Assembly (NCBI GenBank): GCA_004321885.1 | Contig: SCQK01000001.1 | Span: 1 to 55,574 of the forward strand | Origin: Patescibacteria group bacterium | Lineage (GTDB): Bacteria > Patescibacteriota > Patescibacteriia > Magasanikbacterales > GWA2-37-8 | Direction of reading: 5' to 3' | DNA: 55,574 bases | Shown here: positions 1 through 55,574 of the stretch, piece by piece | How the letters are laid out: each line of letters begins with the position of its first letter | Numbering within the stretch: the first letter of the stretch is position 1 | Made by a program: the position numbers and the translations under genes | The notes under the pieces: model-generated | Database searches by the model: none | Told to the model about the DNA's origin: nothing | Seen by the model: the letters and a program-made list of their open reading frames with translations, nothing else

Positions 1-124
1 TTCCCGACGACCAGCTGCCATTGGATAGGCCATATGGTTAAGCGATTATTACTGTTCACACAGTGAACAGGTGTAACCCTTGATACTACCATATGTTACC
101 CTATGGTGTTAACTGTACACCCTC

Positions 125-153
125 TTGACAAAATTACCAAAGTGTGCTATAAT
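125..153 (+). promoter_or_regulatory. sigma70-type promoter with perfect consensus TTGACA-N17-TATAAT
   Basis: ttgaca at 125-130, a 17-nt spacer, and tataat at 148-153 were read directly. No ORF with an RBS lies downstream before the terminator near 465. Confidence 0.6.
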
Positions 154-159
154 TACTTT

Positions 160-465
160 CGTATAAATGCCACACTCGTGGCATCGCACATTGGGTTTCT
201 ACCCACAAATCCGCACACTGCGTCTTCGGAGTAAGGTTCACCTCTGCTATCAAGCAAAGGCAAACCCAACTCCTACCAGGGCAACTCCAATAAAGCTGAA
301 GATAAGCCGCCTGCGCTTTCTACAGCTGGGGCTCTACCCATTAGCGGTTGCGGTTCTATTGCTACCATTCCGGTAGTCGTCTCCCCCGCCAGGGGGAACA
401 ACTCGGTCTGTGTAGTATTCCTAAAGGCCGAGAGCCATAAAACAACACTTAAGGGCTAATCGGCC
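160..465 (+). ncRNA. candidate ~300-nt structured non-coding RNA of unknown class
   Basis: Starts just downstream of the perfect promoter and ends at the hairpin aaaggccga...tcggcctttt followed by a T-run at ~405-465. Internal hairpins include gccac-act-gtggc, ccccc-gcca-ggggg and agctg...cagct. The only ORF (167-376) has no Shine-Dalgarno sequence. Confidence 0.3.
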
Positions 466-550
466 TTTTATAATTGCAAAAAAAATTACAAAATTTTGCT
501 TTTTTGGCTATGTTTTGATACAATACGCGCATAATTTTTAATTATTTCGT

Positions 551-2239
551 ATGGCAATCAGCTCGCAACCCCAACCAGCCCAACCCACGATCGTGGAAAA
601 GAAAAAAATCCCGGTCGTTGTTTTTATTTTAGCCGGAATCGCGCTTCTGGCCGCCAGCGCTTCGGCCGGATATTGGCTGGCCACCTTAAAAACAGCCAAC
701 AATCCGGTTATTTTCCCAAATAACACGAAAACCGAATCAAAAACAACCACAAACCAGGATGCCGACTTTGTAAAATTTTCAACTCCGAAGCAAATAGACA
801 GCTTGCGCTTATTTATTCCGCAATCGCAAAACAAAAACGAGGCCTTTTGGCATGATGAATCGCAGACCGGCTATTATGATGTTGGTCGGTTGGAATACAG
901 CAACGAAACGACTGCTCCGACCTCTACCAAACTGATAATGACCATCAGCCAGGTGGACATGGGAGAAAACCATTACTTGTTCGCTGTGGCCCCGGATAAG
1001 GCCTACTTACTGACAAAATATTCTGATTATATTGACAGCGGAGCCACAGAACAAGAACTGCAAAAGATCGGGCTGCTTACCGATAAAATAAACATTGATA
1101 CCAGTTTTACTATTCCTTCTCTTGAGTTCCCGCCCCAACTCACCGGACCGGAAAAAAACCAAAAACTCTATTTTGTGAAGAAAACCGCTTTTGACGAAAA
1201 ACCTGTGATGAGCCAACTGATGTTTGAAGATAAAAACTGGGGCAAAATATACACCAGCACAAGCACGGACGGATTTTATATTGACAACGGCGAACCTTAT
1301 GTCGGTGTCTACGCTCCCCAGCTCAACTACCTGGCCAAAAAAATAATTATGAACGACGGCACAGTGAACGAAGATGGATATACCGAAACAAATGCGATTA
1401 GTATATGCGGAACGCGCAGTTTTGCCAATGTTGTTTATGATGGAGTAAATAAACAGGACTTGGTTGGGGTGGGAAAAACACCGACAGGAGATAAAATTTA
1501 CGCTTTAACCAACAGCCAGCACCCGCTCTTAAAAGATTTTTATGACACCGCCGCCTACTTCATTCCAGGCGGTGAAACAAAGATTTCCTATGATGATTTT
1601 TTAAAGGAGAAGCCGCTGTTATTCGCTTATGACCAGTTCAACCGACTAATTGAACTCACAAAAGTCAAATTCCAACCCATGGGTGAATGCGGCAAGCCGG
1701 TAATATATTTGTACCCGGAAAAAACCACGGCTGTATCAGTGAAACTGGCGCCAAACGGCGGATTTACCTACACCGAACCGGTATACGATAATGGCTGGGA
1801 AGTAATGGCCGAGCCCAACGGCGCTTTGACTGAAATCAAAACCGGCAAGGCCTACCCATATCTATTCTGGGAAGGAAATGGCAGTTCCAAATCCAGCGAG
1901 CCGAACAAAAAGGGCTTTGTGGTGGCCAAAGAAAACGTCAAAAAATTTCTTGACGAGAAACTGGCCTTACTGGGCCTAAACGCCAAAGAAAGCGCGGATT
2001 TTGAAGAGTTCTGGTTGCCGCGCATGCAGGAAAAACCATATTATTTCGTCACTTTCTACGGCAAACAAATGATGGACGAAATCGCGCCGCTGGCAGTAAC
2101 GCCAAAGCCGGATACTATCATTAGAATTTTAATGGACTTCACTCCTCTGGCCTCACCAATGGCGGTGGAGGAACAAAAACTGAGCGCCCCCGCCCGCCAG
2201 GGCTTTACTGTCGTGGAATGGGGCGGGGTTCTTCGCTAA
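551..2239 (+). CDS. hypothetical membrane-anchored extracytoplasmic protein (562 aa)
   Basis: Has an N-terminal TM helix (IPVVVFILAGIALLAASASAGYWLATL) and its own TTGCTT-N17-TACAAT promoter at ~497-525. I recognised no domain. Confidence 0.65.
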   Translation: MAISSQPQPAQPTIVEKKKIPVVVFILAGIALLAASASAGYWLATLKTANNPVIFPNNTKTESKTTTNQDADFVKFSTPKQIDSLRLFIPQSQNKNEAFWHDESQTGYYDVGRLEYSNETTAPTSTKLIMTISQVDMGENHYLFAVAPDKAYLLTKYSDYIDSGATEQELQKIGLLTDKINIDTSFTIPSLEFPPQLTGPEKNQKLYFVKKTAFDEKPVMSQLMFEDKNWGKIYTSTSTDGFYIDNGEPYVGVYAPQLNYLAKKIIMNDGTVNEDGYTETNAISICGTRSFANVVYDGVNKQDLVGVGKTPTGDKIYALTNSQHPLLKDFYDTAAYFIPGGETKISYDDFLKEKPLLFAYDQFNRLIELTKVKFQPMGECGKPVIYLYPEKTTAVSVKLAPNGGFTYTEPVYDNGWEVMAEPNGALTEIKTGKAYPYLFWEGNGSSKSSEPNKKGFVVAKENVKKFLDEKLALLGLNAKESADFEEFWLPRMQEKPYYFVTFYGKQMMDEIAPLAVTPKPDTIIRILMDFTPLASPMAVEEQKLSAPARQGFTVVEWGGVLR

Positions 2240-2245
2240 ACAAAT

Positions 2246-4012
2246 ATGCGACAAAACATCCTGATAGCGATAATCGCGGTCGCCGCTTTTGGCGCGGGAT
2301 TGTTTGGTTTCTATTTTGGCAGTTCAAATTTACCCCCCTCTAACTCCCCCCTTATCAAGGGGGGAGAAAACGAAACGACGCGAACACATTCTTCATACAT
2401 CATGGACAAATCAGTCTATGACGGATTTTCCCAAAGCACCAGCGATTTACCCCCCACTAGCTCCCCCCTTAGTAAGGGGGGAGAAACGATTTTTGCCGGG
2501 GTCGTGCCACACCATCTGCTCGTGGGTAAATATATCTCCGGATTTTTCGCCAAACTGCAAAAACAAAAACCCGAGGTCGTCGTGCTCATCGGTCCCAACC
2601 ATCCGCAAGCCGGCAGGAGCGCCGTCGTGAGCGGACTTTACGACTGGAACACGCCCTACGGCGAATTGCCGGCCGCGGAAAAAATAATTTCCGAATTGGC
2701 GCGGCAAAATCTTATCACCATAAATGATGGACTGCTCGGCAAAGAAAACAGCATTGGCGCGCTGGCGCCTTTTATCAAACAAACTTGGGGCAAAACCAAA
2801 TTCGTGCCGCTGATAGTAAAAAACTCCGCCAAACCGGAACAACTGCGAAATCTAACTGACGCGCTCGTAAAACTTTTGCCTAAAAATTCACTGGTTTTGG
2901 CCAGTGTGGATTTTTCCCATTACCTGCCAAAAGAAGTCGCCGACTTCCATGATGAGCTATCCATCAATGTTTTGGAAACCGGCGATGAAGAGCGCGTCGC
3001 GAAAATGGAAATAGACAGCCAGCCGAGCATCCGCTTTTTGCTGGATTACACGCGAGCGATTGGAGCGCGAAAATTCAATTTGCTTTATCACACCAACAGC
3101 GCGGATATAATGCATCAGCCCGAGCTGGCTGAAACCACCAGCCATGTTTTGGGGTATTTCATTGCCGGCGAACTGAGCGCGAGCAAGTCGGTTTCTTTGC
3201 AATTCTTCGGGGATATGATGCTGGAACGCAATGTGGCGCGGGCCATGGGCACGAGCGGTTTGGACTATTTGCTCGGCGACTTGCGCGGAAAAGAAAATAG
3301 ATTTTTTGCAGGCATGGATTTGATTGTGGCCAATCTGGAAGGCCCTTTCGCGCCAGCGCGGATTCAAACAAGTAAATCAATCGCCTTTCGTTTTGACCCG
3401 GCGCTGGCCGGGCAGTTGAAGAAATATAATTTTGGCGCCTTTTCTTTGGCCAACAATCATTTGCTGGACATGGGCTGGAAAAATTTGGACTTTACCAAAA
3501 AAATTCTGGAGCAAAACGACTTGGGTTACTTCGGCGACCAGTGGCGCGAAGGACCGGAGTACACACTGTTGGAGGGGTCGGTTGCTTTCATCGGCATCAA
3601 CAACACCGACCACAACTTGGATATGAAAAAATTGAAAGAGGCCTTGGACGAAGCCCGACATAACGCGGAATATGTTATCGTGATGCCGCACTGGGGAGTG
3701 GAATACCAGCAAACTTCCAACCAAAATCAGCGCGACTTGGCGCATTGGCTGATTGACAACGGCGCCGACGCCGTGGTGGGTAGTCATCCGCACGTGACGC
3801 AAGAAATGAAAATTTACAAAGACGCTCCGATATTTTATTCGCTCGGCAATTTCATTTTTGACCAATATTTTTCCAAAGAAACGCAAGAGGGGCTAAGCGT
3901 GGGGTTGATATTGCAAGATGGGAAAGTGAAAAAAATTTACCAGTTTCCCTTTTACGGTGAAAAATCCAAAGTCCGGCTGAAAGGGTCTGTCGCTGGCGAC
4001 AGACAAAATTAA
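2246..4012 (+). CDS. fusion protein: N-terminal MEMO1/AmmeMemoRadiSam-B-like domain plus C-terminal CapA/PgsA-type (poly-gamma-glutamate synthesis) metallophosphatase domain
   Basis: An N-terminal TM anchor is followed by the MEMO-like motifs VVPHHLLVG...VVVLIGPNHP. The C-terminal half carries CapA-like motifs (ANLEGP, SLANNHLLDMG, VIVMPHWGVEY, VVGSHPHV, GNFIFDQ). Two in-frame palindromic repeat insertions are present. Confidence 0.7.
   Translation: MRQNILIAIIAVAAFGAGLFGFYFGSSNLPPSNSPLIKGGENETTRTHSSYIMDKSVYDGFSQSTSDLPPTSSPLSKGGETIFAGVVPHHLLVGKYISGFFAKLQKQKPEVVVLIGPNHPQAGRSAVVSGLYDWNTPYGELPAAEKIISELARQNLITINDGLLGKENSIGALAPFIKQTWGKTKFVPLIVKNSAKPEQLRNLTDALVKLLPKNSLVLASVDFSHYLPKEVADFHDELSINVLETGDEERVAKMEIDSQPSIRFLLDYTRAIGARKFNLLYHTNSADIMHQPELAETTSHVLGYFIAGELSASKSVSLQFFGDMMLERNVARAMGTSGLDYLLGDLRGKENRFFAGMDLIVANLEGPFAPARIQTSKSIAFRFDPALAGQLKKYNFGAFSLANNHLLDMGWKNLDFTKKILEQNDLGYFGDQWREGPEYTLLEGSVAFIGINNTDHNLDMKKLKEALDEARHNAEYVIVMPHWGVEYQQTSNQNQRDLAHWLIDNGADAVVGSHPHVTQEMKIYKDAPIFYSLGNFIFDQYFSKETQEGLSVGLILQDGKVKKIYQFPFYGEKSKVRLKGSVAGDRQN
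2333..2366. repeat. palindromic repeat family D (CCCCTCC...CCCCTTATNAAGGGG...GGAGGGG), in-frame copy
   Basis: ccccctctaactccccccttatcaaggggggag; translates to LPPSNSPLIKGGE inside the 2246-4012 ORF. Confidence 0.8.
2451..2483. repeat. palindromic repeat family D, in-frame copy
   Basis: cccccactagctccccccttagtaaggggggag; translates to LPPTSSPLSKGGE inside the same ORF. Confidence 0.8.
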
Positions 4013-4116
4013 AATAGGGCCGAGATGTCTAACAACACCCGGCCCCGTAACAAACACTGACTGCCTCCCTTCTTCGTCGCCCCGTAATGGTGGCGATTTT
4101 GTCGTTGAGCGAATGA

Positions 4117-5337
4117 CTACGGCTTCGGCGTGGACTTCTCGGCCTCCACCACCTGGCGCGCCTTCTCCTCCGCCGCTTTGCGCACCTTCTCCGCCTCCGC
4201 TCTGATCTGTTCGGCTTTCTCGTCCGGATCGGACGAGATTTTCACACCCGCCCAGCCGCCCGTCACGTCACGATTCCGCCGCTTGGGCAACGGAGGCGGC
4301 TTGCGCTTGTCCTCGGCCGGTTGTACTGGCCCTGTGGGGTCGTCCTTGGGCGCTACCTTGTCCGCCTCCGCGCAGACATTATTGATGGCCTTGTCCACCG
4401 CTGCCACCTCGTCTGCACTGTCTTTCGGCGGTAGCTCGGCTATCATGCGCAGACCGGTCGGCGTACACGCCTCATCGAACTCGGCCACTGCCTCGGGCAC
4501 TCCCTCACCTGCTTTTTCCTCACCCGCGACCATCTCGTCGGTCACCACTACCTCGCCAGGCGCAGGCTCGTTCTTGACTGACTCTGGCCCTAGCCAGCCA
4601 TATTTCACGACCACTGTGTCCCAGACCTGCATCAGCACCGTCACTTCCAGGTACTCGACAAGAACCTTGGGCTCCAGCAGGGGATGGCTCAACAGAACCT
4701 TATCATCCCAGGTCTGGCCGGCCCTTCCCAAGCGCATGGAGTGCCTCATCACCTCGGCTGTCAGAGCCGGCGGCAACTTGGCGACCTGCTCGGCGTTAAG
4801 CAAGCCGATCGCCTCAACCACCTCGCAGTGAGTATTCTTGCCGGCGCTGACATCTTCCAGCAAGTCCAACTCCAGTATGAGGTCAACCAGCTGGTAGGCG
4901 AGTCGCTTGTGCTCTTTGGTGTCCTTCTCCCGCCAACCGCTCTGGAAGAGCAACTCCTGGATGAGTCGGGCCGGCAGGTAACGAACGGCATCATCGGCCG
5001 GCATAGCCTTGACGATCTGGTCCGGGTTCGTATCCCCCACTTCCAATGCCCCCTCCAGGCCCTCGCCTGCCCACTGCCAAGACTGGCGGCAGACAGTCGC
5101 ACGTGCACCAGATACGGCGCAAGCCTTGAGAATGTCTGCCCGTCTTCCCGGCTGGTCAGCCAACCCCTCCATTATGGCCATGGGCGGAAACTTGGCCACG
5201 ATGTCGCTCGTGGTGAGCACGGTCGCTCCGGTCACGAGCGCTAGGTCCAGCGCGCTGGCCAACAGCTTCTCCGCTGGCCTCAGGTCCCGGGGTTTCTTTG
5301 TCCCAATCGGAACGCTCTCTCCGCTTTCCTTCATCAT
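4117..5337 (-). CDS. hypothetical protein (406 aa) in a GC-rich islet
   Basis: Strong RBS (AAGGAGAAA before ATG). GC content is well above the flanking DNA. The product is acidic with an A/E/K-rich C-terminal low-complexity tail. I recognised no family. Confidence 0.6.
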   Translation of the reverse strand: MMKESGESVPIGTKKPRDLRPAEKLLASALDLALVTGATVLTTSDIVAKFPPMAIMEGLADQPGRRADILKACAVSGARATVCRQSWQWAGEGLEGALEVGDTNPDQIVKAMPADDAVRYLPARLIQELLFQSGWREKDTKEHKRLAYQLVDLILELDLLEDVSAGKNTHCEVVEAIGLLNAEQVAKLPPALTAEVMRHSMRLGRAGQTWDDKVLLSHPLLEPKVLVEYLEVTVLMQVWDTVVVKYGWLGPESVKNEPAPGEVVVTDEMVAGEEKAGEGVPEAVAEFDEACTPTGLRMIAELPPKDSADEVAAVDKAINNVCAEADKVAPKDDPTGPVQPAEDKRKPPPLPKRRNRDVTGGWAGVKISSDPDEKAEQIRAEAEKVRKAAEEKARQVVEAEKSTPKP

Positions 5338-5417
5338 TTTCTCCTTCGTGTTTCTTTCATTTCTCTTGGACCCACCACGGGCCCAATCTGAACTTCATCC
5401 TGAACGCGGCAAAAAAT

Positions 5418-5663
5418 CCCCTACAGGGCCTGTCGCCGAATACGCTTTCGTGACGAAATTACAGAATTCCGAGACAAAATTGTTGAATAATTTTGCGGCT
5501 TACCTGGAAGGTAAGCCAAAAATTTGAAGCGAACTTAAAAATTTCTGCGGGCTTCGCAAGTCAAAATAAATTTTGACTTGTCTCAGCCCTTGAAATTTTG
5601 AGACAATTTTGGCCGGAATTCTGGAATTGCAGTAGAAATGGTATTCGGCGACAGGCCCCTACA
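5418..5663. repeat. hairpin-dense ~246-bp element bounded by an 18-bp perfect inverted repeat (MITE-like or structured RNA)
   Basis: Left end cccctacaGGGCCTGTCGCCGAATAC and right end GTATTCGGCGACAGGCCcctaca. Interior palindromes include caagtcaaaat-a-attttgacttg, gcttacc...ggtaagc, gtctcag...ttgagac and an imperfect cagaattccgagacaaaattg / caattttggccggaattctg pair. Confidence 0.6.
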
Positions 5664-5928
5664 ATAAAAACGAAAGGGATCCTTCCACCGCCCCGAGGCG
5701 GGGCCCCGCTGCGGCGGTGGCGCTTCGCTCAGGATGACAGTAAATAAGTCAAGGCTGCGAAAAAAATTATAAAGAACTATATAACATTACACAGGATGCT
5801 TGATTTGTCAAGCTCCGCCGCTCTATTTTTGGCTTAGGCCAGCCGCAACTCGGCTGTAACCAAATGGGGTTGACTATCCCCCGCCAAACAGGGTATAATA
5901 TATCTGTTTTTACTCTCACTTATTTCGT

Positions 5929-6321
5929 ATGGAAAAGACCAAAGCCGGTTTCGCGCCGGAATTTCTAAAAAAAATAAAACAGATGCTTTCCGATGAAAAA
6001 GCCAAGCTGGAAAGCGAGCTGGCCAAATTTGCCAAAAAAAATCCCGAGGAAGAAGGCGACTATAAAAGCTCGTTTCCGGATTACGGCGACAAAGACGACG
6101 AGAACGCGGCCGAGGTGGCCGAGTACGCCGTGAATTTATCTTTGGAAGACAACCTGGAAAAAACCCTGCGCGACGTGCGCTCGGCCCTGAAGCGCCTGGA
6201 AAAAGGCGACTATGGTTTTTGCAAATACTGCCACAAACCCATAGAAGAAAAGCGCCTGCTGGCCCGCCCCACTTCCAGTTCCTGCATGGAATGCAAAAAA
6301 ATAATCAAGCAGGAAGTTTAG
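5929..6321 (+). CDS. dksA: DksA/TraR family C4-type zinc-finger protein
   Basis: Coiled-coil N-terminal region plus a CxxC-N17-CxxC finger (CKYCHKPIEEKRLLARPTSSSCMECKK). A TATAAT element lies upstream at ~5893. Confidence 0.7.
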   Translation: MEKTKAGFAPEFLKKIKQMLSDEKAKLESELAKFAKKNPEEEGDYKSSFPDYGDKDDENAAEVAEYAVNLSLEDNLEKTLRDVRSALKRLEKGDYGFCKYCHKPIEEKRLLARPTSSSCMECKKIIKQEV

Positions 6322-6322
6322 T

Positions 6323-6829
6323 ATGTTACAAAAAATCCGCTGGAGGAGTTTGCTCACTGGCGGATTTTTTTTAATTATTGACCAATTTTTGAAATGGTTT
6401 TCTTTAGACGCGTGGACAGAAAAAAAGATTGGCTGCCTCGGTTTACCCCCACACCAAAATTTTTGGTGTGGGGGCTGGGAACCATTCGCCAATTATGGCG
6501 CGGCTTTTGGCTTGCCCGTGCCCAACCGGGTGATTGTCATTCTGACTATTCCCGCCCTGTTTCTGATTGGGTATCTATTCGCGAAACAAAGACCCCCTCT
6601 TAATCTCCCCCTTAGCAAGGGGGAGGGGATTCGTTTATTTGCGCTCGCAATTTTATTTTTCGGAGCGCTGTCAAACCTGATAGACCGGCTGGCCTATGGA
6701 TACGTGGTGGATTATCTGCGAGCGCTTACGGGAATAATAAATTTGAGCGATATTCTGATTGTATTGGGATTATTATTTTTTTTGTTTGGTAAAGGGATTC
6801 CTCTCCCGACTAAGTCGGGATCGGAATGA
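6323..6829 (+). CDS. lspA: lipoprotein signal peptidase II
   Basis: Four TM segments with the motifs NYGAAFGLP and DRLAYGYVVDYL. Contains an in-frame family-D repeat (RPPLNLPLSKGEG). Confidence 0.75.
   Translation: MLQKIRWRSLLTGGFFLIIDQFLKWFSLDAWTEKKIGCLGLPPHQNFWCGGWEPFANYGAAFGLPVPNRVIVILTIPALFLIGYLFAKQRPPLNLPLSKGEGIRLFALAILFFGALSNLIDRLAYGYVVDYLRALTGIINLSDILIVLGLLFFLFGKGIPLPTKSGSE
6593..6628. repeat. palindromic repeat family D, in-frame in lspA
   Basis: ccccctcttaatctcccccttagcaagggggagggg. Confidence 0.8.
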
Positions 6830-6832
6830 CAG
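6803..6832. repeat. palindromic repeat family B core (CCCGACTAAGTCGGG) plus the ggaatgacag motif shared with family A
   Basis: tcccgactaagtcgggatcggaatgacag at the lspA 3' end / comM start. Confidence 0.7.
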
Positions 6833-8352
6833 TATGTATGTTTTGTAAATTGAACTCGGGCTCGGTGATGGGTTTGGAATGCCAGCCCGTGGAAGTGGAG
6901 GTTGACATCAGCAAAGGTCAGACCGCCTTCGGCATCGTGGGCCTGCCCGACGCTTCCATCAACGAAGCGCGCAGCCGCATCCACTCGGCCATTAAAAATT
7001 CCGGCTATGATTATCCGTTTAATTTTCGCATCCTAATAAATCTGGCGCCGGCCAGCGCGCGCAAAGAAGGCACGTCCTATGACTTGGCCATGGCCGCGGG
7101 CATGATCGTGGCCAGCGGCGAATTGCGCGCCGATCTAAGCGACGCCATCCTGACCGGCGAACTGGCCTTAGACGGCGCCCTGCGGCACGTAAACGGCATC
7201 TTGCCGCTCTCCCTGTTCGCCAAAAACCGCGGACTGAAAAGAATCTTCCTGCCGGAAATGGACGCGCCCGAAGCCGGACTGGTGGACGGACTGGAAATAT
7301 ATCCGGTGAAAAATTTGCGCCAGTTACTGGAACACATTGAGGGCAAAACGTTTATCGCCCCTTACGCGCGTACGGAAAATCCGAACAATTATCGCGCGCC
7401 CGAATACGAACTGGACATGGCGCTCATCAAAGGCCAGGAGTTCGCCAAACGCGCGCTGGAAATCGCGGCCAGCGGGGCGCACAACATACTGATGAGCGGG
7501 CCGCCCGGCTCGGGCAAGACCCTTTTGGCGCGCACCCTGCCTTCCATTTTACCGCGCCTTACTTCCGACGAAGTATTGGAAGTGACAAAAATTTATTCCG
7601 TGGCCGGCCTGCTCCAAAGCAGTTTCATCACCGAACGTCCGTTTCGCTCGCCGCACCACACGGCCTCGGGCGTGGCCTTGGTGGGCGGCGGCCGGTATCC
7701 GCGGCCCGGCGAAATATCCCTCTCGCACCGCGGCGTGCTTTTTTTGGATGAGTTCCCCGAATTCGCTCGCTCGGTTTTGGAAAACCTGCGCCAGCCCCTG
7801 GAAGACGGAACCGTTACCGTTTCCCGCGCCGAGGGTTCGGTCGCTTTTCCGGCCCGCTTTATTCTGGTGGCCAGCCAAAATCCCTGTCCCTGCGGTTTTT
7901 ACACCGACCCGGAACGGCAATGCACCTGTGGCAGCGCGCAAATTTTGCGTTACCGAAAAAAAATCAGCGGCCCCTTGTTGGACCGCATTGATTTGCACAC
8001 CGAGGTGCCGCGAGTGAAGTTTGAAAAACTGGCCTCGGACGAACTGGCCGAGTCATCGGAAAAAATACGCCTGCGCGTGGAAGAAGCGCGCGAACGGCAG
8101 AACAAAAGATTCCGCGGCTTGCCCGTGACCGCCAATAGCGAAATGAGGGGCGGTGAAATCCGCCAGTTCTGCAAACTGGACGACCCGTCAATTGATTTGT
8201 TGCGCGCGGCCATGACCCGCATGCGCCTGTCGGCGCGCGCCTACAATCGCGTTCTCAAACTCGGCCGCACCATCGCCGACCTGGCCAAGAGTGACGACAT
8301 CAAGCTGGAACACGTGGCCGAAGCCCTGCAGTATCGAGCAAAAAGCGAATAA
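6826..8352 (+). CDS. comM: YifB/ComM family Mg-chelatase-like AAA+ ATPase
   Basis: N-terminal Lon-like domain, Walker A GPPGSGKT, sensor motifs, and a C-terminal domain conserved along its full length. Confidence 0.9.
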   Translation: MTVCMFCKLNSGSVMGLECQPVEVEVDISKGQTAFGIVGLPDASINEARSRIHSAIKNSGYDYPFNFRILINLAPASARKEGTSYDLAMAAGMIVASGELRADLSDAILTGELALDGALRHVNGILPLSLFAKNRGLKRIFLPEMDAPEAGLVDGLEIYPVKNLRQLLEHIEGKTFIAPYARTENPNNYRAPEYELDMALIKGQEFAKRALEIAASGAHNILMSGPPGSGKTLLARTLPSILPRLTSDEVLEVTKIYSVAGLLQSSFITERPFRSPHHTASGVALVGGGRYPRPGEISLSHRGVLFLDEFPEFARSVLENLRQPLEDGTVTVSRAEGSVAFPARFILVASQNPCPCGFYTDPERQCTCGSAQILRYRKKISGPLLDRIDLHTEVPRVKFEKLASDELAESSEKIRLRVEEARERQNKRFRGLPVTANSEMRGGEIRQFCKLDDPSIDLLRAAMTRMRLSARAYNRVLKLGRTIADLAKSDDIKLEHVAEALQYRAKSE

Positions 8353-8358
8353 AAAATA

Positions 8359-8420
8359 TCGCTTATCGCGTGTCGCTGATTATCTATGAATCAAACGATG
8401 CGATAAGCGATATTGGATCA
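8359..8420. terminator. bidirectional hairpin between convergent genes
   Basis: A 14-bp inverted repeat atatcgcttatcgc ... gcgataagcgatat. Confidence 0.45.
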
Positions 8421-8421
8421 A

Positions 8422-8958
8422 TTACTTGTTTTCCGCCAATTTCTTTTCTAAATAGTATACTTCCACTGCCACGCGTTTCACGCCAAACTTTCTGGCTTCA
8501 GCGCGGCTGGTGTTTAGCCAAATATCCAGGCGGCCATAGCCATAGCGCGCGTTCATGCGGTCGTGCACGGTAAAAACCTTGTCCCCGTAAAGAGACGGAA
8601 TTTTAATTTTGGTGCCAAACGGCAGCCAGTTGGCCGCGAGCATGCCGTCGTAAACCTTTTTGCCTGAAGCAGCCGTAAAAGGGTCGCTGTCGGTCTCTTC
8701 CACCGAGCTGGTATAGGCGGTGATTACGGCGCGTACTACTCTGTCGGGTTTAGGTTCTGCAACAGTCACCAAAGGCGCCGCCGGTCCAAGCTTCGCCATT
8801 ATATTTTGGCTATTGTCAGCCAACAATTCGGTATTCTTGGCAAAAATCGGCCTGACAGGGACAAATAGCGCGAAATTAGCCAAAAAAAATGCCGCGGCCG
8901 CGAGAACAGGCAGACTTTCAATACAATTTTTTCGCTTGGTTGAGCACATATTTGGCAA
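8422..8958 (-). CDS. 3D (Asp-Asp-Asp) domain protein, MltA/YuiC-like cell-wall-associated protein
   Basis: N-terminal TM segment. The C-terminal region VITAYTSSVEETDSDPFTAASG...DRMNARYGYGRLDIWL has the conserved Asp residues in the expected spacing. Confidence 0.65.
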   Translation of the reverse strand: MPNMCSTKRKNCIESLPVLAAAAFFLANFALFVPVRPIFAKNTELLADNSQNIMAKLGPAAPLVTVAEPKPDRVVRAVITAYTSSVEETDSDPFTAASGKKVYDGMLAANWLPFGTKIKIPSLYGDKVFTVHDRMNARYGYGRLDIWLNTSRAEARKFGVKRVAVEVYYLEKKLAENK

Positions 8959-9361
8959 ACAAAAAAGATACCCAATTACCTAAGGTATCTTCCTGCTTAT
9001 ATTAAAAGTATAGCACAAATTACCCTTTCCGTCAAGTAGGGCGGCTAAATTTAGGCGGCCATGCGCTCCAGTTTGCGCTCGCTCGGAGCATGGCGGGCGT
9101 GGCCGCCCTTGCTGGCTATCTGCCTTTTTTTCTCGGCGCTCATGGATGCGAATCCTCGCCTGGATACCGTGGTCATATAGTTTTTAATCCATACTTATTT
9201 AGTATGATATTATTATTATACAACAGCGCGCGGCCCTGTCAACCCCGCAATTTGAATTTTTCGTGTTCTGTTATATAATACTCACCAAATCCCAAGCCCC
9301 AATGACCAATTCCCAAAATGATTATTGGCCATTGGGATTTGGCCATTGAGATTTTTATTTT

Positions 9362-12184
9362 ATGCCTCTGCCTTTTCTTAAAAAACGCGAATACGGACGC
9401 GTGGATGAGAAGCCGCGCCGCCGGCTTTTGAATAAAAAAACCCTTAAAATTTTGATTTTGTCTGTTGTTTCGGCCGGACTCTTGGGTTTTGTGGCCCTCA
9501 CTGTCATCGCGGCTGTCATCACGCGCGATTTGCCGGACCCGGGAAAATTAAGCGAGCGTCCGGTGGCCGAAAGCACGAAAATATACGACCGCACCGGCCA
9601 GCATCTGCTCTATGAGATCTACGAGGGCCAGAAGCGCACTATGGTGGAGCTAAACCAAATCGCGGACTTTGCCAAAAAGGCCGTCATCGCCATAGAGGAC
9701 AAGCGCTTTTACGAACACAAGGGCGTACGTTGGATTAGCATTCTGCGCGCGGGCTTTAACAACCTCATCGGCCGGCGCACCGGCGGGGGCGGGGCCTCCA
9801 CCCTGACCCAGCAATTCGTAAAAAAAGTGGTGGTGGGGGACAAACGCACGATTTTTAGAAAAATAAAAGAGGCGGTGATGGCCATCCGCCTGGAAAAAAA
9901 ATACACCAAGGACCAGATTTTGAAATTATACCTGAATGAAATCCCCTACGGCTCCACCAACTATGGTATAGAAGCGGCCAGCCAATCGTATTTTCGCAAA
10001 TCAGCCAAAGACCTGGACCTGGCCGAGTCAGCTGCTCTGGCCGCGATTTTGCCCGCACCCAGCCGGTATCTAAACGACCTCAATGCCCTGCGCAGCCGGC
10101 GCGACATCGTGCTGAAACTAATGCAAGAGCAGGGGTATATAAACGAAGAGCAGATGGAAGAGGCGCAAAACAAAGCCCTGCGCCTGTACCGCAGCGCCGG
10201 CATTTTGAACGCCCCGCATTTTGTGCTGTACGTAAAACAACTTTTAGCCGATCAGTATGGCGAAAAAAAACTTGATACCGGCGGATTTAAGGTTATTACC
10301 TCGCTGGATTTTGCCAAACAAACATTGGCGGAAAAAATCATCAAAGAGCAGGGCGATAAATTCGCTTCCAGCTCCAATGCCAACAACGCGTCCTTGGTGG
10401 CCATAGACCCAAAGACCGGCCAAATCCTCGCCATGGTGGGCTCACGCGACTTCAACAACGAAGCCATAGACGGCCAGTTCAACGTGGCTGTGCTGGGCAA
10501 GCTCCAGCCCGGTTCTTCATTCAAGCCATTTGTGTATACGGCCGCTTTTGAAAAGGGTTACACGTCAGATACCGTGCTCTACGATGTATCCACCAACTTT
10601 GACAGGCGCGTCGGCGGCAAGTACCAGCCGAAAAATTACGACGGCAAAGAACGCGGACTGGTGACCATGCGCAAGGCCCTGCAAGGCTCTTTGAATATCC
10701 CGGCGGTAAAAACCCTGTATTTGGCTGGCATAAACTACACCCTTGATTTTGCCAAGCGCTTTGGCTATACGACTTTGAGCGAGAAAGCCGGATTGTCATT
10801 GGTCTTGGGCGGCTCGGAAGTAAATTTATTGGAGCACGCGAACGCCTACGCGACTTTGGCGAATAGCGGCGTGTACCACAAACCCGTCAGCGTGCTGAAA
10901 ATCACGGACCAGACCGGCGGCGCTGTGTATGAATGGCAGGCGAGCGAGGGCGACGAGGCAATCTCGCCGGAGCTGGCGGCCAAAATTTCCAACGTGCTTT
11001 CGGATAATGTCAGCCGCGCTTACATGTTTGGAACAAAAAACAACCTGGTTTTGCCCGGCCGGCCCGTGGCCGCCAAAACAGGCACCACGCAAAACAGCTG
11101 GGACGCCTGGACAATGGGCTACACGCCATCGCTCGCCGCGGGCGTCTGGGTAGGCAACACGCCCAAGCACTTGCCTATGAAAGCCGGGGGCAATACATTA
11201 GCCGGAAGCATTTGGAATAAATTTATGAGCGAGGCCTTGCAAGGCGCAGCCGTGGAATTTTTTCCATCCCCGCCGGCCAGTACCGCGACCAAACCGATTT
11301 TGCGCGGGGGTGAAAGCGGCATCACGCTCGCGATAAACAGCGCCACGGGCCGCATCGCCATTTCCACCACGCCTCCGGATTTGATTGTGAACCGCACCTA
11401 CCTGCCGCCGCATGATATTTTGCATTATGTGGTCAAAGACGACCCGAACGGCCCGGGTCCCCTAAACCCCTATGACGACCCGCAATATGAAAACTGGGAA
11501 ACGGCGCTCACTGACTGGATAGGCCGCCAGCAAAAAGCCGGACGCGAGCTGACCCTGGCCGAACCGCCCAGTGAGTATGATACTCCGGGCGACCCGGCGC
11601 TCTCGCCTGTCGTGCAAATAATTACTCCGGCCACCAGTTCCACTCTGACCTCGCGGCAAATAGACATACAGGTTAGCGCCTCGGCTCCGCGCGGGGTGAG
11701 TTTGGTGACGTATAAAATAGACGGGATAAAAATCGGCTCGGCCAGCCAACCGCCGTTTAATTATTCCTGGTACGCTAAAAATTTGGCCATGGGGCCGCAC
11801 ACCTTGGAAGTGACGGCCCAGGACGACCAGAACAACTGGACAGTAGCCGCGGCGGATTTTGATTTGCAGGCCGACTTTGATCCGCCAAGCTTTGAGTGGT
11901 TTGATGCTTCGCCTTTGGCGCTGAAAGCCGAGGACTGGCCGCGTGTCATGCTGTTGGACCCGTTCCGCTGGAATGAAACAAAAGAAATAAAAATTTACTT
12001 GGTGCCGGCAAACGGGGTGACCAAGCTGATTTACACTTTCAATCACGATGACACTCTTTTCAATGGAAAACTTTCCCTCACCTGGAAGACCTACCCGGGC
12101 GCCGGGCAGTATGATTTGAAGGGCGTGCTGACAGACAGCGCCGGCCGCGCCGCGGAGCGCGTCTTGCGCGTGGTGACGGAGTAG
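9362..12184 (+). CDS. mrcA: class A penicillin-binding protein (transglycosylase + transpeptidase) with a C-terminal Ig-like extension
   Basis: GT51 motifs (EDKRFYEHKGV, RxGGGASTLTQQ), transpeptidase motifs SSFK, SLN and KTGT, and a TM anchor. A TGnTATAAT extended -10 lies upstream at ~9273. Confidence 0.9.
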   Translation: MPLPFLKKREYGRVDEKPRRRLLNKKTLKILILSVVSAGLLGFVALTVIAAVITRDLPDPGKLSERPVAESTKIYDRTGQHLLYEIYEGQKRTMVELNQIADFAKKAVIAIEDKRFYEHKGVRWISILRAGFNNLIGRRTGGGGASTLTQQFVKKVVVGDKRTIFRKIKEAVMAIRLEKKYTKDQILKLYLNEIPYGSTNYGIEAASQSYFRKSAKDLDLAESAALAAILPAPSRYLNDLNALRSRRDIVLKLMQEQGYINEEQMEEAQNKALRLYRSAGILNAPHFVLYVKQLLADQYGEKKLDTGGFKVITSLDFAKQTLAEKIIKEQGDKFASSSNANNASLVAIDPKTGQILAMVGSRDFNNEAIDGQFNVAVLGKLQPGSSFKPFVYTAAFEKGYTSDTVLYDVSTNFDRRVGGKYQPKNYDGKERGLVTMRKALQGSLNIPAVKTLYLAGINYTLDFAKRFGYTTLSEKAGLSLVLGGSEVNLLEHANAYATLANSGVYHKPVSVLKITDQTGGAVYEWQASEGDEAISPELAAKISNVLSDNVSRAYMFGTKNNLVLPGRPVAAKTGTTQNSWDAWTMGYTPSLAAGVWVGNTPKHLPMKAGGNTLAGSIWNKFMSEALQGAAVEFFPSPPASTATKPILRGGESGITLAINSATGRIAISTTPPDLIVNRTYLPPHDILHYVVKDDPNGPGPLNPYDDPQYENWETALTDWIGRQQKAGRELTLAEPPSEYDTPGDPALSPVVQIITPATSSTLTSRQIDIQVSASAPRGVSLVTYKIDGIKIGSASQPPFNYSWYAKNLAMGPHTLEVTAQDDQNNWTVAAADFDLQADFDPPSFEWFDASPLALKAEDWPRVMLLDPFRWNETKEIKIYLVPANGVTKLIYTFNHDDTLFNGKLSLTWKTYPGAGQYDLKGVLTDSAGRAAERVLRVVTE

Positions 12185-12195
12185 CCACAAAACTA

Positions 12196-12225
12196 AAATC
12201 TCCCCGCGCGGAAAAATTTTTTACT
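12196..12225 (+). terminator. intrinsic terminator-like hairpin (ccgcgcgg) plus T-run after mrcA
   Basis: ctccccgcgcggaaaaatttttt. Confidence 0.4.
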
Positions 12226-13345
12226 GCCGTATCGGCATGACGATGTAGAGATAGCTGTCGTCGCCCTTGGGCGAGAGCACGCACGGGCTGTCGCCGTTTA
12301 TCACTTTCAGCTGGGTGGCGTCGGTTTCCATATTATTGAGCCCATCTAACACATAGCGGTGGTTGAGCAGGATGGAATTTTGCTCGCCTTTAACATCCGC
12401 GCTTAACTCGGATTTATGGTCTCCGGTCTGGGTGGAAGCCGAGGAAATAGCGACCAGCGACTGCTCGGGTTTTAGGTCAAAAGTAATGGCATTTATGCCT
12501 GTGGTGGTGAAAATTCCGGCCGCTTTTATCTCTTTGGCCAACTGGCTGGTGGAAAACTCGGCCGTGGTCTTAAACTCCCTGGGGATAATCTGTGTATAAT
12601 CCGGATATTGCCCTTCAATTAGCCGAGAAATCACCTCCACATCATTGTAGCGCAGAACGATTTGATTCTCATTTATCATCAAACGGGTGCTTTTTTCAGT
12701 CTCAAAACCCCCAATGAGGGCCAAAACCCGCGATAATTCCTGGGTGGTGCGGCCCGGCACGATAATTTTCACTTTTTCCTCGCCCTGGGCCAGCTTGATT
12801 TTTTTTTCAGCCAACCGGTAGCTGTCGGTGGCCGCCAAGGTCAGATACCCGGGCTTATCATTATTAAAATCAAACAAAATTCCGGAAAGCTCTGGCCTGA
12901 TTTCGTTTTTGCTGGCTGACTGGCTTACCTGATCCAGCCCTCTTTTTAAGATTTCCGCGTCCAGGGTAAAACCCTTGCCCTCGGTTACAGCCGGCAGTAG
13001 GGGAAATTCATCGGCCGGCGAGCCCTTGATTTTAGTGGCTGTTTTTCCGCATACCACTTCCAACTCGCTTCCGTTTAGGCTTAACTCCACTTTTTCATCA
13101 GACAATAAATTGACAAAATCATTCAAAGTGCGCGCCGGCACGGTGAAGGCCCCGGGCGCTTCTATTTTGGCCCGCAGTTGCGAAATGACGGCCACCTCTA
13201 AATTGGTGGTGAGCATTTCCACTTTCTGCTCGCTGGCCTTGATAAGCACGTTGCCTAATATGGGCAGACTGATGTTTTTTCCGGCTACGCCGCTGACAGC
13301 GGCCAGTGTGTGCGATAGATTCTCCTTGGTGCAGATAAATTTCAT
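12221..13345 (-). CDS. dnaN: DNA polymerase III beta sliding clamp
   Basis: Three-domain clamp architecture, with N-terminus MKFICTKENLSHTLAAVSGVAGKNISLPILGNVLI. Confidence 0.9.
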   Translation of the reverse strand: MKFICTKENLSHTLAAVSGVAGKNISLPILGNVLIKASEQKVEMLTTNLEVAVISQLRAKIEAPGAFTVPARTLNDFVNLLSDEKVELSLNGSELEVVCGKTATKIKGSPADEFPLLPAVTEGKGFTLDAEILKRGLDQVSQSASKNEIRPELSGILFDFNNDKPGYLTLAATDSYRLAEKKIKLAQGEEKVKIIVPGRTTQELSRVLALIGGFETEKSTRLMINENQIVLRYNDVEVISRLIEGQYPDYTQIIPREFKTTAEFSTSQLAKEIKAAGIFTTTGINAITFDLKPEQSLVAISSASTQTGDHKSELSADVKGEQNSILLNHRYVLDGLNNMETDATQLKVINGDSPCVLSPKGDDSYLYIVMPIRQ

Positions 13346-13564
13346 GACAGTTGGATTAAATATATTTATATAATAGTAATAATAATACTGTGGAAAAAGG
13401 GGATAAATGTCAAGAGTGTTTTATCTTAGCCAATTTTAAGGAATTTGTCTTGTGGATAATTTTTTACAACCTGTGCGAGAAAGTTGATAAGTTTTACCCG
13501 CTGGTTCAGACCCTGTGGACAATTATATTTTTTATCCACAACTTATCGGCCAGCCGTTCACAGG
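13346..13564. other. candidate oriC: DnaA-box cluster plus AT-rich DUE between dnaA and dnaN
   Basis: Perfect boxes TGTGGATAA (13450-13458) and TTATCCACA (13531-13539), near-boxes tgtggaaaa (13388) and tgtggacaa (13514), and the AT-rich run aatatatttatataatagtaataataata at 13353-13387. Confidence 0.6.
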
Positions 13565-14953
13565 TTACGCGCTCACGTAAAATTTCTGTTTGATAAACTC
13601 CATCTCTTGTTTTAAGCGCAAGTCGTTTTCTGTTTTTTTGCCGATTAGTTTGTCGGCGTGCATGGCTGTGGTGTGGTCGCGGCCACCCAACTCGTCGCCA
13701 ATGGCTGGGTAAGACATGTTTAGCTCACTGCGCATCAGGTGCATAATAATCTGGCGCGGCGCGGAGAAGCGCTTTTCGCGGCTCTGGCCCAGAATATCAC
13801 CCGAGGCAATGCCATAATAGGCGCAGACCGCGTCTATGATTTGTTGCGGGGTTACTGACCTCTGCATCAGCCGCGCTTCCATGCTGGCCAGCAAGTTTTT
13901 TACCGAATCCGGCGTGGGCTCGGTGTTTTTCAGTTGGTGGAAAGCCATGATTTTGTTGAGCGCTCCTTCCAGTTCGCGAATGTTTTTTTGGATAATGGTA
14001 GCCACCAGGCGCAAGATGTCTTCGGTGAGGGCGTAATTTTTCTCGGCGCACTTTTTTTGCAAAATGGCGATGCGAGTTTCCAAATCCGGCGGGGCTACAT
14101 CCACAATCATGCCCCACTCAAAGCGCGATTTCAGGCGGTCTTCCAGGGCCGGGATGGCCTTGGGTGGTCGGTCCGAGGTCATCACCACCTGCTTGTTCTG
14201 TTGGTGCAGTTCATTGAAGGTATGAAAAAAAGATTCCTGGGTTTTGTCTTTGCCGGAAATGAATTGAATGTCGTCTATGAGAAGCAGATCAATATTGCGG
14301 TAGCGGTTTTGGAAATTTTTGGCATTGCCTTCGCGCACCGAGGAGATGTAGTCGTTGGAAAATTTCTCGGCGCTGGCGTACATGACATTAAAGTGCGGCG
14401 CGTTTTTCAAAATATGATTGCCAATGGCTTGCAGGAGGTGGGTTTTGCCCAATCCCACCCCACCGTAAATAAAAAGCGGGTTATAGGATTCGCCGGGTTT
14501 GCGCACCACGGCCTGGGCCGCGGCAAAAGCCAGTTCAGTGCCGCTGCCGACCACGAAGTTGTCAAAAATATATTTGGGATTGAGGATGAATTCGCCGCCG
14601 GACTGACCCGTTGGAGGCGCCGGCGTTTCTAACGGGGTTTGGAAAGAATACTCGGCGCGCAGGGCGCCGGCTGCGGCGGCCGGCATGTTTTTGATATTGT
14701 AAATTTTGTATTCCAATTTTTTGATGGGCTTGCCCGTGATACGTTCCATTGATTGCACAATCATGTGGTGATACTTTTTTTCCAGCCAGGCTTTGTTGAA
14801 GGCGCTGGGCACGCAGAGCTCGGCCTGGTTGTCTTGGTAGTTTAGAATTCCGGTATTTTTAAACCAGGTCACGAAGTTTGGTTTAGAAATAGATAACTCT
14901 AATTCTGCCAGGACCGCTTGCCAGATGTCGGTGGTGTTCATACAAACATCCAA
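13565..14953 (-). CDS. dnaA: chromosomal replication initiator DnaA
   Basis: AAA+ Walker A GGVGLGKTHLL and a C-terminal DnaA-box-binding domain. TTG start. Confidence 0.95.
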   Translation of the reverse strand: MDVCMNTTDIWQAVLAELELSISKPNFVTWFKNTGILNYQDNQAELCVPSAFNKAWLEKKYHHMIVQSMERITGKPIKKLEYKIYNIKNMPAAAAGALRAEYSFQTPLETPAPPTGQSGGEFILNPKYIFDNFVVGSGTELAFAAAQAVVRKPGESYNPLFIYGGVGLGKTHLLQAIGNHILKNAPHFNVMYASAEKFSNDYISSVREGNAKNFQNRYRNIDLLLIDDIQFISGKDKTQESFFHTFNELHQQNKQVVMTSDRPPKAIPALEDRLKSRFEWGMIVDVAPPDLETRIAILQKKCAEKNYALTEDILRLVATIIQKNIRELEGALNKIMAFHQLKNTEPTPDSVKNLLASMEARLMQRSVTPQQIIDAVCAYYGIASGDILGQSREKRFSAPRQIIMHLMRSELNMSYPAIGDELGGRDHTTAMHADKLIGKKTENDLRLKQEMEFIKQKFYVSA

Positions 14954-14955
14954 GT

Positions 14956-14979
14956 GTCATTCCCGCGAAAGCGGGAATC
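14956..14979. repeat. palindromic repeat family A (GTCATTCCCGCGAAAGCGGGAATC)
   Basis: gtcattcccgcgaaagcgggaatc immediately upstream of dnaA. Confidence 0.8.
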
Positions 14980-15090
14980 TATTTTTGAAAGTTACCAATA
15001 CATTTTAGCACAGCGCTCCCGGTTGTCCAATACTGTCAAATCCGTTTGGGTGGATGAATTGTGGAAAAACTGTGCACAACTCTCTTCGCA

Positions 15091-15119
15091 TTGACATCCA
15101 AAAGCCGGTGTAGTATAAT
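15091..15119 (+). promoter_or_regulatory. sigma70-type promoter with perfect consensus TTGACA-N17-TATAAT, driving rpmH
   Basis: ttgaca (15091-96), 17-nt spacer, tataat (15114-19). The degenerate DnaA boxes gtggatgaa and tgtggaaaa lie just upstream. Confidence 0.6.
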
Positions 15120-15132
15120 CCTCGCATAATTC

Positions 15133-15321
15133 TTGTCAAATTTTATGTCCACCAAAAGAACCTATCAGCCAAAAAAACGCAAGCGGGCAAAATCCCATGG
15201 TTTTCGCGCGCGTATGAGCACCAGCAACGGGCGCACTGTGTTGGCGCGGCGCCGGGCAAAGGGCAGAAAGAAATTGACGGTGTCGGATGAGAGGCGCGGA
15301 AAATTACGCAGACACAAATAA
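15133..15321 (+). CDS. rpmH: 50S ribosomal protein L34
   Basis: [24 protein letters not shown]...[15 protein letters not shown]. The start may be the ATG at 15145, and there is a ~12-aa C-terminal extension. Confidence 0.85.
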
Positions 15322-15324
15322 CGT

Positions 15325-15349
15325 GAGCCCCCGTAACCGGGGGCTTTTT
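15325..15349 (+). terminator. rho-independent terminator
   Basis: gagcccccgtaaccgggggc followed by ttttt. Confidence 0.7.
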
Positions 15350-15355
15350 GTTCAC

Positions 15356-15456
15356 GTTCGCTGCCGGCGAATATGTTCTCGCTTTCCTCGCCCGCGAGGG
15401 CTCGGCCATCCCGACTGAGTCGGGATAAGGCGCTGCGAACACATTCGCCGGCAGCT
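15356..15456. repeat. composite nested palindromic element with a family-B core
   Basis: gctgccggcgaatatgttc ... cccgactgagtcggg ... gaacacattcgccggcagc, between rpmH and rnpA. Confidence 0.6.
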
Positions 15457-15510
15457 TGTTTGCTTCAACATGTACTCTGACTTCTTCGCATGGTATAATT
15501 ATCAAACATT

Positions 15511-15903
15511 ATGTTGCAACAAGAAAATCGGTTGAGGAAAAAAAGGGATTTTGATTTGGTATTAAAACATGGCCATTGGATGAGCGGCCGGATTTTGGCT
15601 CTAAAATATGTGGAGTTAGCCAAGATTCGTGATTATTTTCCCAAAAAAGAAGACCCTGATAACTTTGAAAAACAGCTAAAATTAGCCATTGTGGTGGGGG
15701 TAAAGGTGAGCAAAAGCGCGGTTAAGCGAAATCGGGCGCGCCGGCAGATGCGCGAGACAGTCCGCTTGCTTATTAAAGCCGGACGGATTAAAGTTGGGTA
15801 TTATATAATGGTAGTGGCCAAAAATGGCGTTTTGGGGGCAAATTACGCTGACATTAGCCAGGAAGTTGAATCTTTATTGCGGAAAATAAAAGTTTTGTCA
15901 TAA
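15511..15903 (+). CDS. rnpA: ribonuclease P protein component
   Basis: Basic protein with N-terminus LRKKRDFDLVLKHG, in the conserved position after rpmH. Confidence 0.85.
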   Translation: MLQQENRLRKKRDFDLVLKHGHWMSGRILALKYVELAKIRDYFPKKEDPDNFEKQLKLAIVVGVKVSKSAVKRNRARRQMRETVRLLIKAGRIKVGYYIMVVAKNGVLGANYADISQEVESLLRKIKVLS

Positions 15904-15909
15904 TGGTTA

Positions 15910-15965
15910 CCCTCCCCTATTAGGAGAGGCCTGCCTGCCGGCAGGCAGGGACAGGGGGTGGGGTA
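15910..15965. repeat. family D repeat carrying a second palindrome inserted at its centre (repeat within repeat)
   Basis: ccctcccctattaggagagg + cctgcctgccggcaggcagg + gacagggggtggggt. Compare the simple copy at 29768-29802. Confidence 0.7.
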
Positions 15966-16000
15966 TTCACGGTCATCCTAAATTTGTTTTAGGATCTCCA

Positions 16001-16273
16001 GTGGTGATTATGAAAAAAACACTAAATTTCCTCTTATCTCTGCCCCGAATCCCAATTTTATTTTTAATTAAACTGTATCAGAAAACTCTTTCGCCGGACC
16101 ACGGACTGCTCAAAGTATTTTTTCCTCACGGTTTTTGCCGTTTTCATCCCAGTTGTAGCGAGTATGGTTATCAGACAATCAAAAACCGCGGGTTAATTCG
16201 CGGTCTTCCGAAAACCATTTGGCGCGTCCTGCGCTGTAACCCTTGGGGCAAGGGTGGGGTGGACTGGCCTTAG
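16001..16273 (+). CDS. yidD: membrane protein insertion efficiency factor YidD
   Basis: HPSCSEYGYQTIKNRGLIRGLPKTIWRVLRCNPWGKGGVDWP. Confidence 0.85.
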   Translation: MVIMKKTLNFLLSLPRIPILFLIKLYQKTLSPDHGLLKVFFPHGFCRFHPSCSEYGYQTIKNRGLIRGLPKTIWRVLRCNPWGKGGVDWP

Positions 16274-16287
16274 TTGTTTGACAGAAA

Positions 16288-17349
16288 TTAATCAATACCG
16301 AGAACATCCCTTTTGAACTCATTCACACCAAATGCGCGACAAAATTTTTCTTCGGTGCCAATAAATTCTCCATGAGGTATCAGACCCTTTAACAAGGGTT
16401 TATTTTTTATTCTCTCCAACATGGCCAACGATGGCCGCCAGTCCAAACCTGCTGCTTCGGATAATTTTTTTAATTGATAACATTCCTGCCAAAGCACCAT
16501 CTTTTTCAGTCCTTCAGAATCTTTTTTTCTGATGTCGCGGTATGTTAGCTCGGCTTTTTCCGCCAACTCATCTATTAGATTAGCAATTTCATTCTCGTTC
16601 AACCACTTGCCATCGGCTTGCACGGCAAATCGCCTCAGTCCGGAGACGGGATTTCCAGATTGAACGAGAGTGTGACAGCCAACGCCGGCGATTTTCCATT
16701 CAACATTTTGGAAGATACGATATATAAATAGCTCCTTAATTGTTGATTGGTGTTTTTCGGGCCACAATTCTCGGGTTTGTAAGTTTGGGAAATGAGTTAT
16801 AAGGAGAACCTCGTTGCCTATTTTATATGGACCATAATTATCCCAGCCGTTATCAGTCGCAAGATCGTTGTATAGGCCGTGCACGAGCGAACCAGCGCTT
16901 GTTATCAAGCGGCCGCAGAGACGCGCGGATTCTTGTGAGCCGTTTTGCCAATTTATTCGAAGCAGGATTTGTGAAGTCTCTTCCTTATTATGGAAGGGCG
17001 CGCTGTTTTCCGCGAAAGGATCATTTGGGCTGCTTTCTTCAAGCATGCGCGCCAAAAAATTTGAAACAAAGTAAAAATCAGACCAATTTTTATTTGGCGT
17101 GGTGCGCCAGCTGGAAATAATTTTTAAGATTATGGCGCGCATGCTTGAAGGGGTAGGCAGAATATTGCGTACGTCATTAAATGTTTTTTTATCCGCCTCA
17201 ATTTTTTTGAGGCAATTACAAATATGTTCCACCCATAAATCATACCAAAGCGGATAGAAATGGAAAAAATCAAGCGGTTGGAACGCTTCTAAAACATTGC
17301 CCGCGAATGCTTGGTGCATTCCCTTGTTGAATTTATCAATCCAATACAT
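16288..17349 (-). CDS. hypothetical protein (353 aa), translationally coupled to the upstream swivel-domain gene
   Basis: Overlaps the upstream ORF by 14 nt. I recognised no motifs. Confidence 0.55.
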   Translation of the reverse strand: MYWIDKFNKGMHQAFAGNVLEAFQPLDFFHFYPLWYDLWVEHICNCLKKIEADKKTFNDVRNILPTPSSMRAIILKIISSWRTTPNKNWSDFYFVSNFLARMLEESSPNDPFAENSAPFHNKEETSQILLRINWQNGSQESARLCGRLITSAGSLVHGLYNDLATDNGWDNYGPYKIGNEVLLITHFPNLQTRELWPEKHQSTIKELFIYRIFQNVEWKIAGVGCHTLVQSGNPVSGLRRFAVQADGKWLNENEIANLIDELAEKAELTYRDIRKKDSEGLKKMVLWQECYQLKKLSEAAGLDWRPSLAMLERIKNKPLLKGLIPHGEFIGTEEKFCRAFGVNEFKRDVLGID

Positions 17350-17668
17350 AGACTTCTCCCTTGGTGCCGTCCACTTTTATTAGGTCCCCGTTTTTAATAA
17401 TAGCAGTGGCGTCTTTTGTGTTTACCACGCACGGGATTCCCATCTCTCGACTCAAAATTGCCGGGTGGCTGGTAATGCCGCCGATATCGGTGATGATTGC
17501 CGCGGTTTTTATCATGGCGCCAACCATGGTCGGGTCTGTTAAAACAGCGACAAGAATGTCGCCATTGGAAAAATTTTTTGTGTCGTCGCCGGAGTTTAGT
17601 ATTCTTGCCCGGCCTTGAGTGGTTCCCTGGCTGGCGGCAATTCCGGAAAGAATTTTTCTTTCGGTCAT
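17336..17668 (-). CDS. stand-alone PEP-utilising-enzyme mobile (phosphohistidine swivel) domain protein
   Basis: ILVAVLTDPTMVGAMIKTAAIITDIGGITSHPAILSREMGIPCVVN...GDLIKVDGTKGEVYVL matches the swivel-domain consensus, including the catalytic His in TSH. Confidence 0.75.
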   Translation of the reverse strand: MTERKILSGIAASQGTTQGRARILNSGDDTKNFSNGDILVAVLTDPTMVGAMIKTAAIITDIGGITSHPAILSREMGIPCVVNTKDATAIIKNGDLIKVDGTKGEVYVLD

Positions 17669-17712
17669 ATGCGGGAGTGAGTAAATTTTTTTATGCGACT
17701 ATTAAATCGGGC

Positions 17713-18996
17713 CTACTGCAGTAGGTCGTCAAGTTCGCATGCAAGCAGGGCTGATTTGTTTAATAATATCTGCTCATTTGGATTTAATTTGTCCGCTGTC
17801 ATTCTTATAACTTTGGTTGCAATTCCATTCCCGAGCATTACGTTGTTTGTTTTTTTTAGGTAATCCTCATTTTTTTTATTAAAAAGCGAGGCATACTTTT
17901 TTAATTTTTTTTGAGTCGCGGAGTTTGAACGGGCGTCATTGCCGGAGAATTCAATTTTTTTATCAATTTTTTTATCTATTTCTATTGGCAGGTCTCCTTC
18001 TCTAAATTCAATCCAGTAGTCGCTGGTGGCATAAATAATTTTAACAGCGCTACCTTCTTCCGTCGCGTATCTAAAAATAAAAGAAAAATTTTCAGTGTGA
18101 AAATCCTGGTGAATGGAAATTTTTTCCAGTTCTTTAACGGTGTGGATTTCATAATCGTCTAAAAGCTGCCGATAACTTTCACGCCAATTTTTTAGCCAGT
18201 TTTTGATATAGGTCTGATTCACGAATAATGGCGAAAGATCGTTATTGAGATTTTCATCACTCACCCTATTCATTTGTATGGTCAGTTTATCAAAAAGAGT
18301 TCGCACACCCTTCACCTCAATATTTTTCGCCGTTAGGTAATCAAAATCCGGCACGATTTTTTTGCTCATGTACCAAAGTAAATCATAAATATCCCGCCCC
18401 TTTTCTTCATAAATAGCGTCTCCTACGCCGCGCGTGCCGCGCAAAAAAATAGCGGCTAATTTGCTGGCCATCAAGGCGGACATGTTGTAAGTTAAGATGA
18501 CAAAAGAAAGCTGGCCATGGTTTATTGGGCGCCGATCAGTGACTGTCTTTGGAGCGCTAAAATGGTTGAGGTCTATTTTTACGTGCACCTGATTGGAGGG
18601 ATGGCCGAGATTGAGTTCGTTGCCGACATGAAATTTCAAAAGCAATCCGCGGCCATTGTTGATCTTAGTGGTCAGAAAATCGGAATTGGCTCCATACGTA
18701 TTTATGAAATATTTTTCAATTTCATTTTTTAATTTTTCCAAGAATTTATCCGTTACTTCGCCAATAACTTCAAAATCCAAATCCTCGGACATGCGGTCAA
18801 GTCCGTGGATTACGCGCAGAGCCGACCCGCCATACATAGTCCATTGGCTGTACTGGGCGTGGTGATAAATAAAATTGAGAACATAATACTGCAGTTCTTC
18901 TTTGAGAGAGACGCGCCGCGTCATGGCGTCTAGGCCGCCATAGGCGGCAAGGTCATCAAGCTTTTTTTTCAGAACCATTGTTATTTGTTCGCTCAT
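17713..18996 (-). CDS. abiEii: AbiEii/AbiGii-family nucleotidyltransferase toxin (type IV TA / abortive infection) with a ~130-aa C-terminal extension
   Basis: MYGGSALRVIHGLDRMSEDLDFEV is the DUF1814 NTase motif. Overlaps abiEi by 4 nt. Confidence 0.8.
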   Translation of the reverse strand: MSEQITMVLKKKLDDLAAYGGLDAMTRRVSLKEELQYYVLNFIYHHAQYSQWTMYGGSALRVIHGLDRMSEDLDFEVIGEVTDKFLEKLKNEIEKYFINTYGANSDFLTTKINNGRGLLLKFHVGNELNLGHPSNQVHVKIDLNHFSAPKTVTDRRPINHGQLSFVILTYNMSALMASKLAAIFLRGTRGVGDAIYEEKGRDIYDLLWYMSKKIVPDFDYLTAKNIEVKGVRTLFDKLTIQMNRVSDENLNNDLSPLFVNQTYIKNWLKNWRESYRQLLDDYEIHTVKELEKISIHQDFHTENFSFIFRYATEEGSAVKIIYATSDYWIEFREGDLPIEIDKKIDKKIEFSGNDARSNSATQKKLKKYASLFNKKNEDYLKKTNNVMLGNGIATKVIRMTADKLNPNEQILLNKSALLACELDDLLQ

Positions 18997-19607
18997 ACGA
19001 ATTTGCTGATTAGTGAATAAAATTTTTTCTGCTCTCCCGCCTCCATTTCATCAATATCAATTCGCAATTCCTTAGTTAACTTTTTAATCCCAGCCAATTT
19101 TTTGATGCCGCGGAACTGGCGAGTTCGGAAATACAATAAATCAAACAAGGCCTTGGCCGGAGAAGCGATAAAAAAATCAAATTTGCCTTTGAATAAAGAA
19201 AAGCCGGAAAATGATTCGTTATTTATGGACTGGTAAGCAAAATTACCGGCTTTTGATTCGTAGTCTCTCGTAACCTTGGGAGTAACCGAAGTAATGGTGT
19301 GTATCGCTTCGGTGGCCAGATTATAATACTGCAAAGCGGCCCAGGAACTTACATATGATGGGCTGCGGATAATATTTGCGAGAAAAAAAGAATACGAGAT
19401 ATCTAACCGGTTTTTTTCAAAATAATCATCCGAAACATATAGGCCCCTTTTGAGCCGCAGAATTTCCTTGTATTTCAAAAATCGGCTGATGTAGGTGTCG
19501 GTCGTGGTTTTGGCGAGCCCCATCTGGCTGGCGAGCTGGTAGATAGTATCTTTGCTGAAGTGGGGCAATGAATTTAGCTGTATTAAGAGGTTTTTCTTGC
19601 TTTTCAT
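18993..19607 (-). CDS. abiEi: AbiEi-family antitoxin / transcriptional regulator (type IV TA)
   Basis: N-terminal wHTH-like region, ~200 aa, directly upstream of and overlapping abiEii. A TTGACA-N17-TACGAT promoter lies upstream on the minus strand. Confidence 0.75.
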   Translation of the reverse strand: MKSKKNLLIQLNSLPHFSKDTIYQLASQMGLAKTTTDTYISRFLKYKEILRLKRGLYVSDDYFEKNRLDISYSFFLANIIRSPSYVSSWAALQYYNLATEAIHTITSVTPKVTRDYESKAGNFAYQSINNESFSGFSLFKGKFDFFIASPAKALFDLLYFRTRQFRGIKKLAGIKKLTKELRIDIDEMEAGEQKKFYSLISKFV

Positions 19608-19682
19608 ATATATAACAATATCGTATCATATCTGAAATATGCTGTCAAGGGCCATTAAAGAGGTATTGTTTTGGGGAGATAA

Positions 19683-20540
19683 TCATTCCACCAGCTTCAA
19701 GAGTCGTTCGTGCGAGGCGCTGTTACTGGCGATAAGCTCGGTGTCGGTGAGCTGCCAATCCTGGCCCGCGAAGTTGGTGACCCGACCGCCGGCCGAGCGC
19801 ACCAAAAGCACGCCGGGAAGCACATCCCACGGGTGGATTTCGCTCATTACACAGCCGTGGGCACGGCCGCAAGCCACATACGACATTTCTATGCCCGCCG
19901 AAGACAAGATTCTGAAGCGGGTTGTTTTTGTATTGAGCCGTTCAATAATTTTGAGGAGATGCTTTTGCGCCGCGTCCGAGTGGCCGCCGCAAAATAAAAA
20001 CATCTCTTTGTCGCCGTGGTTATTATTGCCTGCGACGTGAATTTTTTGCTTATTCAAATACGCGACGCCCTTGTCGCTCCAAAAAATTTCCTTGTCCATG
20101 GGTATGCCGATTACTCCGATGTCAATCGTGTCGCGGTCGGCGCGCGACAGGCAGGTGGCAAACAGACGAATGCCAAAGGCAAAATTGGTGGTGCCGTCCA
20201 GCGGGTCTATGAACCACATTTTTTCACCCGGGTTGTCTATGGGCCGGTCTTCCTCGCTGGTGATATCGTCGCTCGGGAAATGCTTGAGCAGTTCGGCGGT
20301 GATAAATTTGTTGGCGCTGAAATCCGCGTCAGTGACAATTTCCTCGCCTTTTTTCAGCTTCACATGGTCCAAACCGAATTTTTGGAATTTTTTGGCCAGC
20401 AGTTTATTGGTTTTTTGCACGATTTTTATGGCGATTTTGAGGTCTTTGGTCATAATTGTCATTCTGAGCACATTCGCTCCGCTCAGTGTAAACTCCGCGA
20501 AGAATCCCTGCGCTTCGCGTTTGTTTAAGGGATTCCTCAC
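19683..20540 (-). CDS. suhB: inositol monophosphatase family protein
   Basis: Contains the WFIDPLDGTTNF motif and the rest of the IMPase fold motifs. GTG start. Confidence 0.8.
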   Translation of the reverse strand: MRNPLNKREAQGFFAEFTLSGANVLRMTIMTKDLKIAIKIVQKTNKLLAKKFQKFGLDHVKLKKGEEIVTDADFSANKFITAELLKHFPSDDITSEEDRPIDNPGEKMWFIDPLDGTTNFAFGIRLFATCLSRADRDTIDIGVIGIPMDKEIFWSDKGVAYLNKQKIHVAGNNNHGDKEMFLFCGGHSDAAQKHLLKIIERLNTKTTRFRILSSAGIEMSYVACGRAHGCVMSEIHPWDVLPGVLLVRSAGGRVTNFAGQDWQLTDTELIASNSASHERLLKLVE

Positions 20541-21394
20541 CCCTTTGGGGTTCGGAATGACAGTGAGCGAAGTTTCTTCAAAGTTTTTAGATCCTCCCCT
20601 ACCTTGTCATGCTCGGTTTCCAGCACGAAGTTGATTTTTTGCAGGCGTTTGTCCGAGAGCAGGGCGCTGAAGCCGGGCAAGCCGATAAGCCCGTCGCCGA
20701 TATGCTCGTGGCGGTCGCGGCGGGAAGCGAATTCGGTCTTGGAATCATTGCAGTGCGACAGTTTTAGTTTTTCCAAGCCGATGATTTTATCAAATTTTTT
20801 CAAAGTTTCGCCTACGGCTTCGGCCGAGCGTAAATCATAGCCGCTGGCAAAAGCGTGCTGGGTGTCAAAGCACACGCCGATGCCGTATTTTTTCAGTTTG
20901 GGGTGGAAAATTATTTCCGCGATTTCTTCAAAGGTATCGCCGATTATTTCGCCGGTTCCGGCTGACATTTCTATCAGAAATTTAGCCGTGCCTTTGTATC
21001 CGTTAAGTATTTTTTCTAACCCTTCCACTAATTGCGTATAGCCCTTTTTTGCGCCCAGGTCTTTGTAGCTACCCAAATGAGTCATTAAGTACTTGGCGCC
21101 CAGTATTGACGCGCGTTCCAATTCCTGCCGCACTACGCCGACAGACGCGTGCTTGACGCGCGGATTGGCCGAGGCAAAGTTAATAAAATATGGAGTGTGA
21201 ACATAGCACTCTTTTTGTTTGGCCAGTTTGAGGTTTTTCTTGAATTCTTTCGCCACCGCCTCATCGCAGGGCGGCACCCACCCGCCCTGGGGCGAGCGCG
21301 TGAACATCTGAAAAACCTCGCAGCCCAGGCGGGCGGCGTTCGTCGGTGCATTGGGCAGACCGCCGGCAATAGATACATGAGCGCCAAAAAGCAT
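20537..21394 (-). CDS. nfo: endonuclease IV (AP endonuclease family 2)
   Basis: MLFGAHVSIAGG...CFDTQHAFASGYD...HCNDSK. The internal Met is preferred as the start, because the longer ORF running to 21439 would overlap tig. Confidence 0.85.
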   Translation of the reverse strand: MLFGAHVSIAGGLPNAPTNAARLGCEVFQMFTRSPQGGWVPPCDEAVAKEFKKNLKLAKQKECYVHTPYFINFASANPRVKHASVGVVRQELERASILGAKYLMTHLGSYKDLGAKKGYTQLVEGLEKILNGYKGTAKFLIEMSAGTGEIIGDTFEEIAEIIFHPKLKKYGIGVCFDTQHAFASGYDLRSAEAVGETLKKFDKIIGLEKLKLSHCNDSKTEFASRRDRHEHIGDGLIGLPGFSALLSDKRLQKINFVLETEHDKVGEDLKTLKKLRSLSFRTPKG

Positions 21395-21411
21395 AAAGAA
21401 GTAAATGCGCG

Positions 21412-22692
21412 CTAATTCAGGACTTTCTCTTTCAGCCATTGTACCACTTTTCTGTTCCCAATGGTAATGGCGATGGTATTTATTACTTCGGGTTTTTTCA
21501 AATTTTCTTCCACGTTCCGGTCGTCTTTGTAGCTGTTTTTTATCAGTTCAATTTCTTTCTCAATATCTTCCTTGCTGGCGCCGATGTTTTGCTCTTTGGC
21601 CACTTCCCTGGAGATCAAAGCCGCTTTCACCCGCTTGGCCGCTTGTTCGGCGAAGTCATTGTGTATTTCTTGCTCGGTTTTTTTCAGGTCAGCCAAATAT
21701 TTTTCCATAGTAATGCCCTGATGTTCCAAGGCGTGCTTAAGCTCATGAAACATTTTGTTTTTTTCCGCGTTAAGCAAGACCTCTGGGATGTCGCCGAACT
21801 CGCTCGCTTCTATCAGCTTGTCAAACATCTCAATTTCCAGCCGCTGGTCTTCTTTTTGTTCGGCTTCTTTGGCCAGATTTTCTTTCAAAATCCCTTTCAG
21901 TTTATCCAAACTTTCCTGCCCCAGGGCTTTGGCGAAGGACTCGTCAATGAGTGGGTATTGCAATTCAAAAACATCGTTGATTTTGATTTTGAAATCAATG
22001 TTTTTGCCGGCCAGATGCTTTTGGTAGTGGGCCTCGGGGAATTTAAGGGCGAATTCCTTGGTGTCGTCTTTTTTAAGACCCACCAATTGTTCGGCCAAGC
22101 CCGGAATATAGTGGGGTTCGGCCAGATAGACGGCGTGATTCTGGGCGTGTCCGCCTTCCACCGGCACTTTGTCTAAAAACATTTCCATGTTTACGACCAC
22201 CTTGTCTTCTTTGGCGGCCGCGTCGTTTTTGAGCGCCTCCTTGCCTTGCATTTTTTTCAAATTTTCCAGCACTTCGTTTACTTGCGCTTCGCTCACTTCC
22301 TTGGTTTGCTTCTTGATTTTTATTTTCTTCAAATCCCCCAGTTTGATTTTGGGAAACAGCGCCACCACGGCTTTGAAAATCAAATCATTGCCGGGCGCGA
22401 ATTTTTGCAGGGTGATTTGGGGCATGCCGATGGTTTCCAGATTTTCAGTTTTGACAGCCGCGAAGAAATTTTTTTCCACGATGCTTTGCATGGCTTCTTC
22501 CAGAATGCGAATCTCGCCCACCTGTTGTTTGACTAAATCATAGGGGGCTTTGCCAGGTCGGAAGCCGTGTATGGCCGTGCGCTCGGAAATACGAATGGCG
22601 GCGGCTTCCATGTCGGCGCGATAATCGTCGGTTGGCACGGTGATTTCAAATTCCACTTGCGCTTTTTCCAGTTGTTTGAGGGTGTGTTGCAT
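21412..22692 (-). CDS. tig: trigger factor
   Basis: N-terminal ribosome-binding region (GFRPGKAPYDLV), an FKBP-like middle domain and a C-terminal arm. Confidence 0.85.
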   Translation of the reverse strand: MQHTLKQLEKAQVEFEITVPTDDYRADMEAAAIRISERTAIHGFRPGKAPYDLVKQQVGEIRILEEAMQSIVEKNFFAAVKTENLETIGMPQITLQKFAPGNDLIFKAVVALFPKIKLGDLKKIKIKKQTKEVSEAQVNEVLENLKKMQGKEALKNDAAAKEDKVVVNMEMFLDKVPVEGGHAQNHAVYLAEPHYIPGLAEQLVGLKKDDTKEFALKFPEAHYQKHLAGKNIDFKIKINDVFELQYPLIDESFAKALGQESLDKLKGILKENLAKEAEQKEDQRLEIEMFDKLIEASEFGDIPEVLLNAEKNKMFHELKHALEHQGITMEKYLADLKKTEQEIHNDFAEQAAKRVKAALISREVAKEQNIGASKEDIEKEIELIKNSYKDDRNVEENLKKPEVINTIAITIGNRKVVQWLKEKVLN

Positions 22693-22703
22693 ATAAGCAA
22701 ATT

Positions 22704-22731
22704 GTCATTCCCGCGAAAGCGGGAATCCAGG
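22704..22731. repeat. palindromic repeat family A
   Basis: gtcattcccgcgaaagcgggaatccagg, upstream of tig. Confidence 0.8.
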
Positions 22732-22854
22732 TTTGTCTGTTCAAGTTTAGCGAAACAGCGCGGAAAAGTCAATTATAGCTTGGGGGATTGATATTTACGC
22801 GGTTTTGTGTTATTTAAGTAAAGTTCACCTTGATAACTCAACCAGGAGGGAGAG

Positions 22855-23382
22855 ATGTTTAGGATACTGTGTATTTTGGGCGACTGGGTCGACCCCGTGA
22901 ACCGGTTGAATCAAACAACCGTGTTGCGTTTGGAAGCTGGTCTTCGGGTGTGGGAAAAAGGTGGCTATGATGTTATGCTTTTGACCAGCGGGATTTCCCT
23001 CCCGCCTCACAAACAGACTATACCAATAGCTACCTTGATGAGGGAGTGGATGCTCGCGGCGGGAGTACCGGGGCATAAGATTGTGGCCGAGATTCGCTCG
23101 CGGGATACCTTTGAGAACATTGAGTTCTCGACCGCCATACTGGTGGAAAAAGGGCTGACCCCTGGCAATTCTACGCTCTGCCTCCTAAGCCACTGGCAGC
23201 ATGTTTGCCGGGCGGACATCACAGCCAAATCCTATGGGTGGCGCACCGACAATCTGCCGCTTCGCTATAGCATCGGGTGTAAGGGGTTAGTAATAGGTTC
23301 TTTTATGGTCATAGTCCATCTATTTGACCCGCGAGGCAAGGGTGTGATCCCGCGTTGGAATCGCGCTCAAAGGACTTTTTGA
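22855..23382 (+). CDS. DUF218 (YdcF/ElyC/SanA-like) domain protein
   Basis: ILGDW...LRLEAGLRVWEKGG...TSG...SRDTFENIEFS pattern, with a GGAGGGA RBS. Confidence 0.65.
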   Translation: MFRILCILGDWVDPVNRLNQTTVLRLEAGLRVWEKGGYDVMLLTSGISLPPHKQTIPIATLMREWMLAAGVPGHKIVAEIRSRDTFENIEFSTAILVEKGLTPGNSTLCLLSHWQHVCRADITAKSYGWRTDNLPLRYSIGCKGLVIGSFMVIVHLFDPRGKGVIPRWNRAQRTF

Positions 23383-23407
23383 TTGGCCCAAGAACAGGAG
23401 AGGACCA

Positions 23408-24013
23408 ATGAAGTTTGTCGCGTTGTTCGCTGTCGTCAGTGTCGCCGCCTGTGTCAGGCCTCCGACTCCAGTCGCGGCCACCACGGCCGCCGTGGCTATC
23501 GCTCCCAAGTCGGGGTGCGGCGTGGTCATGTGGAAAGTGATGCATATGACCGAAGACGGCGACGGGCGGCCGCCCCGGTACGTACAGGTGGAAGACCCAC
23601 CAGGATGTCTGCGCGACGGCCGCCCCGATGAACTTGACGAAGTTTCTATCCTCTTGTCCGTGCCTTCCAAAAAGGAGAGCCGGTTGGAGGCGCGGGCGGC
23701 CAGCTTGATTCTGATTGGACACAATTGTTTGCCGGTAAGCATCTACGACAAGCAATTTCCGGCGGACGCGGCTGTGTTGTCGCAAGAGGGCATGAGGCTA
23801 AAGTCGTTCGTTCCCAAAAGCAAGACCGCGGCCCTGCTGGTGTACTTGAATTGGGGCACGGAATTGGGGAAAAACGATGCGATGGTCAGGAGGGCCGGGA
23901 AGATTGTCACACACAGGGACTACCTACAGAACGACAAAGTGCAAATCCTCTGGTATATCCTCGGAGACAAGGATCCTTGCGTCCGGAAAAATCGCGCGCA
24001 GAGGATACAATAG
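23408..24013 (+). CDS. hypothetical lipoprotein in a GC-rich islet
   Basis: Signal peptide with lipobox MKFVALFAVVSVAAC, ~58% GC versus ~50% in the flanks, and a GGAG RBS. Confidence 0.55.
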   Translation: MKFVALFAVVSVAACVRPPTPVAATTAAVAIAPKSGCGVVMWKVMHMTEDGDGRPPRYVQVEDPPGCLRDGRPDELDEVSILLSVPSKKESRLEARAASLILIGHNCLPVSIYDKQFPADAAVLSQEGMRLKSFVPKSKTAALLVYLNWGTELGKNDAMVRRAGKIVTHRDYLQNDKVQILWYILGDKDPCVRKNRAQRIQ

Positions 24014-24109
24014 ATAATTATCACTGCGCCCCAGCCGCAGGTCAAGTCACACTCGTGACCGCTGGGTTGCTTTCTTTGCAATTCAGGGTGGATTGAAGAG
24101 AAAGACAAT

Positions 24110-26095
24110 TTACTTTATTAACAACCCCACAATCAACAGGGCCACGATGTTGGCCACTTTTATCATCGGATTGATGGCCGGGCCGGCCGTGTCTTTGTAT
24201 GGGTCGCCCACGGTATCGCCGGTAACAGCCGCCTGATGAGCGAACGAGCCCTTGCCGCCGTAGTTTCCTTTTTCAATGAATTTTTTGGCGTTGTCCCAGG
24301 CCCCGCCGCCGGTGGTCATGGAAATGGCGACGAACAAGCCGGTGATAATAGTGCCCATCAGCAGTCCGCCCAGGGCTTCTATACCCAAAAACCAACCAAC
24401 CAGCACGGGAATCAACACCGGAATGGCGGCCGGCAATATCATTTGTCCGAGCGCGCCCTTGGTCACGATGTCAGCCGCTTTACTGTAGTCGGGTTTGCCC
24501 GTGCCCTCCATAATTCCGGGGATCTCGCGAAACTGGCGGCGCACTTCTTCCACCACTTTGCCCGCCACTTTGCCGACCGATTCCATCAGCATTGAACCGA
24601 ATAAATACGGCAACAAGCCGCCGATAAACAGCCCGGTCAAAACCCACGGATTATCCAGCATGAATTTTACGCTGTCCGGAAGTTTGTGAGTGAAGTCCGC
24701 GAACAAAACCAGTGAAGCGAGCGCGGCGCTGGCAATGGCATAGCCCTTGGTGACGGCCTTGGTGGTGTTTCCCACCGCGTCCAGGGCGTCGGTTACTTCG
24801 CGCGCCTCGGCCGGCAGTCCGCTCATCTCGGCGATTCCGCCTGCGTTATCTGTAATCGGGCCATAGGCATCTATGGTCACGATAATGCCGGTAAGCGACA
24901 GCATGCTCACGGCGGCTACGGCTACGCCATACAAACCGGCCAGCCAAAAGGCGCCGAGAATTGAAGCGATGATAAGCAAAACAGGCAATGCCGTGGATTG
25001 CATTGATACGGCCAGACCGGCGATGACATTGGTGCCGTGCCCTGTTTCGCTGGCTTTGGCGATGCGTTTAACCGGGTTGTATTTTGTGGAAGTGTAATAC
25101 TCCGTAATCCAAACCATGGCCGCGGCCAGAATCAAACCGATAACTGAGGAAAGGTAAATTCTTGTCACGTCAAAATTTTCCGAACCGCCTATCAGCCAGC
25201 GCGTGATGGGGTAAAAAGCGATGAGCGATAATATGCCCGAAGCAATTAAGCCCTTGTACAGGGCGTTCATGATGTTTTGTTTTTTACCCAGACGGATGAA
25301 GAATGTGCCGATGATGGAAGCGATGATTGAAGCGCCGCCCAAAATCAAGGGATAGATAACAACCTTGTCGTTTCCGACAAATAGCAAACTGCCCAGAACC
25401 ATGGCCGCGATGACAGTAACCGCGTAGGTCTCAAACAAGTCCGCGGCCATGCCCGCGCAGTCGCCCACGTTGTCGCCCACGTTGTCAGCGATAACCGCCG
25501 GGTTGCGCGGGTCGTCTTCGGGGATGCCTTTTTCCACCTTGCCCACCAGGTCAGCGCCCACGTCAGCCGCTTTGGTAAAGATGCCGCCGCCGATACGGGC
25601 AAAAACCGAAATCAAACTGCCGCCGAAACCCAAACCAATGAGCGCGGACAAGTCATGGGTCAAAAGATAAAAACCGGAAACTCCAAGCAAGCCCAGACCC
25701 ACCACCAAGAGGCCGGTGATGGAACCACCGCGCACCGCCACGTTTAACGCTCGTTTTAATCCGGTTTTAGCCGCTTCGCTGGTCTTCAAATTAGCGCGCA
25801 CAGACACGTTCATGCCGATAATGCCGGCCGCGGCTGAAAGCACGGCGCCGACCACAAATCCGAAACCGGTAATCCAGTCCACGAATAAACCAAGTAAAAC
25901 AAAAACAACGAGCGCGACTACGGCGATAGTTTTGTATTGGCGCCCCAAATAGGCCTTGGCGCCTTCTTGGATGGCTTTAGCGACGGCTTTCATTTTTTCG
26001 TCGCCGGCCGGCTGTTTGTTTACCCAAACAATGAGTACCACCCCGTACGCTATGGCCAGCGCCGCCGGCAACAGCGCGAATAACGCGATGAGCAT
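24110..26095 (-). CDS. hppA: membrane-bound H+/Na+-translocating pyrophosphatase
   Basis: [41 protein letters not shown] and ~15 TM helices. Confidence 0.95.
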
Positions 26096-26183
26096 AGGAA
26101 TTTATCCCTCCCTATTAAAGAGGAGGACAATTAAAATTGATATTGCCAATATCTTATGCTAAAATAGCACCCGAGTCAAGCGT

Positions 26184-27494
26184 ATGCGTTACCGCTTACT
26201 TTTAAGAACTCTGCGGCTCTTAATTTATATTAAGAGGTTTTTTTGGTTTTTGGGCCGGTATTTTTTGTTTGTTTTCGGCTGGATTTTGAGGCCGCTCTGG
26301 CGTCTGTTGGGCTATCTGTTTTACAAACTGGGCTGGCTGTATAAAAAAATTGCCAGCGCCGGCAGTTTGGACAGCCAACTGTTGAAAAGGGATTATCTAC
26401 AGCTGATTGTTTTTGCCCTGCTTTTTATCGCGGCTTTGCCCCACACCAAATTTTTGGCATCTGCCGGCAGTTTACTGCCCGGGCAAAAAACCATTGCCTA
26501 TGCCATTTTCGGCCAGAATCAGGAATTCGCGGTGGAGGAAATAATAGCGCAGGAGGAATTTTATGAAACGCCGGCCTGGCGCGAAGGTTTGCTTTCGGCC
26601 GGCAGCAATTTGGGCGCCGGTGTTTGGCAAAAACAGGACTTGGCCGGGGCCGTGGCCGGCGGTACGGCTATTTCCAAGCCAATGCTTATTCCAGGAGCCG
26701 CTATTGGCGGCACGCGCGACAAGACCATAGAATACATTGTGGAGCCGGGCGATTCGCTGGGCAGTATCGCGGTTCAGTTTGACGTGGACGTGGCCACTAT
26801 TTTGTGGGAAAACAATTTGAGTGTTCGTAACTACATCAGGCCCGGGGATGTTTTGCGCATTTTGCCGGTCTCAGGTTTGACGCATATCATCAAGCGCGGG
26901 GATAATTTGAAAAAAATCACGTTGGCCTATGAGGCGAAAACGGAAGACATCGTAAAATTCAACAAGCTGAAAAGCGACGGCACGGATTTGATTATCGGCG
27001 AGAAAATCATCATACCCGGCGGGGTAAAGGCCGCGGCGCGGGCCATCGCGTCCGCGCCCAGAACCAGCCAGGTCTTCCGTCGCGTGGCCGTGCCGCCGCG
27101 CTCGCTGGGCGCGCCATCGCTTTTGGGATTTTTGTGGCCCACGGCCGCGCGCACCATTACCCAGTATTTTAGCTGGCGGCACAGCGCCTTGGATATTGCC
27201 GGCCCCATGAGCACGGCCATCTACGCTTCCAAAAGCGGCGCCGTGGAAAAATCCCAGTGCGGCTGGAACAGCGGCTATGGCTGTGTGATAATCATCAGTC
27301 ACGGCGGCGGAGTGAAAACATTGTACGGGCACAATTCGCGCCTATTGGTTTCGGCTGGCGACAGCGTGGAGCGCGGGCAAACCATCGCCCTAATGGGCAA
27401 TACGGGCCGTGTCTACGGGCGCACCGGCATTCATACGCATTTTGAGATAAATATAAACGGCCGGCGGGTGAATCCGCTGGGGTATGTTCGTTAG
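26184..27494 (+). CDS. membrane-anchored peptidase with two LysM domains and a C-terminal M23 domain
   Basis: Two LysM repeats (YIVEPGDSLGSIA..., HIIKRGDNLKKIT...) and the M23 motifs HSALDI ... GNTGRVYGRTGIHTHFE. Confidence 0.85.
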   Translation: MRYRLLLRTLRLLIYIKRFFWFLGRYFLFVFGWILRPLWRLLGYLFYKLGWLYKKIASAGSLDSQLLKRDYLQLIVFALLFIAALPHTKFLASAGSLLPGQKTIAYAIFGQNQEFAVEEIIAQEEFYETPAWREGLLSAGSNLGAGVWQKQDLAGAVAGGTAISKPMLIPGAAIGGTRDKTIEYIVEPGDSLGSIAVQFDVDVATILWENNLSVRNYIRPGDVLRILPVSGLTHIIKRGDNLKKITLAYEAKTEDIVKFNKLKSDGTDLIIGEKIIIPGGVKAAARAIASAPRTSQVFRRVAVPPRSLGAPSLLGFLWPTAARTITQYFSWRHSALDIAGPMSTAIYASKSGAVEKSQCGWNSGYGCVIIISHGGGVKTLYGHNSRLLVSAGDSVERGQTIALMGNTGRVYGRTGIHTHFEININGRRVNPLGYVR

Positions 27495-27570
27495 AAACCC
27501 TATAAGGAGGAGGACAGAGTAGGGGTATTCTTGATAATCAAATTAATAAGTGGTATCCTCTGAGGATAAC

Positions 27571-27643
27571 GGCCACGTGGTGAAGTAGTTAACACGGCAG
27601 TCTGCAAAACTGCTATGCATGGGTGCGACTCCCATCGTGGCCT
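27571..27643 (+). tRNA. tRNA-Cys (GCA)
   Basis: Hand-folded cloverleaf: 7-bp acceptor ggccacg/cgtggcc, anticodon stem gcagt/actgc, loop cTGCAaa, T-stem atggg/cccat, and U73 discriminator. The T-loop TGCGACT has G at position 55. No encoded CCA. Confidence 0.7.
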
Positions 27644-27650
27644 CGCTTTG

Positions 27651-27750
27651 GCGGAAAACAAAAAACCACCCGTAGTTTCCTCCTACCCAAATGCGCATCA
27701 TAATGCGTGCTTGGGCAGGGGCGGGTGGTTTTTCGTTTCGCCCCATTATT
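27651..27750. terminator. long GC-rich hairpin with T-runs on both strands (bidirectional terminator-like), copy 1 of a two-member repeat
   Basis: aaaaaccacccgtagtt...gggcaggggcgggtggttttt. Confidence 0.5.
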
Positions 27751-28160
27751 TTGTTTTGGTTGGGGGCGGCCCTCCTAGAACCGCCGGAAGCGTGTGGAGT
27801 AGCGTGATGTCTCATCGGTGAAGAAGTGGCGCACGCCCATTCCCAATAGGGTCATGGCCAATTGGCCACTGAGGCGCATGACATCTTGCGCCGCCCCCCT
27901 AGATAAACCCCAGAAGGTTTCCACCACTTCCCGCAGGGTGGCGATTTTCTCCATGTCTACCTCGGCGTGTTGTTGAGGGTCAAAGAACGTTTCGCCTTAC
28001 GGAGGAGAGTCCGCATCTGCCGCGATATCGCGTACATTAGCACACCCTCCCATACATGGAGTGAGATAGGCCACCTATTAACTGTCGGCCACATGGCTAT
28101 ATCCTTTCTTTCGTTGTTGGTTGTGGCTGTATCCGTAAAAGTATATCAAAGAATCGCGCA

Positions 28161-28262
28161 AAAAACAAAACCACCCGTAGTTCCCCGAACCACAAAGGGT
28201 TCAGGGGCCTCCTGCCTGAAAGGTCGTCTGCGGCGGCCGCTCGGGCAGGGGCGGGTGGTGAT
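28161..28262. repeat. copy 2 of the long hairpin element (shared ends accacccgtagtt / gggcaggggcgggtggt, different core)
   Basis: aaaaccacccgtagttcccc...ctcgggcaggggcgggtggtg. On the minus strand it is followed by a T-run, so it would act as a terminator for the small minus-strand ORF. Confidence 0.5.
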
Positions 28263-28286
28263 GTTGGGTTCACCCTTGGGAAGGAA

Positions 28287-28472
28287 CTACTTGCGGGGCG
28301 GGGAGGGGGCGGGAATCTTGCCGGAGATGTGAATCGTCGGCAAGACCATCTTGGGCCGGGGCGGCGGTTCGTCACAAGCCTTCGCCAGGACCAGGAAAAT
28401 GGTCGCGGCGAGAGTGGTCCCAAGGAGCGCGCAAAAAACGCCCATCACCTTGTCAGCTGTTTTGTCCGTCAT
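28287..28472 (-). CDS. possible small membrane protein (~61 aa)
   Basis: AGGAGG RBS 7 nt before ATG (MTDKTADKVMGVFCALLGTTLAATIFLVLAKA...). One TM helix. Followed by hairpin copy 2. Confidence 0.3.
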   Translation of the reverse strand: MTDKTADKVMGVFCALLGTTLAATIFLVLAKACDEPPPRPKMVLPTIHISGKIPAPSPPRK

Positions 28473-28592
28473 CCAAATCCTCCTGGATTGTTGATTGTTT
28501 TTTCGGGCGAACCAGATATTCATACTATGAATAGCTTTTTAGTCAAGGTTTTAGCTTGCGAAAAGCGCAATTTGCGAGTAAAATAAGGGCGT

Positions 28593-31271
28593 ATGAATCG
28601 CTTAATAATTTTAGACGGCAATGCCATAGTGCATCGCGCCTACCATGCTTTGCCTCCGCTGACCACCAAAGACGGCAAGATGGTGAATGCGGTTTATGGA
28701 TTCGCTTCCATGCTGTTAAAGGTTTGGCAGGATTTGAAACCCACGCACATCGCGGTAACTTTTGACATGGCTGGGCCCACTTTTCGGCACGTTAAATTTA
28801 AAGAATATAAAGCCACGCGCGTGAAGGCGGCTCAAGAATTGTACGACCAGATTCCCCTGACGCACGAACTGGTGTCCGCGTTCGGTCTGGCGATTTACGA
28901 AAAAAAGGGTTATGAGGCCGATGATGTCATCGGCACGCTCGTGGAAAAAACCAGAGACAGCGGTGCCGAGATTTTTATTGTTACCGGCGACAAAGACACC
29001 TTGCAACTGGTGGGCGGCAACGTGAAAGTGTACACCTTGCGCAAGGGCATGAGCGACATCGCGGTTTATGATACCGAGGAAGTGCGGCGCAAGTTTGGTT
29101 TCGGGCCGGAGCTGGTGGTGGATTACAAGGCCCTGGCCGGCGACCCTTCGGACAATATTCCCGGCGTGCCGGGCATTGGCGAAAAGACGGCGACCGAGTT
29201 GATTAAAAAGTTTGGCGGGATTAAGGAGATATATAAAAGAATAGAGAATAAAGAATTTAGAATAAAAGGTGAAATTAAAGATGGCGTGATAAAAAAGTTG
29301 GAAGCTGGCAAAGACAGCGCCCAAATGAGCAAAGAGCTGGCGACTTTGGATTGCGCCGTGCCTGGTTTGGATTTTAAGTTTGATGACTGCAAATTAAAGG
29401 AACTTGATAAAGAAAAAATTATAAAACTTTTCAGCGAATTGGAATTCGTGTCATTGCTCAAGAGAGTGCCGGAGTTCGCGCAGTCGGAAATTGTAAAATC
29501 CCAGTCGCGAAAAATAAAGGACAAAGAAGCGGATTTCAAATTCAATGAAATTAGCGATAAGACGGGATTGGGGAAGCTGAAAAAAATAATACGAGAAAAA
29601 AAGATTTTTGCCTGCCGTTATTTGTCCGGTTTGGTTTTTGTCGTCGGACACGAAGGATTTTTCGTGAAAAAAGAAATGGTTGGCGAGTGCGAGGAAATAT
29701 TTACCGACCCAGAGCTGGAATTGGTGGGGCATGATTTGAAACAGATAGTGAAGGCCATTAAAACAAACCCTCCCCTATTAGGGGAGGGACAGAGGGTGGG
29801 GTATGTCGCCAACAAACTTTTTGACGTCATGGTGGCTTCGTATCTGCTGGCCCCAGGCAGTCGGGCGCATGGCGCGGCTGACATTGTTTTTAAGGTTTTG
29901 GGCAAGCAGTTGCCGGCCGGCACTGGTCAGGAAAGCTTGTTTGGCGTGGACGCGAAGGAGGCGGCGCAAGAGTTGTATTTGCTGGCGCAAGCCGCGGACA
30001 AGCTGAAAGCCGAGTTGATGAAAATTGACGATTATGGCTTGTTTCAAAAGGTGGAAATGCCGCTGGTGTTGGTTTTGGCCGAGATGGAGCTGAACGGAAT
30101 GGCGGTTGATTTGGATATTTTGAGCGAGCTGTCTAAAAAAGTCAGCGGCGAAATTAAAAGCGTGAGCAAAAAGATTTATAAAATGGCGGGCGAGGAGTTT
30201 AACATCGCTTCGCCCCTGCAGTTGCGCGAAGTTTTGTTTGAGAAAATGAATATCCCGACCGAGGGGATAAAAAAAGGCAAGACCGGTTTGTCCACTTCGG
30301 CCGAAGAGCTGGAAAAAATGCGCGGCCTGCATCCGGTAATTGAAGAAATAGAGAATTACCGCGAGCTGGCTAAATTACAAAACACCTATATTGATGTTTT
30401 GCCGACTTTGGTGGACAAAAAAACCGGACGCATCCACACGACTTTTAATCAGACCGTGGCGGCTACCGGCCGGTTGTCCAGTTCAGACCCGAATTTGCAA
30501 AATATTCCCATCCGCACCGAGCTGGGCCAGGAAGTGCGCAAAGCGTTTGTGGCCGGAAAGGGAAATTTGCTGGTGGGCGCGGATTATTCGCAGATAGAAT
30601 TGCGCATCGTGGCGTCACTAGCCGAAGACCAAAAGATGATTGAGATTTTTGAGGCCGGCGAAGACATCCACCGGGCTACGGCCGCGGCTATAAACAACGT
30701 ACCTTTGGAAGCGGTGACCAAAGAGATGCGTCGCGCGGCAAAAGAAGTGAACTTCGGTGTGCTCTATGGCATGGGCGTGCATGGCCTCTCCTGGCGCGCG
30801 GGTATTCCTTATACCCAGGCCAAAGATTTTATTGACAAATATTTTCAGCAGTTTAGCGGAGTGAAAAAATATATTGACCGCACTTTGGAACTGGCCAGAA
30901 AAGACGGTTATTGCGAGACCCTGTTTGGCCGCCGCCGCTATATTCCCGAGCTCAATTCCGACAATCATCAGTTGCGCGCGGCCGCCGAGCGCATGGCCAT
31001 CAATCATCCGGTGCAAGGCACGGCCGCTGACCTGATCAAAATGGCGATGATTGAGGTTTCTAATGTCATTACGAGGAGCGAGGCGACGAAGCAATCCCCT
31101 TCGCCCAAACTCATCCTCCAAGTCCACGACGAATTGGTTTTGGAAGTCAAGGCCGACCAGGCCCAGGCCGTGGCCGCCGAAGTAAAAAAGGCCATGGAAA
31201 GCGTTATCAAACTCCGCGTGCCCGTGGAAGCCCACGTCAAAACCGGCCAGAGTTGGTGGGAACTAAAATGA
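28593..31271 (+). CDS. polA: DNA polymerase I
   Basis: 5'-3' exonuclease N-terminal domain (ILDGNAIVHRAYHA), a 3'-5' exo-like region, and polymerase motifs A, B and C (DYSQIELRI, RRAAKEVNFGVLYG, VHDE). Carries in-frame insertions from repeat families D and C. Confidence 0.95.
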   Translation: MNRLIILDGNAIVHRAYHALPPLTTKDGKMVNAVYGFASMLLKVWQDLKPTHIAVTFDMAGPTFRHVKFKEYKATRVKAAQELYDQIPLTHELVSAFGLAIYEKKGYEADDVIGTLVEKTRDSGAEIFIVTGDKDTLQLVGGNVKVYTLRKGMSDIAVYDTEEVRRKFGFGPELVVDYKALAGDPSDNIPGVPGIGEKTATELIKKFGGIKEIYKRIENKEFRIKGEIKDGVIKKLEAGKDSAQMSKELATLDCAVPGLDFKFDDCKLKELDKEKIIKLFSELEFVSLLKRVPEFAQSEIVKSQSRKIKDKEADFKFNEISDKTGLGKLKKIIREKKIFACRYLSGLVFVVGHEGFFVKKEMVGECEEIFTDPELELVGHDLKQIVKAIKTNPPLLGEGQRVGYVANKLFDVMVASYLLAPGSRAHGAADIVFKVLGKQLPAGTGQESLFGVDAKEAAQELYLLAQAADKLKAELMKIDDYGLFQKVEMPLVLVLAEMELNGMAVDLDILSELSKKVSGEIKSVSKKIYKMAGEEFNIASPLQLREVLFEKMNIPTEGIKKGKTGLSTSAEELEKMRGLHPVIEEIENYRELAKLQNTYIDVLPTLVDKKTGRIHTTFNQTVAATGRLSSSDPNLQNIPIRTELGQEVRKAFVAGKGNLLVGADYSQIELRIVASLAEDQKMIEIFEAGEDIHRATAAAINNVPLEAVTKEMRRAAKEVNFGVLYGMGVHGLSWRAGIPYTQAKDFIDKYFQQFSGVKKYIDRTLELARKDGYCETLFGRRRYIPELNSDNHQLRAAAERMAINHPVQGTAADLIKMAMIEVSNVITRSEATKQSPSPKLILQVHDELVLEVKADQAQAVAAEVKKAMESVIKLRVPVEAHVKTGQSWWELK
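29768..29802. repeat. family D repeat, in-frame in polA
   Basis: ccctcccctattaggggagggacagagggtggggt, translating to NPPLLGEGQRVGYV. Confidence 0.8.
31065..31104. repeat. half-copy of the family C element, in-frame in polA
   Basis: gtcattacgaggagcgaggcgacgaagcaatccccttcgc, translating to VITRSEATKQSPSPK. Confidence 0.6.
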
Positions 31272-31715
31272 CCAATCCTTCACCCTTCCCCGCGCTTTTT
31301 TAATCTCTTTGCGCATGGTCTTTTCTTCCATCCTTCTTTTTTTCGCGGCGCGCGTTGGTTTTGTTTTTCTACGCGGCTTTTTTTCGGTTAGCGCCCCTGC
31401 GACCAGCGCGCGCAACAGTTCTATGGCCAGCTCTTTGTTTTGCGACTGTGTTCTTTGGCTGTCACAGCTTAAAATAATTTCATCTTTTTTGTTTAGCCGA
31501 TTTTTCAATCTTTGCCTGATGAGCGCCTTTTGTTCTTGCGAGAAAACCAAAGACCCGCCCACTGGCCAGCGCAAATTGGCCTTGGTATTTACCTTGTTCA
31601 CGTTTTGCCCGCCCGGCCCGCCGGCGCGCGCGAACTCAAAGCTGATTTCGTTTTCGGGAATCAAGGGAATGTTATTTTTAGCATCACGCTGGGGCGCGAA
31701 AAATTTTCTGCTCAT
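31263..31715 (-). CDS. arfB: alternative ribosome-rescue factor ArfB (peptidyl-tRNA hydrolase, GGQ domain)
   Basis: ISFEFARAGGPGGQNVNKVNTKANLRW and a basic C-terminal tail. Start is taken at the MSRKFF Met, because the longer ORF would run antisense through the folD start. Confidence 0.75.
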   Translation of the reverse strand: MSRKFFAPQRDAKNNIPLIPENEISFEFARAGGPGGQNVNKVNTKANLRWPVGGSLVFSQEQKALIRQRLKNRLNKKDEIILSCDSQRTQSQNKELAIELLRALVAGALTEKKPRRKTKPTRAAKKRRMEEKTMRKEIKKARGRVKDWSF

Positions 31716-31794
31716 AGCTTTTTTAGTATAGTACAGTTTGAGGAAAGAAAAAAGGGAGGGTTGAATTAATTTTTGTTTTTGATATACTGGCGCT

Positions 31795-32709
31795 ATGGGA
31801 CAACTAATAGACGGAAAATTGATTGCCAAGCATATTGAAGCCGAGACCGCAAGGAGAGTGGCTTTGCTCAAGGAGAAAGGAGCGAAACCAAAGCTTGCGG
31901 TTTTTTTAGTCGGCGAAGACAAGCCGTCGCAAAAGTACGTCAAGAAAAAAGGCGAGGCCGCGCAGCGCGTGGGCCTGGATTTTGTTTTACATGAGTTGGC
32001 GGGCGATATTGGCATGGCCGAGTTGGTGGAAAAAATAGAAGACGCCCAGCATAATGAGGAGCTGTCGGGGATAATTATTCAGCTGCCTTTACCCGAACAT
32101 CTGTACACTTCCGAAGTGTTAAACGCCATTCATCCGGAAATTGACGTGGACTGTTTGACCGACGTGAACTTGGGCAAGTTGGTGATGAAGACCAACCACA
32201 TTGTGCCGCCAACACCGGGCGCGGTCATTACTATAATAAAGGATTTGGGCGTGGATTTGGTGGGGAAAAACGTTGTCATTATCGGCGCCGGCGCCTTGGT
32301 AGGCAAGCCGCTTTCCATAATGATGATGAATGAAAGGGCGAGCGTGACCACTTGCAACAGCGCCACGCGCGACACCAAAGAAAAATGCCTGTCCGCCGAT
32401 ATAATCGTGACCGGCGTGGGTAAAAAAGATTTATTGCGCGGTGGTATGGTGAAAGAAGGCGCCATTGTGATAGACACGGGCGTGGCTTTCGTGGATGGGA
32501 AAATGTATGGTGATGTGAACGTGGACGAGGTGATGGAGCGCGCCGCGCACGTGACGCCTACTCCCGGCGGTGTGGGCCCCTTAACCGTGGTGCGCCTTTT
32601 GTGGAATACGGTGCTGTGCGCGGAAAGAAATTTGGAACTTGGGCTGAAACCGCATTCGCGAGAAAGAATAAAATACGAAGGGCATCGGCCGGCGAAGTAT
32701 AAGCTTTAA
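31795..32709 (+). CDS. folD: bifunctional methylene-THF dehydrogenase / methenyl-THF cyclohydrolase
   Basis: IDGKLIAKHI...VGEDKPSQKYVKKK...GxGxxVGKP Rossmann motif. Confidence 0.9.
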   Translation: MGQLIDGKLIAKHIEAETARRVALLKEKGAKPKLAVFLVGEDKPSQKYVKKKGEAAQRVGLDFVLHELAGDIGMAELVEKIEDAQHNEELSGIIIQLPLPEHLYTSEVLNAIHPEIDVDCLTDVNLGKLVMKTNHIVPPTPGAVITIIKDLGVDLVGKNVVIIGAGALVGKPLSIMMMNERASVTTCNSATRDTKEKCLSADIIVTGVGKKDLLRGGMVKEGAIVIDTGVAFVDGKMYGDVNVDEVMERAAHVTPTPGGVGPLTVVRLLWNTVLCAERNLELGLKPHSRERIKYEGHRPAKYKL

Positions 32710-32712
32710 TTA

Positions 32713-32792
32713 CCCCTCCCTAACCCTCCCCTTATAAAGGGGAGGGAAACGTATTGTTCCTCCCCCTTTATAAGGGGGAGGCGAGGAGGGGG
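32713..32792. repeat. tandem pair of family D repeats in the folD-purA intergenic region
   Basis: cccctccctaaccctccccttataaaggggaggg ... cctccccctttataagggggaggcgaggagggggt. Confidence 0.8.
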
Positions 32793-32799
32793 TAAACAT

Positions 32800-34116
32800 A
32801 TGTCACAACTTACTGTCGTGGTTGGCGCCCAGTGGGGCGATGAGGGCAAGGGGAAAATAACCGACTATCTGGCCAAAGACGCCGACTTTGTGGTTCGTTT
32901 CCAAGGAGGCAACAACGCCGGACATACGTTGGTAGTTGGGGATAAAATTTACAAACTACACCTGATTCCATCGGGTGTTTTGTATCCGGGCGCGGTTTCA
33001 ATAATCGGCAACGGCGTGGTGGTGGACCCGCTCACCCTGCTAAAAGAAATCAGCGAGTTTAAAAAAGACGGCCTGGCGCTTAATCTAAAAATCAGCAACC
33101 GTTGTCATGTCATCATGCCATATCACATTGCCTTGGATGGGGCTTTGACCGGACATCAGGGCGGGCTGGCCGCCGGCAGCACCAACCGCGGCATTGCCCC
33201 GGTCTGCGCCGATAAAAGCTATCGTCACGGCATCCGGCTGGGCGATTTGCTGGAACCGGAAATGCTTCGGGAAAAATTAGCCGTGTCATACAATTTCAAC
33301 AAAGCGATTTTGGAAAAAATTTTTAACACGCCTTTCGCCCTGTCGGAAGAAGAAATTTATAATCAGTTTTTGGATTATGGCAAATTATTGGCGCAGTACA
33401 TTGACGATACTGATGTTTTGCTTTATCGCGCCTACAAAGAAGGCAAAAATATCTTGTTTGAAGGGGCGCAGGGTTTGTCCTTGGATCTGGATGTCGGCGT
33501 GTACCCGCATACCACCAGCACCAACACGTTGGCCAGCCATATCGGCGTGGGCACGGGCGTGGGATACGACGGGAATAAACGCGTAATCGGAGTGGCCAAG
33601 GCATACGTGAGCCGCGTGGGCACCAGTCCTTTTATCACCGAACTGCCCGAAGAAGAAGCCAAGGCCTTGCGCGACAAGGGCGGCGAATACGGCACGACCA
33701 CTGGCCGTCCGCGCCGCGTGGGCTGGCTGGATTTGGTGCAACTGCGGCAGGCCGTGCGCTGTAACGGGCTGACTGAATTGGCGCTCATTAAATTGGACGT
33801 GCTAGCCGATTATGAAAAAGTGTTGGTTTGCACCTCGTATGATATAGATGGAAAAGACACCAGAGAAATGCCGGCCAGTTTGTCGCAGTTGCGCCGGGCC
33901 AAACCGGTTTATCAAGAATTCACCGGTTGGCCGGTGATAGATGGAACGGCTTTGAAACAAGGCGGGTTTAAGGGGTTGCCGCTTGAGATAAAAAACTTTG
34001 TGGAGTTTATTGAGAAAGAAACAGAGTGTCCGATCAGTATGTTGTCGTTCGGACCGGAGCGGGAACAAACCATTATTCGTGTCATTGCGAGCGAAGCGAA
34101 GCAATCCCATTCGTAA
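32800..34116 (+). CDS. purA: adenylosuccinate synthetase
   Basis: QWGDEGKGKITD, GGNNAGHT and GTTGRG motifs. The C-terminal 12 aa are encoded by the family C repeat. Confidence 0.95.
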   Translation: MSQLTVVVGAQWGDEGKGKITDYLAKDADFVVRFQGGNNAGHTLVVGDKIYKLHLIPSGVLYPGAVSIIGNGVVVDPLTLLKEISEFKKDGLALNLKISNRCHVIMPYHIALDGALTGHQGGLAAGSTNRGIAPVCADKSYRHGIRLGDLLEPEMLREKLAVSYNFNKAILEKIFNTPFALSEEEIYNQFLDYGKLLAQYIDDTDVLLYRAYKEGKNILFEGAQGLSLDLDVGVYPHTTSTNTLASHIGVGTGVGYDGNKRVIGVAKAYVSRVGTSPFITELPEEEAKALRDKGGEYGTTTGRPRRVGWLDLVQLRQAVRCNGLTELALIKLDVLADYEKVLVCTSYDIDGKDTREMPASLSQLRRAKPVYQEFTGWPVIDGTALKQGGFKGLPLEIKNFVEFIEKETECPISMLSFGPEREQTIIRVIASEAKQSHS

Positions 34117-34163
34117 TTATAGGGATTGCTTCGGTCCCGACTAAGTCGGGGCCTCGCAATGAC
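34081..34163. repeat. composite nested palindromic element (family C arms gtcattgcgag...gaagcaatccc / gggattgcttcg...ctcgcaatgac enclosing a family-B core)
   Basis: Spans the purA stop and the annotated purL start. Confidence 0.8.
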
Positions 34164-36540
34164 AACATCAAATATGATAACGACTGATTTCACGAAAATG
34201 GATGAAGCGCAAATAAAGGAATTTTTGGTTGCCAACAGAATCGCGCTGACGGTGGAAGAAATTTTGAAGATCCAAAACGAAATCTTGAAACGGCCACCCA
34301 CGCTGGCCGAGTGTATTTTGTGGTCCATTCAGGGATCAGAGCACAGCTCGTACAAATCCAGTCGTCCGCACTTGAAACAATTTCACACCAGCGGTCCCAA
34401 CGTAATACTCGGCCCCAGTGAAGACGCCGGCATTGTGGAAATTTGCTGCGACAACGAGGGCCGAAAATACGGCGTAGTGATAAGCCACGAATCGCACAAT
34501 CATCCGTCGCAAGTGGTGCCCTACGAGGGCGCGGCCACGGGCGTAGGCGGCAATGTGCGCGATGTCTGCTGCATGGGCGCGAAAGTAATCGCCTGCGCCG
34601 ACCCTCTGCGCTTCGGACAAATTGACAGTAATAAATCCAAATGGGTGCACGAGGGCGTGGTCTCGGGCATTGCCGGCTATGGCAATCCAATCGGCGTGCC
34701 AAACATCGGCGGCGACTTGTATTACGACGAATCCTACAATGAAAATTGTCTGGTCAACATTGTTACTTTGGGTGTCTTGCGCGAAGACGACATCATACAC
34801 TCGCGCGCGCCGCAAAACGCCGATGGTTATGATTTGGTTTTGGTCGGCAAGCCAACTGACAACAGCGGCTTTGGTGGCGCCAGTTTTGCTTCGTTGGAAT
34901 TAAAAGAAGAAGAAAAAGAACTCAACAAGGGCGCGGTGCAGGAGCCGAACGCTTTTTTGAAGCGCCATTTGCTCAAATCCACCTACGCGCTTTTCAAAAA
35001 AATAAAAGAGGGCGGTTTGATGGATAAAGTGGGTTTCAAAGATTTGGGCGCCGGAGGAATTGCCTGCGCTTCAGTGGAATTGGCCGACGCGGCCGGCTAT
35101 GGCGCCGAAGTGGATATTGATAAAATCCCCAAGGGCATGAACGGACTTAATCCGGCCGTGATTTTGTGCTCCGAGACGCAGGAAAGATTTATGTGGGTGA
35201 GTCATCCGGACGTGACACCGGTTATTTTGGAGCATTATAATGAAATCTTTGATTTGCCCGGCATTGCCGAAGGCGCGCGAGCGGCGGTGGTGGGGAAAAT
35301 TCGCGCTGACGGGCGCTATGTGGTGACAGCCGGCGGAGAAGAAATCGTGAGCGCGCGAGCGCAAGACGTGACACGGGGATTATTGTACAATCGGCCATGG
35401 GAAAAACCCGAGAAAAAATTGAGTGAACCAAACTTGCCCGAGCCAACCGATTACAGTGAAATACTTTTAAAAATTTTGGCCCACGAAAATGTGGCCTCGC
35501 GTTTGCCGGTTTATGAACAGTACGACAAGCAAGTGCAGGGCATCACAATGATTGAATCGGGCCGGGCTGACGCGGGCGTTTTGCAGCCATTTAAGGATGA
35601 CAGTTACCCGGAGGAAATTCGGCAAACCGGCGTCGCTTTGTCAGTGGACCAAAATCCGCGCTACTCCAAGATTGATTCTTATTGGGGGGCGGTAAACGCG
35701 GTAGTGGAAAGCTGCCGCAATGTGGCGGCTGTCGGCGCTGTGCCGTGGGCGTTGACCGATTGTTTGTGCTATGGCAATCCGGAAAAGCCAACCCAGATGT
35801 ATGAATTCGTGGAAGGGGCGCGCGGGGTGGCCGAGGCGGCCAAGGGTTTGCATTTGAAGGACTTCCCGGAAAATCCGGTGCCGATTGTTTCGGGCAATGT
35901 GTCGCTTTACAACGAAAGCAAAGGCAAACCCATCGCTCCCAGCGCCATAATTTCATGCACCGGAAAATTGAGCGACGTGAAGTGCGCGATTGACATGTCG
36001 TTTAAAAAAGCCGACTCAATTATTTTTATGGTCGGCGAGCGCAAAGACGAATGCGGGGGCAGTGTTTATTATAATTTGTTTAAAGAATTGGGAGCCAATG
36101 TACCCAAGCCGGATTTGGCGGAAGCGGAAAAACAAATTTTTGCCGTGACTGACGCGATAGAGGCTGGTCTGGTTTTGGCGGCTCACGATATTTCCGACGG
36201 CGGCTTGGCCGTCTGCTTGGCCGAGATGAGTTTTGGAAATGAGATTGGTTTCGTCTGTCATTCCCGCGAAAGCGGGAATCCAGGGTCGCAACTTCGCCCC
36301 GACAAAGTTCTTTTTTCCGAAACCGGCGGTTTTGTTTTGGAAGTGTCGCCGGAAAACCGCGGCGCAGTGGAAGAAATTTTCGCCAAACGCGGAGTAAAAA
36401 TCTTTGCCATCGGAAAAACCGCCTGTCATTCCGGGCTTGACCCGGGATCCATAACAACGTTAAAGTTTGGAGATGTAATCAACGTACCTTTAAAAGAAGC
36501 AAAAAAAGCGTGGACAGAGGGTTTGTGGGGCAAGCTGTAA
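34126..36540 (+). CDS. purL: phosphoribosylformylglycinamidine synthase subunit PurL
   Basis: PurM-like duplicated domains of FGAM synthase II. The true start is probably MTTSNM at ~34159. Contains an in-frame family A repeat (VCHSRESGNPGSQ). Confidence 0.9.
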   Translation: MLRSRLSRGLAMTTSNMITTDFTKMDEAQIKEFLVANRIALTVEEILKIQNEILKRPPTLAECILWSIQGSEHSSYKSSRPHLKQFHTSGPNVILGPSEDAGIVEICCDNEGRKYGVVISHESHNHPSQVVPYEGAATGVGGNVRDVCCMGAKVIACADPLRFGQIDSNKSKWVHEGVVSGIAGYGNPIGVPNIGGDLYYDESYNENCLVNIVTLGVLREDDIIHSRAPQNADGYDLVLVGKPTDNSGFGGASFASLELKEEEKELNKGAVQEPNAFLKRHLLKSTYALFKKIKEGGLMDKVGFKDLGAGGIACASVELADAAGYGAEVDIDKIPKGMNGLNPAVILCSETQERFMWVSHPDVTPVILEHYNEIFDLPGIAEGARAAVVGKIRADGRYVVTAGGEEIVSARAQDVTRGLLYNRPWEKPEKKLSEPNLPEPTDYSEILLKILAHENVASRLPVYEQYDKQVQGITMIESGRADAGVLQPFKDDSYPEEIRQTGVALSVDQNPRYSKIDSYWGAVNAVVESCRNVAAVGAVPWALTDCLCYGNPEKPTQMYEFVEGARGVAEAAKGLHLKDFPENPVPIVSGNVSLYNESKGKPIAPSAIISCTGKLSDVKCAIDMSFKKADSIIFMVGERKDECGGSVYYNLFKELGANVPKPDLAEAEKQIFAVTDAIEAGLVLAAHDISDGGLAVCLAEMSFGNEIGFVCHSRESGNPGSQLRPDKVLFSETGGFVLEVSPENRGAVEEIFAKRGVKIFAIGKTACHSGLDPGSITTLKFGDVINVPLKEAKKAWTEGLWGKL
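36257..36284. repeat. family A repeat, in-frame in purL
   Basis: gtcattcccgcgaaagcgggaatccagg. Confidence 0.8.
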
Positions 36541-36590
36541 AAAAAGAAGCGGTCCCGCGAGCAAAGGCGCTCGCGGAACCGCCACGGCCC

Positions 36591-36827
36591 TCACTTGGAC
36601 CCCAGACCCGAGACGGACTTGTAGTTCACGCCGAGGTAGAGCGTGCGGTCCGTGCCGAGCGCATTGAACTGCTCGATCTGGGTCCGGATGCTCTGAAGCA
36701 GGGCCTCCCCGACCGTTTTCGGATCGCCTCCGTCCGGGATGCTGGACGTCTCCTTGTTGTCGTCCAGGTTCCTTGCCGCTCTACTGACGGGCGTCTCTCC
36801 ATAGTCTTCCCCATCATCAGGCCTCAT
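36591..36827 (-). CDS. small acidic hypothetical protein (78 aa) in a GC-rich islet inside the pur operon
   Basis: AAGGAGAGG RBS 5 nt before ATG. GC-rich. Flanked by the hairpin gcggtcccgcgagc/gctcgcggaaccgc at 36546-36585. Confidence 0.4.
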   Translation of the reverse strand: MRPDDGEDYGETPVSRAARNLDDNKETSSIPDGGDPKTVGEALLQSIRTQIEQFNALGTDRTLYLGVNYKSVSGLGSK

Positions 36828-36896
36828 CGCGTCCTCTCCTTGTCTTGCCCCCTTAAAATTCTAAATCGTACTCAATTCTACAAAAATTAGCCATTT

Positions 36897-38060
36897 ATGT
36901 CAAACATCTCTTATTCCGATTCCGGCGTCAATTACCAGGCGCTTGATCCGGTGAAAAAATTGGCGCAAATCGCGGCCCGGTCCACGGCTCGTCATTTGTC
37001 GTCGTCCGGTTTCACCGAATCAGAAGACACGCGCGGCGAGTCGGCTTATGTTTGGCAGCAAGGCGACCTCCTGATGGCCTCGGTCATTGAAGGCCTGGGC
37101 ACCAAAAATTTGGTGGCTGACGCCATGCGTAAAATTACCGGCAAGACCTATTACGATATTGTCAGCCACGATACTGTGGCTACGATTATAAACGATCTTG
37201 TTTCGGTGGGCGCCAAGCCGCTTGCTCTCTTCGCTTACTGGGCCGTGGGCAAAAGCGAATGGCTGGCCGACGCGGAAAGGACAAAGGATTTGGCGGACGG
37301 CTGGAAGTCGGCTTGTGATTTAGCCCAAGTTTCCTGGGGAGGCGGCGAAACCCCCGCCTACGCCGGCATCATTAATCCGGAGACCATTGATTTGGCAGGT
37401 TCGGCCGTGGGTATTATTAAAGATAAAAATAATTTGCTCACGGACAAAAAAATACAGGCCGGAGACAGGATAATTTTTTTGAAAAGCAACGGCATAAACG
37501 CCAACGGTTTGTCGCTGGCGCGCGCGATTGCAAATACCCCCTCCTCGCCTCCCCCTTATAAAGGGGGAGGAAATCGTCTCCCTCCCCTTTATAAGGGGAG
37601 GGTTGGGGAGGGGTATGGTGCCAAGCTGCCAAGTGGCGTAATGTACGGAGAAGCATTACTCACAAAAACAAACATCTACGCGAAATTGGTACAGGACTTG
37701 CAGGCGGCAGAAGTAGATATACATTATATTACAAATATCACCGGACATGGATTGCGTAAAGTTATGCGCGGTAGGCCGAATTTTACATACGTAATAGAGA
37801 AAATTTTTGAACCGCTGGAATTATTTATTTTTATGCAAGGTCAGGCCGGGCTTTCGGATTTTGAAATGTATCAGACGTTTAACATGGGGCAGGATTACGC
37901 GATTTACTTATCAGCCGCCGACGTGGCCCGCGCTTTGGAAGTGATAAAACAAAATAATTTTACAGGCATTGAGGCGGGTTTTGTGGAAGCGGGCGAAAAG
38001 CGCGTGATAATCAAACCGAAGAATTTAGAGTATAAAGGAGAGACGTTGGATTTGAGATAA
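36897..38060 (+). CDS. purM: phosphoribosylformylglycinamidine cyclo-ligase (AIR synthetase)
   Basis: SYSDSGVNYQALDP and PurM N- and C-terminal domain patterns. Contains a tandem in-frame family D insertion (SPPPYKGGGNRLPPLYKGRVGEG). Confidence 0.85.
   Translation: MSNISYSDSGVNYQALDPVKKLAQIAARSTARHLSSSGFTESEDTRGESAYVWQQGDLLMASVIEGLGTKNLVADAMRKITGKTYYDIVSHDTVATIINDLVSVGAKPLALFAYWAVGKSEWLADAERTKDLADGWKSACDLAQVSWGGGETPAYAGIINPETIDLAGSAVGIIKDKNNLLTDKKIQAGDRIIFLKSNGINANGLSLARAIANTPSSPPPYKGGGNRLPPLYKGRVGEGYGAKLPSGVMYGEALLTKTNIYAKLVQDLQAAEVDIHYITNITGHGLRKVMRGRPNFTYVIEKIFEPLELFIFMQGQAGLSDFEMYQTFNMGQDYAIYLSAADVARALEVIKQNNFTGIEAGFVEAGEKRVIIKPKNLEYKGETLDLR
37537..37614. repeat. tandem family D repeats, in-frame in purM
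   Basis: cccctcctcgcctcccccttataaagggggagg...cctcccctttataaggggagggttggggaggggt. Confidence 0.8.
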
Positions 38061-38065
38061 ACATT

Positions 38066-39412
38066 ATGAAAGTCGCCATCATACAATTCCCCGGCAGTAA
38101 CTGTGAATCGGAATCCATTTACGCGGTGCGGCGCGCCGGCATGGAGCCGGTGGAATTTTTGTGGAATCAAGAGCACGACGAGCTGAAAAATTTTGACGGC
38201 TATTTCATCGTGGGCGGATTTTCCTACGAAGACCGCTCGCGCTCGGGCATCATCGCCTCGCTTGATCCCCTGCTTACCGCCTTGAAAGCGGAAAACGAAA
38301 AAGGCAAACCGATTCTGGGCGTTTGCAATGGGGCGCAGATTTTGGTGGAGTCGGGCATTGTGCCGGGCCTAGCCGACTATGCCGTGGGCCACCACACCAA
38401 AGATTTTGGTGTGGTGGCAGGTATGGCGCTCGCTGTAAACAAACGAGTGAAAGACGGACGCGTGCTGGGCACCGGATTTTATAATTCCTGGTCCAACGTC
38501 CAACTGTCGGCCCCGAGCGAACGCTCGGCTTTCACGCGCCACATGAAGCCGGGCGAATTTATAAATATTCCCGTGGCGCACGGCGAAGGCCGCTTTACCA
38601 TGCCGGACGAACTCTTGGCCGAATTGATTGTCAAAAACCAAACAGTGTTTCGCTACTGCGATGACAGGGGAGAAATCAGTTCGGAATTTCCGGTAAATCC
38701 GAACGGCTCCATGCATAATTTAGCGGCTGTCTGCAACGCGGCCGGCAACGCCATGGCCATGATGCCCCACCCCGAACGCACGCCGAACGGCCAAGCCATT
38801 TTTACTTCCATGCGCGAGTATGTTGAAAAAGAAAAAACCATAACGATGAAAAACGTTACGGATAATTTCCGGCCAACCGTGATGGAAATATCCGAGTATA
38901 AGCCGGAACCAAATTCTACAGAATTAGTCATCGGTTTAATCATTACAGACAATGAAGCCGGCACGGTAAAAAATACTTTGCGTCGGTTGAATATTGACGC
39001 GGAAATTACGAAATACATTCACTGGGAAATTTCGGCTGACGACCCGGCGACGATTGTCGCTTCGCCGGCTTGCCGCGACGAGCTATTTAACTCCAACAAA
39101 GAAAAGATAGTGCAACTGGGCTCCACAGCCCCGGTCGCCTGCGGCGACCGTGGGACTATGGAGTCAACCAATGCGCTTCAGAATGACAATACGGCTTATC
39201 TGCTCGTGCGCTATCGCGAAGATTTCGTGGGGCAAAGCAAACAGTATGTTTTGGAAAATCGGCTGGGCGTTTCCGGGGTTAAAAAGATAACCAAAGGCAC
39301 GCTCTGGAAAATTTCCGCGCCCAGTGATAGGATTGAGGAAATCGTAAGCAAGGTTATTTCCAGCAGGATTTTATTCAATCAATTTTCACAGGGGTGTTTT
39401 AAATATATATAG
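38066..39412 (+). CDS. purQ: FGAM synthase glutaminase subunit PurQ with a ~210-aa C-terminal extension, possibly tandem PurS-like domains
   Basis: Class I glutamine amidotransferase triad: GVCNGAQIL Cys and the His in PHPER. The extension resembles two ~85-aa PurS-like modules. Confidence 0.8.
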   Translation: MKVAIIQFPGSNCESESIYAVRRAGMEPVEFLWNQEHDELKNFDGYFIVGGFSYEDRSRSGIIASLDPLLTALKAENEKGKPILGVCNGAQILVESGIVPGLADYAVGHHTKDFGVVAGMALAVNKRVKDGRVLGTGFYNSWSNVQLSAPSERSAFTRHMKPGEFINIPVAHGEGRFTMPDELLAELIVKNQTVFRYCDDRGEISSEFPVNPNGSMHNLAAVCNAAGNAMAMMPHPERTPNGQAIFTSMREYVEKEKTITMKNVTDNFRPTVMEISEYKPEPNSTELVIGLIITDNEAGTVKNTLRRLNIDAEITKYIHWEISADDPATIVASPACRDELFNSNKEKIVQLGSTAPVACGDRGTMESTNALQNDNTAYLLVRYREDFVGQSKQYVLENRLGVSGVKKITKGTLWKISAPSDRIEEIVSKVISSRILFNQFSQGCFKYI

Positions 39413-39413
39413 T

Positions 39414-40805
39414 ATGGATTACACTTCCATCATCAGACAAAATCTGAATAATTGTCTGACGCAGACGAATTTAAATATCGGCAAGAAAAAAATTGGCAAG
39501 GTGCGCGATACCTATGAACTCGCCGATAAAATGATTCTAGTCACTACTGACCGACAGAGCGCTTTTGACCGCATTTTGGCTTCCATCCCGTTTAAGGGGC
39601 AAGTGCTCAATCAAACCAGCGCCTGGTGGTTTGAAAAAACCAAACACATTATCCCCAATCATGTTTTGTCTATCCCCGACCCCAACGTGACCATGGCCAA
39701 AAAATGCCAAGTTTTTCCGATTGAGTTTGTGGTGCGCGGGTATATCACCGGCACCACCGACACTTCGGCTTGGGTAAATTATCAAAAAGGGGTGCGTAAT
39801 TTTTGCGGCAACGCTTTACCCGAGGGTCTGAAAAAAAATCAGCAGCTGGCCAAGGCGATTGTCACGCCCACCACCAAGTCCGACGCCCACGACCGTCTGA
39901 TCAGTCCCGAAGAGATTATCGCCGAAGGACTGATGTCGCGTGAAGATTGGAACTTCGCTTCAACCAAGGCCCTGGAACTTTTTGAATTCGGCCAACAAGT
40001 GGCTCGCGAGCACGGCTTGATTTTGGTTGACACCAAATACGAGATGGGTAAAGACGAAAACGGCAATATTATTTTGTTAGACGAGATCCACACGCCCGAT
40101 TCCAGTCGCTATTGGATCGCCGAAACATACGAAGACCGTTTCGCCGCCGGACAAGAACCGGAAAACATAGATAAAGAATTTTTGCGCTTGTGGTTTAAAG
40201 AACACTGCGACCCGTATGGCGACAAAGAACTGCCGCCGGCGCCCGAGGAATTGGTGGTGGAATTATCCCGCCGCTATATCATGCTTTACGAAATGATTAC
40301 TGGCGAAAAATTTGTTTTCCCGGAGGACGCCGACATCAACGAGAGAATGAAAAATAATTTGGCTGTCATCGCGAACTCTCCTCTGAGAATAAACTCCGCA
40401 AAGCAACCCCCCGCAAAAAGGGCGGTGATAATAATGGGTTCGGAAGCGGACGCGGAGTTCACGAAAAAGATTACGATAAAATTGGACGAACTGGGGGTCA
40501 GCCACGAAGAGCATGTCGCGTCGGCGCACAAACAGCCGGCAAAGGTTTTGGAAATTTTAGAGAAAAATAAAAATGAGAAAGTGGTGTACGTGACCATCGC
40601 CGGCCGTTCCAACGCGCTCTCGGGTTTTGTGGCCGCCAATTCCGACGCGCCCACCCTGGCCTGTCCACCCTTTGTCGACAAGCTGGATATGCTCGTGAAC
40701 ATTCACTCTACTTTGCAGATGCCGAGTAACGCGCCAGTTTTAACCGTGCTTGATCCAGGCAACTGCGCCTTGGCCGTTAAAAGAATTTTTGATATATGTC
40801 GCTAA
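39414..40805 (+). CDS. purC: fusion protein: SAICAR synthetase (PurC) plus C-terminal PurE (AIR carboxylase / N5-CAIR mutase) domain
   Basis: PurC N-terminal motif GKVRDTY...VTTDRQSAFD. PurE C-terminal motif AVIIMGSEADAE...VASAHKQP...VTIAGRSNALSGFVAANSDAPTLACPP. Confidence 0.85.
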   Translation: MDYTSIIRQNLNNCLTQTNLNIGKKKIGKVRDTYELADKMILVTTDRQSAFDRILASIPFKGQVLNQTSAWWFEKTKHIIPNHVLSIPDPNVTMAKKCQVFPIEFVVRGYITGTTDTSAWVNYQKGVRNFCGNALPEGLKKNQQLAKAIVTPTTKSDAHDRLISPEEIIAEGLMSREDWNFASTKALELFEFGQQVAREHGLILVDTKYEMGKDENGNIILLDEIHTPDSSRYWIAETYEDRFAAGQEPENIDKEFLRLWFKEHCDPYGDKELPPAPEELVVELSRRYIMLYEMITGEKFVFPEDADINERMKNNLAVIANSPLRINSAKQPPAKRAVIIMGSEADAEFTKKITIKLDELGVSHEEHVASAHKQPAKVLEILEKNKNEKVVYVTIAGRSNALSGFVAANSDAPTLACPPFVDKLDMLVNIHSTLQMPSNAPVLTVLDPGNCALAVKRIFDICR

Positions 40806-42130
40806 CTTCCGTTTCTCCCTTAGACGGACGCTACGAAAGCCAGACAAAAGAACTCTCCCCCTATTTTTCCGAAATGGCGCTGATGAAATATCGCGTCATG
40901 GTTGAAGTTGAGTATTTAATCGCGTTGGGGGCGGAGAAAGAAATTAAGGAAGTCATTCGCTTTTCGGAAAAAGAGCAAAAAAATTTACGCTCGCTTTATA
41001 AGCGCTTTTCTTTGGCCCACGCCGAGCGGGTGAAAGAAATTGAAAATACCACCAGTCATGATGTGAAAGCGGTTGAGTATTTTATTAAGGAGAAATTTCC
41101 CAGTGAATTTATACATTTCGCGCTGACTTCCGAGGACATCAATAATCTTGCCTATTCTTTAATGCTTAAAGACGGATTGGAAAAAGTGATTTATCGCGCC
41201 GTGGAGCAGATTTTGAAAGCGCTTAAAAACTTGGCCAAAGCCAACGCCCGCGTTCCCCTGCTGGCCTTCACCCATGGCCAGCCCGCCACCCCCACCACGC
41301 TCGGCAAGGAAATGGCGGTTTTTTACAAACGGCTTTTACGCGGCCTGAATCACCTCAAATTTATCAAACTGGACGGAAAATTAAACGGGGCCACCGGCAA
41401 TTACGCGGCCGCGGCCTTGGCCTACCCGCAAGTTGACTGGATAAAATTTTCCCAAAAATTCGTGAGCTCGCTGGGCCTGAACCCTAATTTGCTCACCACG
41501 CAGATAGAACCGCACGATTGTTCGGCCGCGGTTTACGACGCCATCGCGCGCCTGAACAATATTATAAAGGACTTGGACCAGGATATATGGCTCTACGTCA
41601 GCCGCGGCATTTTCAAATTGCGAAAAAAAGCCGGCGAGGTCGGCTCTTCCACCATGCCGCACAAAGTGAACCCGATTAATTTTGAAAACAGCGAAGGCAA
41701 TCTGGGTGTGGCTAACGCCATTTTGCGTTTCATGTCCGACAAGCTGGTGGTAAGCCGTCTGCAACGCGACCTCACCGACAGCACGGTGATTCGCAATCAA
41801 GGCGCGGCGCTGGGCTACAGTCTGCTCGCCTATAAAAATACGCTCAAAGGTTTGGAAAAATTGGAAGTGAACAAAAAACAATGCGAGAAAGAGCTGGATG
41901 AGCATTGGGAAGTACTGGCCGAGGCGGTGCAGACGGTTTTGCGCAAGGTGGGATACGAGAAGCCCTATGAAAAATTGAAAGAATTGACCCGTGGAGAAAA
42001 AGTGGATAAAAAAATAATGCGGGCTTTTATAGCGGGACTGGAAATTTCCAATGAAGAAAAAAATAAATTGATGAAATTGACACCCGCAAAGTATGTAGGG
42101 TTGTCGGAGAAATTAGTAAAGTTAATTTAG
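40796..42130 (+). CDS. purB: adenylosuccinate lyase
   Basis: SPLDGRYES... and the fumarate lyase signature GSSTMPHKVNP. Confidence 0.95.
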   Translation: MSLTSVSPLDGRYESQTKELSPYFSEMALMKYRVMVEVEYLIALGAEKEIKEVIRFSEKEQKNLRSLYKRFSLAHAERVKEIENTTSHDVKAVEYFIKEKFPSEFIHFALTSEDINNLAYSLMLKDGLEKVIYRAVEQILKALKNLAKANARVPLLAFTHGQPATPTTLGKEMAVFYKRLLRGLNHLKFIKLDGKLNGATGNYAAAALAYPQVDWIKFSQKFVSSLGLNPNLLTTQIEPHDCSAAVYDAIARLNNIIKDLDQDIWLYVSRGIFKLRKKAGEVGSSTMPHKVNPINFENSEGNLGVANAILRFMSDKLVVSRLQRDLTDSTVIRNQGAALGYSLLAYKNTLKGLEKLEVNKKQCEKELDEHWEVLAEAVQTVLRKVGYEKPYEKLKELTRGEKVDKKIMRAFIAGLEISNEEKNKLMKLTPAKYVGLSEKLVKLI

Positions 42131-42132
42131 TT

Positions 42133-42214
42133 GTCATTGCGAGGAGGCCTGCAGGCCGACGCGGCAATCCCTTACAAGTTTGGGATTGCTTCGGCCTAAA
42201 GGCCTCGCAATGAC
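42133..42214. repeat. family C composite palindromic element filling the purB-purF intergenic region
   Basis: gtcattgcgag-gaggcctgcaggcc...gcaatccc / gggattgcttcggcctaaaggcc-tcgcaatgac. Confidence 0.8.
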
Positions 42215-42222
42215 AAAATTCT

Positions 42223-45072
42223 ATGTGCGGAGTTGTAGGAATTTATTCCAAAAAACCAGTGGCGCAGGAATTGTATGATTCTTTAATCCACTTACAGCAT
42301 CGCGGGCAAGACGCGGCCGGCATTTTGACGTACCAAGAAAAATTTCATTTCAAAAGGGGGCTGGGACTGGCGCGCGATATTTTCCACACGCACGACATGG
42401 AGCGGCTCACCGGCAATATCGGCATCGCGCACACGCGCTACCCCACCACCGGCCGCATTGAAATTGAAGATGCCCAGCCGTTTTGGACCGGCGTGCCTTT
42501 TGGCATGGCCTTGGCGCATAACGGCAATCTGGTAAATTACAACGAGGTCAAGCGTAAGGTTTTTGAAGAACGTCATCGCTATGTCAACTCCACCAGCGAC
42601 GGCGAAGTAATTTTGCACGTGTTGGCCGATGAGTTGGTAAAAGGCATGGCAGAAAATCACGTTGATACTTTTTTTGACCTGCTGTGCGACGCCGTGGCCC
42701 GTCTTTTCAAAGCGACCAGCGGAGCATATTCAGTGGTCAGCATTATCGTGGGCAAGGGCATGCTGGCGTTTCGCGATCCGCATGGCATCCGTCCGCTCAC
42801 GCGTGGCGCGCGCGTCAATCCCGATGGCAGCAAGGACTATATTTTTGCTTCCGAAAACATCATGTTTTATCCGCTTGGCTTTAAGCAAGAAGAGGATGCA
42901 AAACCCGGCGAGGTGATATTTATAGACAACGACGGCAATTTACACAGCAGAGTGGTTGGACGCGAAGCCGCTTTGGGCCAGCGCGAACCCGAATTTTCTC
43001 CTTGCATTTTTGAATACATTTATTTCGCGCGCCCAGACTCTATGATGAATAACGTGAGCGTGTACCGCTCGCGTCTGCGCATGGGACAAAATTTGGCCAA
43101 GGCGTGGAAGACAAAATTTCCCAACGTAATGCCCGACGTCGTCATACCCGTGCCTTTCACTTCCAACACCGCGGCATTGGCCATGGCGCACGAACTCGGC
43201 GTGCGCTACAGCGAAGGACTTTATAAAAACGCCTTCATCGGCCGCACTTTTATCATGCCCAATCAGGAATTGAGGCGAAAGTCAGTGCGCTACAAGCTTA
43301 ATCCGCAGGAAACGGAAATTCGGGACAAAAATGTGATGCTTTTGGACGACAGCATCGTGCGCGGCACGACCAGCCGTGAAATCGTGCAAATGATGCGTGA
43401 GTTTGGAGCCAAGGAAGTATATTTTGTCACCACTTGCCCGCCGGTCAAATTTCCGTGCTTTTACGGAGTGGACATGCCTACGAAATCAGAACTTGTCGCG
43501 TCGGCCCGGACCGAAGAAGAAGTGAGATTATATATCGGCGCTGATATTTTGCTTTATCAAAACATTCCCGACTTGGTGGAAGCAGTCACGCGCGTTCAAA
43601 GCATAGAGCACCCATGTATGGCTTGCCTGAACGGGCACTACGTGACCGGCGACGTGGATGAAAAAAAATTTAAAGAAATAGAAGCGAGTAGAAATAAAGA
43701 TAAGGGGATTAAAAAATCTATGGATATACTTATTATCGGTTCAGGAGCACGCGAGCATGCGATTGCGCGCGCGGTGGTTCGCTCACCGCAAAAACCGCGG
43801 CTGTTTTGTTTTGCTTCAAGCAACAACCCGGGCATACGCGAACTATCGGTCGGTTACGCGGTGGGAAAAATTACCGACCCAACGGCGGTGATAAATTTCG
43901 CCAAAGAGAACGCGATTGATATCGCTATCGTGGGCCCCGAAGCCCCGCTGGCCTCTGGCGTGGCTGACGCCTTGTGGGCGGCAGGCGTGGCTTGTGTTGG
44001 ACCAAAGCAAAAATTGGCGCGGCTGGAAACGAGTAAGGGTTTTACGCGCGATTTACAGGCCGAATTTAAGATTCCGGGCAGTCCGAAATACAAAAAATTC
44101 AGTTCTTTGGAAGGGGCTAAAGAATTTTTATCCGAGCTCGGCGATTTGTACGTGGTAAAAGCGGACGGCCTGATGGGAGGCAAAGGAGTGAAAGTGGCCG
44201 GGGATCATTTGCATACTTATGAAGAAGCGCTGGCCTATTGTCAGGAATTATTGGATAGTTGTCATTCCCGCGAAAGCGGGAATCCAGGTGCGGCCTTTGT
44301 CATCGAAGAAAAGTTAATCGGCCAGGAATTTTCACTGATGAGTTTTTGCGACGGCGAGCATTTGGCTCACACGCCCGCGGTTCAAGATCACAAGCGGGCT
44401 TTTGACGGCGACCAGGGGCCAAACACGGGAGGCATGGGAAGTTATAGCGACGCGGATCATAAATTGCCTTTTTTGACTGATGAAGATATCTGGCAGGCGC
44501 GCGAGATAAATAAAAAAACCGCGGTGGCTTTGAAGGCGAAATTCGGGGAGGGATATGTTGGTGTTTTGTATGGAGGATTTATGGCTACGGCGGACGGAGT
44601 AAAATTGATAGAGTATAATGCCCGTTTGGCCGACCCGGAGGCGATGAACATATTGGCCGTGCTGGAATCGGATTTCGCGGCGCTGTGTCAGGCGATTGTG
44701 GGCGGAAATTTAAGACAAGAGCACGCGCTTTTCGCGAACAAGGCGACGGTTTGTAAATACGCCGTGCCCGAGGGCTACCCGGACAGTCCGGTAAAAAATC
44801 AAAAAATAGACACGAGCGGCGTAGCCGACAAAAATCAATTGTATTTGGCTTCGGTTGACGCGCGAGATGATGGGTTGTACGAACTGGGCTCGCGCGCCAT
44901 CGCGGTGGTGGGCGTGGCCGATACAATTGCCGAGGCGGAAAAAATTGCGGAAGCGGAAGTCAACAATATCAAAGGCCCGCTGTTTCACCGTCAAGACATT
45001 GGAACTCCGGAATTAATTAATAAGAGAATCCAACACATGTCATTCCTGCGAAAGCAGGAATCCAGGATATGA
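42223..45072 (+). CDS. purF: fusion protein: amidophosphoribosyltransferase (PurF) plus phosphoribosylamine-glycine ligase (PurD)
   Basis: N-terminal MCGVVGI nucleophile and PRTase domain to ~aa 480. A continuous frame then runs into the PurD ATP-grasp domain (MDILIIGSGAREHAIA...). Two in-frame family A repeats. Confidence 0.85.
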   Translation: MCGVVGIYSKKPVAQELYDSLIHLQHRGQDAAGILTYQEKFHFKRGLGLARDIFHTHDMERLTGNIGIAHTRYPTTGRIEIEDAQPFWTGVPFGMALAHNGNLVNYNEVKRKVFEERHRYVNSTSDGEVILHVLADELVKGMAENHVDTFFDLLCDAVARLFKATSGAYSVVSIIVGKGMLAFRDPHGIRPLTRGARVNPDGSKDYIFASENIMFYPLGFKQEEDAKPGEVIFIDNDGNLHSRVVGREAALGQREPEFSPCIFEYIYFARPDSMMNNVSVYRSRLRMGQNLAKAWKTKFPNVMPDVVIPVPFTSNTAALAMAHELGVRYSEGLYKNAFIGRTFIMPNQELRRKSVRYKLNPQETEIRDKNVMLLDDSIVRGTTSREIVQMMREFGAKEVYFVTTCPPVKFPCFYGVDMPTKSELVASARTEEEVRLYIGADILLYQNIPDLVEAVTRVQSIEHPCMACLNGHYVTGDVDEKKFKEIEASRNKDKGIKKSMDILIIGSGAREHAIARAVVRSPQKPRLFCFASSNNPGIRELSVGYAVGKITDPTAVINFAKENAIDIAIVGPEAPLASGVADALWAAGVACVGPKQKLARLETSKGFTRDLQAEFKIPGSPKYKKFSSLEGAKEFLSELGDLYVVKADGLMGGKGVKVAGDHLHTYEEALAYCQELLDSCHSRESGNPGAAFVIEEKLIGQEFSLMSFCDGEHLAHTPAVQDHKRAFDGDQGPNTGGMGSYSDADHKLPFLTDEDIWQAREINKKTAVALKAKFGEGYVGVLYGGFMATADGVKLIEYNARLADPEAMNILAVLESDFAALCQAIVGGNLRQEHALFANKATVCKYAVPEGYPDSPVKNQKIDTSGVADKNQLYLASVDARDDGLYELGSRAIAVVGVADTIAEAEKIAEAEVNNIKGPLFHRQDIGTPELINKRIQHMSFLRKQESRI
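44261..44288. repeat. family A repeat, in-frame in the purD portion
   Basis: gtcattcccgcgaaagcgggaatccagg, translating to SCHSRESGNPGA. Confidence 0.8.
45039..45066. repeat. family A variant (cctgcg/cagg) at the purFD 3' end / purN start
   Basis: gtcattcctgcgaaagcaggaatccagg. Confidence 0.75.
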
Positions 45073-45653
45073 TAAAACTCGCCGTCCTCGGCTCTACCCG
45101 CGGCACAGACATGCAGGCGATAGTTGACGCGATTGAGCGAAAGGAGCTGAACGCAAAAATTGAAGTAGTGGTAAGCAATAAGCTGGACGCGTATATCTTG
45201 GAACGCGCGCGCAGGCACGGTTTGGAGGCGGTTTTTGCGGACATGAGAAGAGAAAGTGGAGAAAAAAAAACGCGCGAAGAATTTGACGCCGAGGTTTTAA
45301 AAATTTTAGAGGCAAAGCAAGTTGATTTAGTTTTGCTTATTGGCTATATGCGTATTTTATCGCCTACCTTTGTGCGAAAATACAAGGGCCGAATTTTGAA
45401 CGTGCACCCTTCCTTGCTTCCGGATTTCGCCGGCGGCATGGACATGGATGTGCACGCCGAGGTAATAAAAGCGGGCGTGAAAGAAACCGGTTGCACGATT
45501 CACCTGGTGGACGAGGGCGTGGATACAGGAGAGATTATTTTGCAAAAACGCTGCGCCGTGGAGCCAACCGACACAGCCGACACGCTCAAAGCTAAAGTGC
45601 AAAAACTTGAAGGTGAAGCGTTTGTGGAGGTATTAAGAAATTGGAAATTTTAA
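45069..45653 (+). CDS. purN: phosphoribosylglycinamide formyltransferase
   Basis: ILNVHPSLLP and the rest of the formyltransferase core. Confidence 0.9.
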   Translation: MIKLAVLGSTRGTDMQAIVDAIERKELNAKIEVVVSNKLDAYILERARRHGLEAVFADMRRESGEKKTREEFDAEVLKILEAKQVDLVLLIGYMRILSPTFVRKYKGRILNVHPSLLPDFAGGMDMDVHAEVIKAGVKETGCTIHLVDEGVDTGEIILQKRCAVEPTDTADTLKAKVQKLEGEAFVEVLRNWKF

Positions 45654-45654
45654 T

Positions 45655-47235
45655 ATGCATACAGAAGTCGTTAGAATAAATCGGGCGCTGATTTCGGTGT
45701 CAAATAAAACCGGCATAGCGGAGTTTGCCCGCGAACTCCAAAAATTGGGCGTGGAAATAATTTCCACCGGCGGCACGCACAAATTGCTTTGCGAAAACAA
45801 AATACCGGCCGTGGAAATTTCCCAGTACACCGGCTTTCCGGAAATGATGGACGGCCGCGTGAAAACCCTGCACCCCTTGGTGCACGGTGGCATCTTGGGT
45901 TTGCGGGATAAACACGCCGAAGCCGCAGCCGGCCATAATATTAAATGGATTGATTTGGTGGTTTGCAATTTGTATCCTTTTTTGGAAACAATAAAAAAAC
46001 CCGGCGTAACCGAGGAGGAAGCGATTGAAAACATAGACATCGGCGGGCCCACCATGATTCGCTCGGCCGCCAAAAATATTGGCTGGACGTGCGCGGTGGT
46101 TGACCCCGAGGATTATAGTAAAATTTTGGCTGAAATAAGAGAAAAAAACGGAGTAAGTTTTGACACGCGCAAAGCACTTTCGGCGAAAGCGTACGCGCAC
46201 ACGACGCGCTATGACGCGGTGATTTCCAATTATTTCAAGCCGGAAAAATTTCCCAAAGAACTCTCGCTCGGTTTTGCTAAATATTATGATTTGCGCTACG
46301 GCGAAAATCCGCATCAGCAAGCCGCGGCCTACAAAGACGAGCTCTGCGCCACAGCGAATATTTTTTTAGCGAAAATCTTGCAGGGCAAGCAGTTATCGTA
46401 CAACAATTTCATTGACGCGGACGCGGCCCTGCAGATGGTAAAGGAATTTGAGCCGCCGGCTTGCGTGATTGTGAAGCATAACAATCCCTGCGGAGCGGCC
46501 ATTGCCGAAAACGCGGAAGCGGCTTTCGCCAAAGCGTTTGCCTGCGATTCGTTGTCGGCTTTCGGCGGGGTGGTGGCGCTTAATCGCGAGTGCGACGCGG
46601 CTCTGGCCGAGAAACTCTCCAAAATATTTTTGGAAATCGTGCTCGCGCCCAAGTTCGCGCCTGCGGCCGTGGAAATTTTATCTAAAAAACAAAATCTGCG
46701 CTTGCTGGAATTGGAAAAAATATCAGTGCCGGCCAGCCGGCTGACTTACAAGCTGATTGAGGGTGGGCTCTTGGCGCAAGACAGCAATACAAAAGAAATT
46801 ACCGAAGCGGATTTGAAAGTCGTGACCAAGCGCCGGCCCGAAACAGGCGAAATTCAAGCCATGCTCTTCGCCTGGAAAATATTGAAGCACATGAAATCAA
46901 ACGCCATTTTGATAGCCAAGGCCGACGCCACGGTGGGAATCGGCGTGGGCCAAGTGTCACGCGTGGATTCGGTGGATATTGCCATAAAAAAATCCGGTAT
47001 GGCTGGCTCCATAGTCCCCGACTTAGTCGGGGCCGTGGAGCCGTTCGCCGGCTGCGTGCTGGCCTCGGACGCCTTTTTCCCCTTCCGCGACAGCATAGAC
47101 AAAATCGCGGCCGCCGCCGGCGTCAAAGCCATTGTCCAGCCCGGGGGTTCCATCAAAGACCAGGAAGTCATCGCGGCCTGCGACGAACACGGCATCGCCA
47201 TGGTCTTTACCGGCCATCGCTGTTTCGCGCATTGA
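45655..47235 (+). CDS. purH: bifunctional AICAR transformylase / IMP cyclohydrolase
   Basis: MGS-like N-terminal region (ALISVSNKTG) and the AICARFT domain. Contains an in-frame family B repeat. Confidence 0.95.
   Translation: MHTEVVRINRALISVSNKTGIAEFARELQKLGVEIISTGGTHKLLCENKIPAVEISQYTGFPEMMDGRVKTLHPLVHGGILGLRDKHAEAAAGHNIKWIDLVVCNLYPFLETIKKPGVTEEEAIENIDIGGPTMIRSAAKNIGWTCAVVDPEDYSKILAEIREKNGVSFDTRKALSAKAYAHTTRYDAVISNYFKPEKFPKELSLGFAKYYDLRYGENPHQQAAAYKDELCATANIFLAKILQGKQLSYNNFIDADAALQMVKEFEPPACVIVKHNNPCGAAIAENAEAAFAKAFACDSLSAFGGVVALNRECDAALAEKLSKIFLEIVLAPKFAPAAVEILSKKQNLRLLELEKISVPASRLTYKLIEGGLLAQDSNTKEITEADLKVVTKRRPETGEIQAMLFAWKILKHMKSNAILIAKADATVGIGVGQVSRVDSVDIAIKKSGMAGSIVPDLVGAVEPFAGCVLASDAFFPFRDSIDKIAAAAGVKAIVQPGGSIKDQEVIAACDEHGIAMVFTGHRCFAH
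47007..47044. repeat. family B 38-bp palindrome, in-frame in purH
   Basis: ggctccatagtccccgacttagtcggggccgtggagcc, translating to GSIVPDLVGAVEP. Confidence 0.8.
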
Positions 47236-47246
47236 AGTGATTTGAG

Positions 47247-48260
47247 TTGAAGATTATGCTTATCTACATCTACGGCGAGGATACGTTTCGCAGCCGGCAG
47301 TATTTGCGCCAAATGGTGGAACAATTCAAAAAACAGCGCGACCCCCAGGGCTATAACGTGCTTTTTTTGGACGGGAAAAAAGAAGAAAGCGGTAAATTGC
47401 TGGGCGAAATGCGCGCCGCGCCTTTTTTGGCCGAAAAGCGCCTGGTGGCCATAGAAAATTTGCTGGCCAGTTCGGACAAGGAAACGTTGGCGCGGATTTT
47501 GGAAGCGATAAAAGAGCCTGCCAAAGGCGGGTCGGTCAATAATATCATTATTTTTTGGCAGGGCGAGCCGCTCTCAAAAATAAAAGAAGTGAAAGAATTG
47601 CACGCGCTTTTAGCCAAAGAAAAATACGCCCAGGAGTTCGCCCCGCTCACCGGCGCGAAATTGGAGCAGTGGGCCGGCAAGGAAATTGAAAAACGAGGCG
47701 CTAAAATAGACAGGCGCGCCCTGTTTTTTTTGTGCGACAACGCGGGCAAGGACATGTGGTATCTGAATTCATTGATGGACCAGTTGGCGGCGTATGTTAC
47801 CCCTCCCCGACCCCCCCCTTATCAAGGGGAGGGGGTGCGCGAGATCGCGCTGGCCGACGTGCAGTTGTTTTTGGAGGAAAAAATTGATGACAATGTTTTT
47901 GCCATGACCGACGCCATTGTTTCGGGCAACCGCAAGCAAGCGTTTAGACTGTTAAATGAACAGCGCCGGTTGGGCGAAGAAGAATTGCGCCTGTTTGGCC
48001 TCATTTGCTGGCAATTTCGCCTTTTGTTGCAAATGCGCGACCTCTACGAGCGTGAAGACAACCTGCCAAGCGACGTTATCGCCAAAAAATTGGGCATTCA
48101 CCCTTATGTGGCCAAAAAAAGCATGGCCATTGTGCGCCGCTATCCCCTGGTCCAGCTTAAAGCGCTTCACGCCAGGCTTTTGGACATTGACCGTAAAACA
48201 AAAACCGGATTTGGCGATACGGCCTTGCTTGTTGATTTGTTTGTGGGGCGGGGGGCTTAG
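47247..48260 (+). CDS. holA: DNA polymerase III delta subunit
   Basis: Delta-subunit pattern YGEDTF...FLAEKRLVAIENL and a C-terminal helical domain. Contains an in-frame family D repeat. Confidence 0.75.
   Translation: MKIMLIYIYGEDTFRSRQYLRQMVEQFKKQRDPQGYNVLFLDGKKEESGKLLGEMRAAPFLAEKRLVAIENLLASSDKETLARILEAIKEPAKGGSVNNIIIFWQGEPLSKIKEVKELHALLAKEKYAQEFAPLTGAKLEQWAGKEIEKRGAKIDRRALFFLCDNAGKDMWYLNSLMDQLAAYVTPPRPPPYQGEGVREIALADVQLFLEEKIDDNVFAMTDAIVSGNRKQAFRLLNEQRRLGEEELRLFGLICWQFRLLLQMRDLYEREDNLPSDVIAKKLGIHPYVAKKSMAIVRRYPLVQLKALHARLLDIDRKTKTGFGDTALLVDLFVGRGA
47800..47837. repeat. family D repeat, in-frame in holA
   Basis: cccctccccgacccccccttatcaaggggagggggtg, translating to PPRPPPYQGEGV. Confidence 0.8.
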
Positions 48261-48514
48261 GTCTTCATGGCGTGGACCTTGGCCATTAGCCGCGACAGCT
48301 TGCGGGCCGCGGTGTTTTTCTTGATGACGCCGGTTTTGGCGGCTTTGTCCAGGGCCTGTTGCGCCAGCACTGCCAATTTTTTGGCTTCATCCGCGCTTTT
48401 GGCTTTGGTGGCCTTCTTTAGGGCCTCTCTAAAGGCCTCGCGCCGGACTTTGTTTCCGGCCGCCCGCTTAATGTTTTTTCTTAAATCCTTTTTCGCGCTT
48501 TTTATATTTGGCAT
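48257..48514 (-). CDS. rpsT: 30S ribosomal protein S20
   Basis: MPNIKSAKKDLRKNIKRAAGNKVRR... basic helical protein. Confidence 0.9.
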   Translation of the reverse strand: MPNIKSAKKDLRKNIKRAAGNKVRREAFREALKKATKAKSADEAKKLAVLAQQALDKAAKTGVIKKNTAARKLSRLMAKVHAMKT

Positions 48515-48586
48515 ACGTGAGAATAACGAATTAAGAATTACGAATAACGGGTTCTATTTTACTTAATTTATCAAAAAAGTCAAGGA

Positions 48587-49693
48587 CTAGTCTTCCATCG
48601 TCGGTTTTTCTATCCGCAGGGTTTCCACTTGCCGCTCCCCATCGGTAATACGTACGATGTCCTTGTCAATTTTGCCGAATTCCTTGTACGCGCTGTTGTA
48701 GGTGTTCACGGTTGTGGCCAGATGCCCGCCCAGTTTTTTTAAATATTCATCATAAGCCAGCAGGTGTTTGCCCAAATCTTCCACCCGTTTGCGGATTTCC
48801 TTGGATGACTCTTCTATTTGCAAAGCGCGCAGGCCCTGCAAAACCGTTTGTAAATAGGCCAAAAACGAGGTGGGAGAGACAATGATGACATGCTTTTGGC
48901 GAAAAGCGTATTCTATTAAATCATGCGTGTTTGATTGAAGCGTCCCGACTTTGTTTATGAGCAGGTCGTAATAAATGCCTTCGGACGGAATAAACATAAA
49001 CGCGAAATCCATGGTTCCTTCTTTGGGCTTGATGTATTTGCTTGTTTCATCTATGCGCGTTTTCAGGTCCCGCTTGAACAGATTTTCCAGCTCTTCCCGC
49101 CGGGCCGGGTCTTTTTCCTGCACCGCGCGGTTGTAATTTTCCAAACTAAATTTGGAGTCAATCGGTATGAGCTTGTCTTTGAGTATCACGACCGCGTCCA
49201 CGATGTCTCCGTCCGCGAATTTGTGTTGCATTTCATAGGCGCCCGGGGGCAAAACATTTTTCAAAACATTTTCCAGATAGTATTCTCCCAAAATGCCGCG
49301 GTGCTTTGGGTTTTGCAAAACATCCTCCAGGTCTTGCAGTTGAACGGCAAAATTCATGATTTGCTTGTTGGTTTCGTCCAGCTTGGTCAATTTTTCCGTA
49401 ACGTCGGTGATGATTTTGACGCTCTGGCCGAATTGGGTTTGGATGGTTTTATTCAAATTGGCCTGGGTGTCGGCCATTACTTTGTGCGTGTCGGAAATTT
49501 TCTGTTCAAACAATCTGTTCAGCTCCTGTATCTGGTTTTGCAGCATTAAAAAAAGATTTTGGCTTTCACGCGCTGGTTTGCGGGTTTTTACGGCCAAAAT
49601 AATGGCCGCGGCCAAAAGCAAAGACAATAGGATAATAATGGGAATAAGCAGGGTTTGCATATTGAAACAGTGATAGCTTGTGCATTGTAGCAT
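48587..49693 (-). CDS. rmuC: RmuC-family DNA recombination protein
   Basis: N-terminal TM segment, long coiled coil, and a C-terminal RmuC-like nuclease-fold region. Confidence 0.65.
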   Translation of the reverse strand: MLQCTSYHCFNMQTLLIPIIILLSLLLAAAIILAVKTRKPARESQNLFLMLQNQIQELNRLFEQKISDTHKVMADTQANLNKTIQTQFGQSVKIITDVTEKLTKLDETNKQIMNFAVQLQDLEDVLQNPKHRGILGEYYLENVLKNVLPPGAYEMQHKFADGDIVDAVVILKDKLIPIDSKFSLENYNRAVQEKDPARREELENLFKRDLKTRIDETSKYIKPKEGTMDFAFMFIPSEGIYYDLLINKVGTLQSNTHDLIEYAFRQKHVIIVSPTSFLAYLQTVLQGLRALQIEESSKEIRKRVEDLGKHLLAYDEYLKKLGGHLATTVNTYNSAYKEFGKIDKDIVRITDGERQVETLRIEKPTMED

Positions 49694-49734
49694 GCCGCGG
49701 CTTGATTTTCAAGGAAAAAAGTGATATATTCCCT

Positions 49735-49806
49735 CCGCTTCCTCTCCCCATAGTTCAACGGATAGAATAAGACACTCCTAATGTCTAGATCCAGGTTCAA
49801 TTCCTG
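49735..49806 (+). tRNA. tRNA-Arg (CCT)
   Basis: Acceptor ctcccca/tggggag, D-arm with GG, anticodon stem agaca/tgtct with loop cTCCTaa, and T-arm ccagg-ttcaatt-cctgg. Confidence 0.75.
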
Positions 49807-49838
49807 GTGGGGAGACATGGCGGGGAAAAAGTCAACGA

Positions 49839-49911
49839 GGGCCTGTAGCTCATCTGGTAGAGCGCCGCATTCGCATTGCGGAGGTAAGGGGTTCGATTCC
49901 CCTCAGGTCCA
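49839..49911 (+). tRNA. tRNA-Ala (CGC)
   Basis: Acceptor gggcctg/caggtcc with G3:U70, D-arm gctc/gagc, anticodon stem ccgca/tgcgg with loop tTCGCat, T-arm agggg-ttcgatt-cccct, and A73. Confidence 0.85.
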
Positions 49912-49918
49912 CAAATTT

Positions 49919-49946
49919 CTGTTTGTATAGAGTTGTATATACAAAT
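49919..49946. repeat. 28-bp hairpin-forming direct repeat, copy 1
   Basis: ctgtttgtatagagttgtatatacaaat (stem tttgtata/tatacaaa). Confidence 0.7.
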
Positions 49947-50010
49947 AGAAATCGTAGAATGCCATTTTATAACTAATATTAGCATAGAAACGCCATTTTT
50001 GCATTTCTTG

Positions 50011-50038
50011 CTGTTTGTATAGAGTTGTATATACAAAT
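50011..50038. repeat. 28-bp hairpin-forming direct repeat, copy 2 (64-bp spacer)
   Basis: Identical 28-mer. Confidence 0.7.
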
Positions 50039-50096
50039 TTTTCCATTTTTTAGCTGGTTTTGGGGTATGTGGCGACACAATGGTATCTGACATTCA

Positions 50097-50134
50097 GGCT
50101 CTACAGCCCCGACTAAGTCGGGGACTATGGAGCC
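50097..50134. repeat. family B 38-bp palindrome
   Basis: ggctctacagccccgactaagtcggggactatggagcc. Confidence 0.8.
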
Positions 50135-50168
50135 GGCGATGACAGCGATGGTCAGAAAGATAGTAGCC

Positions 50169-50230
50169 TGTGGATAATTGTGGATAAGTCTGTGCATAAG
50201 TGGTGAATTTGTGGGGATATGTGGTTAACG
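50169..50230. promoter_or_regulatory. DnaA-box cluster distant from dnaA
   Basis: Two perfect TGTGGATAA boxes (50169-77 and 50179-87) plus tgtgcataa and tgtggggat, bracketed by two family B copies. An AT-rich stretch follows at ~50440-50590. Confidence 0.5.
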
Positions 50231-50250
50231 GGTTACATTATAGGCATTTA

Positions 50251-50288
50251 GGCTCTACAGCCCCGACTAAGTCGGGGACTATGGAGCC
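50251..50288. repeat. family B 38-bp palindrome
   Basis: ggctctacagccccgactaagtcggggactatggagcc. Confidence 0.8.
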
Positions 50289-50593
50289 AGCCGAGAAGTG
50301 AGCGGGAGAGCGGGAGCGAGGCTTCATGCCCGAGAGCCGGCACGTTGGGCTGGTCGAGGAAAGCGAGAACACATTCAAACCGCTTGGATCGCGCGAGCTT
50401 CAAAGTTTTTTGCGGGAGACTGCTATTCAAATTTTTTTCATTATTTTTTTTCAATTATTTATTGTCGTTTCTTTCGGAACTCCAGAAAATATTTTTATCC
50501 GCTACATCATGTAGTAAAAAAATAAAAATAAAAAATTATTGTCTTTGCTTGTAAAATATGTTATACTGATTTTAGAAAATTTATTTTTTAATT

Positions 50594-50631
50594 CTGGATT
50601 CCCGGTCGCCTGTGGCGACAGGGAATGACAG
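50594..50631. repeat. family A-related palindrome variant
   Basis: ctggattcccggtcgcctgtggcgacagggaatgacag. A TGtTATACT extended -10 lies just upstream at ~50557. Confidence 0.6.
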
Positions 50632-50649
50632 ATTAGATAAAAATATTAT

Positions 50650-52920
50650 ATGACTAACGCTCGCGTCATAAAGTTTTTAGACATTTTTTCTTACGTTTTG
50701 ATTTTGCTTTCGGTATTCATCGTACCGCTCTTCATAGACAAAAGCCTGCTTAATTTTTATATCATACCAAAACAGTATGTGTTTGCCGGCTTTATCCTGT
50801 TGAATATTCTCGTCTTCGCCATCAAGATGGTTTTATCCAAAAAAATAAAATTTCAGCAATCCGTATTTGACGCGCCGCTTTTAGTTTTTTTGCTCTTGGT
50901 TTTGGCTTCGTCTCTTTTTTCCGTGAATAGCTATGTCAGTTTTTTGGGGCGCGGCGAATTCTTTCTGCTCAATTTTGTCTTTCTTTTATTTTCGGTTTTC
51001 TTCTATTTTATTTTCGTCAATCATGTCAATTCGGCCAGGCGCTGGAGCGCTGTCCTGGAACTTTTTTTGCTGGTTTCCGGCCTGGTGTCGCTCTTTTTTA
51101 TCGTTAAGACGGTGTTTAAATTTTCTCTGCCATACATCGGCGCGATGACTAATCTGCTGGACCCGACCAGCAGCCAGTTCGGCGTACTCATGATTGCCGC
51201 GGCCGTGCTCTCGGCCGGCCTCTTGATGAAAAAAAATATCGGCGTGGGGCGCGCCATTGCCTATTTTTTTACGCTAATATTAGCCATAATTCCATTGCTG
51301 ATAATGGGCTTTTCATTCCTATGGTGGCTCTTGCTGATTGGCTTGGTATTGCTTCTCCTCCTGGGGGTGAGCTTTATGCATAACACACGTATCGGATGGT
51401 TGTCAGTGATTTTTGCCCTACTGGTGGTATCCTGCGTGTTCGTGATTTTTGGCAGTCCCAAATCATTGCAGACCGCTTTGCCGGCCGAGGTGTCGCTGGG
51501 GCTGTCGCCTTCATGGCGCGTCGCGCGCGGCGCGGTCTTGTCCGGCGCCAAAACCTTTTTGCTCGGCAGCGGGCCCGGCACTTTCGCGGCTGATTTTTCC
51601 AGATTTCGCGACCAGTCTTTCAATTACGACCAGTTGGCCTGGTCTTTGCGCTTCAATCAGCCGTTTGACACCCTGCTTGCATTTTTGGCCGAGGGCGGCG
51701 TGTTGGTGTCGCTGACGTTTCTGCTGATTTCCCTGCTGGTGCTGGGGCATATTTTTTCCACCTGGCACAAATCGCGCGGGCCAACGCCGCAAAGTTTTCA
51801 CGCCAGCCTTTCCATCAGCCGCGCTGATTTGCGCCTGGATGTTTTTTTGGCGGCCGTGGTTTGGCTCATCTTGTGGTCGGGCATGACTGTTGCTTTTTAC
51901 AACCCGGCGCTTTGGTTTTTTTGGTGGCTCTTTTTGGCTCTTATCGTGAGCGGCATGTCTTTGCTCGGCCATGAAGTGCTTAAAGAAAAAGTTTGGACAT
52001 TGGAAGATACGCCCCAATATCATTTGGCGATTTCGTTCAGCCTCATCGCCGTGATGGCCGCGGTTATCCTGGTGGGCGTTTTGGGTAGTAGATTTTATCT
52101 GGCCGAAAAAGCCTATACCCAGTCTTTGCGCGCCAGCGATGTGCGTCAGGCCCAGGAAAAAATTGCTGCAGCCATTGCTTTGCGCGATGGCAATGACCAG
52201 TATCACGCCACGCTCGCCAATGCCTACCTCACCGAGGCCGCTACCCTAAGTAAAAAGCCGAATCCGGATTTGCGCCAGATTGCCGACCTCATGGCAAAAG
52301 CCGTCAATGCGGCCAAAAAAGCCACCGAATTGTCACCCAACGACGTAGTCTTGCAGGAGACCCTGGCCACCATGTATGAAAACGCGGCCATGCTTGTGCC
52401 CGAAGCCAGCCAGTGGGCCGTGAAATCTTGGGGCGCGGCCATTGAGCTGGAGCCGACCAACGCCTTTTTGCGCTACCGGCTGGCCAACAATTATTTTCTG
52501 TCTAAAAATATCAGCAAGGCCATTGAAGCCTATAAGCAAGCCGTTGACCTGAAAAGGGATTTCGCCGTTGCTCACGGCGGACTGGCGCTGGCGTACGAAG
52601 CCGACAAGCAATATGACAGCGCCATTGAATCATACCGAAACGCTCTTAGTTTGAATCCGGCGAACAGCGAGTTGATATTTAATTTGGGCCGACTGCTTTA
52701 CAATCGCAACAAGGGAGCGGACCGGGCGGCTGCCGAAAAATTGTGGCTGGAAGCGGTGCGCTTGCAGCCGAATTATTCCAACGCCCTGTATAGCCTGGGG
52801 CTTTATTATGAAAATCTCGGCAACAAAACCGCGGCCTTGCAATACTATTACAAGGTCAAGGATTTGAATCCGGATAACAAGGATATCACGGCTAAAATTA
52901 AAAGTTTGGTTGGCAGATAA
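50650..52920 (+). CDS. polytopic membrane protein, O-antigen ligase/polymerase-like with C-terminal TPR repeats
   Basis: More than 10 TM helices, the LLGSGPGTF motif after a large loop, and ~6 TPR-like repeats at the C-terminus. Confidence 0.55.
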   Translation: MTNARVIKFLDIFSYVLILLSVFIVPLFIDKSLLNFYIIPKQYVFAGFILLNILVFAIKMVLSKKIKFQQSVFDAPLLVFLLLVLASSLFSVNSYVSFLGRGEFFLLNFVFLLFSVFFYFIFVNHVNSARRWSAVLELFLLVSGLVSLFFIVKTVFKFSLPYIGAMTNLLDPTSSQFGVLMIAAAVLSAGLLMKKNIGVGRAIAYFFTLILAIIPLLIMGFSFLWWLLLIGLVLLLLLGVSFMHNTRIGWLSVIFALLVVSCVFVIFGSPKSLQTALPAEVSLGLSPSWRVARGAVLSGAKTFLLGSGPGTFAADFSRFRDQSFNYDQLAWSLRFNQPFDTLLAFLAEGGVLVSLTFLLISLLVLGHIFSTWHKSRGPTPQSFHASLSISRADLRLDVFLAAVVWLILWSGMTVAFYNPALWFFWWLFLALIVSGMSLLGHEVLKEKVWTLEDTPQYHLAISFSLIAVMAAVILVGVLGSRFYLAEKAYTQSLRASDVRQAQEKIAAAIALRDGNDQYHATLANAYLTEAATLSKKPNPDLRQIADLMAKAVNAAKKATELSPNDVVLQETLATMYENAAMLVPEASQWAVKSWGAAIELEPTNAFLRYRLANNYFLSKNISKAIEAYKQAVDLKRDFAVAHGGLALAYEADKQYDSAIESYRNALSLNPANSELIFNLGRLLYNRNKGADRAAAEKLWLEAVRLQPNYSNALYSLGLYYENLGNKTAALQYYYKVKDLNPDNKDITAKIKSLVGR

Positions 52921-52977
52921 TTGGAAATGCTTTACTTCGTTCAGAAAAAGGGTCATTGGGATTTGGAAATTTAAGGG

Positions 52978-53604
52978 ATGGATATGAAACATTTTTTTGT
53001 TTTGTTGATAATATTGTGTTTAATTTTTCCCTTTCGTGTTTTAGCCCTGATGTCTTCCACCAATTACACTATCTTCGCCGACAGTTTTGATTCCGGGGGC
53101 GGTTACAGCGTCAGCGGCACCTATGCCCTGGAAGATACGTTTGGCGAAATTCCTGGCATCATATCTTCCAGCACCTACACCATCCGCGGCGGGTATCAGG
53201 CCATGGATTGGGATTATATCGGCCTTTCGTTTTCATCCAGCTCGCTCAATTTGGGCGTGGCCAGCACCACGGCCGTAAAATCGGCCTCCACCACGGTCAC
53301 TGTTACCACGGACCATCCGGACGGCTATGACCTCACTGTTTCAGCCGAGTCCGGCACGAGTTTGACCGATGTCAGCGACGGAGCCGTAACCATCGGCGTG
53401 GAAGAATACGGCGTGGCGGTCAGCGGCAGTAACGCTTCTTTTGCCAATGACCGCGGTATCGCGGCCGGTTTGAATCTGGCTTCAACCACTCAATCCGTAA
53501 CCGGAGTAACCACCACTCTTACTTTCAAAGCGGCCATCAGCGGGAGCACTGCTTTTGCCGTCTACACGCACACTATTACCATCATTGCGGCGAATAAATT
53601 GTGA
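52978..53604 (+). CDS. hypothetical secreted protein (208 aa)
   Basis: Signal peptide MKHFFVLLIILCLIFPFRVLA, and a Ser/Thr/Gly-rich beta-type composition. Confidence 0.5.
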   Translation: MDMKHFFVLLIILCLIFPFRVLALMSSTNYTIFADSFDSGGGYSVSGTYALEDTFGEIPGIISSSTYTIRGGYQAMDWDYIGLSFSSSSLNLGVASTTAVKSASTTVTVTTDHPDGYDLTVSAESGTSLTDVSDGAVTIGVEEYGVAVSGSNASFANDRGIAAGLNLASTTQSVTGVTTTLTFKAAISGSTAFAVYTHTITIIAANKL

Positions 53605-54580
53605 TATGTTTTTTTTGTCATTGCGAGTCACGAAGTGGAGAAGCAATCCCTCGCATTGGGCAGGGGATTGCTTCGTCGCTCTGCTCCTCGCAATGACACT
53701 GCTTCCTTCCCCCGTCAGTGCGGTTAGCATCTCTCCATCCAAAGCGTTTGTTACCATAGACCCGGGCGCTAGCCAGACAATGATTTTGAAAATTAAAAAC
53801 GATGGGCCGCGAGACGCGCGCTATAAACTTTTGGTTTTGGGAGCCAAGCAAAATGAAAACGGGGATTTATTTTACGGCGCGAATTTTTGGCCGGCCGAAA
53901 CCTGGGTTCAGCCTGAAAGCAATGTGGTGGAAGTAGGGGCCGGCCAAGAGCGTAAAGTAATTTTTGAAATCAACGCGCCGCGTGATGCCGCGCCCGGTTC
54001 CAATTATCTTTCATTGCAGGTTGAGCCGAGCTCGTCGGCAGGCGCTGGCGGGGTGCAGTTGCAGGCCCGCGTAGCCTCGCTTTTAATTTTGCAGGTGGCG
54101 GGAAGCGTGCGCGAGGAATTGGAAATTTTACAATGGTCTCCGCGAGCCTACTCTTGGCGCAAAGCAGTCTGGCCTTTTGAGCTTATCGCGCAAAACAACG
54201 GCCCTGTTGAGGTGGAAACTGCAGCGCGAGTAGTCGTGAAAAATTGGTTGGGCCGGGAAAAAATTATAAAAGAAATTGAACTGGGAAAAATTTTAGCCGG
54301 CGCCATACGGGTTTCGCATCAGGAAGTTAAACCACACGGGGTCGTTTATTGCAAAGGTCTTTGTCCGACAATATATACGCCCGATTCAAAAATTTGGCTG
54401 CCGGGCAGATACACGGTAAAAACAGAAATCAAATACGGGCTGACCAAGCAAACCGCGCGCGCCGAGGCACAAGTCTGGTTTTGGCCTTTATGGAGCCTTT
54501 TAGCTGGCCTACTACTTATTGTAGTAGGTAGTCTCGCTGGCTCCATAGCGCTTCGTAAAGCTCGCTCGCTGGCTCCATAG
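53555..54580 (+). CDS. hypothetical cell-surface protein with a C-terminal TM anchor (true start probably ~53693, after the repeat)
   Basis: C-terminal anchor FWPLWSLLAGLLLIVVGSLAGSIAL. The stop codon is supplied by a family B repeat. Confidence 0.55.
   Translation: MPSTRTLLPSLRRINCDMFFLSLRVTKWRSNPSHWAGDCFVALLLAMTLLPSPVSAVSISPSKAFVTIDPGASQTMILKIKNDGPRDARYKLLVLGAKQNENGDLFYGANFWPAETWVQPESNVVEVGAGQERKVIFEINAPRDAAPGSNYLSLQVEPSSSAGAGGVQLQARVASLLILQVAGSVREELEILQWSPRAYSWRKAVWPFELIAQNNGPVEVETAARVVVKNWLGREKIIKEIELGKILAGAIRVSHQEVKPHGVVYCKGLCPTIYTPDSKIWLPGRYTVKTEIKYGLTKQTARAEAQVWFWPLWSLLAGLLLIVVGSLAGSIALRKARSLAP
53617..53697. repeat. family C composite palindromic element
   Basis: gtcattgcgag...gaagcaatccc / ggggattgcttcg...ctcgcaatgac. 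Confidence 0.8.
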
Positions 54581-54608
54581 TCCCCGACTAAGTCGGGGCT
54601 GTGGAGCC
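54571..54608. repeat. family B 38-bp palindrome overlapping the stop codon
   Basis: ggctccatagtccccgactaagtcggggctgtggagcc, where the tag within ggctccatag is the stop. A 16-bp direct duplication ctcgctggctccatag lies just upstream. Confidence 0.8.
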
Positions 54609-54753
54609 AACGCGTGACAAGAAGCCGTCCCTAACCGGGCGGTTTTCTTGTGTCCAAAAATATTTTTGACCACAAGCAAAGTTATCCACAGTTTGCGGGG
54701 TAAAGAATCATTCCGTGGAAGCCTATAAAATGCTATAATAGAGTACAAATCTA

Positions 54754-55574
54754 TGGACGGAGAAAGCAGGCGAGAAAAGAAACTGAAAAGAACCTGTAAG
54801 TTTTTGGTATTTACAGGGTTTTTAGCTTTCTCATTTTTTGTTTTCTCGTTTGTAAAAAATTCGCGCGCCGCTTCGCCGCCGAATATCATCACCTATCAGG
54901 GCAAACTACTGCAGTCAAATTATCTGGCCACCACCACGCAGAACATGTATTTTATTTTGTACGACGCGGCTTCGGGCGGTAATGCGCTGTACTCGGCTTC
55001 GGGCACTGTTGGCTCGCCCAATTTTGTCGCGCTCTTGCCGGTGAAGGGGCTATTCACAGTGAACTTGGGCGGTTCGGGTACAAACAATTTGGACCCGGAG
55101 CTTTTCAAAAATTACGGCACGGTTTATCTGGAAGTGCGGGTCGGAGCTGATACCTTGTCGCCGAGAAAACAAATCACGGCCGCGCCTTATGCCTTTAACG
55201 CCAAGTACCTTGATGGTGTGGGTACTAATACTGTTTCTTCCACGGTTTATATCCCGGTCTCGGACGGCTCGGGCAATTTTGCTTTCAGAAGCACCACCAT
55301 CACCACTTCAACAATCGCCAATTTTATTTCTTCCAATGTCAGCATCACAGGCGGCAGTATCGCCGGCATTACTGACCTGGCGTTGGCTGACGGCGGCACG
55401 AACGCTTCACTCACCGCGGTTGCCGGGGGTGTAGTGTATTCCACGGCCTCGGCCCTGGCCATCAGTTCCACCGGCACAGCCGGCTGGCTTTTGCTCTCCG
55501 GCGGCACCGGCGCTCCCACCTGGGTCAACAGCACCACTATCATGGCTGGCGGTGGCTGGACAGACGATGGCACC
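54754..55574 (+). CDS. partial large surface protein with an N-terminal TM anchor (3' end outside the window)
   Basis: ATG at 54754 after a TGcTATAAT element. ...IITYQGKLLQSNY...NMYFILYDAASGGNALYSASG... resembles the conserved N-terminal module of tail-fibre-domain-like surface proteins of small-genome bacteria. Confidence 0.6.

Follow-up and report, generated by a model that had tools for sequence, protein, structure and literature searches.

The window, that is, the whole 55.6-kb stretch of DNA that was analyzed, encompasses a complete block of genes for de novo purine biosynthesis located between polA and holA. The genes were identified by Pfam and NCBIfam profile matches over the ORFs of the window, and all those of the pathway, from folD through purH, are on the plus strand:

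28593..31271, plus strand, polA, the upstream flank and a conserved synteny anchor (Pfam match)
31795..32709, plus strand, folD (PF00763 and PF02882, E-values from 1e-32 to 1e-52)
32800..34116, plus strand, purA, adenylosuccinate synthase (NF002223, 518 bits, above the cut-off of 402)
34126..36540, plus strand, small purL, FGAM synthase II (NF002290, 671 bits, above the cut-off of 648)
36591..36827, minus strand, 78-aa antisense ORF in the purL-purM gap, not a pathway gene
36897..38060, plus strand, purM, AIR synthetase (TIGR00878, 172 bits, below the cut-off of 236)
38066..39412, plus strand, purQ, with the glutaminase at aa 1-242 and a C-terminal tandem PurS-like domain (213 bits)
39414..40805, plus strand, purC-purE fusion (NF009251, 441 bits; PF00731, 106 bits)
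40796..42130, plus strand, purB, adenylosuccinate lyase, responsible for two steps (NF006764, 670 bits, above the cut-off of 446)
42223..45072, plus strand, purF-purD fusion (TIGR01134, 461 bits; TIGR00877, 425 bits)
45069..45653, plus strand, purN, GAR formyltransferase (TIGR00639, 190 bits, above the cut-off of 150)
45655..47235, plus strand, purH, AICAR formyltransferase/IMP cyclohydrolase (PF01808, E-value 1e-118; PF02142)
47247..48260, plus strand, holA, flanking the block downstream, the second synteny anchor (Pfam match)

The initial, sequence-only reading of this DNA described a complete, co-directional purine block with fusions and overlapping ends, and the profile matches bear this out, the sole strand exception being the 78-aa ORF; the start of the block was put at 32800, with folD just outside. 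True overlaps occur at two junctions, purCE/purB (10 nt) and purFD/purN (4 nt), four junctions span 1-11 nt, and the three larger gaps measure 90, 356 and 92 nt. All eleven ORFs are intact and full-length, with neither frameshifts nor internal stops, and the translations retain the catalytic motifs: MCGV in PurF, GVCNGAQ and HPER in PurQ, and SAHK in PurE. [quoted passage not shown] An Rfam scan for riboswitches detected only three tRNAs, and guaA, guaB, prs and glyA, which adjoin purH in relatives, were not found within the window.

On the route from PRPP to IMP, steps 1-3 are covered by PurF, PurD and PurN, all above the family cut-offs, step 4 by the small PurL and PurQ with its PurS-like domain, and steps 7-10 by PurC, PurB and PurH; the AMP branch genes purA and purB and the one-carbon gene folD are present as well. 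In the proposed pathway, PurF-PurD would produce phosphoribosylamine and then GAR on a single polypeptide, and PurN, supplied with 10-formyl-THF via FolD, which would also serve PurH, would yield FGAR. The small PurL and PurQ would generate FGAM, with the tandem PurS-like domain in place of a free PurS, and PurM would form AIR. In PurC-PurE, the class II PurE would carboxylate AIR directly, so that PurK and ATP would be dispensable, and SAICAR would follow; PurB and PurH would complete IMP, and PurA with PurB would yield AMP.

Four of these proteins deserve attention. The AIRS-family protein at the purM position has PurM structures as all its best PDB matches, yet scores below the equivalog cut-off of TIGR00878. 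It is 66% identical to PurM of Candidatus Magasanikbacteria bacterium RIFOXYD2_FULL_41_14 (GCA_001784475.1), the nearest named relative, but only 27-30% identical to PurM of three other clusters (30% for Marinimicrobia); judged by these identities, it is a divergent type that, among the clusters compared, is common only to that relative.

The PurS-like domain of PurQ spans aa about 268-448 (nt 38867-39409), and there is no free purS gene in the cluster. Against the Pfam PurS profile, the domain scores 18.7 bits, under the cut-off of 22.2, and the search of PDB with its sequence profile gave no significant match; the putative PurS role is assigned by fold comparison, the sequence evidence being sub-threshold. 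The family of PurQ-fused PurS-like domains comprises 363 clusters among 1.84 billion representative proteins.

The PurC-PurE fusion is PAICS-like by domain content, with an N-terminal SAICAR synthetase (aa 1 to about 317, Pfam match 27-270) and a C-terminal class II AIR carboxylase (aa about 338-463, match 338-459) on one chain; a palindromic element may be the origin of the linker of about 20 aa. Among solved structures, the PurE half, which carries the SAHK motif, is closest to 3rg8, 5c5d, 4ja0, 2ywx and 2h31, and all N5-CAIR mutases rank lower; 3rg8 and 5c5d are Treponema denticola class II PurE. No purK was found in the cluster, and step 6 is assigned to the predicted class II PurE alone. 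Direct carboxylation with CO2, without PurK, is expected of class II PurE (PMC3261824). Fused homologues number about 20 in relatives, and such fusions are also encoded in Galdieria and Blastocystis. The second fusion combines PurF (aa 2-473) and PurD (aa 500-930), is identical to TAN34259.1, a protein labeled ‘Patescibacteria group bacterium', and is matched by fused homologues from about 16 close relatives as well as from DPANN archaea. No stable complex of PurF and PurD from E. coli has ever been found (PMC10912719), and the natural fusions could permit structural study of phosphoribosylamine channelling.

The 78-aa ORF in the purL-purM gap possesses its own promoter-like site (36903-36875, 11/12 matches) and a terminator-like stem of 16 bp (36583-36548). 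It has no Pfam or PHROG match and no homologue in the RIFOXYD2_FULL_41_14 cluster, and the same junction in relatives contains unrelated small ORFs. A 126-aa plus-strand ORF (36510-36890) was considered as a candidate PurS but showed neither a family match nor conservation relative to the ORF that occupies this position in RIFOXYD2_FULL_41_14, and was given up for the better-supported minus-strand ORF.

Short interspersed palindromic elements of several families occupy about ten in-frame sites within purA, purL, purM, purQ, purD and purH, at positions that coincide with insertions specific to the window compared with four orthologous clusters:

34081..34163, no strand assigned, nested palindrome of 83 nt with terminal repeats GTCATTGCGAG / CTCGCAATGAC, read from the sequence, spanning the purA stop and the purL start
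36250..36284, plus strand, in-frame family-A insertion in purL, peptide CHSRESGNPG (exact 28-mer match; window-only; DNA fold z -4.2)
36424..36450, plus strand, in-frame variant palindrome in purL, peptide CHSGLDPG (window-only compared with four orthologues)
37533..37607, plus strand, two adjacent in-frame family-B palindromes (CCTCCCCCTTATAAAGGGGGAGG) in purM (DNA fold z -4.8)
38387..38419, plus strand, in-frame family-C insertion in the purQ glutaminase domain (14-bp stem; 11 aa window-only)
39131..39181, plus strand, in-frame insertion with the hairpin CGGTCGCCTGCGGCGACCG in the loop between the PurS-like halves of purQ
44260..44288, plus strand, in-frame family-A insertion in the PurD domain, peptide CHSRESGNP (exact 28-mer match; window-only)
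45037..45069, plus strand, family-A variant (28-mer with two mismatches) that forms the PurFD C-terminal tail MSFLRKQESRI and reaches the purN start
47005..47043, plus strand, in-frame palindrome in purH with the core GTCCCCGACTTAGTCGGGGCC (DNA fold z -5.4)

The 83-nt palindrome has a DNA fold of -33 kcal/mol (z -9.8), and the last 10-11 aa of PurA together with the stop codon come from a palindromic element, giving the window-only C-terminus VIASEAKQSH. The insertion at 39131..39181 is window-only with respect to the Magasanikbacteria orthologue of RIFOXYD2_FULL_41_14, but with four orthologues in the comparison, insertions specific to other lineages align with it, leaving just the flanking residues as window-only; in further homologues, this loop contains different elements. 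Additional copies of these elements include a second family-C palindrome in lspA (6446-6474) and members of the purH family at 34133, 50105, 50259 and 54580, and the family-A 28-mer has exact matches in at least 120 unrelated metagenome contigs. The elements would be native to this genome and inserted at tolerant positions of the enzymes with the frames unbroken. About ten insertions might impair the enzymes.

In the sequence-only reading, the operon appeared unusually saturated with in-frame repeat insertions. The in-frame insertions are real but they are interspersed palindromes rather than repeats within a gene (TRF and direct-repeat scans found no tandem repeats in the pur genes), and the purine block is no more hairpin-loaded than the rest of the contig, with 0.71 perfect hairpins per kb inside and 0.52 outside (p=0.43). 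The window as a whole contains 32 loci with perfect hairpins (stem of at least 8), compared with 6.9 +/- 2.3 in shuffles; GC-rich hairpins occur at 0.43 per kb, compared with 0.05 per kb (0.24 per kb for all hairpins) at the orthologous cluster loci of relatives, flanks included.

The conjecture that the source is a CPR bacterium holds up. PolA, used for the marker-gene placement, is 61-64% identical to homologues from Candidatus Magasanikbacteria and less than 50% identical to others, and groups with Magasanikbacteria in a neighbor-joining tree of this single gene, built without support values, in which the position of one relative is disregarded because its PolA was frameshifted as extracted. 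The genes for tig, H+-PPase, M23 peptidase, polA, holA, rmuC and a TPR protein follow the same order in two Magasanikbacteria genomes, one of them RIFOXYD2_FULL_41_14, with holA 54-55% identical to the holA of both, and the PurF-PurD protein carries a Patescibacteria label; the taxon labels of the compared contigs are the depositors' own. The contig lacks rRNA genes and a ribosomal-protein operon. By these sequence markers, the organism is a member of the Magasanikbacteria clade (ABY1) of CPR. That most CPR lack the pathway is also borne out, a survey having found 93% of the genomes without it (bioRxiv 10.64898/2026.06.21.733656); published surveys already report a purine-competent minority.

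The expectation that the organism has more autonomy than is typical of its relatives did not survive comparison. Its PolA places it with Magasanikbacteria, the nearest named member of which has the same cluster, on contig MFRE01000006.1 (the PolA match is on MFRE01000011.1, a separate contig of the same assembly), in the order folD-purA-purL-purM-purQ(long)-purC-purE-purB-purFD-purN-purH. The sequence-only reading would be overturned by marker placement in a lineage for which full purine synthesis is normal, and this is essentially what the comparison shows. At least three further contigs labeled Magasanikbacteria or Patescibacteria carry the cluster in this order, folD also heads it in three of the contigs so labeled as well as in RIFOXYD2_FULL_41_14, and many more PurQ and PurC proteins are labeled Magasanikbacteria and Kerfeldbacteria. 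Unlike the window, RIFOXYD2_FULL_41_14 has separate purC and purE, guaB and guaA after purH, far fewer palindromic insertions, a GC content of 40% in the cluster compared with 50% in the window, and the cluster away from the polA-holA junction. Because the closest relatives possess the same cluster, it is an ordinary trait of the sub-lineage rather than an exception, and Magasanikbacteria-type CPR appear to keep the purine operon as a rule. The biosynthetic poverty of CPR is lineage-specific, and the contig is one more example, not a new principle; a literature search on purine synthesis in Magasanikbacteria specifically returned nothing.

The location of the cluster differs in every genome examined. 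These differing positions also fit repeated transfer among related CPR. In many ABY1 genomes, polA and holA are near-adjacent, with holA 0.1-4.6 kb after polA in relatives. The block in the window breaks this adjacency, which is conserved across ABY1, and RIFOXYD2_FULL_41_14 and a second Magasanikbacteria genome hold other cargo at the junction, namely ATPase_2/DUF234 and TrmB genes. A recent horizontal acquisition could be envisaged, in which a 16-kb island from a non-CPR donor, such as Marinimicrobia, was set between the two genes, in view also of the concatenated identity to the window, which is 59% for the Marinimicrobia clusters and hardly higher (61-62%) for the CPR ones. Such an event is nevertheless unlikely: GC and GC3 of the block are indistinguishable from those of the flanking polA and holA, the block is loaded with the palindromic families of the genome itself, the PurF-PurD fusion and the divergent PurM are shared specifically with the cluster of the nearest relative, and the divergence from that cluster (50-75% amino acid identity of the Pur proteins, mean about 61%) equals that of core proteins (47-82%, mean about 61%).

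The contig comes from a metagenome assembly and a very similar operon is present on Marinimicrobia-labeled contigs, so that the operon of another organism might conceivably have been mis-joined into a CPR contig. The same palindromic families, among them the identical 28-nt element, are found inside the block and outside it, in the dnaA-proximal, tig-proximal, lspA and polA regions, and this weighs against a chimeric contig. CPR-syntenic genes on both sides of the block in one contig, the uniform composition and the presence of the same cluster in independent Magasanikbacteria assemblies likewise speak against such an artefact of assembly or binning, which is exceedingly improbable.

Nor is it likely that the operon is on its way to pseudogenization in an organism that may still scavenge purines. 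The about ten in-frame insertions, the sub-threshold score of PurM, the interruption of the operon by the antisense ORF and its strong terminator-like hairpin, and guaA and guaB not adjoining purH as they do in relatives are what decay might look like. Against this stand the intact, full-length ORFs, the retained catalytic motifs and the preservation of the reading frame by every intragenic insertion. The one insertion that could be checked on a structure model, 39131..39181, coincides with the only low-confidence stretch (residues 87-105) of the PurS-like domain model and falls between the domain halves, and the divergent PurM, conserved at 66% with that of the relative, is therefore under constraint.

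Most probably, then, the block is a functional, presumably expressed de novo purine operon typical of its lineage, a Magasanikbacteria-like CPR of class ABY1, which was inherited vertically within the clade and relocated to the polA-holA junction. Vertical inheritance is suggested by the matching identity levels and by two derived traits in common with the nearest relative, its PurF-PurD fusion and divergent PurM.

The deeper history of the cluster seems to extend beyond CPR. On contigs labeled Marinimicrobia or Neomarinimicrobiota, the order is purA-purL-purM-purQ(long, about 418 aa)-purC-purE-purB-purF-purD-purN-purH, and PurQ likewise has the C-terminal PurS-like domain; in contrast to the window, there is neither a purC-purE nor a purF-purD fusion, folD is not at the head, PurM is of another type, and these large contigs belong to another phylum and have neighbor genes of the free-living type. 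The 11-gene order and the unusual PurQ-PurS architecture, both of which recur in Marinimicrobia, suggest that the cluster as a whole was transferred between that phylum and ABY1 CPR long ago. More generally, and quite tentatively, the compact purine operon could have travelled between these groups as one transferable module. Its hallmarks may be PurQ with a tandem PurS-like domain, a class II PurE independent of PurK, and a progressive joining of successive steps into fused proteins (PurF-PurD, also present in DPANN archaea, and PurC-PurE; in relatives, also PurA-PurM and PurN-PurH). If so, ultra-small symbionts could regain nucleotide prototrophy, and the natural PurF-PurD fusion would provide in stable form the complex for phosphoribosylamine channelling that has long been sought.

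Nucleotide synthesis in CPR was described in 2016, the first such organism being Ca. Peribacter riflensis of the Peregrinibacteria (PMC4736985), which, unlike the source of the window, belongs to a different CPR class. The palindromes within essential enzymes, a noteworthy by-product of this analysis and one for which no description in CPR was found in the library searched, resemble the Rickettsia palindromic elements (RPEs), which are multi-copy and located both between genes and in-frame within unrelated metabolic genes, where they add short peptides (PMC10969869). The elements of the window share all these features of multi-copy, palindromic, intergenic and in-frame occurrence, but are 20-35 nt long (with one 83-nt composite), compared with about 100-150 bp and a conserved peptide in RPEs, and are unrelated in sequence; thus, they behave like RPEs but are not RPEs. 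In size and palindromy, they match REP elements (extragenic palindromes of 20-40 nt), which together with MITEs are the other known kinds closest to them, but many copies are intragenic, the sequence as read has no consistent GTAG or CGTC tag, and no transposase (RAYT) was found in the window, which argues against assignment to REPs.

Among the enzymes, PurC-PurE is similar to animal PAICS and the T. denticola class II PurE (2h31, 4ja0, 3rg8) in the order of PurC and PurE on one chain, the SAHK motif and the PurE half, but unlike PAICS, it is of bacterial origin and has a PurC of the PRK12607 type and a linker of ~20 aa. The fusion of PurQ with a tandem PurS is a rare FGAM synthase architecture and another noteworthy by-product. 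When set beside the N-terminal domain of the large PurL, the standalone PurS and the archaeal mdPurL (PMC3261824), the module of the window resembles mdPurL in being a PurS-like unit of ~200 aa fused to a partner, with no free purS gene, but differs in its place: it extends PurQ at the C-terminus instead of PurL at the N-terminus.

The purine genes of the window, called from an ORF listing together with family scans (Pfam and NCBIfam equivalog cut-offs), form a run on the plus strand, as claimed in the sequence-only reading, although the start assigned there to the block, 32800, leaves out folD, which that reading had itself named as a member.

Genes of the purine block (coordinates, strand, gene, basis of assignment)
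31795-32709, plus, folD; both Pfam domain thresholds passed, no narrow FolD equivalog cut-off passed
32800-34116, plus, purA; family scan
34126-36540, plus, small purL; family scan
36897-38060, plus, purM; 172 bits against an NCBIfam cut-off of 236
38066-39412, plus, purQ (448 amino acids); family scan
39414-40805, plus, purC-purE fusion; family scan
40796-42130, plus, purB; family scan
42223-45072, plus, purF-purD fusion; family scan
45069-45653, plus, purN; family scan
45655-47235, plus, purH; family scan

The majority of these genes exceed the NCBIfam equivalog cut-offs, the exceptions being folD, purM, for which the nearest solved structures are all PurM despite the sub-cut-off score, and the PurE half of the fusion, which falls short of TIGR01162 (100.5 bits; cut-off 149.6) but passes Pfam AIRC (106 against 30). 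The genes meet in two overlaps (10 and 4 nt), four short junctions (1-11 nt) and three larger gaps (90, 356 and 92 nt). The 356-nt gap separates purL from purM and contains a minus-strand ORF of 78 amino acids, so that the block is not strictly one co-directional unit. This ORF has a promoter-like site close to consensus and a terminator-like hairpin stronger than any other in the region, and the antisense ORF and the hairpin suggest that transcription is divided into at least two units, folD-purL and purM-holA. Between polA and folD, on the minus strand (31263-31715), lies the gene for an RF-1-domain protein (ArfB-like peptidyl-tRNA hydrolase) of about 150 amino acids when read from an internal Met; the mechanical ORF of 250 amino acids is probably too long and would overlap folD.

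Neither a free purS gene nor purK was found in the block. PurQ, however, is 448 amino acids long with the glutaminase match confined to residues 1-242, and its C-terminal extension is kept in PurQ homologues of about 420 amino acids. The structural model of the extension (22-sequence alignment; pLDDT 86.5, pTM 0.81) has a duplicated beta-alpha-beta topology, and its best 17 Foldseek matches are all large PurL (FGAM synthetase); against Pfam PurS, the extension scores 18.7 bits, below the cut-off of 22.2. Large PurL has a PurS-like pseudo-dimer as its N-terminal domain, and because the modeled fold of the extension matches large PurL, we conclude that the window PurQ bears its own tandem PurS. 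The family of this PurS-like domain comprises 363 clusters in 1.84 billion representative proteins, where the domain is nearly always C-terminal, in proteins of about 410-460 amino acids; a PurS-like module fused to a partner is exemplified by archaeal mdPurL (PMC3261824).

The PurE half is closest to 3rg8, 5c5d and the PAICS chains 4ja0 and 2h31, with every N5-CAIR mutase ranking lower, and contains a SAHK motif that aligns with the SAHK of 3rg8. Both 3rg8 and 5c5d are class II PurE of Treponema denticola. Enzymes of class II carboxylate AIR directly, without PurK (PMC3261824). Given the PurS-like domain in PurQ and the class II-like PurE, both apparently missing steps are accounted for, and the block is predicted from sequence to encode the entire route from PRPP through IMP to AMP, FolD providing the formyl donor, in agreement with the initial claim of a complete de novo pathway. 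No guaB, guaA, prs or glyA was found within the 55.6-kb window.

The gene identities, domain order, folds and motifs are demonstrated by these comparisons; we infer that the enzymes of the block are active and that the fusions pair consecutive steps. The PurF-PurD fusion would pass phosphoribosylamine between its two halves, the PurC-PurE fusion mirrors PAICS, and PurQ-PurS would pre-assemble part of the FGAM synthase complex. In Escherichia coli, phosphoribosylamine channeling is a kinetic inference, and a stable complex has never been isolated (PMC10912719).

The assignment of the contig to a CPR lineage proved correct. NCBI protein TAN34259.1, labeled 'Patescibacteria group bacterium', matches the window PurF-PurD exactly, and because the sole contig of that protein is 55574 nt long, the window is the whole of it. 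In a PolA comparison with one genome per GTDB species, the nearest proteins come from one Patescibacteria MAG (63% identity) and two Candidatus Magasanikbacteria (61-64%), followed by Falkowbacteria (about 48%) and non-CPR phyla (35-39%), and the neighbor-joining tree (a single gene, with no support values) places the window within the Magasanikbacteria group. Finally, tig, H+-PPase, M23 peptidase, polA, holA, rmuC and a TPR protein gene occur in the same order, with 45-83% identity, in the window and in these two Magasanikbacteria genomes, one of them RIFOXYD2_FULL_41_14 (GCA_001784475.1).

In both of these genomes, the polA-holA interval is devoid of pur genes and occupied by one ATPase_2/DUF234 and one TrmB-like gene; polA and holA are near-adjacent in many other ABY1 genomes. 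RIFOXYD2_FULL_41_14 nevertheless has the purine cluster, on contig MFRE01000006.1, in the order folD-purA-purL-purM-purQ-purC-purE-purB-purFD-purN-purH, followed by guaB and guaA, and this cluster sequence is also found among Rifle metagenome contigs. The two clusters share two derived characters, the PurF-PurD fusion and an atypical PurM (window 36897-38060; 7387-8496 in L092, a record of the RIFOXYD2_FULL_41_14 cluster), with 66% mutual identity and only 27-30% identity to purM of other clusters. The Pur proteins of the window and RIFOXYD2_FULL_41_14 are 50-75% identical (mean about 61%), the seven syntenic core proteins have an equal mean, and the GC and GC3 of the block are those of polA and holA. 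The shared derived characters, core-like divergence and matching composition thus point to vertical inheritance of the cluster in the Magasanikbacteria clade, combined with relocation.

In the sister clusters, the genes other than purM are 55-75% identical, and the distinct purM type of the window and RIFOXYD2_FULL_41_14 suggests gene replacement at the purL-purM junction. This junction is variable (window 36541-36896; L092 7097-7336; 8077-8903 in L089, a Hainich-groundwater Patescibacteria contig), with small minus-strand ORFs in all three genomes (78 amino acids in the window, 79 in L092, 147 and 128 in L089) that have neither Pfam or PHROG matches nor mutual similarity.

The same gene order is found on L089, on the Magasanikiibacteriota contig L088 and on the Magasanikbacteria-labeled contig L219, and numerous further PurQ and PurC proteins are labeled Magasanikbacteria or Kerfeldbacteria. 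A related cluster on L081 (FLOH01000114.1) keeps this order with additional fusions, purA-purM (4778-7129, 783 amino acids) and purN-purH (12825-14963, 712 amino acids), and with a large PurL substituting for small PurL and PurQ. Within this CPR sub-lineage, the purine cluster appears to be usual, and public records already contain it, so the claim that the organism is more autonomous than its relatives is not supported. Across Patescibacteriota, de novo nucleotide synthesis is absent from 93% of the genomes, with the genes scattered (bioRxiv 10.64898/2026.06.21.733656); in Peribacteria, nucleotide synthesis pathways are essentially complete (PMC4736985), and in a groundwater survey, IMP synthesis was complete in 32% of CPR MAGs (PMC11608272). 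A literature search found no published account of the Magasanikbacteria purine cluster.

A matching order, purA-purL-purM-purQ(long)-purC-purE-purB-purF-purD-purN-purH, is found on contigs labeled, from PurQ, Marinimicrobia/Neomarinimicrobiota, with free-living-type genes beside the cluster. In a concatenation of eight proteins, the window shares 59% identity with one of these contigs (L090) and 61-62% with the CPR clusters, in contrast to the mere 35-39% for PolA against non-CPR phyla. Because the gene order and the rare PurQ-PurS architecture are common to both phyla, it appears likely that the cluster passed as a unit between Marinimicrobia and CPR long ago, in one direction or the other. 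Fused PurF-PurD also occurs in Diapherotrites and Woesearchaeota (36-42% identity), with no pur neighbors at the one DPANN locus examined. The PurC-PurE fusions of the eukaryotes Galdieria and Blastocystis (P0327, P0343, P0345) are 65-68% identical to the window PurC portion, and thus almost as similar to it as bacterial homologues are.

Elsewhere in the window (17713-19607, minus strand), the gene for an AbiEii-type nucleotidyltransferase toxin (427 amino acids) adjoins an overlapping upstream gene for a 204-amino-acid partner, and the two probably form a toxin-antitoxin (type IV) or abortive-infection system; in L081, an AbiEii gene likewise adjoins the purine cluster. A 1.3-kb stretch without genes and with several GC-rich hairpins (14954-16287) follows the minus-strand dnaN and dnaA (12221-16287 region) and is probably where the replication origin lies; from about 28 kb on, the cumulative GC skew climbs steadily.

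The chief interest of the block lies in the PurQ-PurS architecture, the natural PurF-PurD fusion and the in-frame palindromic elements. The repeat insertions noticed initially are real and keep the reading frame, but a repeat scan detected no tandem repeats; they are several families of short palindromes.

Palindrome families of the window
14956-14983 and 22704-22731 (both intergenic), 36257-36284 (purL), 44261-44288 (purD), 45039-45066 (PurFD tail): five copies of the 28-mer GTCATTCCCGCGAAAGCGGGAATCCAGG
Gene 2246-4012, lspA, polA, folD-purA spacer, purM (twice): CCTCCCCCTTATAAAGGGGGAGG-like
lspA and purQ, one copy each: hairpin with a 14-bp stem
purL 5' end, purH and three downstream sites: GTCCCCGACTTAGTCGGGGCC

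When insertions are defined by alignment with four orthologous clusters, those specific to the window coincide exactly with palindromes, in purA, purL (three, including the doubtful N-terminus), purM (two), purQ, purD and purH; a second purQ insertion (39131-39181), window-only against L083 (RIFOXYD2_FULL_41_14) only, is the sole low-confidence stretch of the PurQ-extension model. Every palindromic insertion keeps the frame, the elements form strong single-strand folds (z from -4 to -10), and an 83-nt nested palindrome provides the 3' end of purA (10-11 codons plus the stop) along with the nominal purL start. Perfect hairpins are 4.6-fold more frequent over the whole contig than in shuffles; their density in the block is far above that of the orthologous cluster loci of relatives, but not above the rest of the contig. 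That the same palindrome families lie both within the block and beyond it speaks against a chimeric contig.

Exact copies of the 28-mer are present in at least 120 metagenome contigs (soil, sediment, marine, groundwater), one of them 2.26 Mb long, which exceeds the typical CPR genome size of about 1 Mb; it is also found on L107, on the polA-bearing contig of RIFOXYD2_FULL_41_14 (18448-18472) and on L145, where one 8-kb stretch has 10 copies of the 25-nt core, six of them full 28-mers. Its reverse complement encodes the peptide DSRFRGND, which in the Magasanikbacteria-type PurQ P0128 occupies the loop where the window bears another insertion. The purC-purE linker (40368-40425), which starts with GTCATCGCGAAC and ends with GCAAAGCAAC, resembles a decayed copy of the GTCATTGCGAGC...GCAATC element at the purA-purL junction, and, speculatively, the fusion may have arisen by such an element replacing the stop codon and spacer. 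The window elements behave like the palindromic elements of Rickettsia (PMC10969869), yet are far shorter.

What the first reader, a model, noticed from the sequence alone, without database searches (positions are those of the whole stretch)
36257..36284. Family A repeat (ATTCCC-N8-GGGAAT core) sits in frame in purL and twice in the purF-purD fusion
GTCATTCCCGCGAAAGCGGGAATCCAGG occurs in frame in purL (36257, VCHSRESGNPGSQ) and in the purD part of purF-purD (44261, SCHSRESGNPGA). It also occurs at the purFD/purN junction (45039), at the dnaA 5' end (14956), upstream of tig (22704), and as a variant at 50594. The core matches the ATTCCC-N8-GGGAAT architecture of Neisseria dRS3 elements, but the gene context here is clearly not Neisseria. 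This looks like an independent palindromic element able to sit inside ORFs.
Basis: seen in the sequence. Interest (0 to 1): 0.6.

Follow-up and report, generated by a model that had tools for sequence, protein, structure and literature searches.

The report
Known NTS hairpin repeat inside purine genes
The 28-base palindromic repeat is real and sits in frame in purL and purD. It is not a new element: it is the Neisseria-type NTS/SRM hairpin, the target of Ssn single-strand DNA nucleases, here tolerated as short loop insertions in housekeeping enzymes of a Patescibacteria genome.

Summary
TGTCATTCCCGCGAAAGCGGGAATCCAG occurs five times on the + strand (0 expected by chance). A long-loop variant lies at 50593 and a missed SRM variant lies in purL at 36424.

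The "independent element" reading is not supported. The copies match the published NTS consensus (Chenal et al. 2025, PMC11893778) at 27/28 positions, including the oriented flanks. In some of those loci it flanks Ssn-like GIY-YIG genes.

The window is one whole contig of a Patescibacteria MAG close to Magasanikbacteria. It encodes no Ssn and no transposase.

- **purD internal copy:** a clean 27-nt, 9-aa insertion, absent from all 120 closest orthologues, in a low-confidence predicted loop.
- **purD 3' copy:** supplies a new C-terminus and the stop codon that overlaps the purN start.
- **purL copy:** lies in a loop where seven relatives carry NTS-like hairpins in the same frame. Synonymous sites are saturated, yet the hairpin stays 23-27/28 identical with one compensatory stem change. 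Carriers are not monophyletic.

Verdict: a new member of a known kind. In-frame residence resembles Rickettsia palindromic elements. How the element spreads is unknown.

The parts
36256..36283 (+). NTS/SRM hairpin copy in frame in purL (reads CHSRESGNPG). Net +6 aa relative to element-free orthologues.
   Evidence: Exact 28-mer. One mismatch to the NTS consensus and passes the SRM regex. ssDNA fold: 8-bp stem with GAAA loop, -10.3 kcal/mol, z = -4.2. Orthologue comparison.
36424..36452 (+). Second, variant SRM hairpin in frame in purL (ACHSGLDPGS). Net +8 aa, the only element-derived insert here among 120 orthologues. Weak stem.
   Evidence: SRM regex hit. Interval is 42 aa against 33-34 aa in 115/120 orthologues; P0003 also has 42 aa but with an unrelated sequence. 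DNA compared with relatives. Weak fold, z = -1.1. The same CGGGCTTGACCCG core lies next to an Ssn-like gene in Moranbacteria locus L130.
44260..44287 (+). NTS copy in frame in the PurD part of the purF-purD fusion. A clean 27-nt, 9-aa insertion.
   Evidence: Exact 28-mer. Absent from 120/120 closest orthologues. DNA junctions GATAGT|TGTCAT...AATCCA|GGT with no target-site duplication. AlphaFold2 gives pLDDT below 50 for residues 182-189, between helix 167-179 and strand 193-197.
45038..45065 (+). NTS variant with a compensatory C>T / G>A stem pair. It encodes the last residues of PurD (MSFLRKQESRI) in a different frame, and the stop overlaps the purN start.
   Evidence: Orthologue C-termini are 5-6 aa shorter.
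14955..14982 (+). NTS copy in the dnaA-rpmH spacer, 2 nt from the dnaA ORF. The 3' flank has diverged (CTAT), but the head GTC and the C after the palindrome are kept.
22703..22730 (+). NTS copy 11 nt upstream of the tig start codon, antisense to tig.
50593..50630 (-). Long-loop variant (TGTCATTCCC-N17-GGGAATCCAG) upstream of a TPR-protein gene.
   Evidence: Fold -14 kcal/mol, z = -6.8. Pfam.
34174..36540 (+). purL (FGAM synthase II, 788 aa). Host of two in-frame copies.
   Evidence: PDB and HMMER matches. 100% identical to P0001, named PurL of a Patescibacteria group bacterium.
42223..45072 (+). purF-purD fusion ORF (949 aa). Host of two copies.
   Evidence: Pfam GATase_6/7 + Pribosyltran + GARS_N/A/C. 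PDB PurD matches. Relatives have separate purF and purD.
45069..45653 (+). purN. Its ATG lies in the ATGA overlap with the purF-purD stop, three bases after the 45038 copy ends.
   Evidence: Pfam Formyl_trans_N. Sequence.

Best explanation
Family A is a local population of NTS/SRM repeats. These are the oriented 28-nt hairpin motif (GTC head, ATTCCCGCG-AAA-GCGGGAAT palindrome, C-YRG tail) first seen as dRS3 in Neisseria. In 2025 it was shown to be the ssDNA recognition site of the small GIY-YIG nucleases of the Ssn family, which bind the hairpin on one strand only and cut a few nucleotides 5' of it.

In this Patescibacteria (Magasanikbacteria-like) contig the repeat has spread to intergenic sites (the dnaA-rpmH spacer and upstream of tig) and into coding sequence.

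The coding copies survive for three reasons:
- The unit is about 27 nt, so it keeps the reading frame.
- Five of its six frames have no stop codon.
- The copies lie in length-variable surface loops (PurD 180-190 and the PurL C-terminal domain loop) or at a gene end, where the copy supplies a new C-terminus and stop codon.

They are therefore best read as selfish or neutral passenger insertions. DNA-level sequence is kept by whatever recognises the hairpin, or by gene conversion or re-insertion, and not by protein function.

Shown here:
- Sequence identity with NTS.
- Hairpin-forming ability.
- Insertion polarity against orthologues.
- Loop location.
- Non-neutral conservation at the PurL site.
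- NTS-ssn-NTS architecture in other phyla, and an Ssn-like gene next to SRM-type hairpins in other Patescibacteria.

Inferred:
- That an Ssn enzyme exists in this genome and recognises these copies.
- That spread is Ssn- or ssDNA-dependent. The mechanism of spread is unknown even in Neisseria.
For: - **Consensus match.** Three copies have 1 mismatch to CGTCATTCCCGCGMAVGCGGGAATCYRG, which is the paper's own search tolerance. Four canonical copies plus the 36424 variant pass the SRM regex (definitions).
- **Critical positions.** All five copies keep the GTC before the palindrome and the C after it. The paper found these positions critical for cleavage and binding.
- **Excess over chance.** 0 copies expected in shuffles.
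- **Hairpin.** 8-bp stem, z about -4 to -5.
- **Spread of the exact 24-mer.** At least 120 loci, in records labelled Proteobacteria, Chloroflexota, Patescibacteria lineages, Omnitrophota, Nitrospirota, Planctomycetota, Acidobacteriota and a Rickettsia endosymbiont.
- **Ssn association.** Ssn-like genes occur in 6 of 120 8-kb loci, and NTS/SRM copies flank five of them.
- **Ssn in Patescibacteria.** Ssn-like proteins are annotated in Moranbacteria, with SRM-type hairpins immediately downstream, and in Peribacteria.
- **purD insertion.** Absent from 120/120 orthologues; clean 27 nt; low-pLDDT loop.
- **purL loop.** 107/120 orthologues have the short loop. Relatives L121, L122 and L124 carry NTS in the same frame, with a compensatory stem change in L121 and a nested expansion in L124.
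- **Non-neutral conservation.** 4-fold degenerate sites are 0.28-0.48 identical, yet the NTS is 23/28 and 27/28 identical (P = 2e-5 and 2e-14).
- **No mobile genes.** No transposase or integrase in the window.
Against: - No Ssn (cd10448-type) gene is present in the 55.6-kb contig. None is present in about 130 kb of Magasanikbacteria-like loci either. Only two small GIY-YIG proteins (L129, L126) turned up, and they look UPF0213-like. The cognate enzyme for this genome is therefore unproven.
- In N. meningitidis only 2% of NTS lie inside genes. Here 3 of 5 canonical copies do, so the population behaves differently.
- Conservation of the hairpin at one PurL site across lineages with saturated synonymous sites argues against purely neutral passengers.
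- The 45038 copy fails the SRM regex, and the 36424 variant folds weakly.
Confidence: 0.72

Rival explanations
1. The copies are functional cis-acting DNA sites. They would be kept inside and around essential genes (dnaA/oriC, tig, the pur operon) because Ssn cutting of the + strand as ssDNA controls recombination, transformation or replication-associated ssDNA there. This is the effect proposed for NTS-gene-NTS arrangements in Neisseria.
For: - NTS at the same PurL loop and frame stays 23-27/28 identical while 4-fold sites are saturated, with a compensatory stem pair in L121 and another in the 45038 copy.
- All five canonical copies are on the + strand to the right of the dnaA/GC-skew switch, which is the lagging-strand template there.
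- SsnA lowers transformation of NTS-flanked DNA in N. meningitidis.
Against: - Carriers of the PurL copy are not monophyletic, and closely related orthologues lack it. The purD copies are unique to this lineage, so no site is required.
- The same PurL loop also hosts unrelated palindromes in other lineages (L240, L123). That pattern fits a permissive loop plus re-insertion or gene conversion.
- The orientation sample is tiny and is confounded by gene orientation.
Confidence: 0.15
2. It is a REP/REPIN-type element mobilised by a RAYT (an IS200/IS605-like Y1 transposase), or a classical MITE, and has nothing to do with Ssn.
For: - Short, dispersed, hairpin-forming repeats.
- In other genomes the 24-mer often occurs as +/- pairs 45-60 nt apart, like REPIN doublets.
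- The Ssn paper itself notes the analogy.
Against: - No Y1 transposase or any other transposase among the window's ORFs.
- The gene found next to the repeat in other phyla is the GIY-YIG Ssn type.
- No target-site duplication at the clean purD insertion.
- At 27-28 nt the unit is far shorter than MITEs and has no terminal inverted repeats beyond the hairpin itself.
- REP families are lineage-specific, whereas this 24-mer is identical in records from many phyla.
Confidence: 0.05
3. The hairpin acts at the RNA level: an 8-bp stem with a GAAA tetraloop in the mRNA or 5' leader that modulates translation, stability or termination.
For: - A stable stem with a GNRA-type loop.
- The copies near the dnaA and tig starts and at the purD/purN junction are at positions where structure could affect expression.
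- The 14955 copy is followed by a T-run.
Against: - The dnaA and tig copies are antisense to those genes.
- SsnA does not bind the RNA form.
- The motif's oriented flanks are conserved in many phyla regardless of transcription context.
- No Rfam family matches.
Confidence: 0.05
4. It is an independent palindrome that resembles dRS3 by convergence or chance.
For: The host is a Patescibacteria MAG, far from Neisseria.
Against: - 27/28 match to NTS, including the non-palindromic flanks.
- The exact 24-mer occurs in at least 120 loci and is linked to Ssn genes.
- Ssn-like proteins are 70-90% identical between records annotated as different phyla, which is consistent with horizontal spread.
Confidence: 0.03

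Closest known systems
NTS (Neisseria Transformation Sequence) / SRM (Ssn-related motifs), targets of the Ssn GIY-YIG ssDNA nucleases (Chenal et al., Nat Commun 2025, PMC11893778)
   Same: The 28-nt sequence is the same at 27/28 positions. The hairpin, the oriented GTC head and the C-YRG tail are the same. Both are multi-copy and found in many phyla. NTS-ssn-NTS architecture was seen here in other phyla, and an Ssn-like gene next to SRM-type hairpins was seen in Moranbacteria and Peribacteria.
   Different: Position 1 is T, not C, as in the Omnitrophota and Cloacimonadota copies. 3 of 5 canonical copies are inside genes and in frame, against 2% in N. meningitidis. No ssn gene is on this contig. 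The host is a Patescibacteria MAG, a type of genome that is sparse in RefSeq representative sets (my own knowledge).
Neisseria dRS3 (ATTCCC-N8-GGGAAT)
   Same: The 20-bp core pattern is met exactly at four sites. NTS encompasses dRS3.
   Different: dRS3 is known as the integration target of Nf filamentous prophages and as the border of intergenic mosaic elements. Nothing of that kind is seen in the window.
Rickettsia palindromic elements (RPEs), selfish palindromes inserted in frame in protein-coding genes (Ogata et al. 2000, from my own knowledge)
   Same: Palindromic repeats sit in frame in housekeeping enzymes, in surface-exposed segments, without destroying the gene. The mode of tolerance is the same.
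   Different: RPEs are about 100-150 bp (30-50 aa); these are 27-28 bp (6-9 aa). There is no demonstrated sequence relationship, although the exact NTS 24-mer does occur in a Rickettsia endosymbiont genome (L074).
REP/REPIN-RAYT systems and BIMEs
   Same: Short hairpin repeats are bound as ssDNA by a small dedicated nuclease or transposase gene that is itself flanked by the repeats.
   Different: The enzyme class differs (GIY-YIG, not HUH/Y1). There is no GTAG head. The sequence is shared among phyla and is not lineage-specific. Transposition has not been demonstrated.

Membership tests
NTS/SRM repeats (Ssn-related motifs) | Match to CGTCATTCCCGCGMAVGCGGGAATCYRG with at most one mismatch (the paper's criterion), or to the SRM degenerate pattern | tested here: met
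   22703, 36256 and 44260 have 1 mismatch; 14955 has 2; 45038 has 3. The SRM regex is passed by 14955, 22703, 36256, 44260 and 36424. The 45038 copy fails it.
NTS/SRM repeats (Ssn-related motifs) | Semi-palindrome that forms an ssDNA hairpin, with conserved non-palindromic flanks that give it orientation (three nt upstream; C immediately after the palindrome) | tested here: met
   8-bp stem with GAAA loop, z = -3.8 to -5.0. All five copies read TGTC-ATTCC[C/T]GCGAAAGC[G/A]GGAAT-C.
NTS/SRM repeats (Ssn-related motifs) | Repeated well above chance in the genome | tested here: met
   5 copies in 55.6 kb against 0.00 expected. The genome-wide count is not available, because only one contig is held.
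NTS/SRM repeats (Ssn-related motifs) | A cognate Ssn (single-domain GIY-YIG, cd10448) gene in the same genome, typically flanked by the motif | not testable with these tools
   Absent from the contig (Pfam; tblastn). The rest of the MAG could not be reached. Present next to NTS/SRM in other genomes, including Peribacteria L114 and Moranbacteria L130.
NTS/SRM repeats (Ssn-related motifs) | Strand-specific binding and cleavage by Ssn on ssDNA | not testable with these tools
   This is a biochemical test.
NTS/SRM repeats (Ssn-related motifs) | Predominantly intergenic (2% intragenic in N. meningitidis). This is descriptive, not defining. | tested here: not met
   3 of 5 canonical copies, plus the 36424 variant, lie in CDS. 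In other genomes at most about 11% of exact copies lie deep inside long ORFs.
Neisseria dRS3 | ATTCCC-N8-GGGAAT 20-mer | tested here: met
   Exact at 14959, 22707, 36260 and 44264.
Neisseria dRS3 | Serves as the attachment site of Nf prophages and as the border of intergenic mosaic elements | tested here: not met
   No prophage, recombinase or mosaic array adjoins any copy in the window.
REP/REPIN-RAYT | Linked RAYT (Y1 transposase) gene; extragenic inverted doublets; lineage-specific sequence | tested here: not met
   No Y1 transposase in the window. Copies are singletons and partly intragenic. The 24-mer is identical in records from many phyla.
MITE | Terminal inverted repeats plus a target-site duplication; typically 100-400 bp | tested here: not met
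   The clean purD insertion is 27 nt with no duplication.
Rickettsia palindromic elements | In-frame palindromic insertion in protein-coding genes, about 100-150 bp, Rickettsia-specific families | tested here: not met
   In-frame residence is met, but size (27-28 nt) and sequence family are not.

The most novel reading that the evidence does not exclude
In Patescibacteria, NTS/SRM hairpins inside essential genes are not decaying passengers. They are actively maintained or repeatedly re-created at particular loops.

The basis is the PurL site. It carries an intact, same-frame hairpin in several lineages whose synonymous sites are saturated. It shows compensatory stem changes, lineage-specific sub-families, and a non-monophyletic distribution.

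This would imply one of the following:
- DNA-level selection for an Ssn-readable site inside coding sequence.
- Gene conversion among genomic copies.
- Half-site or microhomology-directed re-insertion.

Any of these would give the first handle on how Ssn-associated repeats propagate.
Probability: 0.3. Interest if true: 0.6.

Novelty: new member of a known kind. Interest (0 to 1): 0.4.

Why it matters
The Ssn/NTS system was described only in 2025, and two things about it remain open: what it does outside Neisseria, and how the repeats spread.

This contig shows three things:
- The same motif populates a reduced Patescibacteria genome.
- It can reside in frame in core enzymes (PurL, PurD), and it can even supply a gene's C-terminus and stop codon.
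- At one protein loop it has persisted or recurred across deep divergence.

This offers natural filled-site and empty-site pairs for studying insertion. For annotators, it also explains recurrent peptides such as CHSRESGNPG, VIPAKAGIQ and SFPRKRESR in proteins predicted from metagenome-assembled genomes.

It does not reveal a new kind of element.

Tried and rejected
- **Source genome.** An exact-protein lookup of purH found nothing. PurL later identified the contig as a 55,574-bp Patescibacteria record, but the other contigs of the MAG could not be reached.
- **Rfam.** Only three tRNAs.
- **Peptide strings in the literature** (RFRGND, IPAKAGI and others): no hits. A search for in-frame palindromes in Patescibacteria found no papers.
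- **Ssn in the window and in Magasanikbacteria-like loci.** tblastn found only two small GIY-YIG proteins (L129:1037-1306 and L126:3420-3650). Their motifs look UPF0213-like and not Ssn-like, so I did not count them as Ssn.
- **PDB alignments.** They suggested no net insertion in PurL and only +3 aa in PurD. This was misleading, because those distant homologues have longer loops. Close orthologues give +6 and +9 aa.
- **The purD C-terminal copy as ancestral sequence.** Some orthologues end in HMSGLRK, so I considered that the copy arose from ancestral sequence. The DNA of that orthologue (L127) shares only ATGTC, so the idea was dropped.
- **Microhomology at the PurL empty site.** L242 has ATCCCAGGCAATC, which resembles the NTS 3' end. 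Other empty sites (L241, L129) lack this, so it remains a weak lead only.
- **Metagenome scan for more PurL relatives.** Only 7 loci, and none added an NTS-bearing site.
- **First NJ and MAFFT runs.** They timed out and were redone with smaller jobs.
Full report
**1. Observation**

The 28-mer GTCATTCCCGCGAAAGCGGGAATCCAGG is exact at 22704, 36257 and 44261. It has 3 mismatches at 14956 and 2 at 45039. All five copies are on the + strand. None is expected in 100 dinucleotide-preserving shuffles. The ATTCCC-N8-GGGAAT core is exact at four sites, where 0.21 matches at up to one mismatch are expected.

The copies are short. Aligned flanks share nothing beyond about 28-30 nt.

As ssDNA each copy folds into an 8-bp stem with a GAAA loop, at -9 to -10 kcal/mol and z = -3.8 to -5.0. 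From my own knowledge, the d(GCGAAAGC) core is the classic hyper-stable DNA mini-hairpin.

The two changes in the 45039 copy are a compensatory C>T / G>A pair, so the stem is kept. The 50594 variant is in reverse orientation and has a nested 17-nt loop.

**2. Gene context**

Pfam and PDB searches confirm these genes:
- dnaN and dnaA (minus strand, 12221-14953)
- rpmH, rnpA and yidD (15133-16273)
- tig (21412-22692, minus strand)
- purA, purL, purM, purQ, a purC-purE fusion, purB, a purF-purD fusion, purN and purH (32800-47235)

No transposase, integrase or GIY-YIG gene is present.

PurL is 100% identical to a protein recorded from a 55,574-bp contig of a "Patescibacteria group bacterium". Its nearest relatives, at 70-75% identity, are Candidatus Magasanikbacteria. 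The window is therefore one whole contig of a MAG.

**3. Reading frames**

- In purL the copy reads CHSRESGNPG.
- In the PurD part of the fusion it reads CHSRESGNPG, in the same frame.
- At the 3' end of purF-purD it is read in another frame as MSFLRKQESRI. The stop follows directly and overlaps the purN ATG.

By direct reading, five of the six frames of the unit have no stop codon.

It is at 36424-36452, TGTCATTCCGGGCTTGACCCGGGATCCAT, and reads ACHSGLDPGS.

**4. What it is**

A full-text search for the 20-mer core found it in a Neisseria gonorrhoeae paper. A search for dRS3 led to Chenal et al. 2025 (PMC11893778). That paper makes the following points:
- About half of dRS3 copies are really a 28-nt oriented motif, NTS = CGTCATTCCCGCGMAVGCGGGAATCYRG.
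- NTS is bound as ssDNA, on one strand only, by SsnA, a 94-aa single-domain GIY-YIG protein (cd10448). SsnA cuts a few nucleotides upstream.
- The three nucleotides before the palindrome and the C after it matter most.
- NTS-like "Ssn-related motifs" (SRM) flank ssn genes in many phyla.
- The NTS-ssnA-NTS layout resembles an insertion sequence, but mobility is only hypothesised.
- In N. meningitidis only 2% of NTS lie inside genes.

Three window copies differ from NTS at one position, a T in place of the first C. That is within the paper's own search tolerance. Four canonical copies and the 36424 variant pass the SRM pattern. All five canonical copies keep GTC before the palindrome and C after it, even where the outer flank has diverged.

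**5. Distribution**

The records are MAGs and isolates labelled as:
- Alpha-, Beta-, Gamma- and Deltaproteobacteria
- Dehalococcoidia and other Chloroflexota
- Bacteroidota, Acidobacteriota, Planctomycetota, Verrucomicrobia, Nitrospirota
- Omnitrophota, Cloacimonadota, Zixibacteria
- a Rickettsia endosymbiont
- several Patescibacteria lineages

The 24-mer often appears as +/- pairs 45-60 nt apart. It also occurs in 109 IMG/VR stretches.

A tblastn probe found Ssn-like genes in 6 of the 120 8-kb loci. NTS/SRM copies flank five of them (L087, L048, L086, L047 and the Peribacteria locus L114).

Ssn-like proteins 70-90% identical to the Cloacimonadota one are annotated in Planctomycetia, Omnitrophota, Kiritimatiellia, Latescibacterota, Ignavibacteria and Candidatus Moranbacteria. 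The Moranbacteria gene is followed directly by a cluster of TGTCAT-headed hairpins. One of them has the same CGGGCTTGACCCG core as the window's 36424 variant.

The element is thus the known NTS/SRM family and not an independent look-alike.

**6. Are the coding copies insertions?**

*PurD, internal copy.* None of the 120 closest orthologues has the segment. The window has exactly nine extra residues. DNA comparison with L123, L121, L127 and L128 shows a clean 27-nt insertion, GATAGT|TGTCATTCCCGCGAAAGCGGGAATCCA|GGT, with no target-site duplication. An AlphaFold2 model has mean pLDDT 89. It places residues 182-189 (pLDDT below 50) in a loop between helix 167-179 and strand 193-197.

*PurD, C-terminal copy.* Orthologues end about 5-6 residues earlier, at ...KRVEMMKxLRx*. 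The copy therefore replaces the end of the gene and supplies the stop.

*PurL, site 2 (36424).* This is a net +8 aa. It is the only element-derived insert at this site among 120 orthologues.

*PurL, site 1 (36256).* 107 of 120 orthologues have a 31-aa interval that reads EIGxxVNIPGDLRxDK. The window has 37 aa.

Distant PDB homologues have longer loops at both places. That hid the insertions, and it shows that these loops vary in length.

**7. The PurL site 1 loop in relatives**

Seven relatives also carry a TGTCAT-headed element at this loop, in the same CHS frame. Their DNA reads as follows:
- L121: TGTCATTCCCGTGAAAACGGGAATC, with a compensatory C:G to T:A change
- L122: ...GCGAAGGC..., a loop change
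- L124: the outer stem is kept and a palindrome is nested inside
- L123, L125, L126: an ATTCTGAG-type sub-family

Four-fold degenerate sites between these purL genes are only 0.17-0.48 identical. Against the window copy, the NTS is 23/28 identical in L121 and 27/28 in L122 (P = 2e-5 and 2e-14 under the synonymous-site rate).

In an NJ tree the carriers are not monophyletic. P0011 (L122) groups with the element-free P0008 and P0010 in 100 of 100 bootstrap replicates. Junction offsets also differ between lineages.

The same loop holds an unrelated palindrome in L240. A second PurL loop holds an in-frame inverted NTS doublet in L123, reading VIPAQAGIQ...LDSRFHGND.

I read this as a permissive loop in which NTS-type hairpins have persisted under DNA-level constraint or conversion, have been inserted more than once, or both. 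The data cannot separate these possibilities.

**8. Mechanism**

*Shown:*
- Identity with NTS/SRM.
- Hairpin potential.
- Orientation-defining flanks retained.
- True insertions into loops or gene ends.
- Non-neutral conservation at one site.

*Inferred:*
- This genome, or its recent ancestors, encodes an Ssn that recognises the + strand form.
- Spread depends on ssDNA and on that enzyme.

In-frame survival follows from three features. The unit is about 27 nt long, it has five open frames, and selection removes every disruptive insertion in a gene-dense genome.

*Against a purely passive view:* conservation at PurL site 1, and the fact that all five canonical copies lie on the + strand to the right of the dnaA/GC-skew switch. 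This sample is small and confounded by gene orientation.

**9. Rivals**

REP/RAYT and MITE readings fail for four reasons. There is no transposase, there is no target-site duplication, the unit is too short, and the sequence is identical in records from many phyla. An RNA-level role is unlikely because the dnaA and tig copies are antisense and SsnA ignores RNA. Convergence is excluded by the match in the flanks and by the linkage to Ssn genes.

**10. Verdict**

This is a real feature that was correctly observed. It belongs to a family published in 2025. The new aspects are the Patescibacteria host and frequent in-frame residence in core purine enzymes, which resembles Rickettsia palindromic elements. 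One copy forms a gene's C-terminus and stop codon. There is also evidence of persistence or recurrence at one PurL loop. Interest is moderate.

Noticed in passing
window 37532-37616 (purM), 47795-47836 (holA), 6588-6629 (lspA), 2328-2369 and 2445-2486 (N-terminal part of the Memo/PGA_cap ORF), 32708-32795: A second palindromic family, TACCCC[TC]CC...CCCCCTTATAAGGGGGAGG, also lies in frame in housekeeping genes and gives PPPYKGG/LSKGEG-type peptides. The same kind of insert appears in PurL of relatives P0004 and P0005.
   Followed up: partly
window 34129-34154, 47010-47035 (inside purH), 50101-50126, 50255-50280, 54576-54601, 6798-6823: A third family has a CCCCGACTAAGTCGGGG core embedded in 40-47-nt repeats. 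One copy lies just upstream of the purL start, one is apparently in frame near the purH C-terminus, and one is nested inside a TGTCATTCC...GGAA hairpin at the lspA/next-gene junction.
   Followed up: no
window 31064-31100 (polA), 53616-53698, 20457-20535, 15971-16000: Further TGTCAT-headed, ...AATCC-tailed hairpins with other stems (TGTCATTGCGAG...GCAATCC and others). The polA copy reads VITRSEATKQS just before the QVHDE motif. 53616/53664 form an inverted doublet like a REPIN. They look like additional SRM sub-families.
   Followed up: partly
window 42223-45072 and 39414-40805: purF-purD and purC-purE are single fused ORFs here. The closest relatives (L121, L123, L125, L126, L128) have separate genes. 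In L128 purF ends with TAA directly before the purD ATG.
   Followed up: partly
window 12000-15200: Cumulative GC skew has its minimum at about 12-14 kb, next to dnaN-dnaA (minus strand) and rpmH-rnpA-yidD (plus strand). The 180-bp dnaA-rpmH spacer holds DnaA-box-like sequences (GTGGATGAA, TTGTGGAAAA) and the 14955 NTS copy. This is the likely origin of replication. TGTCAT heads lie mostly on the leading-strand sequence on both sides (about 11 against 2).
   Followed up: partly
window 17713-19607 (minus strand): An AbiEii-type nucleotidyltransferase toxin gene overlaps a 204-aa upstream ORF with no Pfam hit, which may be its antitoxin partner. The pair lies between the PEP-utiliser fragment and the inositol monophosphatase gene.
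   Followed up: no
L123:11302-11378: PurL of a Magasanikbacteria relative (P0003) carries an inverted NTS doublet in frame at a different loop (VIPAQAGIQ...LDSRFHGND). Its PurL is 845 aa, against about 777 aa for typical orthologues.
   Followed up: partly
L114:6662-6922: The Ssn-like gene next to an NTS in a Peribacteria MAG has an internal stop codon. It is either a pseudogene or a sequencing error.
   Followed up: no
P0241-P0360: Ssn-like 94-110-aa GIY-YIG proteins are 70-90% identical between records annotated as Cloacimonadota, Planctomycetia, Moranbacteria, Omnitrophota, Kiritimatiellia, Latescibacterota and Ignavibacteria. This suggests frequent horizontal transfer.
   Followed up: no
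L131-L210 and further viral loci: The exact NTS 24-mer occurs in 109 stretches of IMG/VR viral contigs, sometimes in clusters of 3-4 copies.
   Followed up: no
L129:1037-1500: In a Magasanikbacteria contig, an uncalled 89-aa GIY-YIG ORF (PF01541, E = 5.5e-17) is followed by tRNA-like sequence that appears to be duplicated and interrupted by short palindromes.
   Followed up: partly

Follow-up and report, generated by a model that had tools for sequence, protein, structure and literature searches.

Palindromes that are read in frame within protein-coding genes have so far been treated as peculiar to Rickettsia, apart from scattered cases of REPs and MITEs within genes elsewhere (PMC10969869, PMC3733652). 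The Rickettsia palindromic elements (RPE; Ogata et al. 2000, 2002) are about 100-150 bp long and are described as particular to Rickettsia (PMC10969869, PMC3733652). For REPs and REPINs our source is Bertels & Rainey 2011 (PMC3116915). Di Nocera et al. 2013 (PMC3733652) report that REPs also occur within genes, especially those for replication and repair; one end of a REP has an unpaired tag, GTAG or CGTC (PMC3733652). Bacterial MITEs include the Nezha and Anabaena MITEs, Correia, ERIC and the Coxiella QMITE, and occasional in-frame fusions of MITEs with host ORFs are known (PMC3184786, PMC10969869, PMC5896051).

In the window, by which we mean the whole stretch of 55,574 nt that was analysed, we find a family of such palindromes, family D. 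In-frame coding palindromes are already known from Rickettsia; the sequence of family D and its occurrence in the CPR/Patescibacteria lineage are new. The basic unit is a palindrome of 36-40 nt, TACCCCYCCC-linker-CCTCCCC-TTATMAA-GGGGAGG (two C-runs, the loop TTATMAA and a G-run), and it occurs either singly or as a two-arm hairpin, which measures 81-84 nt in the window and 81-91 nt in its complete form overall. Its core, CCCCTTATMAAGGGG, has 11 matches in the window with at most two mismatches, against 0.23 expected from the shuffled window, and none of 100 shuffles reached 11, which establishes it as a repeat family. A repeat search and an nhmmer profile together recovered nine half-units and one degenerate unit, spread over eight loci, six of them intragenic, in five genes. 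Every copy listed in the first-pass annotation was among these, with boundaries agreeing within 2-3 nt. Five of the eight loci carry a single unit without a second terminus. The family D hairpin folds as RNA at -57.9 kcal/mol (z = -5.6).

The best protein matches of the host genes are to the Patescibacteria group and Ca. Magasanikbacteria. In the fused gene encoding Memo-like and PGA_cap domains (Pfam; 2246-4012, + strand) there are two single units, both on the + strand and read in sense frame 2. The first (2331-2366) encodes PPSNSPLIKGG in the linker between an N-terminal hydrophobic segment and the Memo domain; the second (2448-2483) encodes PPTSSPLSKGG and matches its neighbour 117 nt upstream at 90% identity. 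The lspA gene (6323-6829, + strand) holds three different palindromic elements, at 6446-6475, 6591-6626 and 6798-6823, of which the middle one is a family D unit (+ strand) encoding PPLNLPLSKGE in the loop preceding the conserved GALSNLxDR helix. In polA (28593-31271, + strand), a family D variant with the loop TAATA lies in reverse orientation at 29770-29805 (- strand) and gives the antisense reading PLLGEGQRVGY; an unrelated palindromic insert, VITRSEATKQSP, is found in the same gene at 31064-31100. The holA gene, for the DNA polymerase III delta subunit (47247-48260, + strand; Pfam domains and protein matches), has a single unit at 47798-47835 (+ strand), read in sense frame 1 as TPPRPPPYQGE, just after the conserved QL(V/A)AY motif and between the two Pfam domains of the protein. 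The purM gene (36897-38060, + strand; AIRS and AIRS_C domains, from Pfam and protein matches) contains a full two-arm element of 81 nt, or 27 codons, at 37535-37615. The two intergenic copies of the first-pass annotation were also found again. One is a full two-arm element of 84 nt at 32711-32794, between folD (31795-32709) and purA (32800-34116), which folds at -56 kcal/mol and to which the purM element is reversed in orientation (neither is assigned a strand). The other is a degenerate variant at 15908-15968 (- strand), between rnpA and yidD, in which a nested palindrome, CCTGCCTGCCGGCAGGCAGG, interrupts the unit at 15930-15949.

Repeats are classic misassembly sites and the window is a metagenome-assembled contig, so that the copies might have been collapsed or chimerically joined during assembly or binning. 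We give this almost no credence, since both flanks of every copy form a continuous, orthologue-supported reading frame, and since closed isolate genomes and plasmids also carry family D (Nostoc sp. C117, Photobacterium sp. GJ3, Nostoc C052).

That the segments are insertions, and not conserved ancestral sequence, was borne out by orthologue alignments in four of the five hosts (purM, holA, polA and lspA). The purM segment is absent from all 19 orthologues at 65-75% identity, with a net gain of 21 aa. In holA, basal orthologues of 320 aa are without the segment and the gain is 14 aa, while in polA, compared with 120 orthologues, it is about 10 aa. Gene order is conserved with relatives only as far as the pur operon, so the polA and holA orthologues were gathered by protein search and not by synteny. 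The lspA insert falls in a loop of variable length in the orthologue alignment, with a small net gain in length, and part of its peptide, LSKGEG, lines up with residues native to Pseudomonas LspA, LKKGET. For the Memo-PGA_cap fusion, compared with a single orthologue (L123) at 56% identity, copy 2 adds 7 aa and copy 1 shows no net length gain. For lspA and fusion copy 1 the alignments would fit replacement or old decay as well as they fit simple insertion. The alignments place the peptides in loops, and for purM a loop is also suggested by the AlphaFold2 model, in which residues 215-237 are predicted as a coil between two helices with pLDDT below 50.

The small net length differences in lspA and fusion copy 1 are also what would be seen if the Pro/Gly-rich segments were ancestral low-complexity loops that merely resemble one another. 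We regard this as very improbable: it is contradicted by the 19 PurM orthologues and by the basal HolA and PolA sequences, there are intergenic copies as well, and the copies are far more alike as DNA than are their host genes. The purM arm at 37535-37572 is complementary at 38 of 38 positions to the intergenic sequence at 32757-32794, that is, it is an identical copy in the opposite orientation, whereas the nearest known relatives of the host genes are only about 70% identical (the next PurM, 71%). This comparison suggests recent copying.

At all six intragenic loci, in all five genes, the reading frame is kept, just as the first-pass annotation had it, and there is no stop codon; the Pro/Gly-rich peptides of that annotation likewise reappear when the loci are translated. 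The encoded peptides are NLPPSNSPLIKGGEN, DLPPTSSPLSKGGET, RPPLNLPLSKGEG, NPPLLGEGQRVGY, NTPSSPPPYKGGGNRLPPLYKGRVGEGY and VTPPRPPPYQGEGV, and the insert region of PurM includes ARAIANTPSSPPPYK. The supposition of one common reading phase must be given up, as four phases are used by the host genes: three readings are in sense frame 2, two in sense frame 1, and one in each of antisense frames 1 and 2. Four of the six frames of the unit can be read without a stop, each encoding a Pro/Gly-rich peptide. Three of these, sense frame 2 and antisense frames 1 and 2, are open in every case; the fourth, sense frame 1, is open only if the TAAC linker is replaced.

It could be argued that the segments never reach the protein, being cut out of the mRNA or passed over by the ribosome. 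The 'byp' elements of yeast mitochondria are mobile GC-rich hairpins within genes that are bypassed during translation, T4 gene 60 offers a similar case, and the purM hairpin is very stable. Only a translated sequence should show constraints on frame and stop codons, however, and both are evident here. If the elements were untranslated, six of six loci in frame would be expected with a probability of (1/3)^6, and in both copies read in the stop-prone sense frame 1 the canonical linker's TAA is gone, with CGCC or CGAC standing in the place of TAAC. We therefore find bypass or removal very improbable, and as the copies are always in frame and stop-free, they are most likely translated.

Family D is not alone. 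At least five further palindromic families are found in frame in the window, making at least six in all. Every window-specific insertion of at least 4 aa in purA, purL, purM and purQ is a palindromic element, and one element appears to bridge a purC-purE fusion. In orthologues from other Patescibacteria, the same holA, polA and lspA loops contain different palindrome-encoded peptides, which makes these loops insertion hot spots, struck again and again by different families in related lineages.

Nor is family D confined to the lineage of its host. The unit and the two-arm architecture also occur in Cyanobacteria, Nitrospirota, Gammaproteobacteria and other Patescibacteria, in near-identical elements that the first three share with the window almost base for base; the two-arm architecture was seen in Nostoc, Magasanikbacteria and Photobacterium. 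Copies in other phyla also keep the frame of the genes that hold them, among them those for CarB, RnfC, alanine racemase, an MrfA-type helicase, PrmC, Tgt and inositol monophosphatase, and the insertions in CarB and alanine racemase lie at domain boundaries. In cyanobacteria it is essentially extragenic, with a long spanning ORF at none of roughly 95 matches. We found no sign of phage carriage, either as BLAST matches in 50,697 phage records or as pattern matches in 2.9 million viral contigs. Searches of Rfam, with gathering scores and with a permissive E-value, yielded no described RNA family, generic hairpins matching far below threshold. A literature search on the family D core, its peptides, and REP, MITE or RPE in CPR returned no description of the family or of the phenomenon in CPR. 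Matches in Parelusimicrobium/Elusimicrobium (TACCCCCTTCGGGTACTCCCC...) resemble a different hairpin and were excluded from family D, and the long ORF spanning one further copy (L005) is apparently a spurious arginine-rich frame, so that copy was not scored as intragenic.

The striking conservation of both unit and two-arm architecture across phyla, the stability of the hairpin (-58 kcal/mol) and the position of several insertions at domain boundaries (CarB, alanine racemase, holA) would all suit a co-opted functional module, whether an RNA or DNA hairpin acting in mRNA stability, domain-boundary pausing or protein binding, or a Pro/Gly linker peptide under selection. We consider this unlikely. 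Most orthologues of purM, holA and polA manage without the insert, and the hosts, sites, orientations and reading phases are heterogeneous. The same loops take unrelated palindromes in relatives, disorder is predicted for the purM peptide, and there is no Rfam family. It is quite probable, in our judgement, that family D is a selfish element, REP/REPIN-like or MITE-like, whose in-frame copies survive selection as the Rickettsia RPEs do. What speaks against pure selfish drift is that a non-coding element of 85 nt is near-identical across phyla, and so more conserved than such drift predicts.

The termini bear on how a selfish element of this kind might move. Among 50 complete copies from many genomes, T precedes TACCCC in 47 and A follows GGGGTA in 43, and the terminal inverted repeats read TTACCCCYCCC...GGGRGGGGTAA. 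This flanking pattern fits either a TA duplication in an NTAN target or terminal repeats that include TTA. No clean pair of filled and empty sites was obtained, the nearest orthologue DNA being too diverged, and hence no target-site duplication is proven; the orthologue DNA does show ATTAC where the purM element lies, and again a few bases upstream of where fusion copy 2 lies, in a register too uncertain to be relied on when the proteins are 56-70% identical. Pfam recognised no transposase of any kind, Y1_Tnp included, among the 48 ORFs of the window, which represents 55 kb of the genome. No longer element with family D termini 0.4-3.5 kb apart was found in the window or at 118 related loci.

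We picture family D as a small, non-autonomous, palindromic selfish element whose complete form would be the hairpin of 81-91 nt with termini T-TACCCC...GGGGTA-A, copied to new sites in trans by an enzyme encoded outside the window. Because the genome is about 93% coding (0.927 in the window), most landing sites would be genes. An insertion with a length divisible by three that falls in a surface loop or inter-domain linker would merely add a flexible loop, given the stop-free Pro/Gly-rich frames, and could survive purifying selection. All other insertions would be lost, with selection acting as the filter, and the in-frame copies would be transcribed and translated within the host protein. 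As to the enzyme, we can only guess. A TA-targeting DDE transposase of the IS630/Tc1 type, with the element as its MITE, seems to us to have a somewhat less than even chance; the one-ended single units tell against it, since a cut-and-paste MITE would not directly yield them. A Y1/RAYT-type enzyme, with a REP/REPIN-like element, we would guess at with distinctly less conviction, and what is left of our guess goes to some other enzyme or to recombinational spread.

If these observations are taken together, the process known from Rickettsia is at work, and at high density, in a Patescibacteria genome, where it affects core genes for replication, the envelope and purine synthesis. We would suggest, tentatively, that family D is one lineage of pan-bacterial palindromic elements moving between phyla, mobilised by an enzyme yet to be linked to them, and that such elements are the main source of protein loop insertions in the gene-dense Patescibacteria, the same loops being hit independently in many lineages. 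If so, coding palindromes would be a general route by which proteins evolve in streamlined bacteria, and no peculiarity of Rickettsia. The process explains many lineage-specific indels, as well as strange peptides, Pro/Gly-rich or of the "VIASEAKQS" type, in protein predictions from metagenomes. It also matters for annotation, as the repeats can create start sites, C-terminal extensions and gene fusions, and it provides a natural map of insertion-tolerant loops. What enzyme spreads one 85-nt element across phyla is a testable question.

Family D is too short for the catalytic domains of an intron or intein and has no Rfam match. It resembles the byp elements in being made of mobile GC-rich hairpins within protein-coding genes, but bypassed inserts break the frame and need skipping, whereas family D copies are in frame and stop-free. 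With MITEs it shares terminal inverted repeats, a stable hairpin and the lack of any coding capacity of its own, and the TA that is present at each end would be in keeping with a duplicated TA target. It differs from them in being far shorter than typical MITEs and in its abundant one-ended single units; in the window and the 118 related loci no parent insertion sequence with family D termini was found.

The likeness to REPs and REPINs is closer in form. Family D is a short (20-40 nt) imperfect palindrome with many repeats, its inverted doublets at 32711-32794 and 37535-37615 have the short spacer and long hairpin of a REPIN, and its presence in polA and holA matches the intragenic REPs of replication and repair genes. 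It lacks the GTAG/CGTC tag, however, ending instead in TACCCC/GGGGTA, with a few copies reading GGGGTAG; no RAYT gene lies among the 48 ORFs of the window; and REPs are mainly extragenic, whereas six of the eight family D loci in the window are intragenic. Near-identity across phyla is not known from REPIN-RAYT systems.

The Rickettsia elements, with which the first-pass annotation had compared the family, are an apt analogy as a way of working, given frame-preserving palindromes at six loci in five genes. The two are set apart here by length, host and description: RPEs of about 100-150 bp in an alphaproteobacterial host, and in family D units of 36-40 nt and doublets of 81-84 nt in Patescibacteria, with family D common, besides, to free-living bacteria of several phyla. 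In both cases, in-frame palindromes lie in many unrelated housekeeping genes, as loops compatible with the fold, and several palindrome families occur together in one small genome.

The palindromic repeat singled out in the first-pass annotation, family D, is present well beyond chance expectation. Its core (CCCCTTATMAAGGGG, with up to two mismatches) matches the window 11 times where 0.23 matches are expected, and none of the shuffles reached 11. A repeat search of the window returned a 42-nt unit in six direct copies and several inverted pairs, and an nhmmer profile of the unit found nine clear half-units (E values from 7e-12 to 2e-5) along with a degenerate tenth; the copy coordinates first annotated agree with ours within 2-3 nt. 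The unit consists of TACCCCYCCC, a linker (TAAC, CGCC or CGAC), CCTCCCC, a TTATMAA loop, GGGGAGG and AAA, so that two C-runs precede a single G-run able to pair with either one. The complete form, two inverted units around an 8-9-nt spacer, is present at two window loci, one intergenic (32711-32794, 84 nt) and one in purM (37535-37615, 81 nt or 27 codons). Both are hairpins of about 40 bp, with folding energies of -56 and -58 kcal/mol (z about -5.6 to -5.8), compared with about -19 kcal/mol for a single unit. In purM the element is reversed relative to the intergenic one, with one arm complementary at 38 of 38 positions and the other matching 87% over 53 nt. The copies in polA and at 15908-15968 have the loop TAATA and belong to one sub-variant. 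Nested in the latter is an unrelated perfect 20-nt palindrome, CCTGCCTGCCGGCAGGCAGG (15930-15949), which is unique in the window.

The five host genes were confirmed by Pfam: a Memo and PGA_cap fusion (2246-4012), lspA (6323-6829), polA (28593-31271), purM (36897-38060) and holA (47247-48260). Alignment with orthologues identified family D as an insertion in most of these hosts. In purM, all 19 orthologues (65-75% identity) read ARA(L/I)A-KKLPxGY and the window protein reads ARAIA-NTPSSPPPYKGGGNRLPPLYKGRVGE-GY, giving 21 aa net; the PDB alignment breaks at the same site, and no palindrome is present at this point in the DNA of a syntenic Magasanikbacteria pur operon. In an AlphaFold2 model of PurM with a confidently folded core, residues 215-237 are predicted to be coil (pLDDT < 50) between helices 205-212 and 236-241. 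HolA orthologues are usually 320 aa long, and the window protein has 14 additional residues after the conserved QL(V/A)AY. In polA, the window has KT-NPPLLGEGQRVGY-VANK versus K(L)-KN-V-E-VKNK in most of 120 orthologues. LspA has three private inserts relative to 19 orthologues, family D being the one in the loop before GALSNLxDR; here the net gain is small, and one portion of the insert peptide, LSKGEG, aligns with the native LKKGET of Pseudomonas LspA. Against a single orthologue of the Memo-PGA_cap fusion (56% identity), the second copy adds 7 aa and the first gives no net gain.

At each of the six intragenic loci the host frame is preserved, as first proposed, and there is no stop codon; the insert peptides quoted at that time match the host translations. 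That neither frameshifts nor stops occur at all argues for translation of the inserts. The same annotation had family D read in one shared phase, and this part of it needs correction: host genes use sense frame 2 three times, sense frame 1 twice, and antisense frames 1 and 2 once each. No stop ever interrupts sense frame 2 (PPxNxPLxKGG) or antisense frames 1 and 2; frame 0 usually has stops in both orientations. Sense frame 1 (TPPxPPPY(K/Q)G) is open only with an altered TAAC linker, and both copies read in this frame have CGCC or CGAC in its place. Since several phases are in use, it is the C/G runs that make the peptides alike, and not one shared phase.

Nor is family D the only family inserted in frame, as at least five further palindromic families are found in frame in the window. 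When PurA, PurL, PurM and PurQ were each aligned with two orthologues, every window-specific insertion of at least 4 aa coincided with a palindromic repeat at the DNA level. The second family, GTCATTCCCGCGAAAGCGGGAATC, encodes CHSRESGNPG and is in frame in purL and the purF-purD ORF (36253-36288, 44257-44292 and 45035-45070), with intergenic copies at 14952-14987 and 22700-22735. A third family, GTCATTGCGAG...GAAGCAATCC or GTCATT(G/A)CGAG...GAAGCAATCC (31064-31100, 34081-34107, 53616-53698 and 42183-42214), encodes VI(A/T)(S/R)EA(K/T)QS; it is in frame in polA (VITRSEATKQSP), supplies the last 10 codons of purA (IASEAKQSHS), and forms an inverted pair near the 5' end of ORF 53555-54580. The fourth, CCACACCAAAnnTTTTGGTGTGG, is in frame in lspA (6446-6475, +9 aa, PPHQNFWCGG) and purQ (38388-38417, +11 aa, GHHTKDFGVVA), and the orthologues lack both inserts. 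The fifth, with core CCCGACTAAGTCGGG and longer arms GGCTCYACAGCCCC...GGGGACTATGGAGCC (6798-6823, 34129-34154, 47001-47042, 50091-50137, 50245-50291, 54566-54608 and 39119-39165), has copies at the C-terminus of lspA, at the purL start as annotated, within purH and twice 3' of two tRNA genes; in purQ, 18 aa are added by a variant whose inner loop differs. A family of the GGCTCCACAGCCCC...GGGACTATGGAG type is in frame in purQ.

Two pairs of purine biosynthesis genes are fused in the window. PurC and purE, separate genes in relatives, form a 463-aa ORF (39414-40805), and a repeat may have created this fusion, because a degenerate palindrome of the GTCAT..GCAA type codes for the junction (VIANSPLRINSAKQP, 40365-40408). 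PurF and purD, separate in the relative L119, form a 949-aa ORF (42223-45072), and no palindrome was seen at that junction.

The window, part of a Patescibacteria (candidate phyla radiation, CPR) genome, is densely coding (48 genes, coding fraction 0.927 in a greedy ORF map), and its remaining genes are housekeeping genes: dnaA, dnaN, rnpA, yidD, a class A PBP, trigger factor, a proton-pumping pyrophosphatase, folD and a complete pur operon. The clustering of dnaN, dnaA, rnpA and yidD (12221-16273) and a cumulative GC skew minimum at about 10-12 kb suggest that the replication origin lies inside the window. Repeat copies at 14952-14987 and 15908-15968 flank the putative origin cluster, and one GTCATTCCCGCGAAAGCGGGAATC copy immediately precedes the start of dnaA. 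GC content is lower at 16-20 kb, and this stretch holds an AbiEii-type nucleotidyltransferase toxin gene (type IV toxin-antitoxin, 17713-18996) adjoining an unannotated 204-aa ORF.

In related lineages, the same holA, polA and lspA loops are filled by other palindrome-encoded peptides, which marks them as permissive sites with many independent hits. At least 10 different inserts are present among HolA orthologues, some following QLVAY and some in another loop (for example TPHPTLSSERRG, VIPA..AGIQ, VILSASEESL..DSSTPLRVGRND and ATATPPRPPLERGGG); the polA loop holds CHPE..., SLRGAERRSNP, RDPSLRLGTGSAI and others, 29 of 121 aligned PolA sequences have one or more rare inserts of at least 8 aa, and the lspA loop is similarly varied. 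Across Magasanikbacteria-like genomes, two holA loops, one polA loop and one lspA loop contain many different palindrome-encoded peptides, among them CHPERSEGS, SLRGAERRSNP, LDSRFGGNDN and VIPAQAGIQ. Some of the recurring types may be present outside the CPR as well.

Family D is not specific to this lineage. The pattern TACCCC-N11-CCCCTTANNAAGGGG matches at least 117 loci in 185,579 species genomes. Among the matches listed, most are from Cyanobacteria (Nostoc, Microcoleus, Chamaesiphon, Tychonema and Dolichospermum), with others from Nitrospirota, Nitrospinota, Verrucomicrobiota, a Pseudomonadota MAG and Patescibacteria (Magasanikbacteria, Nomurabacteria and Saccharibacteria). Positions left free by the pattern are conserved as well: the Nostoc element, TACCCCACCCTAACCCTCCCCTTATAAAGGGGAGGGAAC...TTTCCCCCCTTTATAAGGGGGGATTAAGGGGGGTAA, shares its two arms, TAAC linker and loop with the window intergenic copy. 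A plasmid BLAST with the window element matched Nostoc, Dolichospermum and Pseudanabaena plasmids (E down to 4e-11), one copy being inside an annotated type I PKS gene, and also Aeromonas, Rahnella and Pelobacter. On a 1.69-Mb gammaproteobacterial replicon of Photobacterium sp. GJ3 (NZ_CP073579.1; locus 1223601-1224461), elements with this two-arm architecture and the termini AACCCC...GGGGTT are found, tandemly spaced, at 27 places. No family D was found in phage records or in 2.9 million viral contigs. Among the matches listed, the cyanobacterial copies are essentially intergenic, and about 9 of the 27 from outside the cyanobacteria are in frame in long ORFs, identified by Pfam as CarB, RnfC, alanine racemase, an MrfA-type helicase, PrmC, Tgt, inositol monophosphatase, a GT4 glycosyltransferase and BlaR1. 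The PrmC/HemK homologue of Ca. Magasanikbacteria GW2011_GWC2_37_14 (L062, 3254-4324) has a complete two-arm element in frame, LPLPNLPLIKGKETRRSFFPPLYKGRIKEGY, and a further Pro/Gly-rich stretch, LPSPTRGGETNNSSPYKGEVGGGF, that resembles other repeats.

Near-identical family D copies occur in one genome whose genes otherwise differ by 30% from anything known; window PurM, HolA and PolA are 60-71% identical to Candidatus Magasanikbacteria or Patescibacteria proteins, and no closer relative was found in a collection of 5.8 billion proteins. We infer copying in trans followed by a selective filter. An enzyme encoded elsewhere would copy family D, and purifying selection would keep only copies that preserve the frame, lack stops and lie in loops; in a genome that is 93% coding, such survivors would be the majority. 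No transposase was found among the window ORFs. As for the enzyme, the evidence points in more than one direction. In many genomes the complete copies terminate in T-TACCCC...GGGGTA-A (T in 47 of 50, A in 43 of 50), which fits either duplication of TA in an NTAN target, as in an IS630/Tc1-like MITE, or a terminal inverted repeat that includes TTA. Like REP/REPIN sequences, family D occurs as singlets and inverted doublets, but it lacks the GTAG/CGTC tag, and no RAYT gene was seen in the window. Given these mixed indications from termini, organization and tag, and as no parent IS with family D termini was found in the window or in 118 related loci, we assign it to neither family, rating the DDE/MITE route slightly above the Y1/REPIN route.

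The first interpretation, of Rickettsia-like in-frame insertion, is supported, with several phases, cross-lineage spread and several families as amendments. In-frame palindromic repeats are of a known kind, being established for the Rickettsia palindromic elements, which measure about 150 bp, fall into ten families and account for 44 ORF insertions in R. conorii (PMC10969869). Di Nocera et al. catalogued REPs within genes, often those for replication and repair (PMC3733652), and Delihas reviewed in-frame MITE fusions (PMC3184786). A 2024 review still calls the frequency of in-frame insertion by the Rickettsia elements unusually high (PMC10969869). The family D sequence has no description in the literature searched and no Rfam entry. 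What is new, and relevant to CPR genomes, mobile DNA and protein evolution, is the tagless sequence family itself, the CPR host lineage, the density and number of coexisting families, and near-identity across phyla.

Follow-up and report, generated by a model that had tools for sequence, protein, structure and literature searches.

Three-subunit FGAM synthetases require a PurS dimer along with PurQ and small PurL, and in large PurL a PurS-equivalent N-terminal domain adjoins the glutaminase and synthetase domains (PMC3261824; PMC3815217). This N-terminal domain has been equated with the PurS dimer (PMC3815217). In a further arrangement, the archaeal mdPurL or 'PurSL' described by Brown et al. 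(2011), a PurS-like N-terminal domain of ~200 aa is carried by PurL; purS is missing in 5 of the 6 species with mdPurL, providing a precedent for a PurS absorbed into one of its partners (PMC3261824).

Here, a purine operon is analysed in a 55,574-nt stretch of DNA from a Patescibacteria group bacterium (the window), whose purQ gene encodes a glutaminase with a long C-terminal extension (PurQ-SS). The evidence favours, at a probability of roughly 85%, the view that the extension is a tandem of PurS-like domains that takes the place of PurS.

A PurQ glutaminase with a conserved C-terminal extension

The purQ-SS gene begins 6 nt past the purM stop codon, and residues 1-254 of its product are an ordinary PurQ glutaminase (Table 1). 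In particular, the protein scores above the curated cut-offs of both the NCBIfam equivalog TIGR01737 (residues 1-240, 212.9 bits vs a cut-off of 177.8) and PF13507 (GATase_5; residues 2-242, E = 1.8e-46, 158.8 bits vs a cut-off of 27), and its class I amidotransferase triad, formed by C87 in GVCNGAQ together with H235 and E237 in MPHPER, is invariant in 88 homologues. The genomic setting is also that of a PurQ, with a small purL located two genes upstream in the same purine operon. An AlphaFold2 model of the full-length protein (pLDDT 85.6, pTM 0.87) has its best PDB matches in T. maritima PurQ (3d54_D, E = 4e-15) and in the glutaminase domain of large PurL; because these matches run through the PurQ domain only, a separate model of the extension was needed. 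The full-length pTM would fit a predicted PurS tandem that packs against PurQ in a fixed position.

Table 1. Features of the purine operon and of the purQ-SS gene (positions in the window)
Feature	Position	Strand	Description
folD	31795-32709	+	
purA	32800-34116	+	
purL	34126-36540	+	small type, 804 aa
purM	36897-38060	+	
purQ-SS	38066-39412	+	single ORF, 448 codons / 448 aa
PurQ glutaminase domain	38066-38827	+	residues 1-254; triad Cys87, His235, Glu237
Linker PurQ to R1	38828-38914	+	residues 255-283; pLDDT 64-76, no regular secondary structure
PurS-like repeat 1 (R1)	38915-39112	+	residues 284-349
Linker R1 to R2	39113-39190	+	residues 350-375; pLDDT 52-61
PurS-like repeat 2 (R2)	39191-39412	+	residues 376-448 and stop codon; structured 376-446
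purC-purE fusion	39414-40805	+	463 aa
purB	40796-42130	+	
purF-purD fusion	42223-45072	+	949 aa
purN	45069-45653	+	
purH	45655-47235	+	

Beyond the PurQ domain, the protein continues for ~195-205 residues, in good agreement with the ~210 aa that a preliminary description of this DNA had given. Residues 255-448 hold no above-threshold domain, yet they are 34-47% identical over an alignment of 24 diverse homologues; the extension is neither junk sequence nor the product of read-through. AlphaFold2 predicts two units of beta-alpha-beta(beta)-alpha-beta secondary structure, R1 and R2, each about 66-71 aa long; the two similar beta-alpha-beta segments that had been proposed are therefore retained, at a smaller size than the ~85 aa first estimated. 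R1 consists of a strand (284-291), a helix (296-307), a long strand or hairpin (313-324), helices (327-340) and a last strand (346-349), with the invariant motifs ITDNEA (293-298), HWE (319-321) and GELFNSNKE (338-346). R2 consists of a strand (376-383), a helix (387-399), a long strand (405-417), a second helix (423-433) and a last strand (442-446), and contains invariant LVRYxDDxxGxxK (380-392), W414 and ILFNxxS (435-441). The ~30-residue linker between PurQ and R1 differs in length among homologues, with indels in the alignment; the linker between R1 and R2 is gapped in alignments, poorly conserved, and longer here than in most homologues.

The two units form a tandem repeat. An hhalign comparison of R1 with R2 yields a probability of 91.7% (P = 7.9e-7), and the R1 and R2 HMMs each cross-match the other repeat in all six of the proteins tested.

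Within the PurQ domain itself, an 11-residue insertion at residues ~106-117 (roughly GHHTKDFGVVA; window ~38381-38416) is absent from 34 of 34 aligned homologues. No other segment is modelled with so little confidence; the pLDDT of residues 106-111 falls below 50.

Sequence comparison of the extension with PurS

Judged by sequence, the likeness of the extension to PurS is weak but specific. Its sole Pfam match is to PF02700 (PurS), which covers residues 293-346 within R1 only (E = 0.0018) and scores 18.9 bits, below the gathering cut-off of 22.2 bits. When the family members were scanned one by one, PurS was matched at E < 1 by 12 of 24 (best E = 0.0018), and every other Pfam family by at most one of the 24. 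NCBIfam, PurS models included, has no match to the extension at E < 1, and an hmmsearch of the extension profile against all PDB sequences returned chance-level matches (E = 0.37 or worse) with no PurS chain among them. Sequence profiles by themselves are too weak for this comparison.

For profile-profile comparison, the PurS alignment and HMM were built from six PurS sequences of solved structures, checked against the PDB; B. subtilis PurS, used as a query for homologues, had returned only Bacillaceae sequences of 80-99% identity, and the PDB-derived set was used instead. Against this HMM, R1 aligns with a probability of 68.5% (P = 4.6e-5, 59 columns), and R2 aligns weakly, at full length and in register (P = 0.006, 69 columns). 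These alignments suggest plausible motif pairings: the PurS motif VLDPQG with ITDNEA in R1 and DDFVGQ in R2, V.DVR.GK with I.KYIHWE and VKKITKG..W, and LLANPVIE with ELFNSNKE and ILFNQFSQ. An hhalign comparison of the extension with the N-terminal domain of E. coli and Salmonella large PurL is collinear and not significant (P = 0.04-0.06).

Predicted structure of the extension

The extension is predicted to have the fold of PurS and of the large-PurL N-terminal domain, in tandem, and the modelled structure is the decisive evidence for it. A model of the extension alone, calculated by AlphaFold2 from 24 sequences and no templates, has a pLDDT of 86.7 and a pTM of 0.80, and in a search of 48,164 chains it selects FGAM-synthetase components only. 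A Foldseek search points the same way: all 17 of its matches at E < 1e-3 are to large PurL, with ~175 aligned columns and TMq values of 0.53-0.56, and the next ranks are taken by PurS chains of four species (probability 0.8-0.97). Chains of small PurL, PurM and PurQ, all of which are present in the PDB, do not occur among the structure matches of this model. The matched part of large PurL is therefore its N-terminal domain, which small PurL and PurQ lack; the assignment is made by elimination.

In the predicted structure, each repeat has the fold of PurS, a small beta-alpha-beta-beta-alpha-beta unit (~75 residues in PurS), and the two PurS-like halves pack as a pseudo-dimer, as in the large-PurL N-terminal domain. 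The structural alignments are 131-137 residues long, so that both repeats superpose at once and the geometry of the PurS dimer is reproduced. The profile and the fold thus point the same way. The PF02700 match in 12 of the 24 members, the alignments of R1 with PurS and with R2, and the structure prediction, in which large PurL and PurS are the top matches, all support the earlier proposal that the extension is two fused PurS-like domains.

Could the extension instead be an unrelated domain that resembles PurS by chance or through an error of structure prediction? The chance-level matches of its profile to PDB sequences and the empty NCBIfam scan would fit such a reading. It is nevertheless very improbable, as a template-free model of high confidence would then have picked out the components of a single enzyme from the whole set of chains, independent sequence signals (PF02700 across half of the members, and hhalign) would have agreed with it, and the genomic context would be that of exactly the enzyme that needs PurS.

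Gene neighbourhood and the search for a separate purS gene

The operon is complete apart from purS, as the preliminary description had stated, and comprises folD, purA, purL, purM, the extended purQ, purC-purE, purB, purF-purD, purN and purH. Its PurL is of the small type, matching TIGR01736 (655.6 bits) and NF002290 (670.6 bits) over residues 41-800. The FGAR-AT_linker domain of this PurL begins at residue 35, with 35-40 residues before it, which leaves no room for a PurS-like N-terminal domain.

A six-frame scan of the entire 55.6-kb window with the PurS HMM, covering ORFs of at least 40 aa, found none with E < 0.6, so that the reported lack of a separate purS in the operon extends to the whole window. 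Further, no canonical PurS ORF was found in 1.06 Mb of flanks of related loci (roughly 8-10 kb each). In the window and the related loci together, the only weak matches were to the PurQ extension itself. This search has the scope of the contig and the relatives' flanks, and an HMM of six sequences could miss a very divergent purS.

The same scope bears on a second alternative, in which the extension, though PurS-like in fold (ferredoxin-like beta-alpha-beta), serves as an add-on for regulation or ligand binding, much as an ACT domain does, and an ordinary purS lies in another part of the genome. Such a role could also accommodate the sub-threshold PurS score of the extension and the occurrence of PII/GlnK-like and other small alpha/beta proteins in the Foldseek list, where they rank far down. 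The add-on is an improbable reading, though the less improbable of the two considered so far. By sequence the extension does not reach the PurS family threshold; by its predicted fold and its context, a module that works like PurS is the preferred reading.

Conservation and distribution of the fusion

At E = 1e-3 or better, the extension profile matches 381 clusters (50% identity), in which the module is almost always C-terminal and the proteins are ~410-460 aa long. When each species was represented by a single genome, 197 species genomes contained a relative. The hosts are mainly Magasanikbacteria and other Patescibacteria together with Marinimicrobia/Neomarinimicrobiota/Fidelibacterota; a few are MAGs labelled Gammaproteobacteria or Opitutaceae. 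At 82 of 85 loci, a single ORF encodes PurQ, R1 and R2, and at the remaining three, whose ORFs lack the PurQ domain and start at a contig end, the gene is cut by the contig end.

These data also bear on the origin of the long ORF, which could in principle be an assembly or annotation artefact, such as a purQ joined to a downstream gene by a stop codon lost in a MAG. The window is a metagenome-assembled contig, and its purC-purE and purF-purD fusions are not common to the relatives examined, both of which would suit an artefact. However, the single-ORF architecture recurs at independent loci and in hundreds of protein clusters, and no stand-alone module was found among the short matches examined, with P0245 and P0251 ambiguous; the comparative data effectively refute this explanation, whose probability is close to nil. 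Short matches (~100-260 aa) had been considered as candidate stand-alone PurS-tandem proteins, and those examined are mostly truncated gene calls. For example, P0242 and P0243 begin at MAMMPHPER or MPHPER, and the start of P0241 falls within the PurQ domain. Two short representatives, P0245 (165 aa) and P0251 (172 aa), are ambiguous between truncation and a stand-alone module.

Apart from these two, the module occurs as a diverged tandem joined to PurQ, and not as the stand-alone homodimer of ~80 aa that characterizes PurS. The gene order purA-purL-purM-purQSS-purC-purE-purB-purF-purD-purN-purH is kept in all five relatives that were examined gene by gene. PF02700 is found in no gene of their purine loci, and all five have a PurL of the small type (777-779 aa; 777-804 aa with the window included). 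In a few proteins (P0309 and P0363; 683-758 aa), a triple fusion PurQ-SS-PurC is present, and some lineages have longer ORFs of 889-935 codons from stop to stop.

Comparison with known FGAM synthetases and proposed role

PurQ-SS and its PurL contain the same parts as the PurLQS enzymes of B. subtilis and T. maritima (PDB 3D54; PurL:PurQ:PurS2), namely a small PurL (TIGR01736), a PurQ-type glutaminase (TIGR01737) and two PurS-fold units, and the same chemistry and ammonia channelling are predicted for both systems. PurLQS, however, has a free homodimer of ~80-aa PurS, whereas PurQ-SS carries a diverged R1/R2 tandem on the C-terminus of PurQ, with repeats that, unlike the PurS of PurLQS, are too diverged for PurS HMMs. 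PurLQS is also composed of four chains of three kinds, whereas the PurQ-SS enzyme would be composed of two polypeptides.

In large PurL (Salmonella 1T3T, human PFAS 9N9W), the tandem forms the N-terminal end of the synthetase, ahead of the linker domain, with the glutaminase far C-terminal. By contrast, the tandem of PurQ-SS follows the glutaminase, at the PurQ C-terminus, on a polypeptide separate from the small, 804-aa PurL. If large PurL (SS-linker-L-Q) were closed end to end, the order would read Q and then SS, and PurQ-SS in this respect resembles a permuted and split large PurL. Archaeal mdPurL shares with PurQ-SS a PurS-like module of ~200 aa fused to a partner subunit, and most of the genomes with mdPurL lack purS; its module is at the N-terminus of PurL, whereas that of PurQ-SS is at the C-terminus of PurQ, and the window PurL has its equivalog match from residue 41 and its linker domain from residue 35.

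From this comparison, we infer the following role. PurQ-SS would be a functional PurQ glutaminase with a C-terminal tandem duplication of the PurS fold, in which R1 and R2 pack as a pseudo-dimer that is the counterpart of the PurS homodimer and of the large-PurL N-terminal domain. It would most likely pair in a 1:1 ratio with small PurL, the product of the second gene upstream, and form an FGAR amidotransferase (EC 6.3.5.3) of two polypeptides with the domain content of PurL:PurQ:PurS2 or of large PurL. The built-in module would replace PurS in function by taking part in complex formation, bridging PurQ and PurL, and in the ammonia channel, through which ammonia from glutamine hydrolysis would reach the FGAR/ATP site. 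A separate purS gene would then be needless, and we propose that purS is missing from the operon because two PurS copies are built into the C-terminus of PurQ. The chemistry of the enzyme is expected to be ordinary.

An absorbed PurS is already known from large PurL and mdPurL; one carried in tandem at the PurQ C-terminus was found described neither in database annotations nor in the searchable literature. Full-text searches of that literature found no such arrangement, and the databases do not recognise the tandem, naming these proteins PurQ or synthase I with GATase as the only precomputed Pfam domain. For example, the identical protein on record is 'phosphoribosylformylglycinamidine synthase I [Patescibacteria group bacterium]'. 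Metabolic reconstructions that search genomes for PurS with HMMs will judge FGAM synthetase incomplete, and de novo purine synthesis with it, in Patescibacteria (Magasanikbacteria and relatives) and Marinimicrobia/Fidelibacterota; claims of host dependence for these groups rest on pathway gaps of this kind. With the built-in tandem recognised, the gap is closed in at least 197 species genomes. A new architecture, PurQ-SS with small PurL and sometimes PurQ-SS-PurC, is also added to a textbook example of the assembly of multi-subunit amidotransferases by gene fusion. Moreover, a two-chain complex with a tethered PurS may be a simpler system for studying PurS-mediated coupling between glutaminase and synthetase. 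A more speculative reading, which we consider doubtful, is that PurQ-SS represents a third, independent way of building in PurS, next to large PurL and mdPurL, either a surviving intermediate or a convergent solution between the three-subunit and single-chain forms, and that the operon may have crossed phyla horizontally.

Other features of the operon

The operon contains three gene fusions: Q-SS, C-E and F-D. The purC-purE protein has an N-terminal SAICAR synthetase and a C-terminal AIR carboxylase, which are encoded by separate genes in the five relatives examined; the same domain order is found in animal PAICS. There is no purK in the operon, which may indicate a class II PurE. The purF-purD protein joins an amidophosphoribosyltransferase to a GAR synthetase, and the relatives examined encode the two by separate, adjacent genes.

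Between purL and purM lies a small, self-contained cassette on the minus strand (36548-36903), antisense to the operon, which probably splits it into two transcription units. The cassette has a near-consensus promoter (TTGACA-17-TAGAAT, 36903-36875), a 78-aa ORF (36827-36591) that has no match in Pfam or NCBIfam, and a strong terminator with a 16-bp stem and a T-run (36583-36548), and it is somewhat GC-richer than the window (0.60-0.64 vs 0.50). No counterpart was found in 85 related loci; at the junction of purL and purM in one locus, L003, there are unannotated minus-strand ORFs. A plus-strand ORF in this gap (36510-36890, 126 aa) was considered as a hidden purS and rejected, having no Pfam match and lying antisense to the better-defined cassette.

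Patescibacteria and Marinimicrobia/Fidelibacterota MAGs have nearly the same gene order in the 11-gene purine super-operon, with 50-60% protein identity, as observed in loci L001-L005, L019 and L058 and proteins P0009, P0061, P0309 and P0363; the operon may have been transferred horizontally between the phyla. Genes inserted into the super-operon include toxin-antitoxin pairs (L004) and, in L001 and L002, a type ISP restriction-modification-like gene.

Follow-up and report, generated by a model that had tools for sequence, protein, structure and literature searches.

In PAICS, SAICAR synthetase forms the N-terminal and AIR carboxylase the C-terminal part of the polypeptide (Figure 1 in PMC8988938), and hand-over of the labile CAIR is supported for the human enzyme (PMC8988938), for which data on channelling and on the octamer have been published (PMC8988938, PMC9376930). 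Both the fusion of PurC with PurE and the direct carboxylation of AIR have been presented as features of animals, the enzymes being separate in "lower organisms" (PMC8988938, PMC10912719). For human PAICS, roles have been described for His303 and K304 (PMC9376930, PMC10484210, PMC8988938); the effect of the K304A exchange (PMC8988938) and the Arg-to-Lys difference that follows the catalytic His (PMC10484210) are documented as well. In the conserved PurE octamer, each protomer has a core from which a C-terminal helix projects, and the substrate contacts are contributed mainly by the core of one chain (PMC10484210). Among bacterial proteins, the PurE of T. denticola is cited in PMC9376930 as a characterised class II AIR carboxylase; the route without PurK saves ATP but requires sufficient CO2 (PMC3261824). 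In the literature searched, nothing specific was found on a prokaryotic PurC-PurE fusion, on purine genes of giant viruses, or on purine synthesis in Patescibacteria, and no characterised short (helix-less) PurE enzyme was found there; these papers treat the PurC-PurE fusion as eukaryotic or mammalian.

The DNA analysed here, a stretch of 55,574 nucleotides referred to as the window, encodes a protein in which purC and purE are joined in one reading frame. This PAICS-like bacterial fusion evolved independently and combines a PurC of the long type with a class II PurE that lacks the C-terminal helix.

A single reading frame for PurC and PurE

The fusion is part of a purine gene cluster on the plus strand (positions 31795 to 47235) with the order folD-purA-purL-(gap)-purM-purQ-purC/E-purB-purF/D-purN-purH, as assigned with Pfam and NCBIfam; holA comes after purH at the end of the cluster. 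The fusion frame itself (39414 to 40805, plus strand) starts with ATG, ends with TAA, and comprises 463 codons plus stop with no internal stop. Its ATG lies 1 nt past the stop codon of purQ (38066 to 39412, plus strand; Pfam, NCBIfam), which carries a C-terminal extension of ~200 aa for which a PDB sequence search found nothing. At the other end, the last 10 nt of the fusion, TAA included, are shared with the start (ATATGTCGCTAA) of purB, the gene for adenylosuccinate lyase (40796 to 42130, plus strand). Other fusions of purine genes were seen among the compared loci: purF and purD are fused in the window, L001, L002, and L010 and not elsewhere, L003 encodes a 908-aa PurQ-extension-PurC-PurE protein, and PurC-PurQ fusions also exist among the homologues.

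Within the fusion protein, the Pfam family SAICAR_synt matches aa 27-270 (E 1.7e-70), and residues 338-459 match AIRC/PurE (E 1.6e-30). The first-pass annotation had read the frame as an N-terminal SAICAR synthetase followed by a PurE-type domain, and Pfam and NCBIfam agree with it, with no stop between the two parts. Its headline has to be corrected, however: the order was called the reverse of that of eukaryotic PAICS, which was given as PurE-PurC, but animal PAICS is arranged as PurC(N)-PurE(C), exactly like the window protein, and in 2h31 and 4ja0 the match to PurE spans residues ~262-393 of 425. In a Foldseek search with the AlphaFold2 model of the fusion, human PAICS (6yb8) was the top match, co-linear with the model over 456 columns (E 3.4e-28).

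The PurC domain (aa 1-316; 39414 to 40361, plus strand; PF01259, NF009251) is of the long yeast/mycobacterial type. Specifically, NCBIfam model NF009251 (PRK12607 purC equivalog) scores 441.5 bits against a cutoff of 371, with aa 11-317 placed on profile positions 4-310 of 315, and in the PDB this half is matched best by M. abscessus PurC and yeast Ade1 (E ~1e-41; TM 0.84, rmsd 2.6-2.8 Å). With phmmer, no alignment was found between the PurC half and the N-terminal domain of PAICS. The two domains are connected by a linker of ~20 aa, AVIANSPLRINSAKQPPAKR (aa 317-336; 40362 to 40421, plus strand), which was delimited by comparing junctions: in unfused relatives PurC ends with '...INERLKNNLKNYL*' and PurE begins with 'MK.VIIMGS', whereas the window protein reads '...INERMKNNL-AVIANSPLRINSAKQPPAKR-AVIIMGS', the linker taking the place of the stop of purC, the start of purE, and the spacer between them in the relatives. 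The AlphaFold2 monomer model (mean pLDDT 85.5) displays two confident domains, with pLDDT values below 50 for residues 322 to 332; in this model the linker is disordered, and it is predicted to be flexible.

Class and length of the PurE domain

The PurE domain (aa 337-463; 40422 to 40802, plus strand; PF00731 and motifs) was aligned with class I references from E. coli (1qcz, identity verified) and M. jannaschii (2ywx) and with the class II references 3rg8, 4ja0, and 2h31, the check that the first-pass annotation had called for. Four features separate class I from class II in this alignment, i.e., SAHR versus SAHK, AG(G/L)AAHLPG versus AGRSN(G/A)L, (G/A)VP versus CPP, and, in class II, a deletion of 4 residues ahead of the last core helix. 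The window domain is of the class II type at all four. The SAHK motif at aa 370-373 (40521 to 40532, plus strand) contains the catalytic His and the class II Lys, the latter being Arg in class I; the 70s loop at aa 396-404 (40599 to 40625, plus strand) reads AGRSNALSG, as it does in T. denticola PurE, instead of AGGAAHLPG; CPP at aa 417-419 (40662 to 40670, plus strand) takes the place of GVP/AVP; and the deletion is present. The class II residues are invariant in 20 fused homologues, and across the fused homologues the motifs GS..D, SAHK, CPP, and QMP are invariant as well, with AGRSNALSG invariant or nearly so.

A PDB sequence search with the PurE domain gave T. denticola PurE (3rg8) as the best match (E 5.9e-21), followed by PAICS from Bombyx and human, with class I proteins ranking lower. 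The AlphaFold2 model of the domain superposes on 3rg8 with an rmsd of 1.6 Å over 129 columns of 155-159 residues, which, together with the PF00731 match, bears out the assignment of the C-terminal region to PurE. TIGR01162, the equivalog model for the class I mutase, scores 100.5 bits and thus stays under its cutoff of 149.6. A LarB-like function was rejected, the match being nonsignificant (E 0.0096; 15.6 bits against a cutoff of 175) and the operon context also speaking against it.

The cluster otherwise holds every step of the pathway, purK alone being missing. Pfam scans of all window ORFs of at least 150 aa revealed no PurK-type ATP-grasp protein, and tblastn of E. coli PurK against the 55.6-kb window gave no match (best E 4.8), in agreement with the earlier remark that no purK is visible in the operon. 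The probe was validated against PDB entry 1b6s (816 bits, full length); it finds purK directly downstream of purC in L012 and L015, both of which lack a short purE, and it finds none in ~40 related loci with a short purE. The same purK-less gene order is present in loci of Patescibacteria and Marinimicrobia at 55-78% identity. The class II motifs, the TIGR01162 score below cutoff, and the purK-less but otherwise complete operon therefore support the predicted assignment of the PurE domain to the class II AIR carboxylases (EC 4.1.1.21), which the first-pass annotation had put forward as a possibility. Overall, its domain assignment, its observation on purK, and its suggestion of class II have stood, and the domain order in its headline has not.

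The domain is unusually short at its C-terminal end. The PF00731 profile is covered from position 3 to 127 of 148, and the chain stops 2-3 residues past the last core helix (KRIFDICR; aa 448-461 in the AlphaFold2 model), a point past which ~29 more residues follow in T. denticola PurE, ~32 in PAICS, and ~30 in E. coli PurE. All 38 distinct PurE/PAICS sequences matched in the PDB (157-183 aa, or 425 for PAICS) possess the C-terminal helix of ~28 residues; this canonical element, which packs on a neighbouring subunit of the octamer, is absent from the window domain. Coding of the helix further downstream was considered and ruled out, since the start of purB overlaps the last 10 nt of the fusion and leaves no room for it. 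Thousands of stand-alone PurEs of ~128 aa, mostly from marine Marinimicrobia, are 75-81% identical to the window domain and share its end point, so that the shortening of PurE was not caused by the fusion. Such stand-alone proteins are abundant in Marinimicrobia, Opitutia, and Patescibacteria, and their public names are inconsistent, being either 'AIR carboxylase family protein' or 'N5-CAIR mutase'. Peregrinibacteria-type loci encode a PurE of 149 aa in which the helix is kept. The strong conservation of the short PurE argues that it is functional; loss of the helix could alter assembly or activity of the domain.

Two different readings of the domain have to be weighed against a functional class II enzyme. 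It might be a class I N5-CAIR mutase that depends on a PurK encoded elsewhere in the genome, of which 55.6 kb were seen, and many near-identical stand-alone proteins are indeed annotated as 5-(carboxyamino)imidazole ribonucleotide mutase. We consider this very unlikely, because every separating feature is of the class II type, the mutase model remains below cutoff, the class II enzyme of T. denticola is the best match in both structure and sequence, and none of the short purE genes in 1.36 Mb of related loci has a purK nearby although the probe detects the gene in L012 and L015; on motifs and model cutoffs, a class I mutase was rejected. Alternatively, the helix-less domain might be catalytically dead or impaired and serve only as an oligomerisation or regulatory module, with CAIR being formed nonenzymatically or by another enzyme. 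The lack of a helix found in every solved PurE and the incomplete coverage of PF00731 would fit such a role, but we judge it improbable: the catalytic and substrate-binding motifs are invariant in the fused homologues, the 75-81% identity holds over thousands of stand-alone 128-aa proteins across phyla, the conserved operon has no other PurE, and the contacts to the substrate are made mainly from a single chain's core (PMC10484210). The conservation of the motifs across phyla indicates strong purifying selection.

Origin and distribution of the fused architecture

Most related loci carry a purC of ~320-330 aa and then a separate purE of 127-134 aa, often with a 4-nt overlap. These unfused loci include L006 (78% identity in both halves), L002, and L010, in addition to loci of Marinimicrobia and Opitutia. 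The nearest relatives of the window protein are found in MAGs of Magasanikbacteria/Patescibacteria, which makes such an organism the probable source of the window; the best single match (L001) carries the label Gammaproteobacteria in an automated MAG record. Neighbour joining on concatenated PurC and PurE places the fused window protein and fused P0001 as sister to L006 and L002, which are unfused, with 73% bootstrap support; in a broader neighbour-joining tree the window is still placed with L002 and L006, but the support of the node is 30%. Fused and unfused forms interleave in these trees, and the deep nodes are weak, most of them below 50%, so that the trees fix neither the direction (fusion or fission) nor the number of events; given these weak backbones, no number of fusion events is claimed. 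We conclude that the fusion is a local merger of adjacent operon genes and that the fused state is evolutionarily labile. The lineage of the window is prone to gene mergers. In the proposed course of events, the gene would have arisen in a Magasanikbacteria-like (Patescibacteria) lineage by merger of purC with an adjacent class II purE that was already short (~128 aa); the stop of purC and the start of purE would have been lost, and the spacer would have turned into the flexible linker of ~20 aa.

Because the PurC half belongs to a different (long) type and the nearest relatives have separate genes, the PurC-PurE fusion appears, as judged from sequence, to be independent of animal PAICS and the resemblance to be convergent. 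Orthology of both halves, the mark of common descent with the animal fusion, was not found, and descent from animal PAICS was rejected, the PurC half aligning to long PurC and the nearest relatives being unfused.

The chance that an assembly or sequencing artefact has joined two genes is negligible, even though most relatives do have two genes. Compared with the unfused relatives, the junction is an in-frame linker of ~60 nt and not a matter of one base; a Logan assembly (L090; run SRR8426592) generated with a different assembler is 100% identical to window positions 39941-42160 over 2,220 nt, a stretch in which the linker, PurE domain, and stop codon of the fusion are all contained; and in ~20 homologous MAG proteins of other metagenomes the two domains are likewise fused, at the same place and with linkers of differing length. 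The L090 match and these homologues show that the fusion is neither a chance ORF nor a frameshift artefact, and the comparison of the junctions together with the identical independent assembly ruled out a frameshift or assembly artefact. The exact 463-aa sequence has no identical entry in the protein collection searched. We also hold it to be highly improbable that the fusion was inherited or transferred in fused form, be it from an animal-type PAICS or from a (PurN-)PurC-PurE protein of the giant-virus/eukaryote type. The domain order does match PAICS, many fusions of PurC with short PurE exist in other lineages, giant-virus MAGs included, and the tree backbone does not settle the relationships. 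Against this, phmmer misses the PurC half of PAICS while retrieving long PurC of bacteria and yeast at E ~1e-41, identity to the other fused families does not exceed ~55% whereas the unfused neighbours reach 78% in both domains and have the whole operon in common, the linkers are not homologous, and the fused pair of window and P0001 is sister to the unfused L006 and L002 (73%), with which the window also groups in the broader tree (30%).

To assess the distribution of the architecture, 1.84 billion cluster representatives were searched exhaustively with HMMER, and the best 150 were analysed. Both domains are present in 71 of these 150. Among the two-domain representatives, the order is PurC-PurE in 65 and PurE-PurC in 6, and SAHK and GRSN occur in most; 53 of the 65 with the PurC-PurE order have the short PurE ending, and an additional N-terminal PurN domain is found in 27 of these 53. 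At 90% clustering, PurN-PurC-PurE proteins number more than 120; entries include 'viral metagenome' and 'Marseillevirus LCMAC202', and the proteins are also encoded on giant-virus MAG contigs (GVMAG) of IMG/VR. In L081, a PurD-PurM fusion adjoins PurN-PurC-PurE, and in L082 PurC-PurE adjoins a RING-finger gene and a large PurL. With the window protein itself as query, a scan of IMG/VR gave no match, and the BFVD viral structure search gave weak, irrelevant matches only. The PurC-PurE architecture is common in metagenomes, and the fusion itself is a fairly ordinary merger of operon neighbours, one of many in such data.

Proposed function and comparison with known systems

The window protein very likely acts as a bifunctional enzyme, converting AIR and CO2 to CAIR at the PurE domain without ATP or PurK and then CAIR, aspartate, and ATP to SAICAR at the PurC domain. 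The product of this single ORF would thereby catalyse two consecutive steps (6 and 7) of de novo purine synthesis: the class II PurE domain would carboxylate AIR directly with CO2, with no need for PurK and its ATP, and the N-terminal SAICAR synthetase would condense the resulting CAIR with aspartate, using ATP. Fusion would fix a 1:1 stoichiometry and, by analogy with PAICS, may aid the hand-over of labile CAIR between the active sites. The ORF, its two domains, the class II residues, the lack of purK in the window and in syntenic loci, and the separate genes of the closest relatives are observations; catalytic activity, CO2 dependence, channelling, and oligomeric state of the fusion protein are inferred. 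A CO2-dependent route would suit CO2-rich subsurface habitats.

More tentatively, and with some doubt, we propose that the short class II PurE may constitute an undescribed structural subclass, occurring alone, fused to PurC, or fused to PurN-PurC, which might assemble in a manner unlike the canonical strapped octamer. It could then underlie an animal-like, PurK-free, CO2-dependent 10-step purine pathway in abundant uncultivated lineages (marine Marinimicrobia, Opitutia, Patescibacteria, and giant viruses). The compact operon encoding this pathway would pass from phylum to phylum and would time and again condense into multienzyme fusions.

The gene is an instance of the PAICS architecture having emerged on its own in bacteria, out of an operon that lacks purK, and it draws attention to the short class II PurEs as a large family with inconsistent annotation. 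This family and its spread, giant viruses included, represent a more interesting lead than the fusion. For Patescibacteria and abundant marine bacteria, pathway reconstruction is affected with respect to how much ATP purine synthesis costs and how far it depends on CO2. Annotation is affected too, many short PurE entries being named N5-CAIR mutase, as is the view of PurE/PurK as a drug target specific to microbes. The fusion protein offers a minimal natural system in which to ask if channelling of CAIR needs the PAICS octamer.

Among the known systems, class I PurE (E. coli 1qcz) with PurK has the PurE fold and the catalytic His in common with the window domain, but differs by SAHR, AGGAAHLPG, GVP, and the lack of the deletion, and it requires PurK, which was not found in the window. 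T. denticola PurE (3rg8/3rgg) is 38-39% identical to the window domain, with the stretch ITIAGRSNALSGFV identical and SAHK and CPP in common; in contrast to the window domain, which is fused and ends at the equivalent of residue ~130, it stands alone, is 159 aa long, and has the helix. The stand-alone short PurEs (127-134 aa) of Marinimicrobia, Opitutia, and Patescibacteria have the same C terminus, the same motifs, and the same position directly after purC, and differ in being separate polypeptides; they are the immediate family of the PurE half. The PurN-PurC-PurE and PurC-PurE(short) fusions of metagenomes and giant-virus MAGs share the domain order, the short ending, and, for the most part, SAHK/GRSN, but are 40-55% identical, carry an extra N-terminal PurN in many cases, occur in other genomic contexts, and form a separate, weakly supported cluster in the neighbour-joining tree. 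Fusions of Galdieria and Blastocystis combine a long-type PurC, 63-65% identical to that of the window, with class II motifs, yet their order is PurE-PurC, an order also seen in P0055, and their PurE is full length, with the C-terminal helix serving as connector. Animal PAICS (human 2h31/6yb8, Bombyx 4ja0) resembles the window protein in its two predicted activities, in the order PurC(N)-PurE(C), and in a class II PurE with SAHK, AGRSN.L, and CPP. It differs from the window protein in that the PurC half of the latter, ~316 aa, is of the long yeast/mycobacterial type, in that the C-terminal helix of ~30 aa is missing from the window PurE, and in an unrelated linker.

Gene content and fusions of the shared purine operon

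The whole purK-less purine operon (window positions 31795-47235) is common to Patescibacteria and Marinimicrobia MAGs (related loci L016, L017, and L021, among others). Gene order is identical and amino-acid identity amounts to 55 to 78%, which suggests that the entire purine pathway was transferred between the phyla. Besides the purC-purE fusion, the cluster contains a purF-purD fusion, present as a single 949-aa open reading frame (ORF) (42223-45072). The same two genes are also fused in the related loci L001, L002, and L010 and are separate in L003, L006, L008, L009, L016, L017, L021, and L024.

PurQ (38066-39412) carries a C-terminal extension of approximately 200 aa, which is conserved throughout the syntenic Patescibacteria and Marinimicrobia loci. 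No PDB sequence match was found for the extension, and against PurS it gave only a weak match (E value, 0.0019). A separate purS gene was likewise not found, and the extension may therefore represent a divergent fused, possibly tandem, PurS. In a Magasanikbacteria MAG (L003, 8696-11422), PurQ, the extension, PurC, and short PurE, i.e., the form without the C-terminal helix, are combined in one 908-aa ORF.

Between purL and purM lies a gap of 356 nt (36541-36896), which contains a 78-aa ORF on the minus strand (36591-36827), a strong promoter-like site in the same orientation (36903-36875, minus strand; 11 of 12 matches), and a terminator-like hairpin of 16 bp (36583-36548). Judged from these features, the gap may harbor a small antisense-oriented gene dividing the cluster into two transcription units.

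PurE in other arrangements and its annotation

The opposite order, PurE-PurC, occurs in the eukaryotic proteins P0084, P0100 (Galdieria), P0102 (Blastocystis), and P0055, in which the PurE half is of full length with class II motifs and the PurC half is of the long type; P0100 extends further at its C terminus, where a DHHC-type domain (PF01529) is listed. DPANN-labelled archaeal MAGs encode a PurE-domain protein of 261 to 268 aa, about twice the normal length, directly upstream of purC (L049, 9986-11744; L064, 7203-9020; L071, 9995-11748), and the protein of L064 displays two matched stretches.

A trifunctional PurN-PurC-PurE(short) protein is encoded in giant-virus MAGs (IMG/VR GVMAG contigs L084-L089) and in unassigned contigs, the contig loci of this set including L081 (2688-4598) and L082 (8001-9305); labels on the entries include "Marseillevirus LCMAC202" and "viral metagenome." Its neighbors include a PurD-PurM fusion, PurH, PurB, PurF, and a large PurL, as well as IMPDH, GMP synthase, and a RING-finger protein, and together these genes apparently encode a near-complete, fused de novo purine pathway.

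Many 128-aa short PurE proteins with class II motifs (among P0121-P0240, e.g., P0162 and P0227) are publicly named "5-(carboxyamino)imidazole ribonucleotide mutase." This name is a class I designation, and its use for these proteins is probably a systematic misannotation.

Other features and palindromic elements of the window

Adjacent dnaN and dnaA genes (12221-14953) mark a likely replication-origin region. The window further encodes an AbiEii/AbiEi-like toxin-antitoxin pair (17713-19607) and a membrane H+-pyrophosphatase (24110-26095).

Housekeeping genes of the window carry in-frame insertions of small palindromic repeat elements. The TGTCATTCCCGCGAAAGCGGGAATCCAGG element, which encodes the peptide CHSRESGNPG, is located within purL (36256-36284) and, in two copies, within purF-purD (44260-44288 and 45038-45066). 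An element of the CCCCTTATAAAGGGG type, of ~85 nt, is positioned between folD and purA (32710-32795), within purM (37534-37616), where 27 aa are added, and within holA (47797-47845). A third hairpin element is found at the 5' end of purL (34132-34154) and in purH (47013-47035). These repeats resemble the Rickettsia palindromic elements.
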